Of a DNA stretch of 64,000 nucleotides, positions 1 through 64,000 are shown piece after piece. Source of the stretch: a virus (Duplodnaviria > Heunggongvirae > Uroviricota > Caudoviricetes); IMG/VR virus record IMGVR_UViG_3300031370_000003. One strand, written 5' to 3'. Position 1 is the first letter of the stretch, and each line of letters begins with the position of its first letter. A program made the position numbers and the translations under genes. A model generated the notes under the pieces. The model saw nothing but the letters and a program-made list of their open reading frames with translations. It was not told where the DNA came from and did no database searches.

Positions 1-106
1 AATTTCGCGCCAGCGACCACCAGCATGGGAGCAGGGTTTAAGTCATCATCGATGCACCCGCACCAGTTGGATGGTGCTGGCGTTGTTTATTCACATGGAG
101 GTGAAT

Positions 107-451
107 ATGCACGTAGCCTGGCAAACAGAACTCGCTGTTTATCGAAAAGGTGGGATGAACATCTATGGCGAGTCGAAATACCAGTTTGTGAGAAGCACCA
201 AAGTAGGCGTAGTGAATTTTACAGAAGGCGTCGTTAAATCGTCGGTACGAGCTGATAGCTCTGGCAGTCGTGGCAAAGCTGACGTTGAGACATTCAATGC
301 TGTGCTAATTGTGCCCCTGGCTGCTGATGTGAAGCTGGATGACGTATTGGTGATGTCTGGCACTAAGTTGCTGGTGGCGAGCGTAGAGCGTCGTTGGGGG
401 CTTCGTGGGCGCCCTGGTCATTTGGAAGTCGGGGCTAACGTATGGGTCTGA
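107..451 (+). CDS. virion morphogenesis protein (head-tail joining / tail-completion region), family not recognised
   Basis: In-frame part of ORF 71..451; ATG at 107 preceded by GGAGGTG (97-103); lies directly upstream of the tail gene block. Confidence 0.4.
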   Translation: MHVAWQTELAVYRKGGMNIYGESKYQFVRSTKVGVVNFTEGVVKSSVRADSSGSRGKADVETFNAVLIVPLAADVKLDDVLVMSGTKLLVASVERRWGLRGRPGHLEVGANVWV

Positions 452-912
452 GTTACGACGCATCAAAGTTACGACGCCAGGCCAATTCTCTCGATCAGCG
501 TCAAAAAGCGTTTAAGCGCTATCTGCTTCGCGATATGGAGAAGGTGGCGAAAGTGATGGAGCGATTAGCCAGAGCGATGGTGCCGATTGAAACCGGATCA
601 TTGGAAAAGGCGATCTACGCGCGCGTCATCAATAACTTCTCTGAGGTGAAGGTTGAGCTTTATGTCTCCGGTGCAACATCGCGCGAGGGACACCCGGGCG
701 TGACGGTTGGGCAATATGCGGATTACATGCACAACGATCACTACCGGCTTGGCCGATTGTCGAGAATGAAGAGCGTCACCAACCCGCCGATCGAGGGAAT
801 GCGAGCGAGGGTAGGGCGTCTCTACATGGAACGTGCGATTGAAATGGGTGAAAAGCGGTTCAGGGAAGCTGTAACGGAAGCAGCGAGAAAAGCTGGGTTC
901 ACAAGGGGGTGA
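442..912 (+). CDS. virion morphogenesis protein, unassigned (neck/tail-completion candidate)
   Basis: 156-aa ORF overlapping the previous gene by 10 nt (tight operon); position in the head-tail junction region. Confidence 0.4.
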   Translation: MGLSYDASKLRRQANSLDQRQKAFKRYLLRDMEKVAKVMERLARAMVPIETGSLEKAIYARVINNFSEVKVELYVSGATSREGHPGVTVGQYADYMHNDHYRLGRLSRMKSVTNPPIEGMRARVGRLYMERAIEMGEKRFREAVTEAARKAGFTRG

Positions 913-913
913 C

Positions 914-1294
914 ATGTTTATTGAAGCGTTTGCCAAATTTCTTCAGGACAAGAAGCTAGGCGTGATTGGTAAGGACACTTTCGCACATCACATGCCAGCT
1001 TCAGTCAAAAGCGGAATTTTACTGGTGAATCCCAATACTGGTATTGCTATTGACCGCGAGCTTGAAGGCTTTTATCAGGATGTTTTCACTGTAATCATCA
1101 GAGAGCCGACATTGTCTGCGGTGTCGGCCAGAGCTAACAAAATCATGGCTGTTCTGCCGCTTCTTGATACAGAAGTTCAGGGCATCCGGTTTAAATATGT
1201 TAAGCCTCTGTCTCTACCGATTATCTACCCGCAGGATGATGGATCACTGTTCGAAGCTGGTATTCCCGTCGAATTTGCAGCATATCCGGTGTAA
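914..1294 (+). CDS. tail-completion-like protein, unassigned
   Basis: 126-aa ORF; RBS AAGGGGG before ATG 914; immediately precedes the major tail gene as in lambda-like tail operons. Confidence 0.4.
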   Translation: MFIEAFAKFLQDKKLGVIGKDTFAHHMPASVKSGILLVNPNTGIAIDRELEGFYQDVFTVIIREPTLSAVSARANKIMAVLPLLDTEVQGIRFKYVKPLSLPIIYPQDDGSLFEAGIPVEFAAYPV

Positions 1295-1402
1295 TCATCA
1301 TTAAAATAGCCATATGGTTACTTTTTTAAAGTAAAAAATAGCTATATACTTACTTTTGCCGCAAGGAATGCGGCAACCAATGCAAAAAGGAGTTTGTAAA
1401 CA

Positions 1403-2164
1403 ATGGCTAACACCCATGTTAAAAATATCAAATTAGGCGCTTGCAAAGTGTCTTTCGGTGGCCAGGATCTTGGCTACACCAAAGGCGGCGTTGAAGTCGA
1501 GGTTTCTACCGAAACCCTAAAAGTCACCGTTGACCAGCTGGGTCAGACCACCATTTCTGAACTGGTGCAGGGTCGTAACGTAAAAGTTACCGCTCCGCTG
1601 GCCGAAAGTGTTCTGGCGAACCTGGTTAACCTGATGCCTGGCTCAACCATGTCTGCCGACAAAAACACCCTGTCTATCAGCTCCGCTCAGGGCGTCAACC
1701 TCGTTGACGTTGCTCAGGAGTTGATCCTGACTCCGCAGGATGGCACCGATTTCGTGCTGACTCTGCCGAAGGCGGCAACGGCGGGTAACTTCACCATGGC
1801 CTACAAATCCGATGACGTTCGCGTGTTCTCCGTTGATTTCAACGCATACCCGGACGAGGACGGCATTCTGGGAACCATGACCAACCCAAAGCCTGATGCC
1901 GGTGATGCGTCTGTCGCAGTTACCGGCGTAGCTGTTAACCCAACCACCGCGAACATCGCTGTGGGCGGTACTACCCAGCTGGCCGCAGTATTCGCCCCTA
2001 CCAACGCCACCGATAAAACCGGTACGTGGGTATCGAGCAACACTGCTGTAGTCACTGTTGATAGCACCGGCAAGGTAACAGGTAAAGCTGCGGGTAATGC
2101 CCAGATCACCTTCACCACCACTGACGGCGCGAAGACTGCAACAGCAGCCATCACCGTAGCGTAA
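1403..2164 (+). CDS. major tail tube protein with C-terminal Ig-like (Big_2-type) domain
   Basis: Strong RBS AAGGAG 8 nt upstream. C-terminal ~80 aa (VTGVAVNPTTANIAVGGTTQLAAVFAPTNATDKTGTWVSSNTAVVTVDSTGKVTGKAAGNAQITFTT...) is a typical bacterial Ig-like fold decorating phage tail tubes (as in lambda gpV). Followed by a strong terminator and chaperone genes. Confidence 0.7.
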   Translation: MANTHVKNIKLGACKVSFGGQDLGYTKGGVEVEVSTETLKVTVDQLGQTTISELVQGRNVKVTAPLAESVLANLVNLMPGSTMSADKNTLSISSAQGVNLVDVAQELILTPQDGTDFVLTLPKAATAGNFTMAYKSDDVRVFSVDFNAYPDEDGILGTMTNPKPDAGDASVAVTGVAVNPTTANIAVGGTTQLAAVFAPTNATDKTGTWVSSNTAVVTVDSTGKVTGKAAGNAQITFTTTDGAKTATAAITVA

Positions 2165-2169
2165 CCCTA

Positions 2170-2196
2170 AAGAGGCTCAGGACGAGCCTCTTATTT
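2170..2196 (+). terminator. rho-independent terminator after major tail gene
   Basis: Stem AGAGGCTC / GAGCCTCT (2171-2178 / 2184-2191), loop AGGAC, followed by TATTT. Confidence 0.7.
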
Positions 2197-2204
2197 AAAC
2201 GGAA

Positions 2205-2528
2205 TTGAAAATGACCAAATTACTCGACCTGGATGCCATTTCGCCTCCACAAAAATCAGTCAAGTTCGGCGGCAAAAAGTACCCGATCGTTGAAATGACC
2301 GTTGGCTTGTTTGTTGCCATCAAGCAGATGGAAGGCAAAGACCTGGCGGCTCTGTCTATGGCAGATCAGGTAACCGCATATGCAGATTTGGTGCAGAAAT
2401 TACTGCCGACCGTCACGTCTGAAGCGCTCCAAAAGCTGACTTTGCCTCAGCTGCAGCAAGTCTTCACCTTCGCAATGGAAGTGGTTGAAGAAGAAAACGA
2501 AAAAGCTGCTGGTGAAGAAGCAAAGTAA
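2205..2528 (+). CDS. tail assembly chaperone (lambda gpG-like)
   Basis: 107-aa acidic C-terminus; position between major tail and tape measure; followed by a -1 frame ORF ending at the tape-measure start. Confidence 0.6.
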   Translation: MKMTKLLDLDAISPPQKSVKFGGKKYPIVEMTVGLFVAIKQMEGKDLAALSMADQVTAYADLVQKLLPTVTSEALQKLTLPQLQQVFTFAMEVVEEENEKAAGEEAK

Positions 2529-2551
2529 TCACCCGCGATGAGTCCGGGCAG

Positions 2552-2881
2552 ATGGTGACGGTTTCCATCGATCTCGGATTCTATTTCAGTCGTGTTGTTG
2601 CTCACTATGCCGTCTCGCCGATAGAGCTACTCCAGCTACCGCTGGCCATGTTTTGGATGTTAAGCCGAAACATTGATCGTCTCCGGGCTGAAGAGGATGT
2701 CCGTAGATTCCAGGTGGCAAGGGTCGCCCAGGCAGATGCGGATAGCGGCAAGGCGTTTATGGAGGGTTTGCAACACCGTATTGGAAGACCAGTCGTTACC
2801 GATAAAGTCTACGATCCAAGTTATGCGAAAGCAGACCCCGACGCCAAAGAGCAACTGATGAAAATATTTGGCGCAGGATGA
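2552..2881 (+). CDS. -1 frameshift extension of the tail assembly chaperone (gpGT-like)
   Basis: ORF in the -1 frame relative to 2205..2528, ending 8 nt before the tape measure start. A-rich run CGAAAAAGC at ~2505-2513 near the end of the G-like ORF is a candidate slippery site; arrangement matches the conserved G/GT programmed frameshift. Confidence 0.45.
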   Translation: MVTVSIDLGFYFSRVVAHYAVSPIELLQLPLAMFWMLSRNIDRLRAEEDVRRFQVARVAQADADSGKAFMEGLQHRIGRPVVTDKVYDPSYAKADPDAKEQLMKIFGAG

Positions 2882-2888
2882 CAAGGGA

Positions 2889-5800
2889 ATGTCTGACAAC
2901 GTAGAGTTTATTCTGTCGCTGGACGATAAAAAGTTCACCGCGGCAATCGACCGGGCGGGAAAACTGCTGGTCAGTTTTGGCGAGAAGGCCACAAAGCCAG
3001 CGCAAAAAATCGCAACACTTGAGCGTTCTCTGGGTTCCGTTGCCGGGATTCTGGGTACGCTCGACAAAAAGCTGGAATCGGTCGCCAATGGTCTTCAGGA
3101 CTTAGGCGCCGGTTTCGAGCTTGTCTCTAAGGCAATGCGCGACACCAGACAAGAGCTGGTGACGTTTAATGCCAACCTCAAAACCTACACCACATGTATT
3201 GACGCCGCCGACAAAGCCACGAAGGGGTTTCATCATTCCTTGCAGGCTGTTCAGTCAGAGCTGAGCGACTTCTCTGATTGGGCTAATCACGCTGGACGTG
3301 CAGCCTCATCCTTTGGCCATGAGGTCAAAGAGGCTAATACAGCCACCTCCGGTATGAACACTCGTTTGTCCAACTCCAGCAAGCGAATGGAGAATTGGGC
3401 TGCATCGTCCACCAAAGCCGCTGCCCAGATGAAAAAGGTCGTGGCGGAGATGGATGCGCTGATTAACCGCCAAAGAGAATTGGGCAATCTGCGAGCGGAT
3501 GTGCGTGGCCCTGGTCGTGGTGGTTCCGGTGGAAGTTCGAGCGGTTCCGGTGGCGGTTCCGGTCGTGGTGGTCGTCACTCAAGCGGCGGGCTGATGGACG
3601 GCATGAAAGGCAATATCTTCATGCTCGGTGAAATCGGTGATGCAGCTTATACCGTTCAGCAGATGTTGTTTGGTTGGCAGGTGCCGATCGTCGAAGCAGC
3701 AGCCCAGATGCAGAAGATGCGCATCTTGCTTGAAGGCATGAACAAAGAAGCTGCCAACCCGAAGCTGGCTGCGACTAATGACATGAATTACATCGTGAAC
3801 ATGGCTAAAACAGCCCCGTTCGCAATGGAAGCTCTGACAGACGCATTCGTTAAATTCAAATCAGCTGGCATCGATCCCGCCAATGGCTCTCTAAAGTCGC
3901 TGGTTGACTCTGTGGCACGTTTTGGTGGCGATAGTGAGCTGTTGAAGCGAGCAGCTGTGGCAATCCAGCAGATGTCCGGTAAGGGCGTCATTTCGATGGA
4001 AGAGCTGCGTCAGCAATTAGGTGAAGCCGTTCCTACCGCGATGCAGGCAATGGCAGATTCCGCTGGCGTTACCATGGGGCAACTGACCAAGGCGATTTCT
4101 ACCGGTACTGTCTCAGCGAAGCAGGGTTTAGAGCTGTTATTCCAGGGGCTTGATGCTCAAAGCCGTGGTGCAGCCGAAAATCTGATGCAGGCATACAGTG
4201 GGGCGCTGGCGCAACTCCAGACCTCATTCACTCTGTTTGCTGATCGTATTGGTCGTGCCGGCTACCTCGAATCCATCACTAAAGCCTTCAAAGAGCTGTC
4301 CAATTACATGAACAGCACTGACGGTAAGGTGTTTGCGCAGGATCTGGGCGAGGGGTTGTCCACTGCGGTAAATGCGTTGATGGACATGGCGAAGTGGGCG
4401 GAGCGCAACAAAGAGCTGCTTCTCACTCTCGGCCAGGCTGCTTTGGCGTTGATCGGCTTTAAGGTGCTGAAAGGTACTGTGACGGGGCTGGCCACCGCAG
4501 GGACGCAAATGGGTGGTAGCCTCAAAAAAGCCTTTGAGGTCGTAAATGGCGCTGGCGCGAAAACAATCAGTGTAATTGCCGGTGTGGTTAAAACATTCCG
4601 TGATTTCGGCGGTACCGCGGCGATGATCATCTATGTAGGTGAGGCCATTAAGATGGTTCGCACTGCATGGCTGGCATTCCAGGCAGTGATTGTGGCTAAC
4701 CCTGTGGGCGCAGCCATTACAGCGATCGCTGTAGCGGTCGGTGGCTTAATCGCCGTTATGACGTCGCTGCGTGACAAAACTGCCGAAACAGTGGCGGAGA
4801 TTCGTAAGATCCCTGAAGCGATGACAGCCGCCCAGCGATCTCAGATGACCGCTCGTATCAAGCAACTGGAGAGCCAGAACAGCGGCGATCAGCAGACTCT
4901 TGAAGCGATGAAGAGTGGCGGCCTGTCATCCTCAGCAATTGGCGTAGATCAGAAGGCACTTCAGTCGCGGTTAGAAGCAAACCAGAAGGAGTTGGCTCAG
5001 CTTAAAGAGACCGTTGGTATGGGTGATAAAGCCCAATACGAGAACCTGGCGCGCGACATTGTCACCAAACGTCTGGAAGACGTAGACAACGGCATCAAAG
5101 CGGGGATGGCGCAGTACAGCACAACCACTCTCAAGGATGCGCGTAATAAGCGCACGGTGCTTTCGCAAGACCAGAAAATGTCTCCTTCTGAGAAAAGCGC
5201 GCAGCTGGAATCAATCAACGCTTCCGATCGCGATGCTCATCTTAAGCCATTCCTTGAAGGGGCAGACAAAACCCAAAAGATCGTCGATAGCCTTGGGCAA
5301 GAGGTTGTTCGAATTACGAAACTGCTGGAAAACCCGAATCTGAATGACAGCGATCGCTCGCGTCTGCAAGGTCAATTAAATGGCCAATCTCAGGCATTTA
5401 ACACCGCGCAGGAGTCACTCAGCAGCCTCCAGGGGCAAATTAAGAACATCCGTGAGCAATCTGGCAAGGGTTTGCAGATGCTGGATGGCTCTTATTACAC
5501 CGGGGTTGGCGGTACCAAAAAGCAAGATGATCGTCTGAACTCACTGTTTGTTAATTCCCAGCTCGGTACTGGCAAACAAACTCGAATGAATCCAGACGGC
5601 ACAATCATGCGTGATATTGCCGGTGATGCTGTGATGGGTGATGCCCAGCTGAAGGCCAACACTAAGCTGCGTTCCATCTACGGCGAAACCATCAAGATGG
5701 AGCAGCTGACCGCAGATCAGCGCGAGAAGATCTCTTCCATCCTGACCGCAGCAAAGCTGAAGGATGAGCAAAAAGCGCAGCGCGCAGCTGAGCGAGCGGG

Positions 5801-7487
5801 GAAATCGGCTGAGGCAGCTGCTAAGCGTGAGGAGAGTGCGCGTCAAAAGGCAATTAAGGCCAATGAGACGTGGATCGGAAAAGCGGAGCAGATGGCCGGT
5901 CAGCTGGGGCTGTCATCGAAAGCGAGCGTTGAGTTCGACCAGAACATTCAGGAAGTCACCAAGCACCTGACTGAGATGGCTAACGCAGTGCCAAGCGATA
6001 CGCTTTCCAAGGGGATGATCGACAACGCCAAAACTATGCTGGCGTTCATCAACCAGAACAAGGACGCCTACTCCAAGCGGCTGAATCAAGACGCTGCCGA
6101 GCAGAGCATTACCAAGTTCGCGCCGATGGCCAATAAGGTGATCAGCTCAGGCTACACCCCGGATTATCAATCTGCCGCGGCCGAGTGGAATAAGAAGTTT
6201 AACGAAAGCCTTGCTTACCTCCAGAGTCAGTCGAAGAACGCACAAGACCAGGGCATGAAAGAGGTGTACGACCGTGCAATCTCACAAATGTTGGCTGGCC
6301 GAAATAAAGCGTTTATTACCGAAGTTGGTACGTCCCAGCAGAAGTTGGCGCAGGAATACAGCGATGTAGCCTCGCAAATGGAATCTGTGTGGACGAGCTG
6401 CTTCGAAAACCTGACCGATAAGCTGACCGAGTTCGTCAAAACCGGCAAGTTCAGCATCGCTGATTTTGGCGATTACATCTTTGACGAGATGTTGAAGGTT
6501 AGCACCAAGGCTCTGGTTGTTGAGCCGCTTATGCAGTCGCTGGGCATGGGTACAAACTCAGGTGCCAGTTGGGGCGATAAGCTGTCGGGAGCCAAAGATG
6601 CGGTCATCGGGAGCTTCACTAAAACCCAGCAGTCAGGTTCTCCAGTTGAGGCAATGTCTTCACCAACCAGCGCCGGTAATGATTCTGGCAGCATGTTTGA
6701 GGGGCTGAAGAACTCCTTCAAGTCACTGACCACATCAGTATCGGATCTGGCGTCATCAGGTTTGAAAAGCCTGAAAGATGGCTTCAACGAACTGACCGGC
6801 AGCACCAAAAACTCGACTTCGGCGGTGACGCAGAATGCAGTCTCTACCCAAGAGGCGACTTCTGCAACGCGCGGATTCACTTTGTCAGCTAGCACGGCTG
6901 TAACTGCGATCGGGGCGACGATTTCAGCGCTAGGCGCTGCTACAGGCAATAAGTGGATGGGGTATGTGGGTGCGGCTGCGAGCATCATGGGGCTTGCATC
7001 ATCTGCGTATGGCGCGATGTCCTCTGCCGGTTGGACAGGAAATTCGGCCAGCACGGTGCAGGATGGAACCAAGGGATTCCAGGTCAAGCCAAATGCCAAC
7101 CAGTTCCAGGTGACGGCACACGCAAAGGGTGGGGTATTCGGTCCAGACGGTGTGGTTCCTCTCAAAAAGTATGCCAAAGGCGGTATTGCATCATCCCCGC
7201 AGCTGGCGTTGTTTGGCGAGGGCAGTCACAAAGAAGCGTATGTGCCACTTCCAGACGGCCGTTCAATTCCGGTGACGTTTACTGGTGGTGGCGAAGGGTC
7301 TGGCGGCGACAGTGTGGCAATTTCCATCACTGTTCAGAACTACGGTGATGGCAGCAGCAAGTCATCTGAGGAATCGGACAACGGCTCTCAGTGGAACGAT
7401 ATGGCCCGCAAAGTGAAGGCGGTCGTGCTTGACACGCTGACCGACGAAAGCAGACCGGGCGGAATGTTAAGCAGTACAAGCAAATAA
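2889..7487 (+). CDS. tail tape measure protein
   Basis: ~1530 aa, long coiled-coil/alpha-helical composition, Gly-rich tract GRGGSGGSSSGSGGGSGRGG, hydrophobic segments mid-protein; position after G/GT. ORF track begins at TTG 2868; first ATG is 2889. Confidence 0.85.
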   Translation: MSDNVEFILSLDDKKFTAAIDRAGKLLVSFGEKATKPAQKIATLERSLGSVAGILGTLDKKLESVANGLQDLGAGFELVSKAMRDTRQELVTFNANLKTYTTCIDAADKATKGFHHSLQAVQSELSDFSDWANHAGRAASSFGHEVKEANTATSGMNTRLSNSSKRMENWAASSTKAAAQMKKVVAEMDALINRQRELGNLRADVRGPGRGGSGGSSSGSGGGSGRGGRHSSGGLMDGMKGNIFMLGEIGDAAYTVQQMLFGWQVPIVEAAAQMQKMRILLEGMNKEAANPKLAATNDMNYIVNMAKTAPFAMEALTDAFVKFKSAGIDPANGSLKSLVDSVARFGGDSELLKRAAVAIQQMSGKGVISMEELRQQLGEAVPTAMQAMADSAGVTMGQLTKAISTGTVSAKQGLELLFQGLDAQSRGAAENLMQAYSGALAQLQTSFTLFADRIGRAGYLESITKAFKELSNYMNSTDGKVFAQDLGEGLSTAVNALMDMAKWAERNKELLLTLGQAALALIGFKVLKGTVTGLATAGTQMGGSLKKAFEVVNGAGAKTISVIAGVVKTFRDFGGTAAMIIYVGEAIKMVRTAWLAFQAVIVANPVGAAITAIAVAVGGLIAVMTSLRDKTAETVAEIRKIPEAMTAAQRSQMTARIKQLESQNSGDQQTLEAMKSGGLSSSAIGVDQKALQSRLEANQKELAQLKETVGMGDKAQYENLARDIVTKRLEDVDNGIKAGMAQYSTTTLKDARNKRTVLSQDQKMSPSEKSAQLESINASDRDAHLKPFLEGADKTQKIVDSLGQEVVRITKLLENPNLNDSDRSRLQGQLNGQSQAFNTAQESLSSLQGQIKNIREQSGKGLQMLDGSYYTGVGGTKKQDDRLNSLFVNSQLGTGKQTRMNPDGTIMRDIAGDAVMGDAQLKANTKLRSIYGETIKMEQLTADQREKISSILTAAKLKDEQKAQRAAERAGKSAEAAAKREESARQKAIKANETWIGKAEQMAGQLGLSSKASVEFDQNIQEVTKHLTEMANAVPSDTLSKGMIDNAKTMLAFINQNKDAYSKRLNQDAAEQSITKFAPMANKVISSGYTPDYQSAAAEWNKKFNESLAYLQSQSKNAQDQGMKEVYDRAISQMLAGRNKAFITEVGTSQQKLAQEYSDVASQMESVWTSCFENLTDKLTEFVKTGKFSIADFGDYIFDEMLKVSTKALVVEPLMQSLGMGTNSGASWGDKLSGAKDAVIGSFTKTQQSGSPVEAMSSPTSAGNDSGSMFEGLKNSFKSLTTSVSDLASSGLKSLKDGFNELTGSTKNSTSAVTQNAVSTQEATSATRGFTLSASTAVTAIGATISALGAATGNKWMGYVGAAASIMGLASSAYGAMSSAGWTGNSASTVQDGTKGFQVKPNANQFQVTAHAKGGVFGPDGVVPLKKYAKGGIASSPQLALFGEGSHKEAYVPLPDGRSIPVTFTGGGEGSGGDSVAISITVQNYGDGSSKSSEESDNGSQWNDMARKVKAVVLDTLTDESRPGGMLSSTSK

Positions 7488-7497
7488 GGAGTGGGTA

Positions 7498-7830
7498 ATG
7501 TCACGGACGACATTTACCTGGTTCCCGTTGTTTGATTCCGAGAAGGAGATGAAGCCGGAAGTAACCCGGCTCGCCTTCAACGAAGGGTATGAACAACGTG
7601 TAACCAGTGGTTTGAACTGGCGCAAGTCCAGCTGGGATCTGCAATTCCAGGGAACACGAGCTGAGATGCAGGAGATCGACGACTTCCTGTATGCGCGCGG
7701 CGGGGTGGAGTCATTTAACTGGACTTCACCAAACGGGCAAAAGGTTGTCGTGGTGAGCGATAGCCATAAGGTCAAAAACTCACGAGGGTACGCGACCTTG
7801 ACCACAACTTTCCGCCAGGTATTTGAGTAA
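7498..7830 (+). CDS. minor tail protein (lambda gpM-like)
   Basis: 110 aa directly after tape measure; RBS AGGAG; size and position match lambda M. Confidence 0.65.
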   Translation: MSRTTFTWFPLFDSEKEMKPEVTRLAFNEGYEQRVTSGLNWRKSSWDLQFQGTRAEMQEIDDFLYARGGVESFNWTSPNGQKVVVVSDSHKVKNSRGYATLTTTFRQVFE

Positions 7831-7877
7831 TTAAAGCCCCCAAGGATGGGGGCAAAACTTCAAGGATGAAGGTAAAA

Positions 7878-8576
7878 ATGGAAACTATTGCATCGAGCAT
7901 TCAGTCACTGCAACCGAGTGCGCTGATTGAAGTGTTTGAGTTGGATATGTCAGTAACCACCAGCGGTGGGAAGCTGTACTTTCACGCAGGCACCAACGAA
8001 CTCTCTGAGCCAATCATTTGGCAGGGGGTAACCTATAACCCATGGCCAATTGCGGCATCGGGCTTCGATAAAAATGGCCAGGGCAAGTTGCCACGGCCAA
8101 AACTGCAGGTGAGTAACCTCGATGGCATTATTTCGGCTGAAGTGCAGTCGAATGAGGATTTGATCGGCTGTAAGCTGATTCGTCGGGTCACGCTCGCTCG
8201 ATTTTTGGATGCTGTCAATTTTACTGAGGGCAACCCTACAGCTGACCCTAACCAGCATTTTGCCGATGAAATGTGGTACATCGACCAGAAGACTTTTGAG
8301 GATCGCGAGATTGTTGAGTTTGAGCTTGCCTCAGCATTCGATTTGATGGGAGTTATGCTGCCTAACCGCCAGATCGTCAAAAACTCATGCCAGTGGCGGT
8401 ATCGAAGCGCTGAGTGCGGTTATACCGGTCCCTACTTTGACAAAAATGATGCGCCAACCAAACTGGCCAGCGCCGACTATTGCACCAAGCGATTGTCATC
8501 GTGCCGTGCTCGGATTAATTACTTTGCCAACGGCATCATTGCGTTTGGCGGGTTCCCCGGAGCAAACCGCGCATGA
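7878..8576 (+). CDS. minor tail protein (lambda gpL-like) with C-terminal Cys cluster
   Basis: ~232 aa; C-terminal cysteines CQWRYRSAECGYTG...C...C consistent with the Fe-S cluster of gpL family; synteny M-L-K-I-J. Confidence 0.7.
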   Translation: METIASSIQSLQPSALIEVFELDMSVTTSGGKLYFHAGTNELSEPIIWQGVTYNPWPIAASGFDKNGQGKLPRPKLQVSNLDGIISAEVQSNEDLIGCKLIRRVTLARFLDAVNFTEGNPTADPNQHFADEMWYIDQKTFEDREIVEFELASAFDLMGVMLPNRQIVKNSCQWRYRSAECGYTGPYFDKNDAPTKLASADYCTKRLSSCRARINYFANGIIAFGGFPGANRA

Positions 8577-9349
8577 TGAAGAATGAAATGATGAATGAAA
8601 AGTTGCTTGGCGCTATGCGCCTTGCAGCTTTGCAGGAATATCCGAATGAGGCTTGCGGCCTGCTTGTTAATACAAGAGCGAACAAATATGAGTTAATTCT
8701 ATGCCGAAACGTCGCTGATGATCCTGAAAACTATTTTGTCATGCACGCCGAAGACCAAATTGCAGCTGAGAGAGCTGGCGAGGTAGTGGGTGTTTGGCAT
8801 TCGCATACTGACGAGGATAATCAGGCATCTGAGGCAGATATGTCTGGTTGTGAAGCATCAGAGTTGCCGTGGTTTATTGTCAACATCAGCAAAAACTACA
8901 ATCCTGAAATTGATGCAGAGTATCGTTTTAGTGATGTAAATGTGATCAAGCCATCTGGATTTGAAATGCCTTATGAGGGAAGGCCTTACGCATTTGGGGT
9001 ATTTGATTGCTGGTTGCTGTGCCGAGATTATTTAAAGCGTGAGAAAAATGTGGCTATTGGCGTCTGCCCTGAGTTGCATATCCCATCGTGGTGGGAAAAG
9101 GGGGTTGATATTTTAAACGACAACTTCCAATCGCAGGATCTTGTAAGATTGCCACCGGGAACCCCACGTCAAAATGGCGACATTTTCTTCATGCAGTTAG
9201 CATCGCAAGTTCCTGATCACTGTGCAGTTTACATTGGCGATGGTATGATATTGCATCATCAAATGGATAGATTGAGCTGTAAAGCAATTTATGGCGGGAT
9301 GTACGAAAAGCACACTACGCACCATTTGAGACACAAGGATTTAATGTGA
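8573..9349 (+). CDS. tail assembly protein (lambda gpK-like; JAB/MPN plus NlpC/P60 domains)
   Basis: ATGA overlap with previous gene; JAMM-like HSHTDEDNQASEADM motif and a C-terminal Cys...His papain-like region (CWLLCRDY...H); synteny. Confidence 0.7.
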   Translation: MMKNEMMNEKLLGAMRLAALQEYPNEACGLLVNTRANKYELILCRNVADDPENYFVMHAEDQIAAERAGEVVGVWHSHTDEDNQASEADMSGCEASELPWFIVNISKNYNPEIDAEYRFSDVNVIKPSGFEMPYEGRPYAFGVFDCWLLCRDYLKREKNVAIGVCPELHIPSWWEKGVDILNDNFQSQDLVRLPPGTPRQNGDIFFMQLASQVPDHCAVYIGDGMILHHQMDRLSCKAIYGGMYEKHTTHHLRHKDLM

Positions 9350-9358
9350 GGGAAGACA

Positions 9359-9988
9359 ATGAGTGAAATGGCTATGGATAAGCCTGAACTTGTCACTGTC
9401 GAATTAGGTGGAGTTTTAGGTAAAAACTTTGGCAAGGTTCATCGCGTTGCTGCAAATACTGTCCGGCGCGCAGTAAGTATTATTGACTGTAATCGCCCTG
9501 GTCTCGTAACCTGGATGAAGATGAACGCTAAGAAATATCAGAAGTATCATATTTCAGTCGAGCGTCATGATGGTGCAGCCTACGATATGAGTGAAGCCGA
9601 GTTCCAAATGGAAAATAACGGAAGCATGAAATCGATCAGAATCACACCAATTTATCGTGGCTCTGGATCAAAGGTTGTCGGTGCGGTTCAGGTTGTTGTT
9701 GGTGTTATTTTGATGGTTGTGGCAGTGTTTGCATCGTCAGTAACCGGTGGTGCTTCATTGGCAATGTTTTCTGCTGGTTTTGCTATGGCCTTCGGTGGTG
9801 TTGCAGCGCTCTTGTCCAAGCAGCCATCAAATAAAATGACGACCGTTGACAATAAAGACTCGTACTACTTTGATGGGCCGCAAAATACAGTATCTCAAGG
9901 CAACCCCGTACAGCTGATTTACGGTAAAGAGATTTTAGTCGGCTCCCAGATTGTCAGTGTCAAGATGTCTGTTGAGCAGATGCTTTAG
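9359..9988 (+). CDS. tail assembly protein (lambda gpI-like)
   Basis: 209 aa with a long hydrophobic Gly/Ala/Val-rich segment; position between K-like and J-like genes. Confidence 0.6.
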   Translation: MSEMAMDKPELVTVELGGVLGKNFGKVHRVAANTVRRAVSIIDCNRPGLVTWMKMNAKKYQKYHISVERHDGAAYDMSEAEFQMENNGSMKSIRITPIYRGSGSKVVGAVQVVVGVILMVVAVFASSVTGGASLAMFSAGFAMAFGGVAALLSKQPSNKMTTVDNKDSYYFDGPQNTVSQGNPVQLIYGKEILVGSQIVSVKMSVEQML

Positions 9989-10141
9989 TGCAAAACACTA
10001 TGCCAGGCTTAGACGTTTGCGGTGGTGGCTAAGGTAGATTAAGTAAAACAGTTGGGCATTGACAGGATGTTGATGCCCAACCAATCGCCGGCAGGATGCC
10101 AGCGATCACACATAAATTGCACCAAAAAAGGGAGATTTTCG

Positions 10142-13100
10142 GTGGCAACTGTTAAAGAAAGACGCCTGCTCGCCGGTTCTGGCGGTGGCAGCAAGGGCGG
10201 CGGTTCCGCTCGCACGCCTGTAGAAGACAAAGATAATGTTCAGTCGCGATCACTCGCCTCAATCCTTGACCTTCTTGGTGAGGGAAAAATTGGTGGATTG
10301 ATCAATGGCGGCCAGTCAATTTTCCTCGACAATGTACCAATTCTAAACCCGGACGGCACCAGTAACTTTAATGGGGTTACCTGGTGGTTTCGTGATGGAA
10401 CCCAGAATCAGGCAGTGATCGAGGGCTTTGATGCCGTTGAAACCCCGCATGATGTTGGCGTCCAAATCAAGCTGTCTACCCCTCGTACCATTCAGATCGA
10501 CAACGATGATTCTGACCAGGTACGTGTCATTATGATGTTCCCGAAACTGACCAAAACGGATCGGAAGTCGGGTGACACCCACGGTACGACCGTTCAATTC
10601 CAGTTTGAGATCGCATACGGCACTACATCGTTTAAGCCAATTAAACCGCAAGGATATGCCTCACATGTCGTTACGCTGAGCAAAAAGTCCAGCGGCAAAC
10701 ACTATCGTGAATATCTTTTTGACCTGCCCAAGCCAGGCTCAAACTATCGCATTCGCGTAAGCCGCGTGACCGCTGATAGCACCACTGACTATATCCAGGA
10801 TCAGACCTGGCTCAGTCAGTACGGTGAAATCGTCAGCACAAAACTTAACTACCCAAACAGTGCGCTTGTTGGTCTTAAAATCGACTCGCAGCAATTTGGT
10901 AGTTCTGTGCCGGCGCGTTCCTACTTGGTCTCGGGTATGGAAATCCGCGTTCCGTCCAACTATGACCCGGTGCTTGGTACGTATTCGGGAGATTGGGATG
11001 GAACCTTCCGTTTAATGGTATCTGAAAACCCTGCCTGGATTTTGTACGACCTGCTCACCAGTAAGCGCTATGGCTTGGGAGAGTACGTCACTGAATCAAT
11101 GATCAACATCGGCCAGCTTTACCAGATTGGGCGCTATTGCGATGAGCTGATCAATGATGGATTCGGGGGCAAGGAGAAGCGCTTCGCAATTAACACCGTA
11201 ATTAACTCACGCGGTGAGGCGTACAAGGTTCTTCAGGATATTGTATCGACTTTCCGGGGGATGATTTTCTGGGCTGGTGGCATGGTTAACATCATGCAGG
11301 ATAGCCCAAGTAGCCCGGTCATGCAGTTCAGTGCTGCGAACATCATTGGCAAAGTATCTTACAAAGGCTCTTCCCGCAAAGACCGCGCAACTGTAGCCCT
11401 CATCACCTACAACGACAAAGATGACCTGTACAAGCAGAACATCGAGTACGTTGAAGATGAAGAGGGTATTAAGCGTTTTGGTGTACGTAAAACTGAATCA
11501 GTAGCTTTCGGATGTACAAGCCGTGGCCAGGCTCACCGTGTGGGGCTTTGGACGCTTTATAGCAACCGCATGGAAACAGATCTGATCACCTTCACCTCTG
11601 GTATGGACGCATCGTTACTCATGCCTGGCGAGCTGGTGAAACTGCAAGATAAGTTCCGATCAGGGAAACGAAATTCCGGGCGTCTGGTGAACTACACCAA
11701 AAACAGCATCACACTCGACGCCTCTGTAAAACTGACTAAAGCCGGGAACACCGTCTCTTTCCTAAGTGCTAAAGGGAAGATGATTGATCGCGACCTTATT
11801 GAAGGCGCTGGCGAATACACTGTTGTCACCTTCAAGAAGGCATTAACTGAAGAAGAATACCCAGCGATTATGGGGATCTGGTCAGTCATTGAGCCTAAGC
11901 TGGAGCCAATGCTGCTGCGTGTGCTGGCCGTTAACCAGAATGAGGAGAAGGGTGCCTTTGATATCGTGGGTGTGCAGCACAACCCTACGAAGTTTAACGC
12001 TATCGATGAAGGGGCCACACTCGTTCCATCGAAGACGACCATTCTCGACCCGACTTTCTCAACCCCTGAAAACCTGCAGGTGACCGAAGGCACATATGTT
12101 TCTTCTCCAGGTAACCTTTCGGTAAAACTGATGGTGAGTTGGGAGGGCAAGTCACCTTCGTATGTGCTGCGTTACCGTCGTTCCGATGTTGTTGAAGATT
12201 GGGTTACAACAGAAGTTAAGACTGAGCAGTTCGATATTTTAAACGCTGCTGAGAATGGCATGTATGACATCGAGCTGTACTCGATTTCAGCCACGGGAAG
12301 ACGTTCCAGCGTCATTTCCATGGTGTACACCACTCTTGGAACGATGACGCCACCAGACGCGCCCACGCTTCTCACAGCGATCGGGGATTATCGCGTCAAC
12401 GTTCTGGCATGGCAGTTGCCTGGCACAATCGACATCGACAAAATTAACGTTTACGCCTCTCGCACCAACGATCTCACCACCGCGTCTCTTATTGCGGCGG
12501 TTGCCTCGACGACATTTACCCATAGCGGGCTGGGCGATGACGAAACTTGGTTTTATTGGGTGCGCGCAGTAAACAAGCGCGGAATGCTGAGCCAGCCAAA
12601 CTCTTCCCTCGGCACCGAGGCTACCACCAAAGATGTTCTGTCGTTCCTGAAGAACAAAATCACCTCTTCTGAGCTTGGGCAGGATCTTCTTGCTGACATC
12701 AACCAGTCAGCGGCAAAAGAAGCTGTTGAAGAGGTCAGCAAGAAGATCGACGAAAGCGTGGGTGAGCTGCATAAAACCGTCGATGAGATTGAGCTGTCTG
12801 TTACAGGTGTTAAGCAGTCAGTGACCGACATGCAAAACTCGTTCGACGGCATGGAGAAAGAGCAGAGTGACCTGAAGGCAAACGTTCAGGACACGGCAGA
12901 TAAAGTTAGCCAGGCGATCGATGAACTAGACGATGCCACCGCCAATGTTTTGGCTCTAAAGGAGACCGTCAAGAAGCAGGGTGAGTCCGTTGCCAGCACT
13001 CTCGATGCGGCACAGGCAGCTTTGGACGGTAGCAAAACGCTTATCGCCGAAGAGAGACAGGCTCGTGTTGATGGTGATACAGCGATCGGCAAAAAAGTTG

Positions 13101-14728
13101 ACACTATGCAGTCAGTGGTGGACACCGGCCAGGCCAACATTGATGAAATGAAACAGACGGTGGCAGGAGTCGAGCAAACAGCATCACAGTGGTCAACGAG
13201 TTTGGAGGCAAATGCAAAAGCGAATATCGATCTGGCACTTCGTCAGGAAGAAGACAAAAAGCAGCAGGCGTCAACTAACGCATCGGTGACCACCAGCCAG
13301 CAGGCTTTGGCAGACTCTGTTTCATCGGTAGCCAAGCGTGTCGATGAGATGAAAGCTGAAATCGGTGATGACATCGCCGCGCAGTTGCAGGAAGAAAGGG
13401 AGACCCGAGCTAGTGCTGATGAGGCGGTCACTACCCAACTTACCCAGCTGAAGGCTCAAGTTAATGATGATGTTAAAGCGTCGCTGGCAACCGAGCAGCA
13501 GGCTCGTGCTGATGCTGATAGTGCTTTGTCGAAGCAGGTCACAAATCTGCAGTCGCAGGTTAATACTAACGTTAAAGCGCAGATCGCAGCGGAGGCCAAG
13601 ACGCGGGCGGATAAAGACAGTGCCTTGTCCAGCCAAATTACCGCACTCAGCGCGCAGGTTAACAACGATGTGACCGCCCAGATCGCAACTGAGTCAAAGG
13701 CACGAACTGCTGGTGACACCGCAATCAGTACCAAAGTCGATACACTGGCAACCAAAACTACCAGCGACATCAAAGCAGCGGTAGCCACGGAGACTAAAGC
13801 CAGAACAGACGGCGATACCGCATTGGGGAGTCAGATTACGTCATTGAAAACCCAGACGGCTTCCGACATCAAAGCTGCGGTGGCCACTGAGACCAAAGCA
13901 AGAACTGACGGTGATTCCGCGCTCAGTAGCCAAATTAGCTCTCTTAAGACGCAAACGGCAGCAGATATTAAAGCCGCGGTAGCTACTGAGACAAAAGCTC
14001 GTACCGATGGCGATACTGCGCTGGGAAGCCAGATTACGTCCCTAAAAACGCAGACTGCGGCTGACATTAAAGCGGCTGTTGCTACAGAGACGAAGGCTCG
14101 TTCAGATGCCGATTCGGCTATGGCCAGTGACATCACCGCGCTTAAATCCAGAGCCGGAAAGATTGAGTCGTCAGTGACCTCTGAGCAAACAGCGCGCGCT
14201 AATGGTGATACAGCATTGGGCAAGCGAGTTGATACGGTCAGCGCCAAAGCTGATTCGGTTTCATCCACCGTTCAACAAACTTCTCAAGCCGTGGCTAATG
14301 TGAACTCTAAGGTTTCTGCATCTTGGACGTTGAAGATGGAGACCTCCACCTCAAACGGCCAAAAGTATGCTGCTGGCATGGCGCTGGGGATCGACGGATC
14401 AGGGCTGTCACAGTTCCTGATTCGCGCTGACCGCTTCGGGTTGGTTAACTCCGTCGATGGCAAGGTGACCACGCCATTTGTGGTGCAAAACAGTGTTGCC
14501 TACATGAATGGTGCGTACATCAAAGACGGCACAATCGTGAACGCCAAAATTGGTGATTTGCAATCCACTAACTACGTTTCGGGAAGGACTGGTTGGCGAA
14601 TTGCAAAAGGAGGTGCTTTCGAGATGAATGGTAACAGCGGAAGCACCGGCCGCATGGTGATCAACAATAACCGAATCGAAGTGTATGACGAGAATGGGCG
14701 TCTTCGAGTACGAATGGGATTGATGTAA
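10142..14728 (+). CDS. central tail fiber / host specificity protein (lambda gpJ-like)
   Basis: N-terminal GSGGGSKGGGSARTP...SLASILDLLGEGKIGGL resembles the J N-terminus. Probable start is GTG 10142 preceded by AAGGGAG (the ORF track's ATG 10052 adds ~30 unrelated residues). ~1530 aa with a 33-aa repeat block and distal domains. Confidence 0.85.
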   Translation: MATVKERRLLAGSGGGSKGGGSARTPVEDKDNVQSRSLASILDLLGEGKIGGLINGGQSIFLDNVPILNPDGTSNFNGVTWWFRDGTQNQAVIEGFDAVETPHDVGVQIKLSTPRTIQIDNDDSDQVRVIMMFPKLTKTDRKSGDTHGTTVQFQFEIAYGTTSFKPIKPQGYASHVVTLSKKSSGKHYREYLFDLPKPGSNYRIRVSRVTADSTTDYIQDQTWLSQYGEIVSTKLNYPNSALVGLKIDSQQFGSSVPARSYLVSGMEIRVPSNYDPVLGTYSGDWDGTFRLMVSENPAWILYDLLTSKRYGLGEYVTESMINIGQLYQIGRYCDELINDGFGGKEKRFAINTVINSRGEAYKVLQDIVSTFRGMIFWAGGMVNIMQDSPSSPVMQFSAANIIGKVSYKGSSRKDRATVALITYNDKDDLYKQNIEYVEDEEGIKRFGVRKTESVAFGCTSRGQAHRVGLWTLYSNRMETDLITFTSGMDASLLMPGELVKLQDKFRSGKRNSGRLVNYTKNSITLDASVKLTKAGNTVSFLSAKGKMIDRDLIEGAGEYTVVTFKKALTEEEYPAIMGIWSVIEPKLEPMLLRVLAVNQNEEKGAFDIVGVQHNPTKFNAIDEGATLVPSKTTILDPTFSTPENLQVTEGTYVSSPGNLSVKLMVSWEGKSPSYVLRYRRSDVVEDWVTTEVKTEQFDILNAAENGMYDIELYSISATGRRSSVISMVYTTLGTMTPPDAPTLLTAIGDYRVNVLAWQLPGTIDIDKINVYASRTNDLTTASLIAAVASTTFTHSGLGDDETWFYWVRAVNKRGMLSQPNSSLGTEATTKDVLSFLKNKITSSELGQDLLADINQSAAKEAVEEVSKKIDESVGELHKTVDEIELSVTGVKQSVTDMQNSFDGMEKEQSDLKANVQDTADKVSQAIDELDDATANVLALKETVKKQGESVASTLDAAQAALDGSKTLIAEERQARVDGDTAIGKKVDTMQSVVDTGQANIDEMKQTVAGVEQTASQWSTSLEANAKANIDLALRQEEDKKQQASTNASVTTSQQALADSVSSVAKRVDEMKAEIGDDIAAQLQEERETRASADEAVTTQLTQLKAQVNDDVKASLATEQQARADADSALSKQVTNLQSQVNTNVKAQIAAEAKTRADKDSALSSQITALSAQVNNDVTAQIATESKARTAGDTAISTKVDTLATKTTSDIKAAVATETKARTDGDTALGSQITSLKTQTASDIKAAVATETKARTDGDSALSSQISSLKTQTAADIKAAVATETKARTDGDTALGSQITSLKTQTAADIKAAVATETKARSDADSAMASDITALKSRAGKIESSVTSEQTARANGDTALGKRVDTVSAKADSVSSTVQQTSQAVANVNSKVSASWTLKMETSTSNGQKYAAGMALGIDGSGLSQFLIRADRFGLVNSVDGKVTTPFVVQNSVAYMNGAYIKDGTIVNAKIGDLQSTNYVSGRTGWRIAKGGAFEMNGNSGSTGRMVINNNRIEVYDENGRLRVRMGLM
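13690..14110 (+). repeat. ~99-bp tandem coding repeats (x4) inside the J-like gene
   Basis: Protein-level repeats KAAVATETKARTDGDTALGSQITSLKTQTA(A/S)DI seen four times; matching DNA periodicity. Confidence 0.6.
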
Positions 14729-14731
14729 TAA

Positions 14732-14764
14732 TTTTGCCCCGAATATATCGGGGCAATTTTGCCA
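14732..14764 (+). terminator. rho-independent terminator after J-like gene
   Basis: Perfect hairpin TTGCCCCGAATATATCGGGGCAA followed by TTTTGCC. Confidence 0.75.
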
Positions 14765-14905
14765 TCTATTAAAAGCTATGAAAATCATGGTCTTTTGTGT
14801 TGCTACTAATGCAAAAATAAGTAACCATTCACCTACTTTATGTAAATGCGCAGGAGCGTAGTGTAACCGCCGAAGCAAGGAATGCTGACGCGTTAAGGAG
14901 AAAAT

Positions 14906-17900
14906 ATGTGGTACAGGGAAGGTACTAAGACCTTGATCAATGGCTCTAACATCGTTACCGGTGTTGGCACCAGTTGGTCAAAGGCTGAAAATGGCGTTCT
15001 GCCGGGCATGATTTTGCTTGGTGAAAAAGGCGAGCCATACGAAATCAAGTCAGTTGAGTCAGATACATCGCTTACGCTCGTTGAACCTTACGATGGTAAA
15101 AATGTGAATGGCACGCCATGCCGTATCATCACCACCTATCAGGGGGACATTAGTCAATTTTCAGCGCGCTTTGCGGCTCAGTTGCAACGCATGAATATTG
15201 ATTCAGGCGTTATTCGTTCTTGGCTTACTTCGGGGCAGGACGCCCAGCTGTTAGCTGAGGATGGCACTCTGATCACGCTGAAGGCTTTGCGTCAGATCAT
15301 ATCTGAGCACGAAGGGGCAATGGCTTGGTTTTCCGCAAACAAGGATTCGATCCTTAAGGCCGCCGCTAACGCAACAGCTGCTGCTTCAAGTGCGTCAGCC
15401 GCATTGTCATCCCAGAAGGCGGCAAAGACTTCAGAGACAAGCTCAGCGGGATCAGCGAGTGCGGCTGCATCTTCCAAAGCGGCAGCGGCGGTTTCCGCTA
15501 CCAAAGCGGCAGCGTCAGAGAAAAACGCCAAGGCGTCTGAAGTTAACGCCAAGACATCCGAAACCGCCGCAAGTGGTTCGGCAATCGCTGCAGCTACCTC
15601 AGAAACTAGCGCAAAAGCCTCCCAGGACTCTGCAACTTCCTCTGCTGGAAAGGCTGCAACTTCGGAGAAGAACGCCGCAGCATCCGCCACCAGCTCAGCC
15701 AGCTCAAAGGGTTCGGCAGCAACGTCGGCAACGAGTGCCGCCACCTCCGCAACTAACGCTAAAACATCCGAGAGTAACGCGAAGAAGTCCGAAGCAAACG
15801 CTAAGGCTTCTGAAAATGCAGCGGCTGGTTCTAAATCCGCAGCGGCGGCTTCAGAGGCTAACGCCAGTACCTCGGAAACAAATGCCGCATCTAGTGCGAC
15901 TGCGGCTAAGGCATCTGAGACCAGCGCTGCCAGCTCAAAATCGGCCGCGGCCACCTCTGCTACCAACGCTAAATCTTCAGAAACAAACGCAGCCAGCTCT
16001 AAAACAGCTGCGGCCACTTCTGCATCGAATGCGGCCACCTCGCAATCGAATGCGGCCACCTCGCAATCGAATGCCTCGACCTCCGAAGCTAACGCAAAGA
16101 AATCAGAGACAAATGCTAAAGCGTCTGAGAATGCCGCAGCGAGTTCAAGCTCTAACGCAGGCAAATCAGCGTCAGCTGCCAAAACCTCTGAAAACAATGC
16201 TGCCGCCAGTGCCTCGTCTGCTGCGGCATCGGCCAAGAGCCTCGATGCCGATAACTTATGGAATAAATCAACTTTAACTAAAGCGGTATTGGTCGGCTTA
16301 GGGTTGGCTCCGAGTGACGCTCCTTCCTTCACAGGTGGTGTCACCATTGCCGGTAGTATTTTGAATACTGGAGAAGTCCAAACAAAATCCGCTAACTCTT
16401 ACCGAATGGTTGGTAGTAAATACGGGCTTTTCCAACGCATTGATGGTTCCAACTGGTACATGATGCTGACCAACCTCAATGATAATTATGGAACCTATAA
16501 CGCTTTCCGCCCTCTTTCTATCGCTCTTACAAATGGAAGAGTAACTATGGGGAACGGTTTGAGCGTGACGGGCGATGTTAGGCTCGCTTCAGACCTATCT
16601 GTGACGGGCGCACTCAGCGCTTCAAAAGGTGGCATCATTAATGCGCCGGGGGCAGGAGCTGTAGCTGACCTTACCAAAGCAGCACTAGTTGTGAATGGCT
16701 CTGCAAATGATGGCTCTCAAGGTATCACGATCAACAGCTATGCGCCCGCGCTGTCCTTTATTGATCGTAGCGCATCAAACGCTGGTTTCCGCTGGCGTGG
16801 TGATGGCAACTGTTTGCGCTTAGATGTCGATAATCGTGACAATGGGGCAACATGGAACAGCAATCTAGTTCAGATTGACGAACAAGGTAGATTGAGCGTT
16901 GGTGGTGCAATAACAGCTGGTTACGCAGAGTCATTTACCTATCGGGATCAGTGGAAAACCAAAGCCCCTTTCTTCAACGAGTTTTCTTCGAGTGGGGCAA
17001 GCGAGTATCACCCCTTGGTGAAGCAAAAGGTGACTGCTGGGGATAAGAGCTATGTGGCGTCTCTCGGCTGGCTGGTTAACTCAATGGTCTTCGAGCTGAG
17101 CATTACTGATCAAGCCGGTACAACTCAAAACTTTATCTTTCGACCTAATGGTGAGTTCTCAACCCCGGCCAGAGTTTTGCCTGGAGACTATTCAAACTTC
17201 GACACCCGGTATTTGGGTATCAAAGCGAATGCAGTTAGCGCAAGTAAATTAGCCACGGCTCGTAAGATTGCAGGCAAGGCTTTTGATGGCACATCTGACA
17301 TTGCGATAAGCGCTGGTGACGTGAAGGCGTTACCTAATACTGGAGGCACTGTAGCCGGCCAAGTGACCGTTGCAGCAAATGGCGCCGCTCTTGTACTGAG
17401 AAGGTTGGCGGCGTCTCAAGCAGTTTACCTCATGGGACGTGACGAAAAAAACGTTGCACGTTGGTACGTTGGTAATGGCGGCACGGATGATGTTGTTACG
17501 ATTCACAACTACATCCAGAACACCACCTTGCAGCTTAACGCCAGTGAGTTGTACACCAACAGAAACATTCGCGCAGCCGGAAGTTTGACTATCAATGGCA
17601 GTGGCGAATCGAATGCGGTAGTAGGTTCAGGATCTGCCGATGTTTTCCTGCAAAATACAAAGTCAGGCAAGTATCTTCAGCTTAAAGATACCGGCGATCT
17701 GATGTACTCAAATCAGAAGATTTACCATGCAGGTAGCAAACCTACAGCGGCAGAAGTAGGCGCTTTGTCTTCATCGGGCGGTCAGGTGAGTGGAGAGGTC
17801 GTAACCACTTCAGCTAATGGCTTCCGTATTAAATACGGGGCCTTCGGTTCATTCTTTCGCAATGATGGAGGTTCAAGCTACTTCCTGCTGACTGCATCCG

Positions 17901-18604
17901 GGGACCAAAATGGAGGCTGGAACGGACTGCGTCCAATTTACTGGAGCAATATTACCGGCAACGTAACAATGGGTCATAACGTTGGCGTTGGCGGCTCTTT
18001 AACTGCTAACGGCGGGATTGTGTCGGGTAACGTTATCAATGTCCCGACGGCCAGTGGTTCATGGATCAGTATGCGAACCGGCACTGCTTTGCAAGGTAAT
18101 GGCGCTGTAGGCACCAGCTCTGCCGCAGCAGTCGTTCGTCAGGAGCACGCCGATCGCCATTACGTTTTGGGTGGCTTGGGCAACTCTCAGTTCGGCATCT
18201 ACATGATCAACAAATCGCGTACTGACAATGGTACTGATGCGTATGCGTATCTGGGTAGTGATGGCACCTGGACTTGCAGTGGCAATGGTAACTTTAACGA
18301 TGTGTACATCCGTTCTGACCGCCGCAACAAGCGCAACATTAAGAGAATTGATAGCGCACTGGACAAGCTGGAGAAAATCGACGGTGTGCTTTACGAAATT
18401 CAGAACATGGATGGGTATGATCAATCCGCTGGTCTCGTTGCTCAGCAAGTGCAGGAAGTGCAGCCAGAGTTGGTAACATCAGACATCGATCATGCCACTC
18501 AGGAAGAGCGCCTTCGCTTGAACTACAACGGTGTCATCGGCATGTTGGTTGAGGCGGTGAAAGAGCTGCGCGCGGAAGTTAAAGAGCTGAAGGAGGCCAG
18601 ATAA
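14906..18604 (+). CDS. tail fiber protein with C-terminal intramolecular chaperone (peptidase S74-type) domain
   Basis: RBS AAGGAG. Long low-complexity Ala/Ser-rich region with K-x-SE-x-NA periodicity. C-terminus ...SDRRNKRNIKRIDSALDKLEKIDGVLYEIQ...GLVAQQVQEVQPELVT...LNYNGVIGMLVEAVKELRAEVKELKEAR matches the auto-cleaving chaperone domain of endosialidases and T5 pb1-type fibers. Confidence 0.8.
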   Translation: MWYREGTKTLINGSNIVTGVGTSWSKAENGVLPGMILLGEKGEPYEIKSVESDTSLTLVEPYDGKNVNGTPCRIITTYQGDISQFSARFAAQLQRMNIDSGVIRSWLTSGQDAQLLAEDGTLITLKALRQIISEHEGAMAWFSANKDSILKAAANATAAASSASAALSSQKAAKTSETSSAGSASAAASSKAAAAVSATKAAASEKNAKASEVNAKTSETAASGSAIAAATSETSAKASQDSATSSAGKAATSEKNAAASATSSASSKGSAATSATSAATSATNAKTSESNAKKSEANAKASENAAAGSKSAAAASEANASTSETNAASSATAAKASETSAASSKSAAATSATNAKSSETNAASSKTAAATSASNAATSQSNAATSQSNASTSEANAKKSETNAKASENAAASSSSNAGKSASAAKTSENNAAASASSAAASAKSLDADNLWNKSTLTKAVLVGLGLAPSDAPSFTGGVTIAGSILNTGEVQTKSANSYRMVGSKYGLFQRIDGSNWYMMLTNLNDNYGTYNAFRPLSIALTNGRVTMGNGLSVTGDVRLASDLSVTGALSASKGGIINAPGAGAVADLTKAALVVNGSANDGSQGITINSYAPALSFIDRSASNAGFRWRGDGNCLRLDVDNRDNGATWNSNLVQIDEQGRLSVGGAITAGYAESFTYRDQWKTKAPFFNEFSSSGASEYHPLVKQKVTAGDKSYVASLGWLVNSMVFELSITDQAGTTQNFIFRPNGEFSTPARVLPGDYSNFDTRYLGIKANAVSASKLATARKIAGKAFDGTSDIAISAGDVKALPNTGGTVAGQVTVAANGAALVLRRLAASQAVYLMGRDEKNVARWYVGNGGTDDVVTIHNYIQNTTLQLNASELYTNRNIRAAGSLTINGSGESNAVVGSGSADVFLQNTKSGKYLQLKDTGDLMYSNQKIYHAGSKPTAAEVGALSSSGGQVSGEVVTTSANGFRIKYGAFGSFFRNDGGSSYFLLTASGDQNGGWNGLRPIYWSNITGNVTMGHNVGVGGSLTANGGIVSGNVINVPTASGSWISMRTGTALQGNGAVGTSSAAAVVRQEHADRHYVLGGLGNSQFGIYMINKSRTDNGTDAYAYLGSDGTWTCSGNGNFNDVYIRSDRRNKRNIKRIDSALDKLEKIDGVLYEIQNMDGYDQSAGLVAQQVQEVQPELVTSDIDHATQEERLRLNYNGVIGMLVEAVKELRAEVKELKEAR

Positions 18605-19089
18605 TGACAGTAGGATCTGGGTGGATTGGCTCAAGTGCAGTTGGGGAAACCGCTCAGCGTTGGATGTCGGCCGCAGGGCCGGCAATCAATGTCGGGGTTC
18701 CTTTTTGGATGAGTACATTGGCAGGCAAAAGTAAAGGGGTAAAGTTGACAGTGGTGCAAAAGCAGGTGGGAATTTTGCCACCTGGCGTTCGTGGGCCTCA
18801 GCCCTTCCCGATTGTAGAGTTTGGCTATCACAAAGCGCAAGGTTTTGGTGGTATTACCGGAAACTACAATGGCCGCGAAATTATTGCCCTATATTCAAGC
18901 ACACAATTTGGTGGTCTTTTGTTCCAGCTAAGTGGCGCAATGTCAGGCTCGGTCGTCATTAAAATTAACGGGGCGGCATTTACGTTGCCCTATAACTCAT
19001 CATTAAGTGCCTATGCGATTTCAAGTAATAATGCGGCCTACACTGCTTTGCAGACAAGAGTAGGCCAAACGGTCGATGTGACTTTTTAA
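18604..19089 (+). CDS. hypothetical protein (fiber-associated by position)
   Basis: 161 aa, ATGA overlap with the fiber gene stop; no family recognised. Confidence 0.4.
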   Translation: MTVGSGWIGSSAVGETAQRWMSAAGPAINVGVPFWMSTLAGKSKGVKLTVVQKQVGILPPGVRGPQPFPIVEFGYHKAQGFGGITGNYNGREIIALYSSTQFGGLLFQLSGAMSGSVVIKINGAAFTLPYNSSLSAYAISSNNAAYTALQTRVGQTVDVTF

Positions 19090-19169
19090 CGGTGATAGTA
19101 GGTATTTGACTACTAATCTGTATCAAGTAATGGATAATGCACCCATTCAAACCGAATGGGTGCATTATA

Positions 19170-19460
19170 ATGAAATGTTTAAACTTATCCTTCCTTGCAT
19201 TGGCTCTTGCCTCGCTAACTACTACTGGCTGCGCCGGACTTCCCGACTCAAAAAGTGAGAAAGTTGATTGTGTTGCGAAATACATCTCTGGAACCTGGCC
19301 TGGTGGTGAGCACTGGGTGAAGGTTGACGAACGTCGTGTTAATCACGTTGGGCATCGTTACGTTCACGTAAGAAGTGATTTAGTCCTGCACTTCTATGGC
19401 CGCTGGCAACGAGAAGAGTTGTTCGCTGATTACCAGTGCAAAAAGGCAGGTGAGGTATGA
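19170..19460 (+). CDS. small lipoprotein (paralog 1)
   Basis: Signal peptide MKCLNLSFLALALASLTTTGC with lipobox-like TGC; paralogous to the next gene (shared K-V-x-C-x-x-KY...W-K-D......G-RYVH pattern). Confidence 0.55.
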   Translation: MKCLNLSFLALALASLTTTGCAGLPDSKSEKVDCVAKYISGTWPGGEHWVKVDERRVNHVGHRYVHVRSDLVLHFYGRWQREELFADYQCKKAGEV

Positions 19461-19744
19461 TTAAACTAGGCTCAAAGCTCCTTGTCGCCGCTCTGGTTTT
19501 AAACGTGGTAGGGTGCGCAGATCTGCAAAAATTCGAGAGACACAAGGTAAGCTGCTACGGTAAGTACGGTTCGAACTTTACAGGCTTTACCCGTTATAAG
19601 TGGATAAAGATTGACGCTATCAGCGTCAGTCAAAACGGCACTCGATATGTTCACCCAGAGCCAGACCTCGATGTGAGTTTCGAGGCCAATTGGGTCTCGG
19701 ACAAAGTGTTTAAAGAAATCCAATGTGACCCCCATCCAAAATAA
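19457..19744 (+). CDS. small lipoprotein (paralog 2)
   Basis: MIKLGSKLLVAALVLNVVGCADL lipoprotein signal; ATGA overlap with paralog 1. Confidence 0.6.
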   Translation: MIKLGSKLLVAALVLNVVGCADLQKFERHKVSCYGKYGSNFTGFTRYKWIKIDAISVSQNGTRYVHPEPDLDVSFEANWVSDKVFKEIQCDPHPK

Positions 19745-19855
19745 TCCCCAAAAGCGCCTGTTGGCACTTTTTCTTTGGTTGTTAGCTACTTACTTTCTTG
19801 TTGCATTTTGCTACTATTTGCGCCTATCGAGATTTGACTTTTCATGGAGGAAAAA

Positions 19856-20182
19856 ATGTCAAATGAGATGGGAGGCGTGACCCCAGACCAGGTGGAGCGC
19901 ATTGCCCAAATTGTCGCCAGAGAGGTCATGGGGAACTTGCGAAAGGATCTCCGTGATGACATCGGCGCAGAAGTGAAAGCACAGCTTGGGGCCTATTTTG
20001 GTGACATGACTGCCGCCCAGCACAGCATCCAGCACTCAAATCTGGAAAAGCTGCTGACGCGGTTAGACAGCATCTCAAGTGGATTCTTCGGCGGCATCAT
20101 CTCCAAGATCACATCCATTCTAACCGCTGCTCTTCTTCTGGGGCTGGCGGCGTATGGCGTTAAAAACGGTTTCGGCAACTAA
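19856..20182 (+). CDS. small protein with single C-terminal TM helix (holin-like candidate)
   Basis: RBS GGAGG 5 nt before ATG 19856; hydrophilic N-terminus and one C-terminal TM (ILTAALLLGLAAYGV); first gene of the putative lysis cassette. Confidence 0.3.
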   Translation: MSNEMGGVTPDQVERIAQIVAREVMGNLRKDLRDDIGAEVKAQLGAYFGDMTAAQHSIQHSNLEKLLTRLDSISSGFFGGIISKITSILTAALLLGLAAYGVKNGFGN

Positions 20183-20196
20183 GAGGAAAGCTAAGG

Positions 20197-20889
20197 ATGG
20201 CTACTTCAAGAGGTATCAGAAACAACAACCCAGGTAATCTTGACCGCGGTGCGCCGTGGCAAGGTCTGGTGGACAACCCTGCAGAACCGCGGTTCTGCAC
20301 CTTTAAGGACGCTACCTGGGGCATCCGTGCTCTGGCAGTAACGCTCATCACCTACCACGACAAACGTAAAGCGCGCGATGGCTCGCCGATCGATACTGTC
20401 CGTGAAGTGATCGAACGTTGGGCGCCGCCGCATGAGAACGACACCGAGGCTTACATCAATGCGGTGGCCAAGGCAGTCGGCGTCTCTCCTGAGATGATTG
20501 TGGATCTTCACGACTACAGCACCCTACGCCCCTTGGTAGAAGCGATTATTCGCCATGAGAACGGCAAAGGCCCATTAAAGACGGCAAACAGCTGGTACTC
20601 AGTGGAAGCCATCGATGAGGGTCTGCGTCGTGCCGGTGTGGTGCGAGTGGTTAAAGCTGTAAAAGCAGTTCCAGTCACTAAGGAATCTGCTGGCGCAACG
20701 ATTACTGCCGGCATTGGTGTCGCGCAGCTGGTGGACGTAGCACCGCAGATCACACATGCAATGGATAAGGCTCAGGACAATATCTCCAGTGGCGATACCA
20801 TCCGCATCGTGTTCGGTGTTGCCACGGTAGCAATTGCACTTTTCATTGCCTGGTCTCAGGTTCGCAAACACCAGAAGGGGATCGCGTAA
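20197..20889 (+). CDS. lysis-cassette protein of unknown fold with C-terminal TM anchor (endolysin candidate, unproven)
   Basis: 230 aa; N-terminal GIRNNNPGNL motif; C-terminal TM (IVFGVATVAIALFIAW); sits between holin-like and spanin-like genes. No canonical lysozyme/amidase/peptidase motifs recognised by eye. Confidence 0.3.
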   Translation: MATSRGIRNNNPGNLDRGAPWQGLVDNPAEPRFCTFKDATWGIRALAVTLITYHDKRKARDGSPIDTVREVIERWAPPHENDTEAYINAVAKAVGVSPEMIVDLHDYSTLRPLVEAIIRHENGKGPLKTANSWYSVEAIDEGLRRAGVVRVVKAVKAVPVTKESAGATITAGIGVAQLVDVAPQITHAMDKAQDNISSGDTIRIVFGVATVAIALFIAWSQVRKHQKGIA

Positions 20890-21140
20890 TGCTTCTTGGC
20901 CTTTACATTAAGGTCAAGCAGTACCTGTTGACGGCTGCGGCCGTCATCATGGTGCTTGCTGGTGCCTATTACCTCGGTGGCCTGGCTGCTCGCCGGTCAA
21001 TGGAAATCAAAGCAGAGCGTGAAGACAACAAGCGCCTGCAACACACACTGGATGTGAAAAATGACGTTATCAATGCAGTCCGACGCTCGGATGATGCTAC
21101 CGTTGATGCTCAGCTTGCTGCTGATTGGATGCGTGATTAA
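20889..21140 (+). CDS. i-spanin-like (Rz-like) protein
   Basis: 83 aa, N-terminal TM then charged coiled region; ATGA overlap with previous gene; overlapped at its 3' end by a lipoprotein ORF in another frame. Confidence 0.45.
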   Translation: MLLGLYIKVKQYLLTAAAVIMVLAGAYYLGGLAARRSMEIKAEREDNKRLQHTLDVKNDVINAVRRSDDATVDAQLAADWMRD

Positions 21141-21291
21141 GCCACCAGCCCAAGGGGGGCTGTTCTGCGACGCAGCAAACCCCATTTACGTTAGCCATAG
21201 CGATCAGCTAACGCAGGAAACAAAACGTGAGATCCTTTCCCACAACGTTCAAGGCGCTACGTTGTGCCATTGGGAGAAAAAGCCCCGTTAG
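21091..21291 (+). CDS. o-spanin-like (Rz1-like) outer-membrane lipoprotein
   Basis: MMLPLMLSLLLIGC lipobox; Pro-rich (PPAQGG); starts inside the 3' end of the Rz-like gene in a different frame (overlapped spanin architecture). Confidence 0.5.
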   Translation: MMLPLMLSLLLIGCVIKPPAQGGLFCDAANPIYVSHSDQLTQETKREILSHNVQGATLCHWEKKPR

Positions 21292-21536
21292 CGTTGTGCT
21301 TTTGAAGGCGTCTCGCTGGGTCTGGGGACGCCGGTTTTCCTTACCGGCTGTAAGGAACTAATCAACGTTTGGTTGAGTTTAGTGGTTGCCACAAAGCCAT
21401 ATATGACGTAAATTTGTTAGACAGTTGACGAAAGCGTCAACCCAATTTTAAGACCTACGAAGCATCCTCGTAGCCTCTAAATCCCCAGGTTGGGGGTCGC
21501 CGAACACGCTGCATAGCACTCGGCTAAGGTGGAAAC

Positions 21537-21932
21537 ATGCGTAACTCTCTGAACATTAAAGAAGCGAAGCGCTCAATTCAAACCATTCGTGATTGTACGA
21601 GTGTCATCGCTACTCACATCTTCGGTAATTCGAAGCTGCAGGTGCGCACACTCAACAATGAAGCGTTGGCACCTAAAGACCTCAAATTCATCGTTACTTT
21701 TGCTCACGATGTAGAGACAGCTCGAGCCTCGGTAAAACCGCTGGCTGAAGCTCGTTTTCTCGATGGCGAAATTTGCTTTACGGTGAACCCAGCTAAGCAA
21801 TTCCCTGAGATGGCTAACAAAATTTCGTCTTTCTCAGAGGCAATTGAAACTTCTATTCGCGATTTTTTGAGCAAGCATGATAGTATCTTTAGCACCAATT
21901 CTGCTAATGATACTGCTAAATGGTTACACTAA
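21537..21932 (+). CDS. hypothetical protein
   Basis: 131-aa ORF after a 240-nt non-coding stretch. Confidence 0.4.
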   Translation: MRNSLNIKEAKRSIQTIRDCTSVIATHIFGNSKLQVRTLNNEALAPKDLKFIVTFAHDVETARASVKPLAEARFLDGEICFTVNPAKQFPEMANKISSFSEAIETSIRDFLSKHDSIFSTNSANDTAKWLH

Positions 21933-22672
21933 TACCTTCATCGTTTTTCGATAAGAACATAGGTAAGTTTGCTCATGAAGGCGAAATTTGCCTTCTTCGT
22001 TTCGGCTATTTGTTCACTAATGATGCGCTCTACAAGCTATCTCAGTTGGAGTTAATCGAACCCGAAGATGAGATTCATACCTACATAACGATTGAATGTG
22101 TAGGTGCTGCTGACGACGACAAAGCGCGTATCACCAAAACCATCGCAAAAATGGTTGATGATGACGCCTCCGATGAAGAGATTATCAAGCATCTTTTAGA
22201 CTCTGGCTATGTTGATGAATCTAAAAACGTAGATGCCGGCAGAATTGCACTCCGATCCTATTTCTTCATCGATGACGCTGGCCAAGAGGTGGAAGCCCCT
22301 CAAGTCGCTGGCGTTAAAGTTGAGCGACCTTTCCAGCAGCAAGGTCTAAGCAGTCGCGCATATATGTTTATTCTGAATTGGTTTGATCACCTGGTTTGCG
22401 ACGAAGAGCAAACAGTTCCAGGCGCAAAAATCTGGGCTGGTCGTCTTTATGACCAATGCGACGTGCGCATCTATAACGGCAAGGGTCAGGTTTTTGAAGA
22501 TCGCTTGAGCGAACTCGGTGTTGGCGCTAAAGGCTTTCTGCCGTGGAACAAGGGCATGTTGGTAGACCTCAGCGGATGGACACCGAACCAAGTTCAGCAG
22601 AAGGTTCAAAAGTTCATCGTTTTAATCATATCTCGCGACACGTCTCCATCAGTCGGCTACTGTCCAGCCTAA
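21920..22672 (+). CDS. hypothetical protein
   Basis: 250-aa ORF overlapping the previous stop; followed by a strong terminator. Confidence 0.4.
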   Translation: MVTLIPSSFFDKNIGKFAHEGEICLLRFGYLFTNDALYKLSQLELIEPEDEIHTYITIECVGAADDDKARITKTIAKMVDDDASDEEIIKHLLDSGYVDESKNVDAGRIALRSYFFIDDAGQEVEAPQVAGVKVERPFQQQGLSSRAYMFILNWFDHLVCDEEQTVPGAKIWAGRLYDQCDVRIYNGKGQVFEDRLSELGVGAKGFLPWNKGMLVDLSGWTPNQVQQKVQKFIVLIISRDTSPSVGYCPA

Positions 22673-22681
22673 TTCTATATG

Positions 22682-22706
22682 AACCCGCTTCGGCGGGTTT
22701 TTTATT
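22682..22706 (+). terminator. rho-independent terminator
   Basis: ACCCGCTTCGGCGGGT hairpin then TTTTTATT. Confidence 0.75.
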
Positions 22707-22833
22707 CTCAAAATTCAGCTCATTGCCTACAGACTGGCCTTTACACCGTGGCCGCCCCGCATTAGGCTAATAGCCACATAAGAAAACAACTTGTTTTCAC
22801 ATAATTATTATTTCGCATAACAAGGAAACAAAA

Positions 22834-23499
22834 ATGGCTAAGATCATTGTGATTGGCGGCACCAAAGGTGGCCCCGGAAAATCTACGGTTGCGCAGCAGG
22901 TAGCCGGTGCGCTGGTTCTTAAAAAGCAGAAGAAATGTCACCTGACCGACATCGATGGGCAGATGACGACCGCAGGCTGGGCTGAAGAGCGCCGCGAAAA
23001 CGAAGACCTGGCACTTATTCCATTTGAGTTTGTGGATCATGACGTTGTAAAGCACATCAACGCGGTCAGCCAGCGCCATGACTTCGTGGTTATTGACGCC
23101 GGCGGCTTCGACTCCGAAATCCAGCGTCAGGCTATGCAGATGGCCGACATCATCCTTCTTCCGTTCCGCCCGAAGCGTCGTGACATTAAATCACTGCGTA
23201 ATCTCGACCCTGTTCTGGATAACGTGCGGAATACCAATCACAAGGTTCGAATCATTGGGGTGATGAACCAATGTCCATCCCTGCCAAACCAGGCTCAGCG
23301 CATCATTAACGCAAAAGGTGTGATCGAGTCATTTGGTATCGAGCCGGTGCCAGTAAACCTCTACACTCGTAACGTGTACGACGATGCAGAAGAGTCTGGC
23401 CGCACCATCTTTGAAATGACCGGTGCCGATCGCGATGCGAAGGCTGAAGCAGAAATTATCGAGCTGGTGGATTACCTGCTTAACCTGGAGGGTAAATAA
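22834..23499 (+). CDS. parA: ParA-family partition ATPase (small type Ib ParA)
   Basis: Deviant Walker A GGTKGGPGKST at the N-terminus; 221 aa; followed by a small partner ORF with ATGA-type overlap. Confidence 0.85.
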   Translation: MAKIIVIGGTKGGPGKSTVAQQVAGALVLKKQKKCHLTDIDGQMTTAGWAEERRENEDLALIPFEFVDHDVVKHINAVSQRHDFVVIDAGGFDSEIQRQAMQMADIILLPFRPKRRDIKSLRNLDPVLDNVRNTNHKVRIIGVMNQCPSLPNQAQRIINAKGVIESFGIEPVPVNLYTRNVYDDAEESGRTIFEMTGADRDAKAEAEIIELVDYLLNLEGK

Positions 23500-23891
23500 T
23501 GGCGAAGGGTATGGGTGATTTGACTAAGCGTGTAACGCCACCAGCAGCGCCAGAAGCGCAGCAGCAAGAAAGTCAGCCAGTGACACCAGCTGCACCACTT
23601 CGTAACCCCGTGAAGCCCCAGGGGCGTCCTACTCGTGGTAAAAGCAAGATTCAGTCTCGCACCATGTCGATGGAAGATGAGTACATAGAGCTGATTGATA
23701 TGCTGGCCGTCATTCCTCGTTTCGACAAGTTCACACGTTCTGACGTGATCCGCGCAGCCATCTTCCAGCTATCAGAGAAAACCCCGGCTGAAATCGAGGA
23801 AGCCATTAAGCTAAATATTGAAGCGGTTAATGCGAGTGATGTTTCATTCCGTACCGAAGAAATCAAACGTAAGTTGATGGGTAAGAGTTAA
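23499..23891 (+). CDS. small partition partner protein (ParG/ParB-like, RHH-type candidate)
   Basis: 130 aa, basic/Pro-rich N-terminal tail then a short helical C-terminal domain; position directly downstream of parA. Confidence 0.45.
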   Translation: MAKGMGDLTKRVTPPAAPEAQQQESQPVTPAAPLRNPVKPQGRPTRGKSKIQSRTMSMEDEYIELIDMLAVIPRFDKFTRSDVIRAAIFQLSEKTPAEIEEAIKLNIEAVNASDVSFRTEEIKRKLMGKS

Positions 23892-23951
23892 TATAAAATC
23901 TACCTAAAATAATAGTCCTGCGCCTTAAAATATCATAAGGCGCAATACAGA

Positions 23952-24629
23952 GTGCAAAAAGAAATGGGATTTTTCGACCGCTTCAAGAATAAAACAGCAG
24001 TTAAATTAGCTTCAGAAGTTAAAGACGGTAAATTAGTGGCACTAAGCGAGCTTGTAAAAAGGTCTGATGCAGGCGATGTCGATGCTCATTTAGAGTTAGG
24101 TGTACTGTTTGCGACAGGAAACAAAGACCCTTATGTGCCGCTGGATTACACAAAATCATTTCATTATTACACTAAGGCAGCTGTCGAGGGACGTTTGCCT
24201 AACGCCTATTATAATATTGGGATCATGGCCTTGTTGGGACAAGGGGTAACCCAAAACACTACCAATGCGATTGATTACTTTAAAATAGCAGAGCAAGGCG
24301 GCAATCCCAGAGCGGCTTCAAAAATTAAAGCGGCCAAAACTTACATTGCACTAAATGAGCTGTTTGAAGAAATTAAGAAATTAGTTGTTGATCAGCAATA
24401 TATTAACAACATTTACAACTTAATTAATGGGATGGGTATTACTTTCGGCTATAGAGAGAGCATCGAGAATACAATTTCCTTCGCCCAGCTAATAAATTAC
24501 TTTAACCAACAATCGGTAGAGGAAACATTGCACACCATTGCATCTGGTGATGTTGAACAAATCCAAGCCGTCATGCCTTCAATGATTTACTTGTGCAATT
24601 TTGCAGACCGAGAATCTGGAATTTCATAA
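23952..24629 (+). CDS. Sel1-like (TPR-like) repeat protein
   Basis: Repeats of the type A..LG.ly..G.G...d...A..yy.kAA..G...A...lG; lower GC than flanks. Confidence 0.55.
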   Translation: MQKEMGFFDRFKNKTAVKLASEVKDGKLVALSELVKRSDAGDVDAHLELGVLFATGNKDPYVPLDYTKSFHYYTKAAVEGRLPNAYYNIGIMALLGQGVTQNTTNAIDYFKIAEQGGNPRAASKIKAAKTYIALNELFEEIKKLVVDQQYINNIYNLINGMGITFGYRESIENTISFAQLINYFNQQSVEETLHTIASGDVEQIQAVMPSMIYLCNFADRESGIS

Positions 24630-24844
24630 TTAAAAATTGATTCCTTGAAATAATTTGTAAAGTCTTTGATGAGCCTGCTTCTCTATAAAAGATTAAGACC
24701 AGTATATTAAAATATACGGAAGCAGGCTTCTTTCAAGCACCACCACCCAGCCTCATCACCACCAAACTCCCTGCATTCACTGCTTTAAAAAAGATTGGTA
24801 ACTAGCTATCATCCAGCCACGGATAACTAACTGGCTACCTACTA

Positions 24845-25582
24845 ATGGGCGATTTTTTTTACCAATGCTTAGGCAACGACGACCAGTACGGATTCATGGA
24901 AGAGTGGGATTCGGCCGTCATGGATGAGTGGGTCGCTAAGAACATAGGGCTGTCTCGCTGTAAAGGCGAAGCTGACCTCTTCGAGACTAAGTGGTTTGAT
25001 TACCGCGATATGCACCCACTTCAGGCTACAGCTGTCTTTACCGAAGAGTACAAACGCCAGTACGCCAACATCATGCTCACTCACGGTCGCGAAGACTTCC
25101 AGAGCGCGCCTTTCAACATCGGTTTAAAACGTGTTCCGTTTCAGGATCAGTCAGCGGCCAATAAGACATCGCTTTGGAAAGCACGTCAGTTTGCCGATCG
25201 CTACTGCGTCAATTACGGCTACTTCATTGGCACCGTTCTCTCGATAGCCGCATCACGTCTCTGGGATAAGCTGCCACGCCCTCAACATCTTTGGCAACCA
25301 GATCTGATAGAGATCTTCGAAGACAGATTTAAGAAACGCGCGCTCACCCGTCTGGATAGCTCTCTGTGGGGTTCTGGCTCTTCTGGGGTAATTGTGCAAG
25401 GGGGCAACGTCGAAATCCAGCGAGATTACTTTGAGTGGCTTCTCATGCAGATTGAAAATCGTGAGCCATCCCGTCGCGTTCTGATCATCTATTCCGCTGT
25501 TTGGCTGACAGAGCTTCTCCCCGAACACATAGCGCTGCAGCGCTTCCCTAAAGAAACCATGGAAGCACGGTCACTGAATTGA
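24845..25582 (+). CDS. hypothetical protein
   Basis: 245-aa ORF preceded by an AT-rich non-coding region. Confidence 0.4.
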   Translation: MGDFFYQCLGNDDQYGFMEEWDSAVMDEWVAKNIGLSRCKGEADLFETKWFDYRDMHPLQATAVFTEEYKRQYANIMLTHGREDFQSAPFNIGLKRVPFQDQSAANKTSLWKARQFADRYCVNYGYFIGTVLSIAASRLWDKLPRPQHLWQPDLIEIFEDRFKKRALTRLDSSLWGSGSSGVIVQGGNVEIQRDYFEWLLMQIENREPSRRVLIIYSAVWLTELLPEHIALQRFPKETMEARSLN

Positions 25583-25667
25583 TTGCCTTTGCCCACTTAG
25601 TAAACTCAGTAAACAAGTTGTTTAGAACGATGGAAAAGCACATGAACATGAATAAAGAGGTGGCGTA

Positions 25668-27008
25668 ATGACCACCATTTGCCATACCGGACGCCCATTG
25701 TCAGAAGAGTTTGATGATGACTTCCAGAACCGACTAACAGCCTACTACTGCAAGGATCAGGAGTTCCTGATGCGCGCCGGGGATTTGGTTGATCCGAGCC
25801 AGTTTGAAAACGCGGCAAACGCAATATTGGTTAACCTTGTTTCGTCCTACTTCCGCATGTACAAGAGCGCACCATCCAGCACGGCCATTCTCGACCAGCT
25901 GAAGCGCGCGAAGAAAGATAAGACGATCCGCGAAGAGCTATTCCCGGATGTGGTCGGCGCCTTCAAGCGTGTATTGGGTGAGAAATTGACAGACACCAAA
26001 TACATGGTTGACCGCGTGGCCACATTTGCCCGGAGCATAGCTTTCGATGACGCGCTGATCAAAGCCGCCGAGCTGAAAGAGAAGGGTGACTTCGAACGCG
26101 CCATGGAAGTGATGGCCAAGGTGCAGCTGGTGGGTGCGAGTGACACTATCGGCATCTATAACTATCTGGGCGAAGCGGCTGAGCGTTTAAAGCAACGTGA
26201 GTATGAGGCGTCTGAGGATTACGTGCCAAACAGCATCACTACCGGCATACCGTTGTTGGATCGTCTGCTGTATCAGAAAGGCTGGGGGCGTCGTGAGATG
26301 GTTCTCTTCATGGGCTTCGCAAAGTCAGGTAAATCGACGGCCATGGGTGAGTTCTCTATTAACGCGACTTTAAAGGGCTTCAACGTCCTGTACGTCTCGC
26401 TGGAAGTTCACACGGCAATCTTGTCTGACCGTTTCGACGCACGTCTTTCTCAAACCGAAATGACGAAGCTGATCGAGAAGCGTGACGATGTTCATAAGAA
26501 GCTGGCCGACCTGGGCGCCAGTATCGGCGTGGGTAATTTGTGGGTTGTGGAAAGACCGTCTGGCAGCTTGTCACCTGCAGACCTCGACCGCTTGCTGGAA
26601 GGCATGAAATCGAACGGAATGATACCTGACATGGTCGTGGTGGATTACGCCGACCTGATGAAGCCAACACGACGCAGCGGTGATGAACGTGCAGATGTGA
26701 AGAGCATCTATACCGATCTCCGTGCAGTCTTCGACAAACACAACGCCGCTGGCATAACAGCATCCCAGACAAACCGAGAGGGTGGGGCGTCTGAGGTGGC
26801 CACGATGATGCACGCCGCGGATAACATTGAAAAGGTGCGTATCGCTGACCTGGTTATCTCGATCAACAAAACGGAAGAGGAAGCGACGAAGGGTGAAGCG
26901 CGCTTGTACTTTGCAGGCTCTCGTAACCAGAAAGGCAACATCAGCATCCGAGTGAAGCAGAACCTGGAGCAGATGCGGTTTATTCAGGAAATTCTCGACG
27001 TTATCTAA
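25668..27008 (+). CDS. DnaB-like replicative DNA helicase
   Basis: RBS AAAGAGG; Walker A GFAKSGKST; Walker B-like VVVDYADLM; RecA-fold C-terminal domain; DnaB-type N-terminal domain. Confidence 0.85.
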   Translation: MTTICHTGRPLSEEFDDDFQNRLTAYYCKDQEFLMRAGDLVDPSQFENAANAILVNLVSSYFRMYKSAPSSTAILDQLKRAKKDKTIREELFPDVVGAFKRVLGEKLTDTKYMVDRVATFARSIAFDDALIKAAELKEKGDFERAMEVMAKVQLVGASDTIGIYNYLGEAAERLKQREYEASEDYVPNSITTGIPLLDRLLYQKGWGRREMVLFMGFAKSGKSTAMGEFSINATLKGFNVLYVSLEVHTAILSDRFDARLSQTEMTKLIEKRDDVHKKLADLGASIGVGNLWVVERPSGSLSPADLDRLLEGMKSNGMIPDMVVVDYADLMKPTRRSGDERADVKSIYTDLRAVFDKHNAAGITASQTNREGGASEVATMMHAADNIEKVRIADLVISINKTEEEATKGEARLYFAGSRNQKGNISIRVKQNLEQMRFIQEILDVI

Positions 27009-27011
27009 AAA

Positions 27012-27042
27012 ATAAAGGCGTGGCAAAAATCGCCACGCCTCA
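27012..27042. terminator. hairpin / possible bidirectional terminator
   Basis: GGCGTGGCAAAAATCGCCACGCC hairpin; T-tract only on the minus strand. Confidence 0.4.
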
Positions 27043-27176
27043 TTTCCAATTCGAGAAATCAAGTTTCTCGCCCTGTTAAAAACAACAAGGGAAAAACACA
27101 TGAGCGGCCATCATACCCCATCTTCCCTAATACACACAAAATTGCCTTCAAATAATGACCGGAGAGGATTGCTGGC

Positions 27177-28292
27177 ATGAGCGACATTAAAGAGCTTTTG
27201 ACCGAGCTAGACTTTGAGCAGTGGCTCGATACAGAGGGGATCATCTATCGCCGTGGTGGTGTCAGCGCGCGCGGTCGTGAAATAAACATCAAGGAATGCC
27301 CGGTATGCGGCAGCTCCGGTTGGAAGGTGTATTTCAATCTGACCAACAACGTCGGTAAATGCTTTGCTGGTGATCACCCAGAAGAGATCCAATTCAACAA
27401 GCTGGTATTCCTGAAGCATTACAGCGGCAAGTCACGCCGTGCATTTGAGGAATACGTGAACAATGCGCTGCTGGAGCAGGGCTGGGCGCCAAAACGAGAA
27501 GAGATAAAACTGACCAGCGCCGTCGAGCTGGAAGGGCCGGTTTCGTTGCCGCGTCACTATGAGCTTCCGATCGAGGGTCAGCTGCCCACTTATCTGGTAG
27601 AGCGAAATGTAACGTCTGAGCTGGCCAAATATTTCGACCTTCGATACTGCATAGAGGGCAAACATGCTTATGTGGATGTCTACAACGACCAGGTTCGTGG
27701 CCAAGATTTCGGTATGCGTATTCTGATTCCAATTTACGACCTCGATGGCGTGATGAAAACCTTCCAGGGGCGTGACGTTACTGGAACTGCGGAGCGCCGC
27801 TATCTCTTCCCCATGACGTTGCCGGCTTCAGGTAAGTTTCTCTATAACGGCCACAACGCAGTGGGTAAGCAAACTGTCGTAGTGAGCGAGGGCGCATTTG
27901 ACGTTATTGGCATCAAGCGAGCGCTGTTCGATGAGCCAACGTTGCGGGATTACGTTGAGCCAATCGGGACGTTTGGTATGCACTTGTCTGGCGTAACGAC
28001 GCAGGACGAAGAGGATCAGTTAGGTGCATTCCTGACGCTAAAAGCGAAGGGGCTGAAGAACGTCGTAATGATGTGGGACAGCGAGAAGCAGGCAATCAGA
28101 AACACAATGGCCGCCGCGCGTAAGCTGGTGGGGATCGGACTTAACGTGAAGATAGCCTGTTTGGGCAAAGAGGGCATTGACCCGGGCGACGCATCTGTTG
28201 AGGAAATCATCAAAGCCTACTTCCGAGCGAAGACCTACACTCGCCAGCTTGAGTTAATGGCAAAGGTAAAAGGAATAGCGGCTTTGGTCTGA
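27177..28292 (+). CDS. DNA primase (DnaG/T7 gp4-like zinc-binding plus TOPRIM)
   Basis: Zinc ribbon CPVCGSS...GKCFAGDHP; TOPRIM-like acidic motifs (VVVSEGAFD, MMWDSE); RBS GGAGAGG. Confidence 0.7.
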   Translation: MSDIKELLTELDFEQWLDTEGIIYRRGGVSARGREINIKECPVCGSSGWKVYFNLTNNVGKCFAGDHPEEIQFNKLVFLKHYSGKSRRAFEEYVNNALLEQGWAPKREEIKLTSAVELEGPVSLPRHYELPIEGQLPTYLVERNVTSELAKYFDLRYCIEGKHAYVDVYNDQVRGQDFGMRILIPIYDLDGVMKTFQGRDVTGTAERRYLFPMTLPASGKFLYNGHNAVGKQTVVVSEGAFDVIGIKRALFDEPTLRDYVEPIGTFGMHLSGVTTQDEEDQLGAFLTLKAKGLKNVVMMWDSEKQAIRNTMAAARKLVGIGLNVKIACLGKEGIDPGDASVEEIIKAYFRAKTYTRQLELMAKVKGIAALV

Positions 28293-28357
28293 CCTAAGAA
28301 AATAAGTAGCTAACTACCAATCATTAATTATAATGGCGACCAAAGTCTATAAGAGAG

Positions 28358-29140
28358 ATGAAGATGCACCCGAATATCACTCATGAAATCACAAAGCTGG
28401 TTAGAGACTCAAAGCTGCCGCTGAGCGAAGAAGAGTTCGACTCGGTTGTTGTCCAGGCTATTCAGGCTGGAGCTGACAGAATCGCGACCGCAGAGGCTGG
28501 CAAGTTACTGCTGGCCGAGTACCCGTATTTGACGGTCACCATGGTTGTTGGCGATGTTCGCCCAAGCGTAAGTAACGAAGCGCCTCGATGCGCGGCGATC
28601 GTCAGCTTTATCAGCCGAATGGGAGATTCGCCTGTCACCCATACAGCTGCTTATTACAACGGCTACATTGTCCAGACCCAGACCGTTCTTGAAGAGCTGC
28701 ACCGTGACAACTTGTGGAATTTCGTTGAGTTCATGGATGAAAAATGCGAAAGCGTGGAGTCCTCTTCGGCCATAAAAGAACTCTGGGCAACGAGTTTGGT
28801 TGGCGACGATAACACTGCAAATATGAGTGTCCCGGAAGGCATGGTTGACCTGGTTCTTGAAGGGCGAGGAACCGCCACCAAAGCGGCTAATGAGAAGAAC
28901 TTCCCAGCGTTAATGAAATTGACCGGTGGCGAGCGTCGCAAGCAGGACATTATCAATGCCTGCAGTTCAGCCTGCGATGGCGTCATGGGAGAGTATGAAC
29001 GTCGCCTGGTGAAGATGTCGAACGAAATGCCTATGTTGATGCAGGAAGCCAAATCATACGCTCTGCACACCGCTGAAGAGCTTCTGAAGCCTTTCCGTGA
29101 CCGACAACACGCCGTCATGTCTGGCTGGGGAAGCTGGTAG
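28358..29140 (+). CDS. hypothetical protein
   Basis: 260-aa ORF; RBS AGAGAGATGAAG; followed by a terminator. Confidence 0.45.
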   Translation: MKMHPNITHEITKLVRDSKLPLSEEEFDSVVVQAIQAGADRIATAEAGKLLLAEYPYLTVTMVVGDVRPSVSNEAPRCAAIVSFISRMGDSPVTHTAAYYNGYIVQTQTVLEELHRDNLWNFVEFMDEKCESVESSSAIKELWATSLVGDDNTANMSVPEGMVDLVLEGRGTATKAANEKNFPALMKLTGGERRKQDIINACSSACDGVMGEYERRLVKMSNEMPMLMQEAKSYALHTAEELLKPFRDRQHAVMSGWGSW

Positions 29141-29156
29141 CCTGACAAAAACGCTA

Positions 29157-29180
29157 TAGCCCCGTATGGGGCTTTTTTAT
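29157..29180 (+). terminator. rho-independent terminator
   Basis: AGCCCCGTATGGGGCT then TTTTTTAT. Confidence 0.75.
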
Positions 29181-29220
29181 AATTGCATTAATAAGTGATT
29201 AGCTATTTTGGTGATACAGA

Positions 29221-29679
29221 ATGACAGTTTTAAAGACCGACTTTTCGAAGATTCCATCCATATCGGGCAACAACATGTTCAGCCTGAAGTGCGAGGAAGT
29301 GCTGATCCGCAAGGAACCAACAAGAGCGAGCTACACGGTCTGCCAGCACACGATTCTGGCATTCAAAGAGGGTCGGCTGCCGCCCGGCTCATTCAGTGAA
29401 TGTGTAACGGCTATCAGCGGCGGCAAATGCAAAGCGCTGAAGATGATGGTCGAGGAAGTTCGTGCCGGTGAATCACTCTATTTCGAAGACTACGGTGCTT
29501 TGGTTGCTGAAGTTGCAGCCCGTAACAGTCAGAGCAGTTTCGGTGGCCAGCGCAAGACCAAATCCGCGATGTCACTTCTGCCGTCGCGTAAATCAAAAGC
29601 AGAAGACACAACAAAAAAGGGCGAGTTCGAGGCCATTACTGACCTTCACTCAGCCTTAGTGCAAGAGGAAAACACATGA
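29221..29679 (+). CDS. hypothetical protein
   Basis: 152-aa ORF. Confidence 0.4.
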   Translation: MTVLKTDFSKIPSISGNNMFSLKCEEVLIRKEPTRASYTVCQHTILAFKEGRLPPGSFSECVTAISGGKCKALKMMVEEVRAGESLYFEDYGALVAEVAARNSQSSFGGQRKTKSAMSLLPSRKSKAEDTTKKGEFEAITDLHSALVQEENT

Positions 29680-30080
29680 AAGTTTCGGATCTTAAAGAAG
29701 GGGAGCGCGCTTATTTCATGGTCGATTTGGAGGGGCAAAGAACGTGGGAAGAGTGTCGCGTTCTGGCTGTTTCAACATACGGCTTTGCGCTTGAGCACAA
29801 GGTGAATGGCCAGACTGTGCAGAAGTGGTACGACGCTATTGGAACCGGTGCAGCGCTTCGATTCCGACGCCTCATCGAATATTGGCATCAGTGGACGAAC
29901 AAGCAACACGGTGGGCTTTACGAGCTGGTTATGTTCGCTAACCAAAAAGCCACCATGAAAGGTTTCGTTCCTACCGCAGTTTTCAAATCAACATCGACCG
30001 GCGACATCTACTCGCTGCCGATCGAACAGTTTCACGCTGAATTTACACAACACGAGCCAGTACAAGGAGTGCCGTTTTAA
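29676..30080 (+). CDS. hypothetical protein
   Basis: 134-aa ORF; ATGA overlap; carries the recurring AAAACACATG start context. Confidence 0.45.
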   Translation: MKVSDLKEGERAYFMVDLEGQRTWEECRVLAVSTYGFALEHKVNGQTVQKWYDAIGTGAALRFRRLIEYWHQWTNKQHGGLYELVMFANQKATMKGFVPTAVFKSTSTGDIYSLPIEQFHAEFTQHEPVQGVPF

Positions 30081-31402
30081 TGGAAAAGCTGATTACCCTT
30101 CGAACCAAGCTGGATGACATCAAAGCGATGGGAACCAATGCCAAGAAAGAGGCTTTGGCCAAGCTGGACGACTTCGAGCAAAAAGCCGTTTCGCTGATGC
30201 TCAATCCATTCATCCGCTTCGGCATCAAGAAGTATAACGTAGCCCCGGCGCAGCTGGTGTCCACGCCAAGTGACCAGAAGGTATTGGATGTGTTGGAGCA
30301 GCTGGCAACGCGTCAACTGACAGGTGGAGCAGCTGTAACCGCGGTTGAGTCCATCGTTGGCTCTATGTGTGAGGCTGGTCAGGACGTGTTTCGCCGCTTC
30401 CTGTTGAAAGATCCGAAGGCCGGTGTAGGCATTAGCCTTTGCAACAAAATCTTCTCGGCGCCAATTCCAGTGTTTGAAGTTCAGCTGGCGACCGCCTACA
30501 AAGAAAAGGGGGACAAGTTCCCGTTCAAGCCGAACAAACACGCCAAATGGCCGATGATTGGAAGCATCAAGCTCGATGGGATGCGCGTTATCTGCGAGGT
30601 GATTGTGGGCGAAGAGGAGGTTAACTTCCTGTCGCGCACCGGTAATCCAGTAACATCACTCGATCACCTTAAACCGGCAATGCTGGAGCTGGCTCGTGCC
30701 ACCGGTCACCAACACGTCTTCTTTGATGGTGAGGCAACGGTCGGCTCATTTAACGGCACTGTTTCAGCGATCCGCAAAAAGAATGTGAAAGCAGTTGGCG
30801 CTCAGTTCTACATCTTCGACTTCTTCTTGCCAGAGTGGAAGGCGTTGGCCAAGACCAAAGAGTATAAATCCAATGGCATGAAGCTGAAGGAACGTAAGGC
30901 TGCGCTGGTGGCGTGGTTCCGCAATGAGAGAAGCGAAGAGTCAGCTGGTGATTTGGTGCTGGTTCCCTTTGAAATCTACCATAGCCACGAAGAGTACATT
31001 GCTCGATTCATGCAGCGTTTGGACGAGAACGAAGAAGGGGAGATGGCTTACGATCCCAACTCGGTGTACGAATTTAAGCGCTCTCGTGCCTGGTGGAAAA
31101 TGAAGGATGAGAATGAGGCAGATGGTGAAATCATTGGCTTCCTGCCTGGCGACCCGGATGCCGGCTTCGCACACACCCTCGGTAAAATCGTTGTCCGTTT
31201 GGAGGATGGTACGGAAGTTCGTGCTTCAGGCTTCAAGTATCAATACCTCGATGAGATCTGGCTGAATCAGGATAAATACATGGGGCGCATCGTGAAGGTC
31301 AATTTCCACGAATACACGCCAGATGGAAGTCTGCGCCACCCTCGGCTTAAGTGGCCAAGCTGCCTTCGTGATACAGAAGACCGTATTGGGGATAAAGAGT
31401 GA
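30080..31402 (+). CDS. ATP-dependent DNA ligase
   Basis: Adenylation motif I KLDGMR (IGSIKLDGMRVI) and downstream nucleotidyltransferase motifs; 440 aa. Confidence 0.8.
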   Translation: MEKLITLRTKLDDIKAMGTNAKKEALAKLDDFEQKAVSLMLNPFIRFGIKKYNVAPAQLVSTPSDQKVLDVLEQLATRQLTGGAAVTAVESIVGSMCEAGQDVFRRFLLKDPKAGVGISLCNKIFSAPIPVFEVQLATAYKEKGDKFPFKPNKHAKWPMIGSIKLDGMRVICEVIVGEEEVNFLSRTGNPVTSLDHLKPAMLELARATGHQHVFFDGEATVGSFNGTVSAIRKKNVKAVGAQFYIFDFFLPEWKALAKTKEYKSNGMKLKERKAALVAWFRNERSEESAGDLVLVPFEIYHSHEEYIARFMQRLDENEEGEMAYDPNSVYEFKRSRAWWKMKDENEADGEIIGFLPGDPDAGFAHTLGKIVVRLEDGTEVRASGFKYQYLDEIWLNQDKYMGRIVKVNFHEYTPDGSLRHPRLKWPSCLRDTEDRIGDKE

Positions 31403-31569
31403 TGCACAACGTGATTCCATACATCATGTTAGGGTTGATCGGTGGGGTGCTCGGTTCGGCATATTTCATCGTTGATATGCTTAAGCAGGAGTTAAAGACC
31501 GGCACTGTCGCCATGGGGCGCCGGGTGTACAAGGTTGTTGAAGTTAAGGAATTTAAACGCAATGGATAA
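31402..31569 (+). CDS. small hydrophobic protein
   Basis: 55-aa ORF (MHNVIPYIMLGLIGGVLGSAYFIV...), TGATG overlap with the ligase stop. Confidence 0.35.
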   Translation: MHNVIPYIMLGLIGGVLGSAYFIVDMLKQELKTGTVAMGRRVYKVVEVKEFKRNG

Positions 31570-31852
31570 CATTACAATTTATGACAGCCTGTTGTTGGCT
31601 TACTTTTTACTGAGCGGCTTTTACGCTGCGTTCATGGTGGGCGGGAAAGGAACCAAACTGATTATCTTATGGTTGTTCTGCCGCACTGCAAAGTTAGAAG
31701 ACTTGGCCTGGAAGCTGTTTACCATCATAGAAATGAGATACGGCAAATTGAAGGCGCAGCAGAGCTACACGATTCAGGGTAAAGAATATGCTGTAAGGAT
31801 CATGAGGAAGACGCCTGAGCCAGCAGCTGCTTCCCCAGGGCCGAAAACATAA
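31535..31852 (+). CDS. small membrane protein
   Basis: TM segment LLLAYFLLSGFYAAFMVGG; likely start ATG 31562; followed by a terminator. Confidence 0.4.
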   Translation: MLKLRNLNAMDNITIYDSLLLAYFLLSGFYAAFMVGGKGTKLIILWLFCRTAKLEDLAWKLFTIIEMRYGKLKAQQSYTIQGKEYAVRIMRKTPEPAAASPGPKT

Positions 31853-31873
31853 CCATCACCGTCAACTATCACT

Positions 31874-31902
31874 TAAGCGCCTCTCGTGGGCGCTTTTTTA
31901 AT
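31874..31902 (+). terminator. rho-independent terminator
   Basis: AGCGCCTCTCGTGGGCGCT hairpin followed by TTTTTTAATTT. Confidence 0.75.
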
Positions 31903-31923
31903 TTATGTTGCTTATAAATATTT

Positions 31924-33114
31924 TTAAATTTTATTGAAAAGCTTTCTTAATTCAGTCATTAATTTTCTCTGCAATAATTTGTATCGTATTTTCCTGATAA
32001 GGGATTTACTTACTTTATTATCACCGTAAACAATAAAGTAGTTATAGCCACGAATTAAGGCGATTCTATATATGTCGGTAAGGCAGGATGCTTTGTTTTT
32101 ACCAAATGCACCATGTGTTTTATCATCGCTTAATAAATATTTTACGGAAATTTTTTTCTTTCCAATTATGTAATAGGCCATTTCGTAAATTGAAACAATA
32201 ACCTTATCCCCAATCTTATAATCTATCTGATTGTTTTTTATGTTGTAATTCAATCTCAGTTTGCCTGATGATGTTACTTTCAAATGCTCTAGCATTTGGT
32301 ACTTAACAAGAAGATTCGCGAATCTGCCGTCATCACAAACCTCATGTAGGCAATTTAAAAATAAAACAGTAAGTTCGCTCATTGAGAGCTGTGCCCTAAG
32401 AATCCTGGAGTAATATTTTTTCCTCTCTATACTCTCTGGTAAATTATCAATAGTTTTAAGAATGGTATACAGATTCCTGAAGTAATGCCCAAAACACTCA
32501 TTGGATTTATTATTGAAATCCTCATAAAAAATACGAGCCATGCTATAACTATGATGAGGCTTCATTACATGTTCGCTGCAGGATATATTAAATTTACTAT
32601 GATTGTCATCAAGAAATTGAGTAAAGGCAGCTCTTTTTGTTGCATTATTGTATTTTAAGTTTTCAATAATATTGTTTTGAAAATTGATAAGGTTGAAGAT
32701 GCTGGTCTCGTAAGACTGCTCTGCGGTTTTTTTGTTTTGCTTAATTTGCAATGAAATAGTAATCATAAGTGCAATGAAGCCGACACTACCTATTATTGGG
32801 TTTGTTAACCCACCCACAAAATCACCATAGGTTCCAAGTGCTGCCAAATATACCCCAAAGTTTGCATCCTTCAAATTTGTCGAATGAAGTGCTTCAGAAC
32901 CAATGCCATAAACAACTAACAGAAAAAAGCCTAGAAAACACACTGAAATTATTGGGAGAAGATAAGAAATGATTTTTTTAGTCATTGAATTCAGATCTTT
33001 ATAAAGTTCAAAGGAGTATTTTAACATACCGGCAAACCAAAACACATATGATACCCCACCCTTGAGTCTACATTTATAGACTCTACAAGCCATCTTGATA
33101 AAACTTATAGCCAT
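31924..33114 (-). CDS. AT-rich polytopic membrane protein (possible abortive-infection / exclusion-type membrane protein)
   Basis: Minus-strand ORF. GC visibly far below flanks. N-terminal ~120 aa contains 3-4 TM helices (ISYLLPIISVCFLGFFLLVVYGIG, FGVYLAALGTYGDFVGG, IIGSVGFIALMITISL) followed by a ~250-aa Asn/Lys/Tyr-rich soluble domain. Start codon uncertain (33114, 33027 or 32985). Confidence 0.5.
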   Translation of the reverse strand: MAISFIKMACRVYKCRLKGGVSYVFWFAGMLKYSFELYKDLNSMTKKIISYLLPIISVCFLGFFLLVVYGIGSEALHSTNLKDANFGVYLAALGTYGDFVGGLTNPIIGSVGFIALMITISLQIKQNKKTAEQSYETSIFNLINFQNNIIENLKYNNATKRAAFTQFLDDNHSKFNISCSEHVMKPHHSYSMARIFYEDFNNKSNECFGHYFRNLYTILKTIDNLPESIERKKYYSRILRAQLSMSELTVLFLNCLHEVCDDGRFANLLVKYQMLEHLKVTSSGKLRLNYNIKNNQIDYKIGDKVIVSIYEMAYYIIGKKKISVKYLLSDDKTHGAFGKNKASCLTDIYRIALIRGYNYFIVYGDNKVSKSLIRKIRYKLLQRKLMTELRKLFNKI

Positions 33115-33192
33115 TTTTAATAGTTGTAGTTTGTCTACATGCGCTCAATATTAATTAAGCCAACGAGTGGCAAATAATTAACGATTAAGGAA

Positions 33193-33960
33193 ATGATCAT
33201 GGCAGAAGATACCCTCATTGTTGAAGCAGTACCAACCTGGCCAGCTACCTACAACTACTCGATCATTACCAACCCCGGACAGGGGATGCCAAGCCCACAA
33301 GAGCGAGTACGGCGTGCTCAGGCATATCAGAACGGCACGATGACCGCCCTGAAGCTCGAACAGTGTCTTAAAGATCCAGCTAAGGTCAAAGACCTGTTAT
33401 GTGCAGCCGCATATGCTGAAGAGTTACGCGCAACACTTAATCACGCGCTGTACCAGGCTGACTATTTGAATGCCCCGAAATTCTATGATCCAAAGAACCA
33501 AACCGAACTGACAAATGGTGCATTTGCGCCCCTAGCAGCGCTTTACCATTACGCCTTTGGTGACGGTTCTTCCTTGAGTGCCGACCTCGGCAAGCTGAGC
33601 TTTAATTTTGACCGTGGAAATTTGGCGCCGGTTAACAACATCCTGAACAGCATCCGCATTGGTCGATTCGATATTAACCAGAACATCGGTTACGACTTCC
33701 GCCAGAGTAGCTATTGGGAATGGGGTTATCTGGGACGTGTCTCTCTGAACTTACGTGGCACCCTTGACGTGGACAGGACGGGCAACTGGAGCTTTGATGG
33801 GAAAGTCATTGGTTTCAGTGATCGCTATGACGCGAACAAGGATGTTAACCGCGGTAAAGTTGGTGAGCTGCTAACTGACGTACTGCGAACCATCCCTGGC
33901 CAAGAGTACGAAATTTACTTTAAAGGCGAGCACAAGATTCAGCTGAAAGGTAAGAAGTAA
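33193..33960 (+). CDS. hypothetical protein
   Basis: 255-aa ORF on the opposite strand to its neighbours; followed by a terminator. Confidence 0.45.
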   Translation: MIMAEDTLIVEAVPTWPATYNYSIITNPGQGMPSPQERVRRAQAYQNGTMTALKLEQCLKDPAKVKDLLCAAAYAEELRATLNHALYQADYLNAPKFYDPKNQTELTNGAFAPLAALYHYAFGDGSSLSADLGKLSFNFDRGNLAPVNNILNSIRIGRFDINQNIGYDFRQSSYWEWGYLGRVSLNLRGTLDVDRTGNWSFDGKVIGFSDRYDANKDVNRGKVGELLTDVLRTIPGQEYEIYFKGEHKIQLKGKK

Positions 33961-33964
33961 TGGC

Positions 33965-33993
33965 AAAGGGGGCTTTGAAGCCCCCTTTTTTTA
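33965..33993. terminator. bidirectional rho-independent terminator
   Basis: AAGGGGGCTTTGAAGCCCCCTT flanked by A-run upstream and T-run downstream. Confidence 0.7.
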
Positions 33994-34341
33994 ATCGTTC
34001 GCGTACTCAACGTTGCTAAGCACTGAGCAGCGTGACATCCCGAAGAACTGCTTTCCAGGCTCTTTGGCTATGTGGAAAGGAACCAGAATAGAGGAAGATC
34101 CAATCTGGACACCGGCGCTCTCTACTGAGACATCACTGGCCGCGAGGTTGTACTTTGAAAATATCCGGTTTTCCGGGCGTATAACATCTTGAATCACTGC
34201 ATTGATAGCGTCTTCAGATTTGACGGTTGGGCAGGCTTCTTGATCTGCTTTCAACCCCATTTGTGCATCAACGTAAATAGCAACCACTCCAGCAGCTACA
34301 AGAGCAACAACCCCTAAGCCTACCTTAGCAATCTTGTTCAT
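33991..34341 (-). CDS. small N-terminally membrane-anchored protein
   Basis: MNKIAKVGLGVVALVAAGVVAIYV signal/anchor; minus strand. Confidence 0.4.
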   Translation of the reverse strand: MNKIAKVGLGVVALVAAGVVAIYVDAQMGLKADQEACPTVKSEDAINAVIQDVIRPENRIFSKYNLAASDVSVESAGVQIGSSSILVPFHIAKEPGKQFFGMSRCSVLSNVEYAND

Positions 34342-34863
34342 AACGCATCCCAATCAATTAGTTAGCTACCAAAAGCCAATGATAATCGTTTCACTGCGGC
34401 TGTAAATACACAAACTTAGGTGAGCTGAAACTGATCAAACGAACCGTCAAAGTGAAAAACCTGTAAGATAGGTATTTACCTACCTACCTATATCAATTAT
34501 AGTCGCTCTCGTTTTCGGCGGTGAGCGATTGTTTTTACTTTTAAAATAAATGCAAACGACACTCAGTACCTGGCAGTAGCGTAATAGCCAAACACCAGCA
34601 GGGTCAGTCTCCAGCCCTGTTATCGAAATGGAGCAGACTGAGCGAGTCTGATTACGGAACGCAGGGACGGTGGCCACGGCCACCCGACCGATGGGGTAAC
34701 GAGATGGGTGGGGGTAATTCCGACATGAACACCCGGGTTTTAAAGGCACTTCCGCCCATCTCGTTACGTCATTCCATATTACTTATGTCATTTATTCTTG
34801 GGTTGAATAATCGTAGACGTAGCCCGGCTGGCATGGTTAGCCAGCACAAATTCAGGGATCGAT

Positions 34864-35076
34864 ATGCAAGACGTTGATGAGCTTAAGCGAGCGGCCGCAA
34901 CACTCTTTGTCAAAGCTATTCAACAGAATCGTGGTGATTACGGCTCCACGAGCACTGTAGAGGCGGTAAAGCAAGGGTGTTCGACGATGACAATTAGCCA
35001 CGACGGAACTATATCGGCCTACAAAGATGGTGTGCTGAGAGTGCGAATGGGTAGCTTTGTTGGTGATCCGCAATGA
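34864..35076 (+). CDS. small hypothetical protein
   Basis: 70-aa ORF with RBS AGGGA 5 nt upstream. Confidence 0.35.
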   Translation: MQDVDELKRAAATLFVKAIQQNRGDYGSTSTVEAVKQGCSTMTISHDGTISAYKDGVLRVRMGSFVGDPQ

Positions 35077-35201
35077 TTCCATACATCTCAGAGTTTAGAT
35101 CCACACCACGCACCTAACCTTGGTGCTCGTGACAAGATTTTTTAGCTTTGCAGTATCAATGCCCCTCGAAGGGCTACATATAAAATACAAAGGAAAAACA
35201 C

Positions 35202-35813
35202 ATGTCAGAAGTCAAAAAGGTTATCACCGCGTCCGACCGTTCAGCTAAAGGGGTTGTTAAAGCTGTTGCCGATCTGAGCAAGGTTGCAGTCGAGCTGACA
35301 GCTCTGGCGCAGTCTAACGTCAACCTGGCCGAAGAAATTGAGTTCAAGCAGTCCCAACTGGCCGACCTGGATAACCAGATCAACACCAAAGAGCGTGAAG
35401 GTGCTGCCCAGCTGCGACTGCGTGTTATTGAAAACGAAGACCGCGTACTGGCTGACCTGATGAAAGCTCGTGGCCTGGCGACCATCTCCGTTGCTGATCT
35501 AAACCAGCTGAACACTCGTGCACTGAACGCTGAAGCAGGCAATGAGCAGGCAGTTGAAGAAGCGCGTACCGCTGCATTCCGTCAGGCTGACTCTGCTGCC
35601 AAAGCTCAGATTGCTCAGCTGCAGGGCGATCACCGTGTTGAAATGGCTGAACTGAACGCAAACAGCAAAGCGAAAGACAACCGCATCGAGTTCCTCGAAG
35701 CGCAGGTGACTCAGCTGCAAGGCGAAGTGAAAGCTGAACGTGACACTCGTCTGGAAATCGCTAAAGCGGAATCTAACCGCCAGGGCGTTACCGTAAACAC
35801 CGGTAAGAACTAA
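35202..35813 (+). CDS. coiled-coil protein of unknown function
   Basis: 203 aa, heptad-rich, strong RBS AAGGAAAAACAC; followed by a very stable UUCG-loop hairpin. Confidence 0.5.
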   Translation: MSEVKKVITASDRSAKGVVKAVADLSKVAVELTALAQSNVNLAEEIEFKQSQLADLDNQINTKEREGAAQLRLRVIENEDRVLADLMKARGLATISVADLNQLNTRALNAEAGNEQAVEEARTAAFRQADSAAKAQIAQLQGDHRVEMAELNANSKAKDNRIEFLEAQVTQLQGEVKAERDTRLEIAKAESNRQGVTVNTGKN

Positions 35814-35993
35814 GTTGTGTGTCTGTTCCCCTTCGGGGGAACAGCACATCGTAGAGCGGGTTGGGTTTATTTATTCACTTAAAGACTCCGCTAACAGTCC
35901 CCAGCCCGCTCTACGCTGTGTACGCAGCAGATTATGTCTGCAATCGGTAGCTGACATCGTCGAACTCCAAACCTTACTTATAGCGCAAATACC

Positions 35994-36018
35994 AAAGGGG
36001 CTTCGGCCCCTTTTTTGT
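35994..36018 (+). terminator. rho-independent terminator
   Basis: AAAGGGGCTTCGGCCCCTTTTTTG. Confidence 0.75.
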
Positions 36019-36028
36019 TGAGGCAAAT

Positions 36029-36622
36029 ATGGCAAGAATGAACGATTGGGATGCTTTTGAAGGGTATAAAGCACAATTACGGGGTTATGAAGATCACGCC
36101 AATAATCGCTTCAGTACAAGGATGCCGGCCAGCTTAACGGAGGCGTTTGAAAGGTCGATGATGAACAGCGATACCTCTTTCACTTACCAGCATATCCAAT
36201 ACAAGAACACTATGCCTGGTCGTTTCATTCAGGTGATCGGGGATAGCAGAGAAATTCGGCCACTGAGCTGTATGCAGTTGCGCACTAACTTTCTCAGCAG
36301 CCGCGAACGCTTTAACATTGCCCACATGCCAATGATGCCTTCGACATTCGAAGATGACCCATCAGACCCTATCGTAAGCAGAGCTTTTAAAACCGTCACA
36401 TTGTCATCCTTCGTCGCAATTTCAATGTCCACGCTGGATAGCAGGGCGCGTCATTTCTCGCTCTACTTTGCTGACAAATTCATAGACGGAGCCGCCAGCT
36501 TCAGCCCGATTTTCTTTGAGTCTAACGGTGCTCGTGTTCCTGACAACGCACCGGCTGAAGAATACCTAACCTGGCCGCGTCGTACAGCCAAGAGCGATTT
36601 TCTGGCAAGATTTACCAGCTAA
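36029..36622 (+). CDS. hypothetical protein
   Basis: 197-aa ORF. Confidence 0.45.
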   Translation: MARMNDWDAFEGYKAQLRGYEDHANNRFSTRMPASLTEAFERSMMNSDTSFTYQHIQYKNTMPGRFIQVIGDSREIRPLSCMQLRTNFLSSRERFNIAHMPMMPSTFEDDPSDPIVSRAFKTVTLSSFVAISMSTLDSRARHFSLYFADKFIDGAASFSPIFFESNGARVPDNAPAEEYLTWPRRTAKSDFLARFTS

Positions 36623-36714
36623 AGATGATAGGTAGTGACCTACCAAATATTATTAGCTATTCTTGTCCCGATTTTATTAGGCAATGGACGCCTACACTAA
36701 CGAAGGGAATCAAC

Positions 36715-37173
36715 ATGACAGATGCGGAACTGGAACAGCAGTTAATCGAAAAGGGGCTAACCGCCCCGCGGGTTACTCTTGAGCACATCGAAAGCCTGAT
36801 TGCAGAAGAGCACTATTTCTCAGCTTACGACGGCATCCGAGCTGCAAACCAGGGCGTTGATGCAGCTTGGTGGGCGAACACGGCCGCCGACCGTCACACA
36901 TTTTGCTATCTGCTACTGACCAATGGTTACACTGTCACGGGTGAAAATGCGTGTGTGAGCAAAGAGAACTTCGATCCCGAGCTGAGCCGCCAGCTGGCGC
37001 GCCGCAACGCTATCGCAAAAATCTGGCCTCTTGAGGGCTACCTTTTAAAACAAACATTGAGTGATGAACAGAATGGTAAAAGTGAAAATATATGGCAAAG
37101 AACAGTGCGCCTACTGCAAAAACGCAAAGGAGCTGGCCGAACAGCTGCAGAGCCAGGGCAAGCTGACGTTTGA
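36715..37173 (+). CDS. hypothetical protein (possibly phage gp49/gp66-like family)
   Basis: Start ATG 36715 with RBS GAAGGGA; weak resemblance from memory to the N4 gp49 / Sf6 gp66 family; 3' end overlaps the next gene by ~110 nt. Confidence 0.35.
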   Translation: MTDAELEQQLIEKGLTAPRVTLEHIESLIAEEHYFSAYDGIRAANQGVDAAWWANTAADRHTFCYLLLTNGYTVTGENACVSKENFDPELSRQLARRNAIAKIWPLEGYLLKQTLSDEQNGKSENIWQRTVRLLQKRKGAGRTAAEPGQADV

Positions 37174-37315
37174 GTACATCGACATCCAGGTCGCCGGGAT
37201 TGGTGCGACGGAACTAAGTGAGCTTGTTGGCAAGCCGATTAGACAAGTACCCCAGATCTTCGTTGATGATAAACCGGTGGGCGGCTACACTGAGTTTGCT
37301 AAAATTCACTCGTAA
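37061..37315 (+). CDS. glutaredoxin-like protein (NrdH/Grx-type)
   Basis: MVKVKIYGKEQCAYCKNAKELAEQL: C-x-Y-C redox motif in the typical Grx position; ~80 aa; true start may be ATG 37073. Confidence 0.6.
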   Translation: MMNRMVKVKIYGKEQCAYCKNAKELAEQLQSQGKLTFEYIDIQVAGIGATELSELVGKPIRQVPQIFVDDKPVGGYTEFAKIHS

Positions 37316-37327
37316 CTGAAGGCCCCT

Positions 37328-37352
37328 TTGGGCCTTTTGTTTCTCAAAAGGA
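37328..37352 (+). terminator. rho-independent terminator
   Basis: AAGGCCCCTTTGGGCCTT followed by TTGTTTCTC. Confidence 0.7.
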
Positions 37353-37362
37353 TGTCTAATTA

Positions 37363-38349
37363 ATGAATAATGAAACTACACCTTTTATACCTTATGAGAA
37401 TAACCCCTTTGGAATTTCTGACCGTGTCATAGTCGTTGCGCTCGACGATCAAAAAAATATTCGTCACATTCAGCAATTAAAAGATTACATTCAGAAGCCG
37501 AGTATACAAATAGCCATGAATAGCCATGGGGCTAGCCTGCTAGATGTATTAACCAAGGAGAACTACCTGACCCTTAATCAAGCAGGAGAGCCTGGCCTCA
37601 AATTTTTTTGCACAAATAATCCGCATGGAGATGCTACAAAGCTTTTGGGTTCTATAGCCGAAGCTATAATAGTACAAGAATGCAATAACAATCCTGAATT
37701 TAACAGGGCCATGGCAAGGCATGCTCGTGGAAGCTCAGAATTATCAGAAATTCCAGATGGTTACATAGCAATTGCCACTGGTTCTTATCAAACAAAACTT
37801 CACCACAACAATCACTACAACCCTAATGACACTCAACGAGATATTATTTGGGTTGACAAAAATGACGCTGCTCTTCAATTAGACTCAGTTTCACTTTCAA
37901 TTAACAAGCACTCTACTAAACCTGCAGGATTGCAGATCAAAGCAAGTTATGATTATAGAAACGTTTTAAGAAATATAGAAAAATATGCCTACCCCGTTGT
38001 CTACTTCGATATGAATAATGATTGGGACTATCTCAATGTCGCCATCAGAAATATAAATAAAAACGGTTTGGGAAATGAAATAAAATTAGTTAAGCATGAT
38101 GATGTTCTCAAGGACATCAAACATCGCCTGAGTCACTATCACCAGATTATAGTGGCATTACTACAAGGTGAATGTTCAATGCAACAGTTGATTGAAGAAG
38201 CAAATTATAGAGGTGATAGTGCTTTAGGTAGCGTCATAGACAATGCAGCTCCTGACAGTGGTGACAAGGTCATTCTCCCTGTAGAAAAATCATTTGAAGA
38301 ACAAATGAGGGAGGCCAGCCGAAGAATAGCCGAAAGTCTATTTAAGTAA
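37363..38349 (+). CDS. low-GC hypothetical protein (moron next to integrase)
   Basis: 328 aa, Asn/Ile/Lys-rich composition from AT-rich DNA, between a terminator and the integrase. Confidence 0.5.
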   Translation: MNNETTPFIPYENNPFGISDRVIVVALDDQKNIRHIQQLKDYIQKPSIQIAMNSHGASLLDVLTKENYLTLNQAGEPGLKFFCTNNPHGDATKLLGSIAEAIIVQECNNNPEFNRAMARHARGSSELSEIPDGYIAIATGSYQTKLHHNNHYNPNDTQRDIIWVDKNDAALQLDSVSLSINKHSTKPAGLQIKASYDYRNVLRNIEKYAYPVVYFDMNNDWDYLNVAIRNINKNGLGNEIKLVKHDDVLKDIKHRLSHYHQIIVALLQGECSMQQLIEEANYRGDSALGSVIDNAAPDSGDKVILPVEKSFEEQMREASRRIAESLFK

Positions 38350-38468
38350 AACATCCCTAGCTGAACGTCCAGAAATCAAAAAACAAGCTTTAAATGATTC
38401 CATACTTATATAGTATGGAATCATTGTAAAATCCGAGCTATGCTGACCCTAAAAAAGAGGTTTCGCAT

Positions 38469-39599
38469 ATGCGCAGTGATTTTGATTTGGCTAAGGCAGC
38501 AGAGAACTGTTCCGCAGAGACGATCGCGTTTTTGCAGACCGTCATCGAGTCGCCGCTTGACCAGCTGGAAGATTTCAGTGATTCCGACCCGGCATTCAGG
38601 AAAGCATTCATGCTTTTCACTCGGCTATCTTTGTTAGTGACTCGCCGCCGACCCGAGCTTGGCGTCCACTGTATTTTGATACATGTTTTGCCTAAAATTG
38701 GCGATCTTCCTCTGTCCAAAATCACAAAAGTGGTCGTTAACCGGCTGACTAACCCGCTGATCATGGAAGGCAAAATTGTTCAGGGAAAACGTGTCTTTTC
38801 CATAATGAAGCAATTCCTAGCCTGGTGCGTGTTTCAGGGGTATCTGGAGAACTCACCAGTTGGCGACATTCCACTGAACAAAGTTGGTGGCTCAAACCCT
38901 AAGCCCAGGGAGCGCACTCTAACCGACGCTGAAATCTGGGTGTTCTGGCATGTATGGGATTACTTCGAAGTCTGCGAGGTGACGCGCTGGGCTGCCAGAT
39001 TGACGCTTGCTGCTGCTCGACGCCCTGACGAGATACTACGTGCAAAATCCGCTGAGTTTGACCTCACCAATAACATATGGAACCAGGGTCGTCGCAACAA
39101 GTCGAATCGAGACCACCGGTTGCCCATCAGCCCGATTATGAAACTCTGTATCGAACGGCTGCTTGCCGCGGGCGAGGGGAGCGAATGGCTATGCCCATCT
39201 AATAAGAAAGCGGGCCGACCGATGTCTAAGGTGGCCATCAGCCAATCTCTACGCCGAATCCTTGAAACACCTGAAATGCTTGCGCTTGAGCCTTTCACTC
39301 CGCGTGACCTCCGCAGGACTGCAAGAAGCTGCCTGGCAAGCTTGGATGTACCGAGTGACGTATCAAGAAAGGTTTTAAATCAAAGCCTTGAAGGCATAGA
39401 TCGTGTATACGATAGGCACGACTATATAGATCAAATGCAAGAAGCACTGTACAAATACTCAGTATTTTTGTTTAATATAGTCGAAAGCGAGGGGGTGGAG
39501 GATTTGAGCCACAAATACAAAGGCGACCGCCTGGATCTCTCAAACAGTCGCCTTGGGCTTGGTGTCGTTAATTTTCGATTGCGGCAAGTATCTTCTTGA
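38469..39599 (+). CDS. int: tyrosine site-specific recombinase (phage integrase family)
   Basis: C-terminal catalytic region with R (AARRPDEI), H-x-x-R (DHRLPIS), R-x-x-x-R (RDLRRTARS) and the terminal Y (RVYDRHDY). Confidence 0.75.
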   Translation: MRSDFDLAKAAENCSAETIAFLQTVIESPLDQLEDFSDSDPAFRKAFMLFTRLSLLVTRRRPELGVHCILIHVLPKIGDLPLSKITKVVVNRLTNPLIMEGKIVQGKRVFSIMKQFLAWCVFQGYLENSPVGDIPLNKVGGSNPKPRERTLTDAEIWVFWHVWDYFEVCEVTRWAARLTLAAARRPDEILRAKSAEFDLTNNIWNQGRRNKSNRDHRLPISPIMKLCIERLLAAGEGSEWLCPSNKKAGRPMSKVAISQSLRRILETPEMLALEPFTPRDLRRTARSCLASLDVPSDVSRKVLNQSLEGIDRVYDRHDYIDQMQEALYKYSVFLFNIVESEGVEDLSHKYKGDRLDLSNSRLGLGVVNFRLRQVSS

Positions 39600-39948
39600 G
39601 CTTTTCATCTGAAAGAGTGCCGGATGCTTTTGTTTTTTCTCTTAAGGCATTGATTATCTGGCGCTCTTCGTCACTTAGACCAGGGAGGTTTTTCTTTATG
39701 AATTGGTGGATGACCGGGTATCGTTCTTCCAGCACCAGCATCATAAAGCGGGTCTCATCTGTGCTAAGAGCTTCAGCGAGAAGGGATACTTTTTCCAATG
39801 GCATCGGCAGTCGGCCGGTTTTGATATTGGAAAGGTTGTTTGCGTTTTCGTAGCCAATCTCAGATGCGATCTGAGTCTGGGACTTTGGGGAGGTCAAAAT
39901 TAGCCCCTCAATAAACGCTGAAATGCGGTTACCTTTTTTAGCGACCAT
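39568..39948 (-). CDS. XRE-family helix-turn-helix transcriptional regulator (repressor candidate)
   Basis: N-terminal HTH (QTQIASEIGYENANNLSNIKTGRLPMPLEKVSLLAEAL); transcribed divergently from the downstream replication operon; 3' end overlaps integrase 3' end by 32 nt (convergent). Confidence 0.7.
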   Translation of the reverse strand: MVAKKGNRISAFIEGLILTSPKSQTQIASEIGYENANNLSNIKTGRLPMPLEKVSLLAEALSTDETRFMMLVLEERYPVIHQFIKKNLPGLSDEERQIINALREKTKASGTLSDEKLKKILAAIEN

Positions 39949-40203
39949 AATATATTTTTTTCCTGCTTACTTATGCGAAATAATTCTTAATAGAAAGGTG
40001 TCATTTGCACCATTGCCCTGAGTGTATTACCGGCTAGAAAGTAAGTAAAGGGTTATCCCTGCATAACTATAAGTAACCCACTAACTATTCAGAATACGCC
40101 CATATCTCAAGGCGTAATGAGAATTATTTTTGATATAAAACCTTTGATTTTTGTTACATACCGTATAAGATGCCGCCTCATTAAATAAGAACTGTCTCAA
40201 AGG

Positions 40204-40422
40204 TTGTTTATGGATGATCTAATCGCCTCCTTGAAGGCACTTGGCGTAGGTATGATTATCGCCGTTCCTTACCATTTAGTTTCTGACATTATCCTTCGCT
40301 GCAACGGTATTGACATTGACTGCGGAGACGACGCCGTCGCATGTTTTCACATCAGCATTGCGCAAATGAAGTACACCCTTGCCTGCACTGGCGAAACCAA
40401 TCTGGTCACACGTTTTCTTTAA
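40204..40422 (+). CDS. small hypothetical protein (first ORF of rightward operon)
   Basis: 72 aa, RBS AAAGG; in the cro position but no HTH recognised. Confidence 0.3.
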   Translation: MFMDDLIASLKALGVGMIIAVPYHLVSDIILRCNGIDIDCGDDAVACFHISIAQMKYTLACTGETNLVTRFL

Positions 40423-40554
40423 TTCTCTTTAGCCTTTCTTAAAATCCAAACCTTGTTACTAGCCTGCGCGTTAATGGTCTCATTCATTGCGCGCAATGTT
40501 ATTATCACCACTCAGAAAACAAATTGTTTTCATAAACAAGAAATGTAAAAGCAC

Positions 40555-42837
40555 ATGAAAAACAAACAAAAAATTAGAAAAGAGGTTCAGATATTTCTCG
40601 AAAGTATTCGCAAGGTTGTTGTCATGCTCTCCGGTAAAGACATTCCTGTGGCAGAACGTGGAAGCCGCGCATACGTCGAATACAACAAAGATGGGACGCC
40701 TTGCATGGTGAACCTACCTTCTCTGCCAGATGATGCCACTGATGGCCTCATGAACGCGATCCGTGGCTTCCTTGACCATGAAGTCGCCCACCTCCTTTTC
40801 ACCGACTCGAAGCTAGCATTTAAGCTACTCGAAAAGAAAGACAGCCCAGCTTTTCACCTCTGGAACGCTGTTGAAGACACCTTCATTGAACGACGCATGG
40901 GTGAGGTTTTTTCTGGCTCTAAACGCAACCTTGTCAACACGCAACGGCATGTAATTGAAAAACTTTTCGTTCCGAAAGTGGATGATGCACTAAAGGCTTT
41001 ATCACGTAACCCGCGGGATCTCTTTCTAAAGTTCCTGTTAATGCCAGCTTTACGTGCCTGGGCGGGACAAACGCCTTTTATTGAGTTCATGGAGCCGTAT
41101 TGGGCTTATGTTCGCGATCCTGTATCAAAACTAAGTAAAGGTGGTGTGCCGGCTGCTGTGCCAATGTTGATGAGCACCGAAGATTGCATCAAGCTGGCAG
41201 GCCGCATTTCACTGGCTTTAAAGGAAGAAATGGAGAAACCAGAAGGTGAATCTGGACATGGTGATTCGGAAGAAAATGATTCGCCTGGTTATGTAGGTAG
41301 TGAACAACCTACTAAATCAAATGATGAATCTGTTAGTGATAAGCCTGGCAGTGATGATGAGACGCAGGAAGAAGAAGAGCCTGCTCCTGTAAATAATAGT
41401 AATGAAGATAATATAAAAGATAAGGAAGAAGGCTCTGAATCAGATCCTGACTCCAGCAACGCTAATGACTCCCAGCCTAAAGATGGTGACGCTCACGAGG
41501 ATGACGCCCCAGCTACATCAGGTGATGGTGATGGTAAACCAGAAGGTGAAGAGGAATCTGATCAGTCTGAAGGGTTTGGTGGATTTGAGGGCGAGTCGGA
41601 CGACAATGAACCAGATAATGAGCAGCCTGAAAGTGGTTCGGGCGGTGCAGACGATACTGATTCAGCGGCCAACTCAGATGACCAACAAAGCACACCAGGT
41701 GATCTAGAACGTGATGGTCGTCAGGAAGCCACCCAGGGCGATCTAAACGAAGAAGATGGCGGTACTGGTGAAATTCCATTGGACGCAGCGTTTAAGGCGC
41801 TGGAAGGCACTGAGGTGGCTCCAGAGCAAGGCATGGAGGAAGCGCTCAACGAGGTAATGGCCAACGAGCTGAAAGGTGTGCCAAAAGGCTCATATCGCCC
41901 ATATCAACGCTCCTACGACTTTATTGGCCCGATTGATGAAGTTGAGAACCATCTCCGCAAAACTCATAAAGCTTTTGGCCGCATCCATCTTAACCGTGGT
42001 TTAAAGAACTGGCGTATCGACGACGAAGGCACCAGTTTATTTGCCTCGAATGTCGAGCGTCGTCTCGCTGATGGATCGGCCTCGACACTGGCCAAAGACC
42101 TTGAACGTGCCATTGCGAGTCGTAACAAAGTCCAGTTCCTACCTGGTCAACGTCGTGGAAAAGTGCATAGCGCCAATTTGTACCGACTGTCTATGAACGA
42201 TGACCGCGTATTCCGTCGCAAGGAAGACCATAAGGCAGTAAACGCTTGTGTGCAGCAGGTTATCGACTTGTCTGGCTCAATGCAGGGTTCGAAAATTTGT
42301 CTCGCTCTGGCCTGCGCCTACACAATTTCTGACGCGCTCGATCGCATAAATGTACCGAACATCATTACCGGGTTTACAACTGCAGGCTGTGACATCGATG
42401 CAGCAAGGAAGATGGGTCGCGGCTACAACCGCTATGAATCATTGATGCTCCCCACTATCAAGGGTTGGCACGAACGAGCAAACACGCCCACCACACGCAA
42501 ACGCTTAGGCTGCTTGTCAGAGAGATTCCCCCTTGAAGACAACATTGATGGTGAATCAATTATGGCTTTGGCTCAGCACTTTGCTGGCCGCACTGAGGAT
42601 AAGAAAATCATGCTTGTCATGAGTGATGGTGCGCCAGCTGGAATCGGTCATGACTTCAGCGACCATCTTAAAGCTGTGGCGGAGTCAATTGAAGGCAGTG
42701 GTCTTATCGATCTAATGGGTATCGGCATTCTTACGGATGCTCCCAGCCGGTTCTACAAGAACAACGTTGAGGTTAAAAAAGTGGAAGACCTGGGCGCCAC
42801 TGTCGTGAGGAAATTGTCTCAATTGATACTTGGCTAA
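40555..42837 (+). CDS. CobT-like protein: N-terminal helical domain, extreme acidic low-complexity linker, C-terminal von Willebrand factor A domain
   Basis: ~230-aa D/E/S/G-rich region (residues ~235-460); C-terminal VWA with MIDAS-like D-x-S-G-S (VIDLSGSMQG) and downstream T...D motifs; paired with a following AAA+ ATPase as in CobS/CobT. Confidence 0.6.
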   Translation: MKNKQKIRKEVQIFLESIRKVVVMLSGKDIPVAERGSRAYVEYNKDGTPCMVNLPSLPDDATDGLMNAIRGFLDHEVAHLLFTDSKLAFKLLEKKDSPAFHLWNAVEDTFIERRMGEVFSGSKRNLVNTQRHVIEKLFVPKVDDALKALSRNPRDLFLKFLLMPALRAWAGQTPFIEFMEPYWAYVRDPVSKLSKGGVPAAVPMLMSTEDCIKLAGRISLALKEEMEKPEGESGHGDSEENDSPGYVGSEQPTKSNDESVSDKPGSDDETQEEEEPAPVNNSNEDNIKDKEEGSESDPDSSNANDSQPKDGDAHEDDAPATSGDGDGKPEGEEESDQSEGFGGFEGESDDNEPDNEQPESGSGGADDTDSAANSDDQQSTPGDLERDGRQEATQGDLNEEDGGTGEIPLDAAFKALEGTEVAPEQGMEEALNEVMANELKGVPKGSYRPYQRSYDFIGPIDEVENHLRKTHKAFGRIHLNRGLKNWRIDDEGTSLFASNVERRLADGSASTLAKDLERAIASRNKVQFLPGQRRGKVHSANLYRLSMNDDRVFRRKEDHKAVNACVQQVIDLSGSMQGSKICLALACAYTISDALDRINVPNIITGFTTAGCDIDAARKMGRGYNRYESLMLPTIKGWHERANTPTTRKRLGCLSERFPLEDNIDGESIMALAQHFAGRTEDKKIMLVMSDGAPAGIGHDFSDHLKAVAESIEGSGLIDLMGIGILTDAPSRFYKNNVEVKKVEDLGATVVRKLSQLILG

Positions 42838-42934
42838 GTCATGCCGATGAAGATAAGTAGGCAGCTACTTATCTTTTTATCTTAAAATTATTACTATAAG
42901 CACCAGATAAACAAAAACGAGAAAGGAAAAGCAC

Positions 42935-44158
42935 ATGAGCGCCGTCCAAGTCCAAGACACCCCAGCGAAGGAAACCATCACCTGCCATTGGTGTTCTTGC
43001 GAGTTCCACCACCTGAAATCGCATCTGCAGGGCAAATGCACCGGCATTCCTGAAGAGCATAAGAGCAGTACCGTAGAAGACATCATCGCGGCATACACCA
43101 CTCAGTTCCCCGACGCCCCAACGATTTCACCTTTGGCCATTAAGACAATTCAGGCTCGTAAGCAGGAAATTCAAGTTGCTGAGAGCAAAGCACCGACCGT
43201 TAAGGTTGGCTACATCGGCACTGAGGAATACAAGGTGGAGATGGTGGCCGCACACGAGCTGCTTGGCGTGGATCTGAAAAATCTATCCACCGCGCTGAAC
43301 CAGCCCCTCAAGGTATCAGTGAACGTAAACACGCCATTCCCAGAGTTTGTACCGGTGGCCAAAGACAACTACGTATACGGTGACTTTGAGCTTATCAAAG
43401 ATGTTCTGATGATGATGGAGCTGGGCATTCCAGGCTATCTGTGGGGTCATGCAGGCACTGGCAAAACCTCTCTCCCAACTCAGCTTTGCGCCCTGATGAA
43501 TCGACCGGTCATCCGCTCTCAGCACACCGCTTCGACGGAAGAAGCGCATATCTCCGGGCAGATTCTGGCACGAGACGGCTCAACGTATTTCGAGCCAGGC
43601 TTGTTGGCGCTGGCAATGCGTCACGGCTGGGTATATCTGGCAGATGAATACGACTTTGCATTCCCTCAAATTTTGGGCATCTACCAGCCAGTGCTGGAGG
43701 GTGAAGGTCTTGTCATCAAAGAAGCTACCCCAGAGTGGCGCCGCGTTGCACCGCACAAACGTTTTGCTTTCATCGCCACCGGCAACACAAACGGATCGGG
43801 AGACGAAACAGGACTATATCAGGGTACAAACCTGCAGAACGCCGCCAACTTCTCTCGCTTTGGAATTGTCTCGAAAGTTCATTACATGAGCCAGCGCGCC
43901 GAAACCAACATGCTGGTTAAAGCAGGCGCTACAGATGATTTCGCTCAGAAGCTGGTGCGCTTCGCAACTCTTATTCGTGAAGGTTACGAAACCAGCGTGA
44001 TCTCACAACCAATTGGGCCGCGCGAGCTGCTGCTGTCTCTTCAAGTTGGTATTCGTCGCGGTGACATTCCAGCTGGTCTGCAACGCGCATTCATCAACAA
44101 ACTCCCTTCAGCGTCTGCCCAGGCAGCGCGCGAGATTGCGGATCGCATTTTCGTATGA
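42935..44158 (+). CDS. CobS/MoxR-like AAA+ ATPase (AAA_5 type)
   Basis: Walker A GHAGTGKTS, Walker B VYLADEYDF; N-terminal Cys/His cluster CHWCSCEFHHLKSHLQGKC. Confidence 0.65.
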   Translation: MSAVQVQDTPAKETITCHWCSCEFHHLKSHLQGKCTGIPEEHKSSTVEDIIAAYTTQFPDAPTISPLAIKTIQARKQEIQVAESKAPTVKVGYIGTEEYKVEMVAAHELLGVDLKNLSTALNQPLKVSVNVNTPFPEFVPVAKDNYVYGDFELIKDVLMMMELGIPGYLWGHAGTGKTSLPTQLCALMNRPVIRSQHTASTEEAHISGQILARDGSTYFEPGLLALAMRHGWVYLADEYDFAFPQILGIYQPVLEGEGLVIKEATPEWRRVAPHKRFAFIATGNTNGSGDETGLYQGTNLQNAANFSRFGIVSKVHYMSQRAETNMLVKAGATDDFAQKLVRFATLIREGYETSVISQPIGPRELLLSLQVGIRRGDIPAGLQRAFINKLPSASAQAAREIADRIFV

Positions 44159-44358
44159 GCAAAGGCTGCTTTGGCTCACTGATAGCAGCCTCTGAAACTA
44201 ATCCCGTTTGCATGGCATGTTCCAGCAAGCGGGATTGCTTCGTTAAGGCACAAGAGACCGCTATCAAGATTTACGGGAAGTTCGCTGGCTTCCCAAACGA
44301 CAAAATAAAAAAGACAAGTAAGGCAAAAGCACATGAAAGCATTAATGGTACGAACTGA
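44155..44358 (+). CDS. small Cys-rich protein
   Basis: 67 aa with C-x...C-x2-C...C spacing; ATGA overlap with the previous gene. Confidence 0.3.
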   Translation: MSKGCFGSLIAASETNPVCMACSSKRDCFVKAQETAIKIYGKFAGFPNDKIKKTSKAKAHESINGTN

Positions 44359-46690
44359 CTTCTCCCTGGGTGAGTCGTCTTTGAAGGCAGAGCGCGCCGT
44401 AGAGAAAGCCCGCGAAATGGGTTACTCGTCGGTGATCTCCGCTGACAGCATGAATCTGGCATCCGTAATCCCTTTGCAGATGGCGGCTGGTGACGATGTT
44501 GCGGTCATTTGTGGTGTGAAGCTGAACCTGGTTGACGATCCTACATACGAGCACCGTGCTCGACTCGCTAAGGAGTCTAAAGGATGTATGGAATCATTAA
44601 CGCGCGCGCGCAGCTACAGCTTCACGGCGCTCATTAAGAACGAGCAAGGTTATGTCGATCTCTGCGAACTGATGACGCTGGCAAACACACGCGAGCAGTT
44701 TTATCACGTTCCCCGTCTTGAGCTGGCGCAACTGCTGGCGACGTTCGCCAAAGGCAACATCATCCTGCTGACCTCGGACATGGGAAGCGTATTCCAGCGC
44801 CCGGACTTCGCGAAGATTATCGCCCAGCTGGTTCACGCTGGCGGCCGTGAGAACTTTTACTGCGCCGTTTATCCGATTGCTACCCCACTCTATGACCAGC
44901 TGAATAGCAAAGCGCTCAAGGTGGCCAGTGCTCTTAAGATCGAGCCGGTGGCGTTCTACCCTGCTTACTACGAGGCTCCCACTGACGCTGACATCAAAGA
45001 CATCGCGCATATGGTGCTGAACAACATCAAAATCGACCAGCTGCACCGTATGCGAATCCCGTATCAACGTGACAATGGCGTTAATGATCGCCGCCACTTA
45101 CTCCAGCTATTGAAGGAGTTTGCGGTGCGGATGGGTGTCAACGTCACGCCAGCAATGGTCTCAACAACTCAGGACGCGATCATTGATGCGTGTACATGGC
45201 GCTGGCACCCGCTGGAACCCGCTTTACCAACCATGGCAGATGATGAGCCAGCCACATTGCGTAAACTCGCTGTAGAGGGGCTGAGGAAGCGTCTTAGCAC
45301 CAAAGAGTTCGGCTATGCACCACCAGCCACAATGCACCGTGATTATGTTGAGCGCCTGAAGTACGAACTTGATGTTTTAACCCGCCTTGGCTTCTGCGGC
45401 TACTTCCTCATGGTTCACGACTTGATGAATTACGCTCGCCGCGCCGGGATTCCTGTTGGGCCTGGCCGTGGTTCATCCGCTGGCTCTCTTGTCGCCTGGT
45501 GCGTGGGGATCACAAACGTAGACCCTATTCGCCATGGATTGCTGTTCGAACGTTTCATTAACCCTGAACGTCTCGACTTGCCCGATGCTGATCTGGACTT
45601 TAGCCAGGCACGTCGCCACGAGGTCATTGAATACCTGGGTGAGCGTTACGGGGAGGATTACGTCGCTGGCATTCCCAACTTCACATACCTCGGTGCGGCT
45701 TCAGCACTGCGCGACACCGCACGTATCTTTGGCGTGGATTCAGCTGATATGGCGGTATCGAAAGACCTGCGCTTTGTCGATGACGATTCATTGTCACTCG
45801 AAGAGATGCGCGAAGAGCTTTCCAGCCTGGACAAATACGCAGCCAAATACCCGGACGCTTTTAATGCGGCCACCAAACTGCAAAGCCTCATGCGCGGATT
45901 CGGCCGTCACGCAGCTGGCATGATCGTAGCCGGTGTGAAACTGACAGAGCGCACACCGGTCGAGCGACGCGGGGATGCGCGTGTAATCGCTTTTGACAAG
46001 CGTTACTGCGAATCCATGGGATTGATTAAGTTGGACGTGCTCGGCCTTGCTACGCTCGATCTGCTGGCTTATGCGCAGCAATACGTGAAAGAAGCCACGG
46101 GCAGCGTGATTGATCTCGATGCAATTCCACTAACTGACAAAAAGGTTCTTGATGGCTTTGCCGGTGGCCACACCCAAGGCGTGTTCCAGCTTGAATCAGG
46201 TTCGATGCGTAAGCTGCTGAAGGATCTGGGCGGCGGCATTGATCCGATGAGCTTTGAAACAGTTGTCGCCACGACAGCATTATTCCGACCTGGCCCGATC
46301 GAATCTGGAATGTTGGACAGCTACGTTTCGGTGGCCAAAGGCTTCAAAGAGGCTGATTCCATCCACCAGGTGCTCGATGAGCTGACCTCTGAAACCAATG
46401 GGGTAATTCTCTATCAGGAACAAACCATGAAAGCCACGCAGCTGCTGGCCGGCTTCACGCTCGCGGAAGCTGATGGCGTCCGTAAAGCGATCGGTAAAAA
46501 AGACATGGAGAAGATGAAGAAGGTCGGTAGCCAGTTCATTGAGCAAGCCCAGGCTGGCTGGATAGAGGTGAAGCTGGAAGACGGAAGCACTCGCCAGTTC
46601 CACCGCGCGGAGCACTTCAAATGTGCCGATGGCAAGCAGCGAACCATCGAAGAAGCAATGCACGATGGCGCCGACGTTCTGGGCATCTAA
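44333..46690 (+). CDS. DNA polymerase III alpha subunit, N-terminal part (PHP domain, palm, fingers)
   Basis: Hallmark motif GRGSSAGSLVAWCVGITNVDPI; PHP-like N-terminus; ends just upstream of the conserved FNKSH region. Confidence 0.85.
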   Translation: MKALMVRTDFSLGESSLKAERAVEKAREMGYSSVISADSMNLASVIPLQMAAGDDVAVICGVKLNLVDDPTYEHRARLAKESKGCMESLTRARSYSFTALIKNEQGYVDLCELMTLANTREQFYHVPRLELAQLLATFAKGNIILLTSDMGSVFQRPDFAKIIAQLVHAGGRENFYCAVYPIATPLYDQLNSKALKVASALKIEPVAFYPAYYEAPTDADIKDIAHMVLNNIKIDQLHRMRIPYQRDNGVNDRRHLLQLLKEFAVRMGVNVTPAMVSTTQDAIIDACTWRWHPLEPALPTMADDEPATLRKLAVEGLRKRLSTKEFGYAPPATMHRDYVERLKYELDVLTRLGFCGYFLMVHDLMNYARRAGIPVGPGRGSSAGSLVAWCVGITNVDPIRHGLLFERFINPERLDLPDADLDFSQARRHEVIEYLGERYGEDYVAGIPNFTYLGAASALRDTARIFGVDSADMAVSKDLRFVDDDSLSLEEMREELSSLDKYAAKYPDAFNAATKLQSLMRGFGRHAAGMIVAGVKLTERTPVERRGDARVIAFDKRYCESMGLIKLDVLGLATLDLLAYAQQYVKEATGSVIDLDAIPLTDKKVLDGFAGGHTQGVFQLESGSMRKLLKDLGGGIDPMSFETVVATTALFRPGPIESGMLDSYVSVAKGFKEADSIHQVLDELTSETNGVILYQEQTMKATQLLAGFTLAEADGVRKAIGKKDMEKMKKVGSQFIEQAQAGWIEVKLEDGSTRQFHRAEHFKCADGKQRTIEEAMHDGADVLGI

Positions 46691-46762
46691 CCGTTTAACG
46701 CAGCTTGGATGCCGTGTCCGAGCTGCGAAAATTAATACATGGATTGTGATTAAGAGGCACCA

Positions 46763-47932
46763 ATGAAAATTTTAGAGACGATCTCCACGAAGCCCGGACT
46801 AAGTGATAGTAAAGCAAAAGAGATCTGGGAAGCGTTTGAGAAAAACGGGGCGTACCAGTTCAACAAATCTCACTCAGTGGCGTACTCGCTGATTAGCTAT
46901 CAGTCGATGTTCATGAAGACGCACTACCCTGCCCAATTCTTCGCAGCAGCGCTGACTATTTTGGGTGATGACAAGCATCAGGGGCTGGTCAAAGACGCGC
47001 TGAGCTTTGGCATTCGCATCTTGCCACCAGATGTAAACATCTCGACCAACCGCATTGAGATCCGTCAGATGGAAGATGGTACGCAAGTGCTGTATGCGCC
47101 CTTCTCAGCTGTTAAAGGATGCTCAGAGAATGGATGCCAGGCGATCATGCGCGCCCGGGCGAAAGTGGGAGGTCATTTCACCGACATCATGCAGTTTGAA
47201 GAGGCGGTTGAGAAGCGCGCCTGCAACAGCCGTGTACGTGACTCTCTCGATCGTGTCGGCGCATTTGCCAGCATCATTCCCGGCAGCGTACCAGCTACCT
47301 CAGAAGAACGTCGCCGCGACCAGGCGGAGCTGATGGGTAATCTGGTGATCGATGCGGTAAAAGCAACACGCCAGTTTGAAATGAACCCGAAACGCCAGGC
47401 TGAAGTAAACGTGCTGATGACCAATATGGCCGCTGAAATGGGGCTGGGTGATGAGCTTATTCGTCCGAGCATCGGCATCAAGCCGCGTCTGATGATCATC
47501 CTCGACAACGCCAACGGTAACGATGGCAAAACCGGTTACTTCATGGAGAACGGTTACGACGACTTCAAGACTAAGTTGCTGGTTGCCGGTGATCTGAAGA
47601 TGGGCGATCTGTACGTGACCGGCGTCTGCAAGAAGGTGAAGGATAAGGAAAAGGACTACACCAAAGACGAGTTAGGCCAGTTTAACGAGTTCATCAAAGC
47701 AGAGGTGGCTCTGGTGCGACCAACGTACATCCTTACGTGCGGTGCTAAGTCCACCAGCCTGTTTAACAACAAATCAAAGCCATCGGATCTTGTTGGCCGC
47801 AAAGAGTATCTGCCGGAGCTGGATGTCACGGTCTTTTATGGCTTCAACCCTAACATCCTCCACTTCCGCCCGGAAGAAGGTGAAAAGTTGGAGCTAATCC
47901 TCGCTGACGTTGCCGAGGCAGTTAATTCGTGA
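46763..47932 (+). CDS. DNA polymerase III alpha subunit, C-terminal part (separate ORF)
   Basis: Begins just before the conserved FNKSHSVAYSLISYQSMFMKTHYPAQFFAAAL segment; own RBS AAGAGG 5 nt before ATG; same reading frame as the N-terminal part. Confidence 0.8.
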   Translation: MKILETISTKPGLSDSKAKEIWEAFEKNGAYQFNKSHSVAYSLISYQSMFMKTHYPAQFFAAALTILGDDKHQGLVKDALSFGIRILPPDVNISTNRIEIRQMEDGTQVLYAPFSAVKGCSENGCQAIMRARAKVGGHFTDIMQFEEAVEKRACNSRVRDSLDRVGAFASIIPGSVPATSEERRRDQAELMGNLVIDAVKATRQFEMNPKRQAEVNVLMTNMAAEMGLGDELIRPSIGIKPRLMIILDNANGNDGKTGYFMENGYDDFKTKLLVAGDLKMGDLYVTGVCKKVKDKEKDYTKDELGQFNEFIKAEVALVRPTYILTCGAKSTSLFNNKSKPSDLVGRKEYLPELDVTVFYGFNPNILHFRPEEGEKLELILADVAEAVNS

Positions 47933-48189
47933 GCAAGCCTCACATCCTCTATAGGGCAGACTTGCGCTGCCCTAACTGCAAATCAGCCCCTGAAGTCATT
48001 CGAATGACCGATGAAAATGCCGAGCAATTTTGGTGGGAAGAGGACGGCACGACATATCCCGTGTTATTGCGCCATACAGAGCTGGCAGCACGTCATTGCC
48101 CATTCAGGACTGAGATCTACCACCTGACTCTCCCGCTGGCTATTGGCGTTTGGAAAGAAGAAATTAAAAACAGGAAGCAACGAAAATGA
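47929..48189 (+). CDS. small hypothetical protein
   Basis: 86-aa ORF, GTGA overlap with the polymerase gene. Confidence 0.3.
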   Translation: MSKPHILYRADLRCPNCKSAPEVIRMTDENAEQFWWEEDGTTYPVLLRHTELAARHCPFRTEIYHLTLPLAIGVWKEEIKNRKQRK

Positions 48190-48566
48190 CTATCGAATTG
48201 GCACCGGCGATGATTGAGAAAGCGCGCGAAGCAATTACCCGTTCTAACTTTTGGGAGTTTATCGACCGCACCATGACGCTTGAGCTGGCCGTGGCCAGCG
48301 CCAAATACGACGGCGAACGCGCCCCTAATCGTCTTCGCAAGGCGGCTAAAGCAATGCTCAACGTCGTTTACGATCCTCTTATGCGTCGATTCGTTGACGG
48401 TATCAGCAGTTCGAGCAAGGCGCTGGAAAAGCTGGATGAGCTAAAGGCATACCGCGACAGCCTGGTGACAAAGGTAGCCAACGAGTTCACCGAGGCGGAA
48501 AAGTTTGGTGACGTTGGTGAGTACCGCCGCCATCGGGCTGAGCGAATGACACGGAAGGCTGCTTGA
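48186..48566 (+). CDS. hypothetical protein
   Basis: 126-aa ORF, ATGA overlap. Confidence 0.35.
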   Translation: MTIELAPAMIEKAREAITRSNFWEFIDRTMTLELAVASAKYDGERAPNRLRKAAKAMLNVVYDPLMRRFVDGISSSSKALEKLDELKAYRDSLVTKVANEFTEAEKFGDVGEYRRHRAERMTRKAA

Positions 48567-48596
48567 TAATAAGGAGCCGTGCATAAAGCGCGGCTC

Positions 48597-49373
48597 TTAG
48601 GAAATTTCACCAACGATAACGTAGCCCGGAATATTTTTACTGCCTCCACTTGGAGTCCCTACTCCATATCTCATCGTCACTAAGTGACTTCCGCGCAAAT
48701 AAATTCGGGCGCCAGCAGCAAACACAATTTCTTTTTCATGACCTTGGTTGGTGTTTTTGTTTTTAAATATATAGGCTTTTGTCTTTGGGTCTTTAACCTT
48801 GAGTAAGGTTAGTTCGAGCCTTCCAGCATTTAAAGCATTAAAGTGCTTTTCAGCCAATCGAACACCTATTTGTGGGCATAGCGAGGTGGACAAAGGTCTC
48901 GTGGTGAAAAAGTCAGCTCCATTTCGGCTAAGCAACCCACCATGATAAACATATTGCCCATCAGGGAGGCATACTCCGACTTCATTGATTATTGAGTTAA
49001 CCTCTGGGTAATCATTACCGCTCTGATGACGTAATTGATAGTTCGACAAAGGTTTTGGAATTGCTGTAGGCATTGAACGTCTCCACTCAGCAAAGTTATT
49101 GTCCGTTTCAAGAAAATCATCAATATGTGACTCAATATCAGTGGCGCCGCGCTGCACCTGGTAAACAGCAGCTGCGTAGGGATCGTTAACTACAGCCAAT
49201 AGGCGTGTTCTGACGTCTCCCATTACGAAATGGTTATGTTGCCTGTAAAACGTTAAAAGTTCATCATGCGTCGGGCGGCGATGTTCCCACTCCTCAAAAG
49301 GATTCAGGAATGGGTTAACGATATTCAATGCTCCGCAATTACTGAGGATAAATTCTGATGCCATGATGAGCAA
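48597..49373 (-). CDS. hypothetical protein, partner of the adjacent nucleotidyltransferase (possible toxin/effector; weak ADP-ribosyltransferase-like motifs)
   Basis: Minus strand, overlaps the upstream NTase gene by 35 nt; contains YVYHGG, RPLSTSL and HEKE segments reminiscent of ART signature motifs (speculative). Confidence 0.4.
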   Translation of the reverse strand: MLIMASEFILSNCGALNIVNPFLNPFEEWEHRRPTHDELLTFYRQHNHFVMGDVRTRLLAVVNDPYAAAVYQVQRGATDIESHIDDFLETDNNFAEWRRSMPTAIPKPLSNYQLRHQSGNDYPEVNSIINEVGVCLPDGQYVYHGGLLSRNGADFFTTRPLSTSLCPQIGVRLAEKHFNALNAGRLELTLLKVKDPKTKAYIFKNKNTNQGHEKEIVFAAGARIYLRGSHLVTMRYGVGTPSGGSKNIPGYVIVGEIS

Positions 49374-49782
49374 TTACCCCAACAAACCCATGCTGCCCAA
49401 AGAAATTGAAGCCCGAGGTTTTATCAAAAATCACATCTAAAAGCCCACTGGAGGGTAATTCCGCATTGGCGAGAGCGAGGTCGTGAGTGAGGCGACTTTC
49501 AGACATTGAAATAAAATCAAATTTTACATGCTGATCGATTCCTTCATGCGGTAACCAATGCTTTAAGAGTGTTTCAAGGGCCTTGTGGGTTTTTGCCCAC
49601 TCATCACTACCATAACGACAAGCCAACTCATACACGGTGTCTTCAAAGACAAACACATAATCGTAATCTCTACCAGATCCTACCTGAGCCTGGCTACCAA
49701 CAAGGTAAATAGCCTTCAGAGGATTTCCAAGGTTCTGAGTTGCCGCCTTTACCACTAAATTATTGATTTGATTTAAGGACAT
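49339..49782 (-). CDS. minimal nucleotidyltransferase (Pol-beta superfamily MNT fold)
   Basis: Signature IYLVGSQAQVGSGRDYDYVFVFED (G-S ... D-x-D); 147 aa. Confidence 0.6.
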   Translation of the reverse strand: MSLNQINNLVVKAATQNLGNPLKAIYLVGSQAQVGSGRDYDYVFVFEDTVYELACRYGSDEWAKTHKALETLLKHWLPHEGIDQHVKFDFISMSESRLTHDLALANAELPSSGLLDVIFDKTSGFNFFGQHGFVGVIAHHGIRIYPQ

Positions 49783-49895
49783 ATACCCTCCCGGTAATAG
49801 GAAACCAAGATTACACCTTCAATTATCATCTGCCAACATTAAGTGCATTATGATAAATTTGCATAAAATAAAGTAACCAACTGGCTATCACGCAC

Positions 49896-50324
49896 ATGAA
49901 CAATATTCTTGATCAAATTATCATCGACCTTGAGTTTAATCGCGACGATCTTGAGGCGGTCTGGCAACGACAACCAGTGCTGCTCATGCAGTACGGTGCA
50001 AGACTGGCGCAGGCTGAAAGACAAGTGGCTGATGCTAAGCGCGGCCTCGATGCGGTTGAGGCCAAACTTTATGACACTCACCGTAAAGACTTGAGTATGA
50101 ACGGCATCAAGTTCAACGAATCAATCCTCGATGCCAAGGTAAAGACCAGCGTGAGCTACCTATCTCATCGACAAAAGCTGGATGATGCTCGTTACCTAGC
50201 TGACATGTACAAACATGCCGTTGCAGCCTTCAACCACCGAAAAGACATGATCGTGCAGGCATCTAAGCTCGCCATTATTGAAATCGAACGCATGGGTGCC
50301 GAACGTTTTAACCGCCCCTCCTGA
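49896..50324 (+). CDS. hypothetical protein
   Basis: 142-aa ORF, mostly helical. Confidence 0.4.
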   Translation: MNNILDQIIIDLEFNRDDLEAVWQRQPVLLMQYGARLAQAERQVADAKRGLDAVEAKLYDTHRKDLSMNGIKFNESILDAKVKTSVSYLSHRQKLDDARYLADMYKHAVAAFNHRKDMIVQASKLAIIEIERMGAERFNRPS

Positions 50325-50445
50325 CACCCTGTTTTTATATCTGTATTATAGCTAGTTAACCAGCTATTATGCGCTTGCTCGTTAGCGAGTCACGACTGCC
50401 CAAAGTGCAATGCACCCTCGGCCAAAAACAATAATGGAGAAACAC

Positions 50446-51450
50446 ATGTCATCAGCATTAATGAACCTTCTGAGCAAAGCTCGCGGCGACATCGCAGCTA
50501 AGCGTGGTAACAACGTCGATATGGCTCGCCTGAAGGATGGCGATAACTACCTGCGTCTGTTCCCAAACAAAGACGATCCTGACGGCGTCTTCTATCAAAC
50601 GTGGGGTATGCACTTCGTTAAGTACCAGAACGACGAAGGCAAAGAAGCAACCACCGCCTACGTGTGTGATCAGCACACCCATGGTCGTGCTTGCCAGCTG
50701 TGCGAAATGGTGATGGAAGGTAAAGCTCGTCACAAAGGCAACAAAGCAATGGAAGACCGCATTCAGGCAATGCGCGCTACTCCACGCTATCTGGTTAACG
50801 GCGTACTTTCTGCTCGTGAAGATTTCGCTGATGCGAAAGAAACCCAGCTGATTGAACTGCCAGCAACCGTGTTCGATGACATTCTGAAAGTTATCGGCGA
50901 AGACCTTTCCGATGAAATTGGTAACCCGCTGAGCAAAACTGAAGGCTATGCGTTCTGCATTACCCGTACCGGTTCTGGTCGCGACACCAAATACAGCGTC
51001 TCTCCTAAGCGCAAAGTCTTCAAAGGCAACATCGAAGACAAGTTCTGGAACAAGCAGCATGACCTGATTGCTTTCGCAAACCAGGCTGACGAAACCAAAT
51101 TGCTGGCTACCACGCGTCACATGAGCCGTCAGATTGGAATCGCTGCACCTTCTGCGATTGCCGCTGTTAAATCAACAACCACCTCAGCAGCAGCACTGCC
51201 AGGTTTCGGCTCCATCACCGGCCACGACGACGCCCCAGCCACTACTCACGGTGCAGCAGCTGTTGCGCGTGAAGAGACCCCGGCGCCATCGTCCATCGTT
51301 GATGAAGAAGTTGCTCGTGCGATTGAAGCTGAGTTCGTGCCAGAAGCTGAAAAAGTTGCTGAGCCAGCGGCGGCAACGCCAGCGGCAGAAGCACCTGCAG
51401 CAGCAGACCCGGCACTGGATTCACTTCTGGCTGAGCTGGAAGGTCTGTAA
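50446..51450 (+). CDS. single-stranded DNA-binding protein (T4 gp32-like)
   Basis: NYLRLFPNKDDPDG and Zn-site pattern C-DQHTHG-x-ACQLC resemble gp32 (IRFLPSKND... and His/Cys3 zinc site); acidic C-terminal tail; strong terminator downstream. Confidence 0.55.
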   Translation: MSSALMNLLSKARGDIAAKRGNNVDMARLKDGDNYLRLFPNKDDPDGVFYQTWGMHFVKYQNDEGKEATTAYVCDQHTHGRACQLCEMVMEGKARHKGNKAMEDRIQAMRATPRYLVNGVLSAREDFADAKETQLIELPATVFDDILKVIGEDLSDEIGNPLSKTEGYAFCITRTGSGRDTKYSVSPKRKVFKGNIEDKFWNKQHDLIAFANQADETKLLATTRHMSRQIGIAAPSAIAAVKSTTTSAAALPGFGSITGHDDAPATTHGAAAVAREETPAPSSIVDEEVARAIEAEFVPEAEKVAEPAAATPAAEAPAAADPALDSLLAELEGL

Positions 51451-51468
51451 TCGTCGAATAGACGGAAA

Positions 51469-51497
51469 GAAGGCGTCTTCGGACGCCTTACTTTTTG
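51469..51497 (+). terminator. rho-independent terminator
   Basis: AAGGCGTCTTCGGACGCCTT (UUCG loop) followed by ACTTTTTGG. Confidence 0.75.
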
Positions 51498-51510
51498 GAA
51501 GGAGCATACC

Positions 51511-52461
51511 TTGAACTACTTATTCGTCGATGGTAACAGCCTCGGCTACTACCACCAGCAGCAGAAAGAGAAACTTCACAACGGTGAAATGGAAGTGCAG
51601 GCGATTTTCGGCTTCGTCAAAAACGTTCGTCGTTACGCCTCCATCCTTCGCGCGCGGCCAATTGTCTTTTGGGACGGATTCAGCGATCGCCGCCGTTCGT
51701 TTTACCCAGAGTACAAAGCCAACCGAGACGACAACCCAGAAATGCTGAAGATGAAAGAAGGCTTTTCCAAGCAAAAGCCTTACATCGTCAACATGATGAA
51801 AGTGCTGGGCGTAAACCAGTTCACGGCCAAAGATGGCGAAGCTGATGATCTGGCCGGCATGTTCGTTGAGAAGTTAGTTGATTCACCTGCAGTCGAGCAC
51901 ATCTATCTGCTCACAGGCGATCAGGACTGGCTTCAGCTGGTTAGCGAAAAGGTTACATGGGTGACAGTACGAGCCGACGCCCAGCATAAACAGATCAACT
52001 TCGAACAGTTTTCGGAGCTTACTGGCTATGCAACTCCCCGCGGCTTTCTCGAAGGTAAAGCACTCCAGGGCGACAAGTCCGACAATATTGCTGCTGTAGG
52101 TGGCATTGGTGACGGTGGCGCCAAGGAGATCATTGCGGAGTACGGCAGCGTTGTAACGATGGTGCGGGGCATTATGGACGGCAGCATTGTCATCGACAAA
52201 GGTCGCCATAAAACAGCATTCAACAACCTGGCCAAGAACGCTTTCAACGAGAAAACCAAATGTCGGATGCTCGAAGCCTTCAAGCGCAACATGTCACTGA
52301 TGAACCTCATCAAAACTCAATTCCCACCGACTGTAATCGAGCCAGTAAAAGCTGAGCGCGACCAGAAAGCATTTGAGCAGATGTGCCTAGAGCTTAACTT
52401 CCGGTCGTTCCTTGAAGATATGGACGTGTTCAAGCTGCCATTCGAAAGGTACTGCGCATGA
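51511..52461 (+). CDS. flap endonuclease / 5'-3' exonuclease (RNase H-like)
   Basis: FVDGNSLGYY, YKANRD, GEADDL, LLTGDQDWLQL motifs characteristic of the 5' nuclease family. Confidence 0.75.
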   Translation: MNYLFVDGNSLGYYHQQQKEKLHNGEMEVQAIFGFVKNVRRYASILRARPIVFWDGFSDRRRSFYPEYKANRDDNPEMLKMKEGFSKQKPYIVNMMKVLGVNQFTAKDGEADDLAGMFVEKLVDSPAVEHIYLLTGDQDWLQLVSEKVTWVTVRADAQHKQINFEQFSELTGYATPRGFLEGKALQGDKSDNIAAVGGIGDGGAKEIIAEYGSVVTMVRGIMDGSIVIDKGRHKTAFNNLAKNAFNEKTKCRMLEAFKRNMSLMNLIKTQFPPTVIEPVKAERDQKAFEQMCLELNFRSFLEDMDVFKLPFERYCA

Positions 52462-52723
52462 TCCGCTCTTTGTTCACCGGACACCCATCAACCTACACCG
52501 CGCTGGCCAAAGAGGTCGTTTTCCTTCATGGGGAAAGCGCAGTGACCTGTCTGCCAACAATTCTGTCACGAGCCGGGATGAGCGTTACCAAACGCGAGCT
52601 GGGGCAGGTTTCAGATCAGGTTGTGAAAATGCTTTCACGCGTAAAGAAAAACCTTAATTGCGACTCGATTGAGTGGAACGAGGCGAAAGCCGCAGAACGT
52701 ATAAAACCACAAGGATAAAACAC

Positions 52724-53803
52724 ATGGCTAAATCAAAACTCGCTCAGGCGCTAAATAAGGCGCTGGGTAAAAACGACAGCATTCAGAAAGTAGAACAATG
52801 GCTGGACACTGGCTACCCTCCATTGAATCGTGCGATCTCCGGGCGGTATGACGGTGGGCTTCCAGCTGGCCGCATTGTGGAAATCTTCGGTCCACCATCT
52901 GCAGGCAAAACGTTCCTCGCAACCAAAGCGATGATCGCGGCGCAGCGTATGGGTGGCGTTGCTGCATTCTTTGACCACGAAAACAGCTTTGATGTTGGCC
53001 TGGCCGTGGGCATGGGATTAGACGCCGACGAAGATGAAGGCTATTGGGTGTACAAGCAGCCAAACACCTTTGAAGAATCAGTTGAGAACATCGGCATCCT
53101 CCTGAACACGATCCGCAGCAACGAGCTTATTCCAGCCGATGCCCCGATCGTCATCGTTACCGACTCGCTGGCATCAATGGTTCCTCGCTCTAAGGCAGAG
53201 AAGTTCACCAAGATGGCCGAGGGTACAGCGAAGGATAAAGATGAGCTGAACATGAACGACAACACGGCTCTGGCGCGCGCGACCTCTGCGAACTTCCCTA
53301 CTCTTGCCCAATGGTGTCGCCAGTACAACTGTCTGTTGATCGTGCTTAACCAGGTGCGCACAAAACTCGGCGTGATGTTTGGCGACCCAACAACTTCACC
53401 CGGTGGCGACTCACCGAAGTTTTACGCGTCCGTGCGCATTCGTCTGGGTGCGAGCCAGCTGAAAGACGGCAAAGAAAAGATCGGTCAATGCGTTGGTGCT
53501 GAAGTCGTTAAAAACAAAGTGGCGCCACCGTTTGAGAAATGTAGCTGGAACTTCTACTACGACACCGGTCGCGGCCTCGATGTCGTTGAGTCTCTGGTGG
53601 AGCACATGCTTGAAGATGGCTTGCTGCCGAAGAACGCCAGCGGCCGCGTTGAAATCGGTGATAAGAAATACACCAAATCCCAGATCGTTGAACTGTATCG
53701 CCAGAAGCCGTTAGAGGAAATCGTGGCCGCGCTGGCCAAGATCGACAGTGACAAACGCGCAAAAGCAGAAGCAGAAAAGGAAGCCACTTCCGAAGCTGAA
53801 TAA
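52724..53803 (+). CDS. RecA-family recombinase
   Basis: GRIVEIFGPPSAGKTFLA (Walker A) closely matches RecA GRIVEIYGPESSGKTT; start ATG 52724 carries the AAAACACATG context. Confidence 0.8.
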   Translation: MAKSKLAQALNKALGKNDSIQKVEQWLDTGYPPLNRAISGRYDGGLPAGRIVEIFGPPSAGKTFLATKAMIAAQRMGGVAAFFDHENSFDVGLAVGMGLDADEDEGYWVYKQPNTFEESVENIGILLNTIRSNELIPADAPIVIVTDSLASMVPRSKAEKFTKMAEGTAKDKDELNMNDNTALARATSANFPTLAQWCRQYNCLLIVLNQVRTKLGVMFGDPTTSPGGDSPKFYASVRIRLGASQLKDGKEKIGQCVGAEVVKNKVAPPFEKCSWNFYYDTGRGLDVVESLVEHMLEDGLLPKNASGRVEIGDKKYTKSQIVELYRQKPLEEIVAALAKIDSDKRAKAEAEKEATSEAE

Positions 53804-53825
53804 GGCCAACTAATAGCCATTTAAA

Positions 53826-53860
53826 CGAGGGGGGCTAACGCACCCCTTCTTTTTTGGTTG
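53826..53860 (+). terminator. probable rho-independent terminator
   Basis: GC-rich imperfect hairpin AGGGGGGCTAACGCACCCCT followed by TCTTTTTTGG. Confidence 0.5.
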
Positions 53861-53917
53861 CAATTAGGTAGGTAACTACCTATTTTATGTAAGCACTATA
53901 AAATATTGGAAAAACAC

Positions 53918-54106
53918 ATGATTAAGTTCTACACCTTCACAATTGGAGTGATTGCATCTGCCTTAGCGGTGTATCGATTCATTGTGCCAGCACTGTTCTC
54001 ACTGAGTGATGATTTCGCCATGGTTTTGGCCGTTGTAATCGCTCTTTCTTATCCGGTCGCCCTGGTGACCATCTCTAAAAAAGTATGGAAACGCAAAAAG
54101 AAATGA
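53918..54106 (+). CDS. small membrane protein
   Basis: 62 aa, two hydrophobic segments; AAAACACATG context. Confidence 0.35.
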   Translation: MIKFYTFTIGVIASALAVYRFIVPALFSLSDDFAMVLAVVIALSYPVALVTISKKVWKRKKK

Positions 54107-54948
54107 AAAAGGTAATTGTCGCGCTGCTATTAGCAGCATCCGCATTCACGCTGACAGCGTGTGATCGTGAAACCGTACCTGCGGGCTACGTTGGTGTGAA
54201 AGTCGATCTGTATGGCACTGAGAAGGGCGTACAGCAGCAGGTTGTTGGTGTTGGCCGCTACTGGCTGACCATTAACGAAGAACTGTACAAGTTCCCAACG
54301 TTTAACCAGCTGCACACGTATCATGACCCGTTCGTCTTCCAGACTTCGGACAGCATGACCATCTCCGCGCATGTTGGCGTTGAGTACGCTGTAGAACCTG
54401 ACAAGGTGGCCAAAGTCTTCCAAACGTACCGCAAAGGCGTTGATGACATTACCACCAGCAATCTACGTCAGAACATCTCGGACGCACTGATTAAGCACTC
54501 CACCGACATGAACATAACTCAGCTGGCTGCCGGTGGAAAAACCAAGCTGCTCGATGAAGTGACCAAAGATCTGCGCGCCGGTCTTGAGCCTATTGGCATC
54601 CACATCGTGAAACTGAGCTGGACGACTGACCTGGATTATCCAAAGCAGGTTAAAGACTCCATTAACGCCAAGATCGAAGCAAACCAGAAAGCAGCGCGGG
54701 TAGAGAACGAAGTCGCTCAATCCAAAGCTGAAGCCCAAAAGGCTATCGAGTTGGCGCGAGGTGAAGCCGAATCCAATCGCATTCGTGCTGAAGCGGAGGC
54801 TAACGCTATCACCCTGCGCGGCCAGGCGCTTCGTAGTAATCCTGAAGTGCTGCAACTGGAGGCGATCAATCGCTGGGATGGCAAGACGCCTGTTTATGTC
54901 GCTGGAGGCGGCAATAGCGCCCCACCATTCGTACAGTTCAAGCCGTAA
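54085..54948 (+). CDS. SPFH/band-7 (prohibitin/HflC-like) lipoprotein
   Basis: Lipobox LTAC after a signal peptide; SPFH-type core with C-terminal coiled coil (EAQKAIELARGEAESNRIRAEAEANA). Confidence 0.65.
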   Translation: METQKEMKKVIVALLLAASAFTLTACDRETVPAGYVGVKVDLYGTEKGVQQQVVGVGRYWLTINEELYKFPTFNQLHTYHDPFVFQTSDSMTISAHVGVEYAVEPDKVAKVFQTYRKGVDDITTSNLRQNISDALIKHSTDMNITQLAAGGKTKLLDEVTKDLRAGLEPIGIHIVKLSWTTDLDYPKQVKDSINAKIEANQKAARVENEVAQSKAEAQKAIELARGEAESNRIRAEAEANAITLRGQALRSNPEVLQLEAINRWDGKTPVYVAGGGNSAPPFVQFKP

Positions 54949-54954
54949 CAAACA

Positions 54955-54985
54955 CAAGGCGTCCAGTTGGACGCCTTTTTCTTTC
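54955..54985 (+). terminator. rho-independent terminator
   Basis: AAGGCGTCCAGTTGGACGCCTT then TTTCTTTC. Confidence 0.75.
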
Positions 54986-55023
54986 TGTCATTATGACCCA
55001 TAAGAAAACAACTTGTTTGCTGA

Positions 55024-55266
55024 GTGAATATGAAATTCAAATACATACCACTTATTGACGTTACAACGCCCCGCTCTTTTCGGATCGCGATAGTTGACTG
55101 CTATTGGCTGACCAAGAGAGAGAACGTTGTAACTAATGAGCGTTACGGGAACTACATGTACAACTCAGACAGACGCGTTGTGGAACGAGTATTCGAACGT
55201 CACATTCAAGAGGATGGTTACAGTGTCACACATATCCCCCTCGCGTTTATTGAAAGGAGAGATTAA
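55024..55266 (+). CDS. small hypothetical protein
   Basis: 80-aa ORF. Confidence 0.3.
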   Translation: MNMKFKYIPLIDVTTPRSFRIAIVDCYWLTKRENVVTNERYGNYMYNSDRRVVERVFERHIQEDGYSVTHIPLAFIERRD

Positions 55267-55968
55267 GTGTCTTTTGCATTAGAACCCATTGAACCAGAAA
55301 TGACCCAGGTTCGGGGCGATAACGTTTCAAACCACCCTGCTTTTGGGATGGTTTCAGTAAACCGCATCCACTCAACCGGCACGACCTTATTCGCTTCTGA
55401 CCTTCGCCATGCTGAAATCATAGAGCTGGAGATCTACCAAGGCCAGATGGTTGAAAGGGATGGTGTGCAAAACCCGGCGCGCGCTACACGACGCCCTATA
55501 ACATCCATCAGCCTCAGTTCAGCTCAATGGGCGACTCTGGTTTGCAGCTTTGGCCTCGGCGAAGGTGTTCCATGTACGCTCATTCGCACTAAAACCGGCG
55601 ATAGCGTTCGCATCCCTCCCATCAAACGAATTGAGTCCACGCGTCAGCGATTCGACCGGAACATTGAAGAAGCAGCCCAGCGCCAGCTGGCAAACCTTGC
55701 AGAAGATCTGCAATCACTCAGAACTTTAGTGGCCAAGGGGAAAGCCGGTAAGCGAGAGCTGGAAGAATTGTACCGTTCAATGTCTGCCCATCTGGGCAAC
55801 CTGCCTAAAAACCTCTCGTTCTCAACCCAACTGATCCAAGAGTCGATGGACAGCATTGTGTCAGCCGGAAAAGCCGAATTAGAAGCGTCAGCCGTTGGCG
55901 TGGCACTTCGCCTGGGGATCAAAGAGATTGGCCGCTTGGCCGAACTGGAGAACAAAACTCATGAGTAA
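55267..55968 (+). CDS. hypothetical protein
   Basis: 233-aa ORF (GTG start in the track; first ATG at 55300). Confidence 0.35.
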   Translation: MSFALEPIEPEMTQVRGDNVSNHPAFGMVSVNRIHSTGTTLFASDLRHAEIIELEIYQGQMVERDGVQNPARATRRPITSISLSSAQWATLVCSFGLGEGVPCTLIRTKTGDSVRIPPIKRIESTRQRFDRNIEEAAQRQLANLAEDLQSLRTLVAKGKAGKRELEELYRSMSAHLGNLPKNLSFSTQLIQESMDSIVSAGKAELEASAVGVALRLGIKEIGRLAELENKTHE

Positions 55969-56317
55969 CATCGAAGGTATCAAATGGGTGGCTGATGGCG
56001 AGCCAAATTTCTACACCCTGGTTGCTGGCAAGAACTGGTTCGGAAAACTCCAGCTTAACGGAGAGATTCACACCGTCGCTCAGGAGAAGTTTTTAAATGG
56101 CCTGTTCCCACACTTGAAAGAAGAGGCGAGCAAGTCAGCAACGCCTCTCACACCGGTAGAAATCATCCAAATCATGATCGATTGGCTGGAGTGTAACGTG
56201 GACATGGGCGCACCTATCATCTTTGACAATGATGATGACAACACGGATTCGGCAAAAGCCTTGCCAGCTATGTATGAAGCGCTGCGCATCCTTCGAGGCA
56301 TAGGGGAGCAATCTTGA
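55961..56317 (+). CDS. hypothetical protein
   Basis: ATG 55961 overlaps the previous stop; 118 aa. Confidence 0.35.
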   Translation: MSNIEGIKWVADGEPNFYTLVAGKNWFGKLQLNGEIHTVAQEKFLNGLFPHLKEEASKSATPLTPVEIIQIMIDWLECNVDMGAPIIFDNDDDNTDSAKALPAMYEALRILRGIGEQS

Positions 56318-56657
56318 CTGTGGTATGCGAAAGCGTGTGGCCTGGCGTCGATTGGTTCACTCCGGGTAAGGAGTATAGCGGTGTGTCAGATTCTGATGGC
56401 CAGGCGCTGCATACCACTGACGACTTTGGCGAGGATGCCCTGATCTTCATTGACCATTCTCACCACGGCATCTTCAAAACTAAGAAGGATTAACTGATGG
56501 CAAGACAGCATAAAGATGACAAGGCAGCTGAGCGCCAGAGATGGATTGCAGAAGGCGTAGAACTCGCCATAAGTCACCTTGAAAGATCTGACTTTGGTGA
56601 AGAAAACGACATTCGCCTACTTCGCGAATTATCTACAAAACTCAAAAAGGAAATGCC

Positions 56658-57104
56658 ATGACCAGTAAACCAAAGGGAAGCGCTCTTGCAGCGCTTTACA
56701 GCGCTTCTAACGCTGCGCTTGATGAAGTAGACCAGTTAAGAGCGGATGGCTTCCCGCAGCCATTGTGGGCTGAATCCATGCGTACTGCGATTGGGGAAAT
56801 GGGCGCGCCCGATGTGGCTGAGAATGAGCAGCCCTGGCAAAAACTGATCCGCGTGTATGCCGAAGATATTGGGCCGACACCGGAACCAGAGCAGGCATTG
56901 CTGCTGAAGCTGTTCAAGGAGGCGGGTGAAAACTTACCAATTTGGCCAGGCACTTGCCATGAGGTGTTTCATTCGCAATTTAGAAAGATCGACATCTTTG
57001 AAAATTCCGTTGAGAGCAAAGAGGCAATCGTCTGGTTTCTTCTTCACCTCGATGATTGCTTCCCCCGCGTAGCCGCGAAAATGTGGCCTGTAGATAAAGA
57101 TTAA
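56658..57104 (+). CDS. hypothetical protein
   Basis: 148-aa ORF; preceded by a 54-aa ORF (56497..56661) with ATGA overlap. Confidence 0.4.
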   Translation: MTSKPKGSALAALYSASNAALDEVDQLRADGFPQPLWAESMRTAIGEMGAPDVAENEQPWQKLIRVYAEDIGPTPEPEQALLLKLFKEAGENLPIWPGTCHEVFHSQFRKIDIFENSVESKEAIVWFLLHLDDCFPRVAAKMWPVDKD

Positions 57105-57164
57105 TCGCCTTTTTAAGTTAAATATAATTAAGTAACCAACAACTTATAATAAGGGTATAAACAC

Positions 57165-57434
57165 ATGAAAACGCTTGTCAGAATCCACTCAAGTTGTGAC
57201 TTCTCAGTCTTCCCTCTTTTCATCGTTGAAGCAGAGAATGAAGAGTCAATGGACGAGGCCATTGAACGCGCTATTAACCGATGCACCGGTTATGAAGATG
57301 ACCAGATAACCGTTGACGATAGCAATGTGCGCTGGCGCGGTAGCCAATGCTGGTATCAGGAAGACACGCAACCGCTTTCCAATGAGGATGCAGAAACACT
57401 GGTGAGGATCTTATCGTTAGAAACCTACAGCTAA
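57165..57434 (+). CDS. hypothetical protein
   Basis: 89-aa ORF with AAACACATG context. Confidence 0.4.
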   Translation: MKTLVRIHSSCDFSVFPLFIVEAENEESMDEAIERAINRCTGYEDDQITVDDSNVRWRGSQCWYQEDTQPLSNEDAETLVRILSLETYS

Positions 57435-57635
57435 CACTTTCCTTACATTTCAAAAATAGGTTACTATCTACCTATCTTATGGGGTTCGCATGACAGTAGC
57501 TTTGCAATTAACCTCTCTCCTTCTGGTAGTTTTATGCCATCAGTTGAAGAAAGCCTTCGAGCCAATGCCCGGGCGCATTTATTACGCCTTCATGCTCAGC
57601 ACCGCATTATTCATGTTTCTTTCACCGGTGCTGAA

Positions 57636-58001
57636 ATGAAGTGGGTCCCGTTAACCGCATTAATGATGCTTCCCGCTTTAGTCCAGGCTAACGATCTGAA
57701 AACGTTGCAGTGTCACGCTGCAATCATTCATTCAGCGGGCCAGCGAATCACTGGAGTTTCAGAGCGCATGACCGGTGCGCTGGTCGTTGACAGCGGTATG
57801 GAGTTTTACGCGCTGCTCGACTCTAAGGTTTACAAGTCTCCCCCGCTGAAATCGCGGAAGAAGATGAAATTTGGTGTTGGCTCGGATGGCCAGACCTTTA
57901 TTAAAAAGGATGCCGTGTACAGCGTGTCTTCTCAGGACACCAGTATCATATTTGACGAGTGTTCCGAGGTTAGTAATGATTTACACCATGCAGAAAAGTG
58001 A
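57636..58001 (+). CDS. secreted/periplasmic protein (signal peptide)
   Basis: MKWVPLTALMMLPALVQA signal peptide; start chosen at ATG 57636 within ORF 57534..58001. Confidence 0.4.
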   Translation: MKWVPLTALMMLPALVQANDLKTLQCHAAIIHSAGQRITGVSERMTGALVVDSGMEFYALLDSKVYKSPPLKSRKKMKFGVGSDGQTFIKKDAVYSVSSQDTSIIFDECSEVSNDLHHAEK

Positions 58002-58199
58002 GATCCAAAAAGAGAGCGGTTACTGGCGCGCAAAGGGCTTTAAGCGTGAAGGGAACGAAGAGCTTCTGGATCGCTGGGACTGCACCATCACCTTCAAGCG
58101 CAAGCAGTGGCAGCACTTCGATAAGCTGAAAAACGAAATGACGATCACTGCACCGACACTCTTTGGGCTTCTTAAGAAAATCATCTAACTGGTTATCAA

Positions 58200-58460
58200 G
58201 AATTGACTGAGGTATGTGGCTATTACATACCGCAGTCAATGGCATTTGCCGAAGTACGCAACTCTACATACCGCAGTCAAGAAATCACATATTCTGGTTG
58301 GTTCAGGGTGGTTTTCATTGACTGCGGTATGCATATTACGTATCGCAGTCAAGATGGGATGTGAGACGCATATCTCAGTGAAGATTGCATACCGCAGTCA
58401 ACATCACATACCGCAGCAAATAAACCGCATATCGCAGTCAATAAACTGCATACCTCAGTC
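58200..58460. repeat. iteron array (about 10 copies of CATACCGCAGTCAA-like 14-mers, both orientations)
   Basis: Copies at ~58204, 58226, 58266, 58318 (inverted), 58340, 58388, 58406, 58425, 58444; irregular spacing; directly downstream of the RepA-like gene. Confidence 0.7.
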
Positions 58461-59478
58461 AATTTTCGGGTTTGGATTTAGCGAGAGCTTCTGCCAGTTT
58501 GACGGGATCTATACCTGCAGTTTTCAAAGCCTTAATGACTTCGTCGTAGTTCTCTTCTGACGGCGGCTGCTCTTCAACCTTTTGTTTAGGCAGCTTAGAA
58601 GTCTGGATCAGCTTCGGATTGCGGTAGTGAACGACGAAGAAGGTGGAGTTTCCGCGTTTAGTTTCGGTGTATTCGAGGTACCCGATTTCTTTCAGTTGTT
58701 CCATGGCCTTTCTAACAGTGTGATTTTGCGTGTAAACGCTTGAAGTCAGGTTAAGCCGGTCACGAAGGCGCTTCATCGAAATGGGAGCGTGGTTCTGGGG
58801 TAGACTTTCAATGAAGGTGTATAGAGCCTGGGCTGATTCTTTGCGTGGCAGTGCATCAATGGCTTTAAGTCGAAGCAGCACACGCCTGTCCATGTCATAA
58901 AGTTCGAAGAGCTTAGGCTCAGCTTCAATTTCAACAACGTTTTCAACGACATCGTATGAAGCTGATTTTACCAGGTGTGTCACCCACCCTTTCGTATCGT
59001 TCTGGAACTTAAGCGTTACGGATGCCAATTTGAACAGGGAGTTACTGATACGATCTCGCATCTTCTGGTTGGAACGCCGGCTATCGAACCCACACATTTT
59101 AACGAACTCGACAAACGTGAGCTTAAGCGCACTTCCCTGCACCCCATGCTCAGCCATTGAGCGAACGATCCCCAGCCATACCTTGAAATCAGTGTCCATA
59201 TCCAAACGTGACCCTGTAATTTTCACGTCGTTGTAGCCTTCGCTCTTGGCTATGGACAACTGGACAAGTTCTTCGGTCGCATCTGTGATATTTTTACGGT
59301 TAGTCTTGCTCTTACTCGTTGATTTTAGGGTAGGTACAAACAGGCCGAGACGCATGAGAGGTACCGGCTGAACAGTGCTGGAGCTGTTAATATCCAGTGA
59401 AACGATCTCACCTGTCGATTTGTTTGTTTCTTCCAAATTCATCGGTAAGGTTTTGGATTTCTTGACCATTTTATGCAC
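58459..59478 (-). CDS. replication initiator (RepA-like, iteron-binding) candidate
   Basis: 339-aa minus-strand ORF flanked on both sides by arrays of the same 14-mer; basic N-terminus; no other plausible binding protein nearby. Confidence 0.55.
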   Translation of the reverse strand: MHKMVKKSKTLPMNLEETNKSTGEIVSLDINSSSTVQPVPLMRLGLFVPTLKSTSKSKTNRKNITDATEELVQLSIAKSEGYNDVKITGSRLDMDTDFKVWLGIVRSMAEHGVQGSALKLTFVEFVKMCGFDSRRSNQKMRDRISNSLFKLASVTLKFQNDTKGWVTHLVKSASYDVVENVVEIEAEPKLFELYDMDRRVLLRLKAIDALPRKESAQALYTFIESLPQNHAPISMKRLRDRLNLTSSVYTQNHTVRKAMEQLKEIGYLEYTETKRGNSTFFVVHYRNPKLIQTSKLPKQKVEEQPPSEENYDEVIKALKTAGIDPVKLAEALAKSKPEN

Positions 59479-59494
59479 CAGCAGTTGTTCACAT

Positions 59495-59625
59495 GCCGTA
59501 AGTGTAACTGCATATCTCAGTCAAGGTAAATACATACCGCAGTTAATGGATTTGCGTACCGCAGTTGGTAGGTTCACATGTCGCAGTCATGATTCTGCAC
59601 ACTACAGTCAAGATCGATCCTGTCT
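59495..59625. repeat. second iteron array (about 5 degenerate copies)
   Basis: GCATATCTCAGTCAAGG, ACATACCGCAGTTAATGG, GCGTACCGCAGTTGGT, ACATGTCGCAGTCATG, CACACTACAGTCAAGA upstream of the RepA-like gene. Confidence 0.6.
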
Positions 59626-59811
59626 CAGCCCTGTGGTGGCGTGGGTTTGCGGCGATCGGGGATCTCTTTTGGATCTCCATTGGGATCACTTTAGGATCAA
59701 TTTATTGGATCGACACTGTGGAAATTGGGGATAAGCAAAACAGGCAGTTGCAGCCTAACGCCAAATTTATGCGTTACAGTCGCAAATATTTCCACCAGCA
59801 AGAGTAGACCA

Positions 59812-60456
59812 ATGGATCTTAAACGAACACGCTGGGTTCGCCGTCTCGAAGATGGCACCTATGCCATTGAGCCAGACAGCAAACTTAACTCCCAGAAAGA
59901 ACTATGCGACCTCTGTGGAATTGCATCAAAATGCCCAATTAACGAGGCACGGCATAAGTTCAAGGCTACAGGAGCTGACTTCCACTTAAATTCTTGTCTG
60001 CGGTATGTGCCGCTTATCGCGTTTCGTAAACCGATCATCGGATTGAATGAGCCTTACTTCAACACGCTCCGAAGCGGAGTTACCTGGGTTAGCCGTGTAG
60101 AGCCAGGCAAAATCGTGTGTCTGGTAGACGCAGCGAACGGAGAGCGAATCAGGTTCGCAAAAGTGGATCGAGTATGTTCGGGGCCCTACGAAGAAATGCT
60201 TCGAAAACACAGCCGATTCAACCACCTTTGCATGGGTGGTGAAAGCGTCGAAAAGGTTTCTGAAGTAATCCGTAAATCCTATGGGCATTTTCTGAAGCCT
60301 GATAGTCAGCTGACGGCCATTTATCTGCGGAGCATCAGCCGTGAACATGACGTTGAATATCACACGGATCATGAACTTGAGTTAGAAGATCCTCGGGCAA
60401 AAGCACCAGTGATAGATATGGCCTCGCTTCGCAGAAAGCACGAGAAAACGATTTGA
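59812..60456 (+). CDS. hypothetical protein
   Basis: 214 aa from ATG 59812 (track ORF begins at 59725). Confidence 0.4.
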   Translation: MDLKRTRWVRRLEDGTYAIEPDSKLNSQKELCDLCGIASKCPINEARHKFKATGADFHLNSCLRYVPLIAFRKPIIGLNEPYFNTLRSGVTWVSRVEPGKIVCLVDAANGERIRFAKVDRVCSGPYEEMLRKHSRFNHLCMGGESVEKVSEVIRKSYGHFLKPDSQLTAIYLRSISREHDVEYHTDHELELEDPRAKAPVIDMASLRRKHEKTI

Positions 60457-60529
60457 ACCTATAAGATGGGTGAACGTACCAGAGCTTACGTTCACCCTCT
60501 TAGAAAAGCGTACAGCGGGCTTGTGCTAT

Positions 60530-60898
60530 CTACCGCTCAATCAAATCGCCATCCCCATTCATCCACATGCCATCAGCCAAATAAACCCACTCATCTGGAT
60601 CATCGGTGACTCGCAGATCTTCATAGAGCGAAGTCAGGTCGCTACCAACAATCATTTGTTTGTATTTGTTGTAATTTCTCCGAACGTCGTAATAAGTTTC
60701 AACATCGTAATCCTGTTCCCTCAGCTCATCATCTGAAGAGACATTTAGAGTTTTCTTTAGGCCTACTATGTTGAAGATCCATTTTAAGCCGTTTTTGACA
60801 TAGTATGCCGACGTATAGGCGTCCTCGTCTGGCACACGTTCATAACCAAGTTTTAATGCGATCTGAATTTGTTCAGTCACTGAAAGCACAATTGCCAT
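60530..60898 (-). CDS. hypothetical acidic protein
   Basis: 122-aa minus-strand ORF, convergent with the previous gene across a hairpin (60468-60497). Confidence 0.4.
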   Translation of the reverse strand: MAIVLSVTEQIQIALKLGYERVPDEDAYTSAYYVKNGLKWIFNIVGLKKTLNVSSDDELREQDYDVETYYDVRRNYNKYKQMIVGSDLTSLYEDLRVTDDPDEWVYLADGMWMNGDGDLIER

Positions 60899-61118
60899 TA
60901 TGATCCCTATTATGCTGTGTAAAACATCATCTTAGAGCGCCTTTGCTATGGAGTTAAGAAATTTAAAACTTGTCCCTCCTGATAGTAGGTAGTTAGCTAC
61001 TTATAAATATTGCATAATAGCCAGCCTGCGAACCAACCCAATAGCCTATAGCTCTGAATTGATGGCCTATTCAGTGTTGGTAACATTGCGTTGAATTTAT
61101 AACAAGCTGGAAGAACAC

Positions 61119-62204
61119 ATGACTATACCATATGGCGTGATCTCTGATCCCCACTACCACAACTGGAATACTTTCGCGGTTTCTGACGCCAACGGGCTTA
61201 ATTCCCGCCTGGCCATTCTGCTTGAATCGACAAAGGAAGCTGCGATTGCCATCAAAGAGGCTGGCGCAAAGCATCTGCTTGTTGCAGGTGACACGTTCCA
61301 TGTACGCGGCACTATAACGCCATCTGTACTGCACTACGTGACGGAAGCCTACAAGTGGATCATCAATGAGCTTGGCCTGGAAGTGGTCATGCTGGCCGGC
61401 AACCACGACCTCGAAACCAACGATTCTGTCTACAGCGCTAACGCAGCTGCCTCACTGCAGTCGATCGGGGTGCATATCGTTTGTGGGCAGCAGCCGTTCA
61501 GCATTGAAGTTGGTGATGTGAATGTTCATTTCATCAGCTGGCGTAACTCCCACGCCGAGCTTTTGAGTGATATGAAGGCGTTGCGAAATCGTCTTGAGGG
61601 CGACAACCACGACATCATCATTCATACCTCAGTCAATAAAGCGATTCCTACCATGCCCGATGTGGGCATCGATGCGCAGGAGCTGAAGGACATTGGCTTC
61701 CGCCTTGTTTTGTCTGGTCATTACCATAACCACAAAGAAGTCCTGCCCGGTGTCGTCAGTGTAGGTGCGTTAACGCACCAGAATTGGGGTGATGTAGGGA
61801 CTTTGGCCGGCTACATGATCGTACAGCCAGATGGCAGTTTTACCCAGCATGAAACCTCCGCTCCAAAGTTCGTCAATCTCGAAGAGGGCGTTGATGACAG
61901 CGAAGTACGCGGCAATTACGTTCGTTTCTACGCGACTATTGAAGCCGACGAAGAAGGCGTGAAGATAAAAAACACCCTCAACTCCATGGGCGCCAAAGGC
62001 GTCGTGTGCAACTTCGTTCGTAAATCCTCAATGATGACCGGCTCCGCCAGCACTTCTGCAACGTCAAAGATAGATAGCCTTGGAGAGTCAGTAAGCGCTT
62101 ACTGTCAGATCATGCACGACACTGACGGCGGTTTTGATGTAAAGGCATTGGGCGCCCTTTGCAGCGACATCCTGCTTGAAGCGGAAACCGGAACTTCAGA
62201 ATGA
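61119..62204 (+). CDS. sbcD: SbcD/Mre11-family nuclease
   Basis: Calcineurin-like phosphoesterase motifs LVAGDTFH, LAGNHD, GHYH; 361 aa. Confidence 0.8.
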   Translation: MTIPYGVISDPHYHNWNTFAVSDANGLNSRLAILLESTKEAAIAIKEAGAKHLLVAGDTFHVRGTITPSVLHYVTEAYKWIINELGLEVVMLAGNHDLETNDSVYSANAAASLQSIGVHIVCGQQPFSIEVGDVNVHFISWRNSHAELLSDMKALRNRLEGDNHDIIIHTSVNKAIPTMPDVGIDAQELKDIGFRLVLSGHYHNHKEVLPGVVSVGALTHQNWGDVGTLAGYMIVQPDGSFTQHETSAPKFVNLEEGVDDSEVRGNYVRFYATIEADEEGVKIKNTLNSMGAKGVVCNFVRKSSMMTGSASTSATSKIDSLGESVSAYCQIMHDTDGGFDVKALGALCSDILLEAETGTSE

Positions 62205-62437
62205 TCACCGGCAAATACCAGTGGGCTGTGAATATCCTGAACAACGGAGGGACGGTCACACTCCATCGTTTTACATACCGCAGTGAACGAGTGCGCTACA
62301 AGCTCAACCGTCTTTATCGTGACGGAGTCTTAGATCGCGCTTTGTACAAAACTCACCTGGAGTTTCGTCTCAAGAAAGATCAGCCAAAGCTGACTAACCT
62401 GGCATCCAAAATAAAACATACAGAGAAAAGCACATGA
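62201..62437 (+). CDS. small hypothetical protein
   Basis: 78 aa, ATGA overlaps on both sides. Confidence 0.3.
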   Translation: MITGKYQWAVNILNNGGTVTLHRFTYRSERVRYKLNRLYRDGVLDRALYKTHLEFRLKKDQPKLTNLASKIKHTEKST

Positions 62438-64000
62438 AATTTTTGTCAATGAAGGTTGAGAACTTCATGGCGCTGGCCGAAGCGGAAGTTGAACTCTCCG
62501 ACCGCGGGCTGGTGCTGATCCAGGGTATCAACACTGACGACTCATCAGCTTCCAGCAATGGCGCTGGCAAGTCCACCCTCATGAACAGCTTAATGTGGTG
62601 CATCTATGGCGAAACAGCCCACGGTGTGAAGGGTGACGATGTTCTGTCAACGGGGAACGAGAAGAACTGTCGCGTTCAAGTGACCATAGAGGACGAAGGC
62701 AAAAAGTTCGCGATCATCCGTCACCGCAACCACAAAGAGTTTAAAAACCGTCTGATTGTTCGTGGTGAAGATGGCGACATGACTAAAGGCAAAGACACGC
62801 TTACGCAGGAGCTTGTCGAACGGCTGATTGGTGCATCGAAGGAAGTGTTCACCGCATCGATTTATGCAAGCCAGGAGGCTATGCCAGACCTGCCGGGCAT
62901 GACTGACAAGAACCTTAAAGCGATAGTGGAAGAAGCTGCTGGCGTTGACCGTTTGACCCGGGCGTATTCAATTGCTCGCGAACGAGCAAATGCAGCTGCC
63001 GCGCGCGTAGATAACGTTAAGACCAAGATGGAAGGCACTCTGTCGCTGGTGGACTCAGCTGAAACAGAGCTGAAGTCTGCAAAGGCATCCTCAGAAGAGT
63101 GGGAAAAGAGCCGCAGCCAGCGTTTGGAAAAGTCCCGCGAAGATCTGACCGGCGCTGAAGTTGAGCTGGCAGAGGCGGAGCTGGAGCTGCGAACCATTCC
63201 AGAACAGATCCGCGATAAGCAGAACGCCATTACCGCAGAGCGTGAAAAACTGGCAACTAAAGATGAACACGACAAAAAGCTGGTTCGTGTCCGGGCTGTT
63301 ATTTCCGAAGCGGAAGGCAACATCCGTTCCGCAGAGACGTTAAAAGCGTCAGCGGTTAAACGTGCCCACAATAACAAAGCGCAGGCTGATGCCATTGATT
63401 CCAAGGTTGGCACTCCGTGCCCAACATGCGGAAAGGTTTATTGCAGCGAAGATTTATCAACCGTTAAGGAGAACTATATTGGCCAGGCACGCAGTGAAAT
63501 TGCAGAAGCGCAGGCATCAGCAGCGACAGTGGCTGAACAGCAAGGCCGTCTTGATAAAGCGCGCGGCATCGAGCGAGCACTTATCGACGCAACACCAGAC
63601 GTCTCAGCCATCGTTGCCCGAATCCAGCAGCTGAATGGTGAGCTAAGCACCTTAAACAAGCGCTCCGGTGAGCTGGGTTTGCTTGAGACCACCTTCCGTC
63701 GCGCTAAGGCTGAAGTGGACCGTGTTATGGTAGAAGTGAATCCGTTTCTGGCGAGCATTACGCGCCATGAAGAGAGCCTGCGCGCCAATAAATCTAAATA
63801 TGCTGAACTTAAAACAGAACTTAAAAACCATCAGGATCAGGCTCAGCTGCTTGAGAAAGCGCGCCAGGTATATTCCCCAGCCGGTGTCCGTTCGCACATT
63901 CTCAGCTCAGTGACGCCGTTCCTGAACATGCGCACCGCCGAATATCTCAACACGCTGTCTGACGGCAATATCGTTGCTGAATGGTCAACCATGGAGACCA
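62434..64000 (+). CDS. sbcC: SbcC/Rad50-family ATPase (5' partial, runs off window)
   Basis: N-terminal Walker A NGAGKST, long coiled coil, zinc-hook CPTCGK at ~63420. Confidence 0.8.
   Translation, partial: MKFLSMKVENFMALAEAEVELSDRGLVLIQGINTDDSSASSNGAGKSTLMNSLMWCIYGETAHGVKGDDVLSTGNEKNCRVQVTIEDEGKKFAIIRHRNHKEFKNRLIVRGEDGDMTKGKDTLTQELVERLIGASKEVFTASIYASQEAMPDLPGMTDKNLKAIVEEAAGVDRLTRAYSIARERANAAAARVDNVKTKMEGTLSLVDSAETELKSAKASSEEWEKSRSQRLEKSREDLTGAEVELAEAELELRTIPEQIRDKQNAITAEREKLATKDEHDKKLVRVRAVISEAEGNIRSAETLKASAVKRAHNNKAQADAIDSKVGTPCPTCGKVYCSEDLSTVKENYIGQARSEIAEAQASAATVAEQQGRLDKARGIERALIDATPDVSAIVARIQQLNGELSTLNKRSGELGLLETTFRRAKAEVDRVMVEVNPFLASITRHEESLRANKSKYAELKTELKNHQDQAQLLEKARQVYSPAGVRSHILSSVTPFLNMRTAEYLNTLSDGNIVAEWSTMET

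Follow-up and report, generated by a model that had tools for sequence, protein, structure and literature searches.

A replaceable gene pair in the replication region of a phage-plasmid

The analyzed stretch of 64,000 nucleotides (hereafter, the window) belongs to an SSU5-like phage-plasmid of Cronobacter, whose replication region holds, at positions 48563-49869, a discrete, low-GC module of two minus-strand genes. This module consists of the following parts:

48563..49869, no strand assigned: the accessory cassette as a whole, replaceable as one block, 1,307 bp with a GC content of 42.8%; its site varies in content among SSU5-like phage-plasmids
49339..49782, minus strand: geneA, 147 aa, with a minimal-nucleotidyltransferase (NTase)-like N-terminal half; predicted antitoxin/neutralizer
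48597..49364, minus strand: geneB, 255 aa, predicted ADP-ribosyltransferase (ART)-fold protein and predicted toxin/effector; alternative starts at TTG 49373 (258 aa) and TTG 49328
48574..48596, no strand assigned: hairpin rich in GC, flanked by the convergent stops at 48566 (plus strand) and 48597 (minus strand)
49783..49869, minus strand: cassette-specific 5' region inside the replaced block; presumed location of the promoter

The edges of the cassette are defined by comparison with related elements. Homology to a plasmid of Cronobacter sp. JZ38, at 93% identity in the flanks, ends at 48562 and restarts at 49870, and the right breakpoint in the comparison with pCP102, at 49896, is close to the latter position. 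The GC content of the window as a whole is 49.4% and that of the flanks is 51-53%, so that the cassette falls in the 5.6th percentile among segments of equal size. The preliminary description of this DNA, made from the sequence alone, recognized two minus-strand ORFs (49339..49782, 147 aa; 48597..49373, 258 aa) as the only minus-strand unit between 40 and 58 kb. Both observations hold: every other minus-strand ORF of at least 110 aa in this region is nested within a longer plus-strand ORF, which leaves the cassette as the sole free-standing minus-strand unit. The same phage-plasmid carries a second low-GC, opposite-strand moron that encodes a putAbiC protein.

The cargo slot is bordered by a DUF7740 gene on one side and a UvsY-like gene on the other. 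The equivalent site is occupied by HicA/HicB in phage Cyrano and by the Pycsar genes PycC and PycTM, together with an REase, in pCP102; in SSU5, it contains two genes of matching sizes, annotated as hypothetical and AlpA-like, which we only infer to be HicAB. Judging by the HicAB and Pycsar genes of the sibling elements, the site has a toxin-antitoxin (TA)/defense character. A 248-aa protein encoded at the equivalent site in JZ38 was considered as a possible relative of geneB, and was found to be unrelated to it.

The hairpin noted previously at 48574-48596 is located exactly there (GAGCCGCGC-TTTAT-GCACGGCTC); it is real, with a folding energy of -14.8 kcal/mol, and only moderately exceptional (z -1.9, with 9 of 200 shuffled sequences equally stable). 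This hairpin is likely to be a bidirectional terminator that was missed by a simple terminator scan because it lacks a clean T-run. The two genes had been described as overlapping by 35 nt, which is the case with the mechanically assigned start TTG 49373, whereas ATG 49364, favored by the gene callers that select the equivalent start in the homologs, yields an overlap of 26 nt. The third candidate, TTG 49328, would leave a 10-nt gap after geneA, as in locus L007, and the homologous pair in locus L040 overlaps by 4 nt (ATGA). The coupling is tight under every choice of the start, with an overlap or gap of 4-35 nt across all loci that contain both genes. A Shine-Dalgarno sequence, GGGAGGG, can be read 5 nt ahead of the ATG of geneA. 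A scan of the minus strand of the 5' region for the sigma-70 consensus returned no match and was uninformative; the search for inverted repeats in the cassette and the promoter region found none, and no operator-like repeat is present upstream of geneA; and an Rfam search of the cassette identified no family.

Searches of Pfam, NCBIfam and PADLOC yielded nothing useful for either protein, PADLOC having no model for geneA or geneB. The PDB sequence searches with both proteins, as single sequences and as profiles, gave nothing above noise (the matches were a designed helical bundle, SEC9, KMT2D, and GLD-2 with an E-value of 1.4); megablast and tblastn searches of the INPHARED phage collection detected no relatives of geneA or geneB; and no description of an NTase+ART pair was found in the literature. 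A match of both proteins to a housekeeping family had been named as the outcome that would speak against a toxin-like pair, and neither geneA nor geneB belongs to such a family, so the housekeeping interpretation (a fragment of a tRNA NTase) was rejected.

GeneB, a predicted ADP-ribosyltransferase-fold protein

Three segments of geneB had been singled out as reminiscent of ARTs, namely, YVYHGG, RPLSTS and HEKE. All three are present and coincide with the canonical beta1, beta2 and ARTT/beta5 elements (numbering from the TTG start at 49373):

48942..48944, minus strand: codon of His144, which closes ART strand beta1 within the motif YVYHGG; invariant in 25 homologs
48882..48890, minus strand: Ser162-Thr163-Ser164 (STS), ART strand beta2; nearly invariant
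48729..48740, minus strand: His212-Glu213-Lys214-Glu215, the ExE catalytic motif, in the ARTT loop/beta5; invariant in 25 homologs

No ART relative was detected in the PDB sequence searches with geneB, profiles included, and the Pfam search, which covered the ART profiles PF03496 and PF01129, gave no match; one of the 25 homologs matches PF03496 with an E-value of 0.029, which does not reach the cut-off, and the PHROG that includes this family is labeled ‘unknown function'. The high-confidence model of geneB matches only ADP-ribosyltransferases, in agreement with the earlier suggestion of an ART-like partner. The best structural neighbors are C3, the VIP2/iota family and T4 Alt, with sequence identity of 9-18% and no detectable profile membership, and, in a library of viral structures, the neighbors comprise Alt-type RNA-polymerase ADP-ribosylases and ARTs fused to MuF. 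In the model, His144 ends the strand 141-145, STS lies in the strand 161-164 (LSTS, nearly invariant over all four residues) that is followed by the helix 167-183, and HEKE precedes the strand 215-218. Thus, the modeled structure and the conserved motifs identify geneB as a predicted ART-fold protein of the R-S-E (C3/VIP2/Alt) clade, which sets it apart structurally from DarT and RES.

The STS and ExE/QxE motifs are located on the same structural elements in geneB and in the C3/VIP2/iota/Alt proteins, many of which are phage-encoded as well. The beta1 motif of geneB, however, is [YF]-H-G-G, with an invariant His where the aromatic-R-G Arg of the clade is expected; the nearby R159 is not invariant. 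By the order of motifs and secondary structure elements, His144 appears to be the positional equivalent of this Arg, and, because the canonical residue is replaced, the predicted activity could differ, for example, toward NAD+ hydrolysis. GeneB also differs from these proteins in having, in the model, an additional N-terminal beta-alpha subdomain of ~100 residues and no secretion or packaging domain. No sensor domain is recognizable in geneB.

GeneA, a near-orphan protein with a nucleotidyltransferase-like motif

The candidate catalytic residues of geneA are the following:

49660..49698, minus strand: G29-S30...D39-x-D41, NTase-like motif; invariant, aligned with G27-S28 and D39/D41 of MntA
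49516..49518, minus strand: Asp89, candidate third carboxylate; invariant

GeneA is a near-orphan. An HMM search of 1.84 billion representative proteins recovered only its own family, in two clusters, with no link to the NTase superfamily; the homologs include just five close ones and one with 37% identity, and the GS/DxD motif and D89 are invariant down to the latter. No match to PF01909, PF18765 or the NCBIfam MntA model was found at an E-value of 1 or less. The motif itself, VGS-x8-DYDY, has a spacer of 8 residues, one under the canonical range hG[GS]x9-13Dh[DE]h; the strict pattern hG[SG]x7-13Dh[DE]h occurs once, in geneA, in the 24,765 residues of all window ORFs of at least 100 aa. When the geneA family was compared, using hhalign, with 40 PF18765/PF01909 proteins, MntA sequences were matched with a probability of 82-85% (P 6e-6) over ~40 residues, a local match only, whereas the controls (reversed, unrelated and 40 shuffled sequences) scored 0.2-9.6%. 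Residues 8-48 of geneA are placed on residues 7-48 of MntA, with GS and DxD aligned; D89 pairs with D71 of MntA only in an extended alignment at a relaxed threshold and with low confidence. The AF2 model of geneA is poor. Hence, by profile comparison, geneA locally resembles MntA, and the ‘clear Pol-beta NTase signature' of the preliminary description is overstated: the GS...DxD motif is invariant and aligns with MntA, but searches of Pfam, NCBIfam, PDB sequences and the 1.84 billion proteins retrieved no NTase relative.

Homologs and exchange of partners

The A-B pair is modular and mobile, and moves as a unit. In an unrelated phage (L040), homology to the window is confined to positions 48601-49840, and the next gene encodes the terminase small subunit; in L007, the pair adjoins T4SS genes. 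Within the phage-plasmid lineage, the identity of A and B follows that of the flanks.

The homologs of geneB are preceded by diverse genes. One (L041) is located downstream of an Arc/FitA-like RHH protein (E 3e-21), with an 11-nt overlap, and another, in a Morganella prophage moron (L001), follows an HTH_3+Peptidase_S24 repressor at a distance of 38 nt; two more follow unrelated small proteins of 156 aa (L008) and 168 aa (L015, Tn3 cargo), and some follow MoxR+VWA genes. An all-against-all BLAST of the geneB-neighbor genes revealed no similarity among the partners and no common partner family, and close relatives have exchanged the upstream partner. Either gene can also be found on its own: a Franconibacter phage-plasmid (L038) has only a geneA homolog (37% identity, catalytic residues intact) at the equivalent site, L024 has a geneB homolog without an upstream partner there, and solo geneB homologs are present on conjugative IncI1-type plasmids. 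Neither gene, therefore, strictly requires the other.

Distant homologs of geneB come directly after portal and MuF genes (L023, L029), and one homolog is located ahead of scaffold/capsid-like genes (L028). The neighbors of the chromosomal homologs are defense-type or mobile genes, with McrB-like proteins, SMEK, PDDEXK nucleases, a reverse transcriptase, integrases and transposases among them. Prophages, transposons and defense islands of environmental Rhodanobacter, Desulfobacteraceae, Kangiellaceae and Vibrio also encode homologs of geneB.

A candidate toxin-antitoxin or abortive infection module

On balance, the cassette is probably a TA or abortive infection module in which a toxin of the ART type is paired with an MNT-like antitoxin. 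The two co-directional, tightly coupled genes form their own replaceable block, and proteins of the geneB family occupy canonical TA positions, downstream of the RHH protein in L041 and of the HTH_3-S24 repressor in L001. The TA or abortive infection layout that had been proposed from the arrangement of the two genes is thus supported by the comparative context, that is, the presence of HicAB and Pycsar at the site, the RHH gene upstream of a homolog, and the movement of the pair as a unit.

For the toxicity, neutralization, target, trigger and phenotype of the cassette, we infer the following scheme. GeneB is predicted to be a mono-ADP-ribosyltransferase that would spend NAD+ on the modification of a macromolecule of the cell or of an invading phage; the E-x-E motif, by analogy with characterized ExE ARTs, points to an arginine residue of a protein as the target. 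Left unchecked, geneB would stop growth. GeneA, translated just upstream and coupled to geneB, would keep it harmless in the carrier cell, either by binding it or by covalent nucleotidylylation, as MntA does with HepT, the second option being suggested by the invariance of the GS/DxD/D residues. The toxin would be set free when the phage-plasmid is lost or when another phage infects the cell, and the outcome would be plasmid addiction and/or exclusion of competitors.

The closest known parallel is HepT-MntA (HEPN-MNT, type VII TA). In HEPN-MNT modules, the small NTase gene comes first and overlaps the toxin gene, and MntA neutralizes its own toxin enzymatically, by polyadenylylation. The cassette shares the order, in that a small NTase-type gene precedes a larger, predicted toxin gene and is closely linked to it, but the partner of geneA has the predicted ART fold instead of being a HEPN RNase, and geneA itself is missed by PF01909 and PF18765, has the shorter GS-to-DxD spacer (8 versus 9-13) and contains an added conserved C-terminal region, GFVGVIAHHG; the NTase fold of geneA is putative. 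Conversely, none of the ART modules DarT-DarG, ParS-ParT, Xre-RES/MbcTA, Tre1-Tri1, Listeria Lmo0066 ART-ARH, Bxa-Bsi/BAH and phage p0068-ART/Dmd includes an NTase-like partner; the antitoxins of the known ART pairs are macrodomain or ARH hydrolases, Xre-type HTH proteins, Dmd and simple binders (PMC9503650, PMC11699363). Most likely, the pairing of an NTase-like protein with an ART has not been described before.

A more specific scenario is speculative and rather unlikely to hold in full: geneA would neutralize an ART of the Alt/C3 clade enzymatically, in the manner of MntA, by covalent nucleotidylylation, which would make the cassette a type VII TA with an ART in place of the HEPN RNase; geneB, with a hybrid H-STS-ExE site, would represent a hitherto unannotated family of promiscuous toxins for which mobile elements recruit many different neutralizers; and the module would serve the phage-plasmid in addiction as well as in keeping out rival phages.

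Several observations do not fit the TA or abortive infection reading well. The constant neutralizer that is typical of TA toxins is not seen, given the solo geneB in L024 and on the IncI1 plasmids and the orphan geneA in L038; geneA lacks a DNA-binding domain and any Pfam or NCBIfam match, and its NTase fold is putative; no operator-like repeat is seen in the promoter region; PADLOC models cover neither protein; the canonical beta1 Arg of geneB is replaced by His; and some geneB homologs reside in portal-MuF head modules, the setting in which offensive ARTs packaged by phages are encountered (PMC9503650).

Alternative explanations

Alternatively, geneB could be an offensive or anti-defense, Alt/Mod-like ART that is used on entry or induction to reprogram host proteins or disable defenses, with geneA as a helper, inhibitor or timing factor. 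We regard this explanation as unlikely, albeit less so than the other alternatives. It is in line with the Alt-type and MuF-fused structural neighbors, with the placement of the homologs after portal/MuF and before scaffold/capsid-like genes, with the solo homologs on conjugative plasmids, and with the solo geneB in L024, which suggests that geneB is not lethal alone. Furthermore, ~44% of phage ARTs have been reported in head-packaging contexts, and few viral ART-toxin TAs are known (PMC9503650); toxins that phages package have, in particular, been described next to MuF (PMC5576092, PMC9503650). However, geneB of the window is not part of a morphogenesis module but lies in a low-GC, opposite-strand block at the HicAB/Pycsar site, with no MuF or other head gene fused to it or next to it; the partner of geneB is upstream, whereas the immunity genes of polymorphic toxins are downstream; and the coupling of its homologs to RHH and HTH repressor/antitoxin-type genes, along with the exchange of the upstream partner between close relatives, is antitoxin-like behavior.

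It is improbable that geneA and geneB are independent accessory genes that share a cargo slot, with their adjacency only historical. The orphan geneA of Franconibacter, the many contexts in which geneB lacks geneA, and the identity of A and B that tracks the flanks inside the phage-plasmid lineage could all be explained in this way; however, A and B overlap or are separated by 4-10 nt at every locus where both are present, they were transferred jointly into an unrelated phage with homology restricted to the pair, and geneA is otherwise almost absent, with its two clusters in 1.84 billion representatives.

The preliminary description also allowed for nucleotide signaling, whereby, under CBASS/Pycsar-like logic, infection would cause geneA to produce a second messenger that switches on the ART effector. 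An NTase-like motif next to an effector enzyme, and Pycsar itself at the equivalent site in pCP102, are compatible with such a system, but at 147 aa geneA is far below the size of CD-NTases, neither protein has a PADLOC or Pfam match (cyclases included, for geneA), the nearest profile match of geneA is the MntA antitoxin family, and geneB has no sensor domain and is present at many loci that lack geneA. On these grounds, a CD-NTase signaling system is highly improbable and was rejected.

Finally, C3 and other ART toxins are known to be phage-borne, but the possibility that geneB is a C3-like exotoxin against eukaryotic cells, that is, a phage-carried virulence factor of Cronobacter, is hardly credible and was dismissed, considering that the N-terminus has no signal-peptide-like hydrophobic stretch (by eye) and there is no delivery domain, that the motif is ExE as opposed to the QxE of C3, that the upstream partners are of the antitoxin type, and that the homologs come from environmental bacteria and mobile elements.

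Implications

Should the TA or abortive infection reading be confirmed, geneB would represent a new family of toxins or effectors with the ART fold, entirely missed by the profile libraries (Pfam, NCBIfam and PADLOC), although it spans prophages, phage-plasmids, conjugative plasmids, transposons and defense islands of Proteobacteria. The principle of the MNT-type ‘enzyme antitoxin' would then extend past HEPN toxins. The His in place of Arg in the otherwise R-S-E-type site of geneB poses a testable structure-function question. The slot between the DUF7740 and UvsY-like genes of SSU5-like phage-plasmids is a place where TA and anti-phage cargo is exchanged, namely, HicAB, Pycsar and ART cassettes, and as such is relevant to the persistence and competition of these clinically common elements of Enterobacteriaceae.

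Cassette architecture and host element

DNA searches group the window with the SSU5-like phage-plasmids of Enterobacteriaceae, with Cronobacter plasmids and contigs as its nearest neighbours. The alignment to the Cronobacter sp. JZ38 plasmid stops at 48562 and picks up again at 49870, so that a hairpin, both genes and the 5' region make up a single replaceable 1,307-bp cassette. The GC content of this block is 42.8%, compared with 49.4% for the window and 51-53% for the flanks, which encode a split DnaE, a DUF7740 protein, a UvsY-like protein, a gp32-like SSB, a 5'-3' exonuclease, RecA, CobT/AAA and a Rep3 initiator. The features of the cassette are:

49339-49782, minus strand: geneA, nucleotidyltransferase (NTase)-like, 147 aa
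48597-49373, minus strand: geneB, predicted ADP-ribosyltransferase (ART), 258 aa counted from TTG
48574-48596: hairpin between convergent stops, -14.8 kcal/mol, z -1.9

The preliminary description presented geneA and geneB as co-directional and as the only minus-strand unit between 40 and 58 kb. Both are in the mechanical ORF list, and all other minus-strand ORFs of at least 110 aa in this interval are nested within longer plus-strand ORFs, which leaves the pair as the sole free-standing minus-strand unit there. The hairpin lies exactly where it had been placed; it is genuine though not exceptional, with 9 of 200 shuffled sequences folding equally well. A strong Shine-Dalgarno sequence, GGGAGGG, precedes the ATG of geneA by 5 nt. 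The start of geneB is ambiguous, and the 35-nt overlap originally described holds for the first of three candidates but not for the other two:

49373, minus strand: TTG, 35-nt overlap with geneA
49364, minus strand: ATG, 26-nt overlap, picked by gene callers in close homologues
49328, minus strand: TTG, 10-nt gap as in locus L007; conserved sequence begins here

Residues 1-13 of geneB show no conservation and have pLDDT <50; in locus L040, geneA and geneB share an ATGA overlap.

A second opposite-strand, low-GC gene of the window, a 396-aa ORF (31924-33114, minus strand), lies where the GC content of the window is lowest (about 32-36%) and hits the Pfam family putAbiC, of putative phage abortive-infection proteins (E 2e-20); thus, the element carries defence-type morons in the style of the cassette. 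The Rep3-family initiator (58459-59478, minus strand; Rep3_N and Rep3_C) fits maintenance of the element as a plasmid. The gene for the DnaE-type polymerase is broken into two same-frame ORFs of 785 and 389 aa (44333-46690 and 46763-47932, plus strand), with three in-frame stops in the 72-nt spacer; related Cronobacter-group elements keep the split, and in SSU5 one gene of 1,172 aa takes the place of the two. The 86-aa ORF at 47929-48189 (plus strand), with a CxxC pair and no Pfam match, is an indel, present in loci L003 and L008 and absent from the JZ38 plasmid, pCP102, L009 and L011, and marks a second small variable slot adjoining the cassette.

An ADP-ribosyltransferase fold in geneB

Searches of Pfam, NCBIfam, PADLOC and, by sequence, PDB gave no matches to geneB, and its only match in the sequence libraries is phrog_30303, of unknown function. 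A profile of 25 geneB sequences did not find an ART in PDB by sequence, and only one of the 25 homologues touches PF03496 (E 0.029). Structural comparison of the geneB model recovers C3bot2 (11.5), C3stau2 (11.2), Certhrax (10.9), Vis (10.9), the Listeria ART-ARH toxin Lmo0066 (10.8), the iota-like CPILE-a (10.8), VIP2 (9.5), Tre1 (8.7), SpvB (8.4) and ExoS (8.3), and the Foldseek neighbours among viral models are Alt-type RNA-polymerase ADP-ribosylases and MuF-fused ARTs. As modelled, geneB is an ADP-ribosyltransferase-fold protein. The three ART-like motifs noticed initially (YVYHGG, RPLSTSL and HEKE) all fall on canonical ART elements:

YVYH144GG: end of strand beta1
LS162TS164: strand beta2, then helix
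GH-E213-K-E215: runs into beta5

Among the 25 homologues, down to 33% identity, His144 and HEKE never vary and STS hardly does, so that the site reads H-STS-ExE; R159 varies. The serine and glutamate motifs resemble those of the R-S-E clade, whereas a histidine stands where arginine is expected, as in H-Y-E enzymes. Judging from motif order and secondary structure, not from residue-level superposition, His144 would occupy the Arg position. Characterised ExE enzymes have arginine-directed protein mono-ART chemistry, and by analogy this is the most likely activity of geneB, which might instead be an NADase. The geneB family is an unannotated ART family with an unusual His-for-Arg site.

A divergent MntA-like candidate in geneA

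The NTase signature of geneA had been called clear, which is too strong. G29-S30, D39, D41 and D89 are invariant throughout the family, and among the 24,765 residues of the window ORFs, the strict NTase motif occurs in geneA only; however, Pfam, NCBIfam and PADLOC gave no matches. There are only five close homologues, and searching 1.84 billion representatives exhaustively with an HMM added one further relative (P0016, 37% identity) and no NTase. When the geneA family was compared by hhalign with 40 aligned MntA-family proteins carrying PF18765/PF01909 (MntA being the minimal-NTase antitoxin of HEPN-MNT), the match had a probability of 82-85% (P 6e-6), with geneA 8-48 aligned to MntA 7-48, GS on GS and DxD on DxD; the reversed query scored 0.4%, an unrelated profile 0.2% and 40 column shuffles at most 9.6%. 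At a relaxed threshold and with low confidence, D89 pairs with the invariant MntA D71. The C-terminal region (GFVGVIAHHG) is family-specific. GeneA is thus best regarded as a probable, divergent minimal nucleotidyltransferase whose N-terminal catalytic half is credibly MntA-like.

Cargo of the slot and contexts of the geneB family

The equivalent slot of related phage-plasmids holds diverse cargo. Phage Cyrano carries HicA/HicB, and SSU5 has in the same place two genes of matching sizes, a candidate HicAB pair. The Enterobacter sp. CP102 plasmid pCP102 (L032, 2078-4257) encodes a Pycsar-like PycC cyclase, a PycTM effector and a DpnII/MboI-type REase-domain protein (RefSeq labels these merely as a cyclase and hypotheticals). 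JZ38 has three unknown genes, L008 an unrelated 156-aa acidic protein with a geneB homologue (68% identity), and L024 a geneB homologue (35% identity) without an upstream partner. In a Franconibacter daqui phage-plasmid, the slot holds a geneA homologue (L038 6001-6450/L039 3618-4067; 37% identity, GS/DxD/D intact) without an ART gene, which could be an orphan antitoxin or function independently. The 168-aa gene beside it lies on the replication strand and is Toprim-like.

Across about 40 loci, the contexts of the geneB family form three groups. In the first, geneB is coupled to an upstream gene of antitoxin or regulator type: an Arc/FitA-like RHH protein (L041, 11-nt overlap), an HNH_2 protein (L012), unrelated small proteins (L008 and L015, the latter pair being Tn3 cargo) and the partners in L001 and L006. 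In a Morganella morganii prophage (CP023505.1; L001, 7108-8747), an opposite-strand two-gene moron within the tail genes codes first for a 284-aa HTH_3+Peptidase_S24 protein of the self-cleaving LexA/CI-like type and then for a geneB homologue (47% identity), which suggests SOS release of this ART. In a MAG contig (JAHFQO010000015.1; L006, 256-4895), the geneB homologue (36% identity) comes after genes for a VWA protein and a bpMoxR AAA+ ATPase, which is how MoxR-VWA-effector conflict systems are arranged; it has a YhcG nuclease and a cluster of DUF4160, DUF2442 and HTH genes as neighbours.

In the second group, head-morphogenesis loci show the order portal-MuF-geneB (L023 and L029), and in L028 geneB is directly 5' of homologues of the genes downstream in L029. 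The third group consists of solo homologues, which neighbour defence or mobile genes: McrB-like, SMEK, PDDEXK nuclease, reverse transcriptase, integrase and ISL3 genes and, on IncI1 plasmids, genes of the 'abortive infection family', DUF3800 and DUF2971. Shorter solo homologues (224 aa, about 34% identity), which lack the first ~60 residues and are annotated as hypothetical, are conserved on the Salmonella IncI1 plasmid p931IncI1 (L034, 3902-4576) and on 20 other plasmids, IncI1-type and other Enterobacteriaceae.

GeneA is found only beside close geneB homologues (at least 63% identity), yet the geneA-geneB pair has been transferred as one piece. In L040, only 48601-49840 of the window has a counterpart, followed by another phage's gene for a terminase small subunit; in L007, the pair adjoins T4SS genes, and a DUF7740-like fragment nearby suggests derivation from a phage-plasmid.

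Function of the cassette

ART toxins with cognate neutralisers include DarTG, ParST/RES-Xre, Tre1-Tri1, ART-ARH, Bxa-Bsi/BAH and p0068-ART/Dmd, and MNT antitoxins occur in HEPN-MNT modules. PADLOC v2 has no model for geneA or geneB, and literature searches turned up no report of an ART with an MNT-like protein as its partner.

The reading that we favour, by a modest degree, is a toxin-antitoxin or abortive-infection-type module, with geneB as the putative toxin and geneA as the neutraliser, because the module is discrete and replaceable and occupies a toxin-antitoxin/defence slot, its genes are coupled in antitoxin-first order, homologues have recognised antitoxin domains upstream while near relatives swap the partner, and the two genes move together. 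The orphan geneA and the solo geneB copies show that neither gene strictly needs the other, which lowers confidence in this reading to slightly better than even. The main rival, an offensive, Alt-like role of geneB, appears rather unlikely; it draws on the homologues in head modules, the unpartnered copies that conjugative plasmids carry, and the literature, where phage ARTs are mostly packaged and viral toxin-antitoxin systems with ART toxins are few (PMC9503650). Under the favoured toxin-antitoxin reading, geneA, which resembles MntA and whose catalytic residues never vary, might neutralise geneB enzymatically.

What the first reader, a model, noticed from the sequence alone, without database searches (positions are those of the whole stretch)
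58200..59625. Plasmid-type iteron origin with RepA-like initiator inside a phage genome
About 15 copies of a 14-mer (CATACCGCAGTCAA and variants, both orientations) flank a minus-strand 339-aa gene on both sides. This is the classic architecture of iteron-controlled theta replicons. Together with the ParA system at 22.8 kb, it argues the element is maintained as a plasmid prophage (phage-plasmid), while also carrying a full DnaB / primase / PolIII / SSB lytic replication suite.
Basis: partly seen in the sequence, partly recalled or inferred. Interest (0 to 1): 0.6.

Follow-up and report, generated by a model that had tools for sequence, protein, structure and literature searches.

The report
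P1/RepFIB-type plasmid replicon in phage-plasmid
This is the plasmid-maintenance replication unit (an initiator gene flanked by its repeated binding sites, next to a DnaA/Dam-site origin) of an SSU5-like phage that lives as a roughly 110-kb plasmid; it is a correct call but an ordinary, already well-understood kind of replicon.

Summary
Fifteen copies of the iteron TTGACTGCGGTATG flank a minus-strand gene. Five helically phased copies lie upstream (59511-59611) and ten irregularly spaced copies lie downstream (58203-58462). The gene is probably 336 aa, starting at ATG 59469. Its product passes Pfam's curated cut-offs for both Rep_3 initiator domains. It is 48.5% identical to phage P1 RepA, 57% to SSU5 RepA and about 79% to RepA of IncFIB-typed Klebsiella and Enterobacter plasmids.

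Upstream of the five iterons lie a GC-rich spacer, the densest GATC cluster in the window and two tandem DnaA-box-like 9-mers (59612-59734). This stretch aligns with the annotated P1 oriR. The layout therefore matches P1 in order: DnaA boxes, Dam sites, incC-like iterons, repA, incA-like iterons.

The window also carries tail genes, a ParA-like ATPase and phage replisome genes. Its closest complete relatives are circular, non-mobilizable 109-kb plasmids with terminase, portal and capsid genes. SSU5-group phage-plasmids are already known to be mostly IncFIB. This is a new member of a known kind, of low interest.

Two minor points are less ordinary: conserved solitary iterons inside flanking genes, and a mosaic boundary in the GATC region.

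The parts
58459..59469 (-). repA: a Rep_3-family (WH1+WH2) replication initiator of 336 aa plus stop. The mechanical ORF extends to GTG 59478 (339 aa).
   Evidence: Pfam Rep3_N and Rep3_C both score above their curated cut-offs; PHROG 775 at 2.4e-127. tblastn identity is 97.9% to the Rep of two circular 109-kb plasmids, about 79% to IncFIB-typed plasmids, 57.5% to SSU5 RepA and 48.5% to P1 RepA. dN/dS is 0.02-0.03 against the two close relatives.
59511..59611 (-). Origin (incC-like) iteron array. Five copies of TTGACTGCGGTATG-like 14-mers sit at 59598, 59577, 59555, 59533 and 59511, spaced 21-22 bp (one helical turn x2). The array ends 41 bp before the repA ATG.
   Evidence: IncFIB plasmids have iterons in the same five slots with the same core, and P1 has its five incC iterons at the same place.
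59612..59653 (-). GC-rich spacer (about 60% GC) between the iterons and the GATC repeats, carrying two adjacent GATC sites (59612, 59616).
   Evidence: It aligns with the GC-rich spacer of P1 oriR.
59654..59711 (-). Relatively A+T-rich block with six GATC sites at 7-13 bp intervals (59654, 59661, 59672, 59684, 59695, 59708), mostly as GATCC. It is the presumed Dam-methylated unwinding region.
   Evidence: Eight GATC in 105 bp is the densest cluster in the window (next best 3; Poisson about 3e-5 after correction). The block aligns with the five annotated Dam sites of P1 oriR and with IncFIB plasmids.
59717..59734 (-). Two abutting DnaA-box-like 9-mers: TTATCCCCA (59734-59726, 1 mismatch to TTATCCACA) and ATTTCCACA (59725-59717, 2 mismatches).
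   Evidence: Read from the sequence. They occupy the same position as the annotated tandem DnaA site of P1 oriR (TTATCCACA and TTATCCACT).
59485..59493 (+). Degenerate proximal DnaA box (TTGTTCACA, 2 mismatches) between the iterons and the repA start.
   Evidence: The two IncFIB plasmids have a perfect TTATCCACA in this slot and P1 has CTATCCACA. This is weak evidence in the window itself.
58203..58462 (-). Control (incA-like) iteron array of ten copies with irregular 19-51 bp spacing. Two copies are inverted (58203, 58318). The proximal copy overlaps the repA stop codon.
   Evidence: The P1 incA array (nine copies, mixed orientation) also starts at the repA stop codon. Copy number varies between close relatives: the Cronobacter plasmid has nine.
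59994..60007 (+). Solitary iteron (TTGTCTGCGGTATG, 1 mismatch) inside the divergent 214-aa gene, 538 bp upstream of the repA ATG.
   Evidence: It is unchanged in eight relatives. SSU5-type homologues encode almost the same peptide (I in place of L) with different codons.
61623..61636 (+). Solitary iteron (CATACCTCAGTCAA, identical to two bona fide array copies) inside the SbcD-like metallophosphoesterase gene.
   Evidence: It is partly explained by the conserved peptide HTS(V/I)N.
62274..62287 (+). Solitary iteron (CATACCGCAGTGAA, 1 mismatch).
57787..57800 (+). Solitary iteron (TTGACAGCGGTATG, 1 mismatch) inside the 155-aa ORF 57534-58001.
56314..56327 (+). Solitary iteron (TTGACTGTGGTATG, 1 mismatch), less conserved than the others.
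   Evidence: It is present in the window and pCP102 only.
22834..23499 (+). ParA/MinD-class P-loop ATPase (221 aa), the likely partition ATPase, 35 kb from the replicon. It is followed by an overlapping 130-aa ORF (23499-23891) with no family hit.
   Evidence: PHROG 164 ParA-like at 1.3e-43. Pfam MipZ, AAA_31 and CbiA score above their cut-offs. No centromere-like repeats were found.

Best explanation
The region 58203-59734 is a complete iteron-controlled theta replicon of the P1 oriR/RepFIB class. It most likely serves as the plasmid-prophage maintenance replicon of an SSU5-supercommunity siphovirus phage-plasmid.

Reading along the repA (minus) strand, the order is:
- two tandem DnaA boxes;
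- an A+T-richer block of six GATC (Dam) sites;
- a GC-rich spacer;
- five helically phased iterons;
- repA;
- ten irregularly spaced control iterons that begin at the repA stop codon.

The mechanism below is inferred from what is established for P1 and FIB/FIA replicons. RepA monomers bind the five origin iterons. Together with host DnaA on the adjacent boxes they open the GATC-rich block, where the host DnaB helicase is loaded. Full Dam methylation licenses the origin, and hemimethylation after firing delays re-initiation. RepA bound to the origin iterons also represses its own promoter. The downstream array titrates RepA and pairs with origin iterons in cis or in trans (handcuffing). This holds copy number low and sets incompatibility.

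What is shown here: the sequence anatomy, the family membership of the protein, the DNA-level homology of the origin to P1 oriR and IncFIB origins, purifying selection, and the extrachromosomal state of close relatives. What is inferred: binding, origin firing, autoregulation, copy control and Dam dependence.
For: - Iterons: 15 copies in two arrays, far above chance.
- Protein family: Rep3_N and Rep3_C both score above Pfam's cut-offs, and the product is homologous to P1/P7 RepA and RepFIB initiators.
- Origin layout: the annotated P1 record has the same order and near-identical distances. DnaA boxes start at -277 in P1 and -265 here. Dam sites span -254..-203 in P1 and -242..-188 here. The five iterons span -160..-57 in P1 and -142..-42 here. 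In both, the downstream array starts at the stop codon.
- DNA homology: the GATC/DnaA block aligns with P1 oriR at 73.7% over 95 bp by blastn.
- Shared iterons: IncFIB-typed plasmids share the iteron core and slots.
- Selection: repA dN/dS is 0.02-0.03. The 342-bp origin intergenic region is 94-95% identical without indels, while synonymous sites differ by 24-32%.
- Phage context: tail and replisome genes are present, and tail genes are closest to SSU5.
- Relatives: they are circular, non-mobilizable 109-kb plasmids with terminase, portal and capsid genes and a single annotated Rep. No contig carrying the exact RepA exceeds 200 kb.
- Literature: SSU5-supercommunity phage-plasmids are mostly IncFIB (PMC7969092, PMC11652158). 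In FIB replicons the upstream iterons belong to the origin and the downstream block exerts control and displacement, consistent with handcuffing (PMC11983097). P1 uses DnaA-box arrays flanking its unwinding element (PMC4980987).
Against: - No experiment shows replication, RepA binding or Dam dependence for this element.
- No sigma-70 consensus promoter was found within or next to the origin iterons, so autorepression by promoter occlusion is only an analogy.
- Both distal DnaA boxes deviate from consensus, and the proximal box is degenerate compared with the IncFIB plasmids.
- MOB-suite gives no replicon type for the two closest plasmids.
- The partition ATPase lies 35 kb away, with no identified partner or centromere.
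- A tyrosine recombinase is present.
- Structural confirmation failed: there were no PDB sequence hits and the single-sequence model was poor.
Confidence: 0.9

Rival explanations
1. The same RepA/iteron origin also, or instead, starts lytic (phage-mode) replication and recruits the element's own DnaB-like helicase, primase and PolIII-like polymerase. On this view there is no purely plasmid-mode origin paired with a separate lytic origin as in P1 (oriR versus oriL).
For: The element encodes its own replisome. No second initiator is annotated in the complete relative pCP102. There are weak PHROG hits to DnaD-like loader and O-like initiator families.
Against: The origin anatomy (DnaA boxes, Dam sites, control array) is that of a host-dependent, copy-limited replicon. 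Ten control iterons would work against run-away lytic replication. Many genes of the element remain unannotated, so a separate lytic initiator cannot be excluded.
Confidence: 0.12
2. The replicon is a decaying or auxiliary relic, like the weakly expressed FIB replicon of F. The element would be maintained by another mechanism, such as integration through its tyrosine recombinase or an unrecognised replicon.
For: A tyrosine recombinase is present at 38469-39596. The DnaA boxes are imperfect. No consensus repA promoter was found. The F-FIB replicon is known to be poorly functional (PMC11983097).
Against: repA dN/dS is 0.02-0.03 and the origin is more conserved than synonymous sites. The exact protein is seen on many contigs, none of chromosome size. 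Complete relatives are circular plasmids with only this Rep annotated. The repA position is syntenic across SSU5-like phage-plasmids.
Confidence: 0.04
3. The protein is a transcription factor and the repeats are an operator array controlling neighbouring genes.
For: Winged-helix proteins can be repressors. There are weak sub-threshold HTH and HrcA hits. Solitary repeat copies sit in or near flanking genes.
Against: Both Rep_3 domains pass their curated cut-offs. The protein is 48.5% identical to the biochemically defined P1 initiator. The repeats are joined to a DnaA-box and GATC origin homologous to P1 oriR. Repression of its own gene is part of the initiator model, not an alternative to it.
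Confidence: 0.02

Closest known systems
Phage P1 plasmid replicon (oriR-incC / repA / incA)
   Same: The order and spacing of elements match: tandem DnaA boxes, a GATC (Dam) repeat block, a GC-rich spacer, five origin iterons at 21-22 bp, repA, and a control array of 9-10 mixed-orientation iterons starting at the stop codon. RepA is 48.5% identical. The DnaA/GATC block aligns at the DNA level.
   Different: The iteron sequence differs: TTGACTGCGGTATG here against the 19-bp GATGTGTGCTGGAGGGAAA in P1, implying a different specificity and incompatibility. RepA here is 50 aa longer, mainly through a C-terminal tail. There are six plus two GATC sites instead of five. In P1 parAB-parS lies directly after incA, whereas here the ParA-like gene is 35 kb away. 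The host phage is an SSU5-like siphovirus, not a P1-like myovirus.
RepFIB / IncFIB(K)-type replicons of conjugative Klebsiella and Enterobacter plasmids
   Same: These are the closest non-phage relatives. RepA is about 79-80% identical. They share the iteron core, the five origin slots, the GATC block and the downstream array. DNA homology covers window 58427-59720 at about 71%. In FIB replicons the upstream iterons belong to the origin and the downstream ones to control (PMC11983097).
   Different: Those plasmids are conjugative or mobilizable, and sopAB-type partition genes lie next to the replicon in L006. They have a perfect proximal DnaA box where the window has a degenerate one, and extra iterons at -360 to -600. 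Here the replicon sits in a phage genome. Whether it is incompatible with IncFIB(K) plasmids is untested.
Replicons of SSU5 and SSU5-like phage-plasmids (SSU5_pHCM2, pKpn, pSLy3 and pMT1 groups; typed IncFIB)
   Same: The genomic slot is the same: small genes, then repA on the opposite strand, then the 214-aa gene, then SbcD/SbcC-like genes. The architecture is the same. Tail genes are most similar to SSU5. Relatives are circular, non-mobilizable plasmids of about 105-120 kb.
   Different: RepA is only 52-57% identical, and the iteron is different (ACCACTGTAGNGAG). SSU5-type elements carry a duplicated DnaA/GATC-plus-iteron unit about 375 bp apart and about 13 downstream iterons at <=2 mismatches. 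DNA homology to the window covers the flanks and the GATC/DnaA block but only 300 bp of repA.
Mini-F ori2 / RepE / incC (FIA) and other Rep_3 iteron plasmids (pPS10, R6K, pSC101)
   Same: They share the Rep_3 WH1-WH2 initiator class, origin iterons plus a control array, DnaA dependence and the handcuffing model (PMC11983097, PMC4980987).
   Different: There is no detectable sequence match to solved RepE, pi or RepA chains. They lack the P1-type GATC-repeat unwinding block.

Membership tests
Rep_3 initiator family (Pfam PF01051 Rep3_N / PF21205 Rep3_C) | N-terminal WH1 domain matching Rep3_N above the gathering score | tested here: met
   41.8 bits against a cut-off of 22.4, E 1.7e-10, residues 117-223.
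Rep_3 initiator family (Pfam PF01051 Rep3_N / PF21205 Rep3_C) | C-terminal WH2 domain matching Rep3_C above the gathering score | tested here: met
   24.6 bits against a cut-off of 21.1, E 3e-5, residues 234-285.
Rep_3 initiator family (Pfam PF01051 Rep3_N / PF21205 Rep3_C) | Tandem winged-helix three-dimensional fold like RepE, pi or pPS10 RepA | tested here: inconclusive
   There were no PDB sequence hits with the single sequence or with a 6-member profile. The single-sequence AlphaFold model had pLDDT 40.3 and was unusable.
Rep_3 initiator family (Pfam PF01051 Rep3_N / PF21205 Rep3_C) | Directly repeated binding sites (iterons) adjacent to the gene | tested here: met
   There are 15 copies in two arrays. 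Binding itself was not tested.
P1 oriR / RepFIB-type replicon | RepA homologous to P1/P7 RepA and RepFIB RepA over most of its length | tested here: met
   48.5% identity over 80% of the query to P1 and P7, and 79% over 99-100% to IncFIB-typed plasmids.
P1 oriR / RepFIB-type replicon | Five origin iterons at about 21-bp phasing immediately upstream of repA | tested here: met
   Spacings are 21, 22, 22 and 22 bp at -142 to -42 from the ATG. P1 incC is annotated at the equivalent place.
P1 oriR / RepFIB-type replicon | repA promoter embedded in the origin iterons (autoregulation) | tested here: inconclusive
   The consensus scan found no sigma-70-like site in 59470-59620. The P1 promoter is annotated inside incC.
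P1 oriR / RepFIB-type replicon | Cluster of GATC (Dam) repeats forming the A+T-richer unwinding block beyond a GC-rich spacer | tested here: met
   There are eight GATC in 59612-59711, the densest cluster in the window. GC is 0.38 in the block and 0.60 in the spacer. The block aligns with the five annotated P1 Dam sites.
P1 oriR / RepFIB-type replicon | DnaA boxes at the distal end of the origin | tested here: met
   TTATCCCCA and ATTTCCACA abut each other at 59717-59734, in the slot of P1's tandem boxes. Both are imperfect.
P1 oriR / RepFIB-type replicon | Downstream control array (incA / E-K repeats) starting at the repA stop codon, with mixed orientation and irregular spacing | tested here: met
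   Ten copies at 58203-58462 with 19-51 bp spacing, two inverted. The P1 equivalent is shown.
P1 oriR / RepFIB-type replicon | Autonomous low-copy replication, incompatibility exerted by the arrays, and dependence on Dam, DnaA and chaperones | not testable with these tools
   These need cloning and in vivo or in vitro assays.
IncFIB incompatibility/replicon type | Typed as IncFIB by a replicon-typing scheme | tested here: inconclusive
   MOB-suite (via PLSDB) gives no replicon type for the two 93%-identical plasmids. The 79%-identical plasmids and the SSU5-like plasmids are typed IncFIB.
IncFIB incompatibility/replicon type | Shares iteron sequence with IncFIB-typed replicons | tested here: met
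   The same TTGACTGCGGTATG core occupies the same slots in L005 and L006. It is not shared with the SSU5-type IncFIB elements.
SSU5-supercommunity phage-plasmid | Siphovirus structural and replication genes related to SSU5 | tested here: met
   PHROG tail, DnaB, ligase and polymerase hits. The tail region is 66% identical at the DNA level to SSU5 as best phage hit. The complete relative has terminase, portal and capsid genes.
SSU5-supercommunity phage-plasmid | Circular extrachromosomal element of about 100-120 kb with a plasmid replicase and a partition ATPase | tested here: met
   This holds for relatives: NZ_CP017663 (109,007 bp) and NZ_CP104015 (109,870 bp) are circular and non-mobilizable. 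No contig carrying the exact RepA exceeds 200 kb. The window's own topology cannot be read from 64 kb.
SSU5-supercommunity phage-plasmid | Production of infectious virions | not testable with these tools
   One SSU5-like Klebsiella plasmid was reported to be packaged in membrane vesicles rather than phage particles (PMC8969562), so functionality cannot be assumed.
ParABS partition system | ParA/MinD-class Walker ATPase | tested here: met
   PHROG 164 at 1.3e-43. MipZ, AAA_31 and CbiA score above their cut-offs.
ParABS partition system | Centromere-binding partner and repeated centromere site | tested here: inconclusive
   The overlapping 130-aa ORF has no Pfam hit. No convincing repeats were found in 22600-24000.

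The most novel reading that the evidence does not exclude
The five solitary iterons within +/-3.2 kb of the replicon may be functional distal RepA sites. Three lie inside identified protein-coding genes, including the SbcD-like nuclease gene and the divergent 214-aa gene. In the 214-aa gene the site has been written into coding sequence by lineage-specific codon choice. Such sites could extend titration or handcuffing (DNA looping) beyond the classical incC/incA arrays, or couple RepA occupancy to expression of adjacent phage recombination genes. Separately, the iteron-plus-repA specificity module seems to have been exchanged between phage-plasmids and conjugative IncFIB plasmids, with the universally conserved GATC/DnaA block as the crossover point.
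Probability: 0.25. Interest if true: 0.4.

Novelty: new member of a known kind. Interest (0 to 1): 0.18.

Why it matters
The result confirms that this element is a phage-plasmid and gives base-level coordinates for its origin, initiator and copy-control array. These are useful for annotation, replicon typing, predicting incompatibility with IncFIB(K) resistance and virulence plasmids, and designing curing cassettes or mini-replicons. It adds no new principle, because P1- and RepFIB-type replicons and IncFIB-typed SSU5-like phage-plasmids are already well described. The only leads beyond routine are the conserved solitary iterons in flanking coding sequence and the evidence that the iteron/repA specificity module is mosaic relative to the phage backbone. 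Both bear on how phage-plasmids and plasmids swap replicons and so change compatibility.

Tried and rejected
- Megablast of the replicon against the phage collection found nothing. Protein-level and distant searches were needed.
- NCBIfam gave only sub-threshold noise.
- PDB sequence searches found nothing, with the single protein or with a 6-sequence profile.
- The single-sequence AlphaFold2 model had mean pLDDT 40.3, so it was discarded and not fold-searched.
- The promoter scan found no consensus sigma-70 site in the origin iterons, and inspection by eye found no convincing -10 at proper spacing from the TTGACT of the iterons.
- Folding the origin as single-stranded DNA was no better than shuffles (z 0.71), so there is no evidence for a structured single-strand origin.
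- Rfam and tRNA scans of the whole window were empty, so there is no sign of an antisense-RNA-type control.
- No centromere-like repeats were found near the ParA-like gene, and the 130-aa partner ORF has no Pfam hit.
- I tested whether solitary iterons are general to the family. None were found in the SSU5, SSU5-like or P1 loci using their own iteron sequences.
- The SbcD site is partly explained by a conserved peptide, because it is within 2 mismatches in an element that uses a different iteron.
- I looked for a Pycsar-like defence pair seen in relatives at the equivalent window position. PADLOC gave no hit.
- The transcription-factor/operator reading was considered and rejected (see rivals).
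Full report
**1. Observation**

The 14-mer CATACCGCAGTCAA has 23 matches at up to 3 mismatches in the window, on either strand. One hundred dinucleotide-preserving shuffles gave 5.07 +/- 2.10, with a maximum of 10. At up to 1 mismatch there are 13 matches, against none in 30 shuffles.

On the strand of the gene (window minus strand) the repeat reads TTGACTGCGGTATG. Weak extra conservation gives (t)aTTGACTGcGgTATGca.

- The upstream array has five copies starting at 59598, 59577, 59555, 59533 and 59511. Their spacings are 21, 22, 22 and 22 bp. The 59555 copy has 4 mismatches but keeps the register.
- The downstream array has ten copies between 58203 and 58462, spaced 19-51 bp. Two are inverted (58318 and 58203). 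The copy nearest the gene overlaps its stop codon.

So [quoted passage not shown] is correct.

The mechanical ORF runs 58459..59478 (339 aa from GTG). The probable start is ATG 59469, giving 336 aa. RefSeq annotates that start in two 97.9%-identical proteins. The exact 336-aa product is on record in 27 index blocks, of which 24 contigs were read. The GTG is not conserved in the Klebsiella IncFIB relative, which instead has a Shine-Dalgarno-like GAGG there.

**2. The protein**

Pfam gives Rep3_N (WH1) at E 1.7e-10 and 41.8 bits (cut-off 22.4). It gives Rep3_C (WH2) at E 3e-5 and 24.6 bits (cut-off 21.1). PHROG 775, whose label "replication helicase" also sits on the RepA genes of P1, P7 and SSU5 in the RefSeq phage records, matches at 2.4e-127.

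tblastn identities are as follows:

| Subject | Identity |
|---|---|
| RepB-family initiators on two circular 109-kb plasmids (Cronobacter sp. JZ38 NZ_CP017663; Enterobacter sp. CP102 NZ_CP104015) | 97.9% |
| Initiators of thousands of Klebsiella, Enterobacter and E. coli plasmids | about 79-80% |
| Phage SSU5 RepA | 57.5% |
| P1 and P7 RepA | 48.5% |

MOB-suite types the sampled members of the 79-80% group as IncFIB. A six-way alignment shows conservation along the whole WH1-WH2 body. The window protein and the IncFIB plasmids share a C-terminal tail that P1 lacks.

**3.

The 342-bp intergenic region between repA (ATG 59469) and a divergent 214-aa gene (ATG 59812) holds more than the five iterons. 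Reading away from repA:

- A GC-rich spacer of about 60% GC, with two GATC sites at 59612 and 59616.
- A relatively A+T-rich block (GC 0.38) with six more GATC sites at 59654-59711, mostly as GATCC at 7-13 bp intervals.
- Two abutting DnaA-box-like 9-mers: TTATCCCCA (59734-59726) and ATTTCCACA (59725-59717).

Eight GATC in 105 bp is the densest cluster in the window. The next best is 3, and the Poisson probability is about 3e-5 after correcting for the number of windows.

The fully annotated P1 record lists the same series. It has a tandem DnaA site, five Dam methylation sites, five incC iterons at 21-bp spacing with PrepA inside them, repA, and nine incA iterons of which the first begins at the last base of repA.

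Distances from the ATG nearly coincide:

| Feature | P1 | Window |
|---|---|---|
| DnaA boxes start | -277 | -265 |
| GATC block | -254 to -203 | -242 to -188 |
| Origin iterons | -160 to -57 | -142 to -42 |

MAFFT aligns the DnaA/GATC block column by column among the window, its two close relatives, two IncFIB plasmids and P1. blastn finds window 59653-59745 matching P1 oriR at 73.7%.

The IncFIB plasmids have a perfect DnaA box between the iterons and the ATG, and P1 has CTATCCACA there. The window has only a degenerate TTGTTCACA at 59485-59493. P1 is known to use DnaA-box arrays on both sides of its unwinding element (PMC4980987).

**4. Constraint**

Against the two 93%-identical plasmids, repA has pS 0.24-0.32 and pN 0.008, so dN/dS is 0.02-0.03. 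The non-coding 342-bp origin is 94-95% identical with no indels, which makes it better conserved than synonymous sites.

The number of control iterons varies. The Cronobacter plasmid lacks one 19-bp unit and has nine.

**5. Context**

The window encodes the following:

- a tape measure protein, a J-like central tail protein and a tail fibre;
- a ParA-like ATPase (22834-23499);
- a DnaB-like helicase, an ATP-dependent ligase and a split PolIII-alpha-like polymerase;
- a gp32-like SSB, a RecA-like protein and a weak DnaG-like hit;
- a tyrosine recombinase (38469-39596).

Window 1-25000 is 90% covered at 91.6% identity by the circular 109,870-bp plasmid pCP102. That plasmid's annotation includes terminase large subunit, portal, major capsid, tail genes, one Rep, one MipZ/ParA-like ATPase and one integrase.

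The best phage match to the tail region is SSU5, at 66% DNA identity. In SSU5 and in SSU5-like plasmids of E. coli, Enterobacter, Salmonella and Citrobacter, repA sits in the same slot next to the 214-aa gene and the SbcD/SbcC-like genes. The two of these plasmids fetched in full (L013, L014) are circular, non-mobilizable and typed IncFIB.

None of the contigs carrying the exact RepA exceeds 200 kb.

The published surveys agree. SSU5-supercommunity phage-plasmids are about 107-111 kb siphophage-type elements, and most that can be typed are IncFIB (PMC7969092; PMC11652158; PMC8969562).

**6. Mechanism**

Shown here:

- the anatomy of the region;
- the protein's family membership;
- homology of the origin to P1 oriR and to IncFIB origins;
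- purifying selection;
- the extrachromosomal state of relatives.

Inferred from established work on P1, F and FIB replicons:

- RepA monomers on the five phased iterons, with host DnaA on the adjacent boxes, open the GATC-rich block so that DnaB can be loaded.
- Dam methylation licenses the origin, and hemimethylation after firing delays re-initiation.
- RepA at the origin iterons represses its own, probably weak, promoter.
- The downstream array titrates RepA and pairs with origin iterons in cis and in trans (handcuffing). This sets low copy number and incompatibility.

For FIB replicons, the downstream block alone displaces a resident replicon while the upstream block does not (PMC11983097).

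No consensus sigma-70 promoter was detected in the iteron region, so the autoregulation step rests on analogy only.

**7. Family and novelty**

The region works like a P1 oriR/RepFIB replicon, and by sequence it is a member of that class (see the membership table). Its iteron core and RepA are closest to IncFIB(K)-type conjugative plasmids, not to SSU5. SSU5 uses a different iteron, ACCACTGTAGNGAG, and has a duplicated origin unit.

Homology breakpoints support a mosaic:

- IncFIB plasmids match only window 58427-59720.
- SSU5-type elements match the flanks and 59653-60323, but only 300 bp of repA.
- The two homologies overlap in the GATC/DnaA block, which even P1 shares.

This suggests an old exchange of the specificity module (iterons plus repA), with the conserved unwinding block as the joint. 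That is an inference. All the identities are about 70%, so the event, if real, is not recent.

Overall this is a new member of a known kind.

**8. Solitary iterons (side finding)**

Five further copies with one mismatch lie at 56314, 57787, 59994, 61623 and 62274. All matches at up to 2 mismatches in the 64 kb fall within 56314-62287. The first 100 kb of pCP102 has none outside the replicon neighbourhood.

Four of the five are unchanged (0/14 differences) in both 93%-identical relatives, while their 300-bp flanks differ by 5-9%. These four are also present in six further contigs.

- The 59994 site lies in the 214-aa gene. It encodes SCLRYV as TCT TGT CTG CGG TAT G. SSU5-type homologues encode SCIRYV as AGC TGC ATA CGT TAC G.
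- The 61623 site lies in the SbcD-like gene and encodes HTSVN. It is identical to two genuine array copies. The homologous position in an element using the other iteron is already within 2 mismatches, so coding constraint explains part of this match.

No solitary copies of their own iterons were found in the SSU5, SSU5-like or P1 loci. The IncFIB plasmids do have extra iterons 360-600 bp upstream of repA.

Function as distal RepA sites is possible but unproven.

**9. Verdict**

The feature is the ordinary, well-understood maintenance replicon of an SSU5-like phage-plasmid, here mapped to base resolution. Interest is low.

Noticed in passing
window 56314-56327, 57787-57800, 59994-60007, 61623-61636, 62274-62287: Five solitary iteron copies with 1 mismatch lie outside the two arrays. 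All are within about 3.2 kb of the replicon, and three lie inside identified coding sequences. Four are invariant in relatives whose flanks differ by 5-9%. In the 214-aa gene the site arises from lineage-specific codon choices.
   Followed up: partly
window 58427-59720 versus 59653-60323; loci L002, L005, L006, L013, L014: DNA homology to IncFIB conjugative plasmids covers only the iterons, repA and the GATC block. Homology to SSU5-type phage-plasmids covers the flanks and the GATC/DnaA block but barely repA. This suggests a swapped iteron/repA specificity module with the junction in the conserved unwinding block.
   Followed up: partly
L002 (SSU5) 2300-2930 and 4025-4630; also L013 and L014: SSU5-type elements carry two copies of the DnaA-box/GATC block, each with its own set of upstream iterons, about 375 bp apart. 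They also have about 13 downstream iterons (<=2 mismatches) in both orientations, so the origin is duplicated.
   Followed up: partly
window 58369-58420 versus L001: The control-iteron number is polymorphic among close relatives. The Cronobacter plasmid lacks one 19-bp unit (nine copies instead of ten), and one metagenomic contig (L007) has a better-matching copy in one slot.
   Followed up: no
window 59741-59757 (minus strand): A terminator-like stem-loop plus T-run sits immediately upstream of the DnaA boxes in the repA direction. P1 has a comparable GC-rich hairpin plus T-run at the aligned position. It may insulate the origin from incoming transcription.
   Followed up: no
window 38469-39599 (+): This ORF is a tyrosine recombinase (Pfam Phage_integrase, 33 bits against a cut-off of 27.1), annotated 'site-specific integrase' in pCP102. 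It could be a Cre-like dimer resolvase or an integrase, which bears on whether the element ever integrates.
   Followed up: partly
window 31924-33114 (-) and 33193-33960 (+): An AbiC/AbiP-like abortive-infection protein (Pfam putAbiC 2.3e-20; PADLOC AbiP 1.3e-11) lies next to a Colicin M-like protein (Pfam 9.5e-28). These look like accessory defence and competition genes in the phage-plasmid.
   Followed up: partly
window 23499-23891 (+): A 130-aa ORF overlaps the stop of the ParA-like gene (ATGA). It has no Pfam hit and no nearby centromere-like repeats were found, so the partition partner and site remain unidentified.
   Followed up: partly
L009, L011 and L012 (relatives), 15.7-21 kb and 2-3.8 kb of the loci: The regions flanking the conserved replicon neighbourhood vary between contigs that carry the identical RepA. 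Variable content includes PycTM plus a 257-aa gene, a DpnII/MboI-type enzyme, a phage Dam methyltransferase, and nrdAB present or absent. The equivalent window ORFs (48600-49782) gave no PADLOC hit.
   Followed up: partly
window 40555-44158 (+): A CobT-like 760-aa protein (PHROG 1576, cobaltochelatase-like) is followed by an AAA_5 (dynein-related/MoxR-like) ATPase, annotated 'porphyrin biosynthesis protein' and 'AAA family ATPase' in pCP102. This is a conserved pair of unknown role in SSU5-like elements.
   Followed up: no
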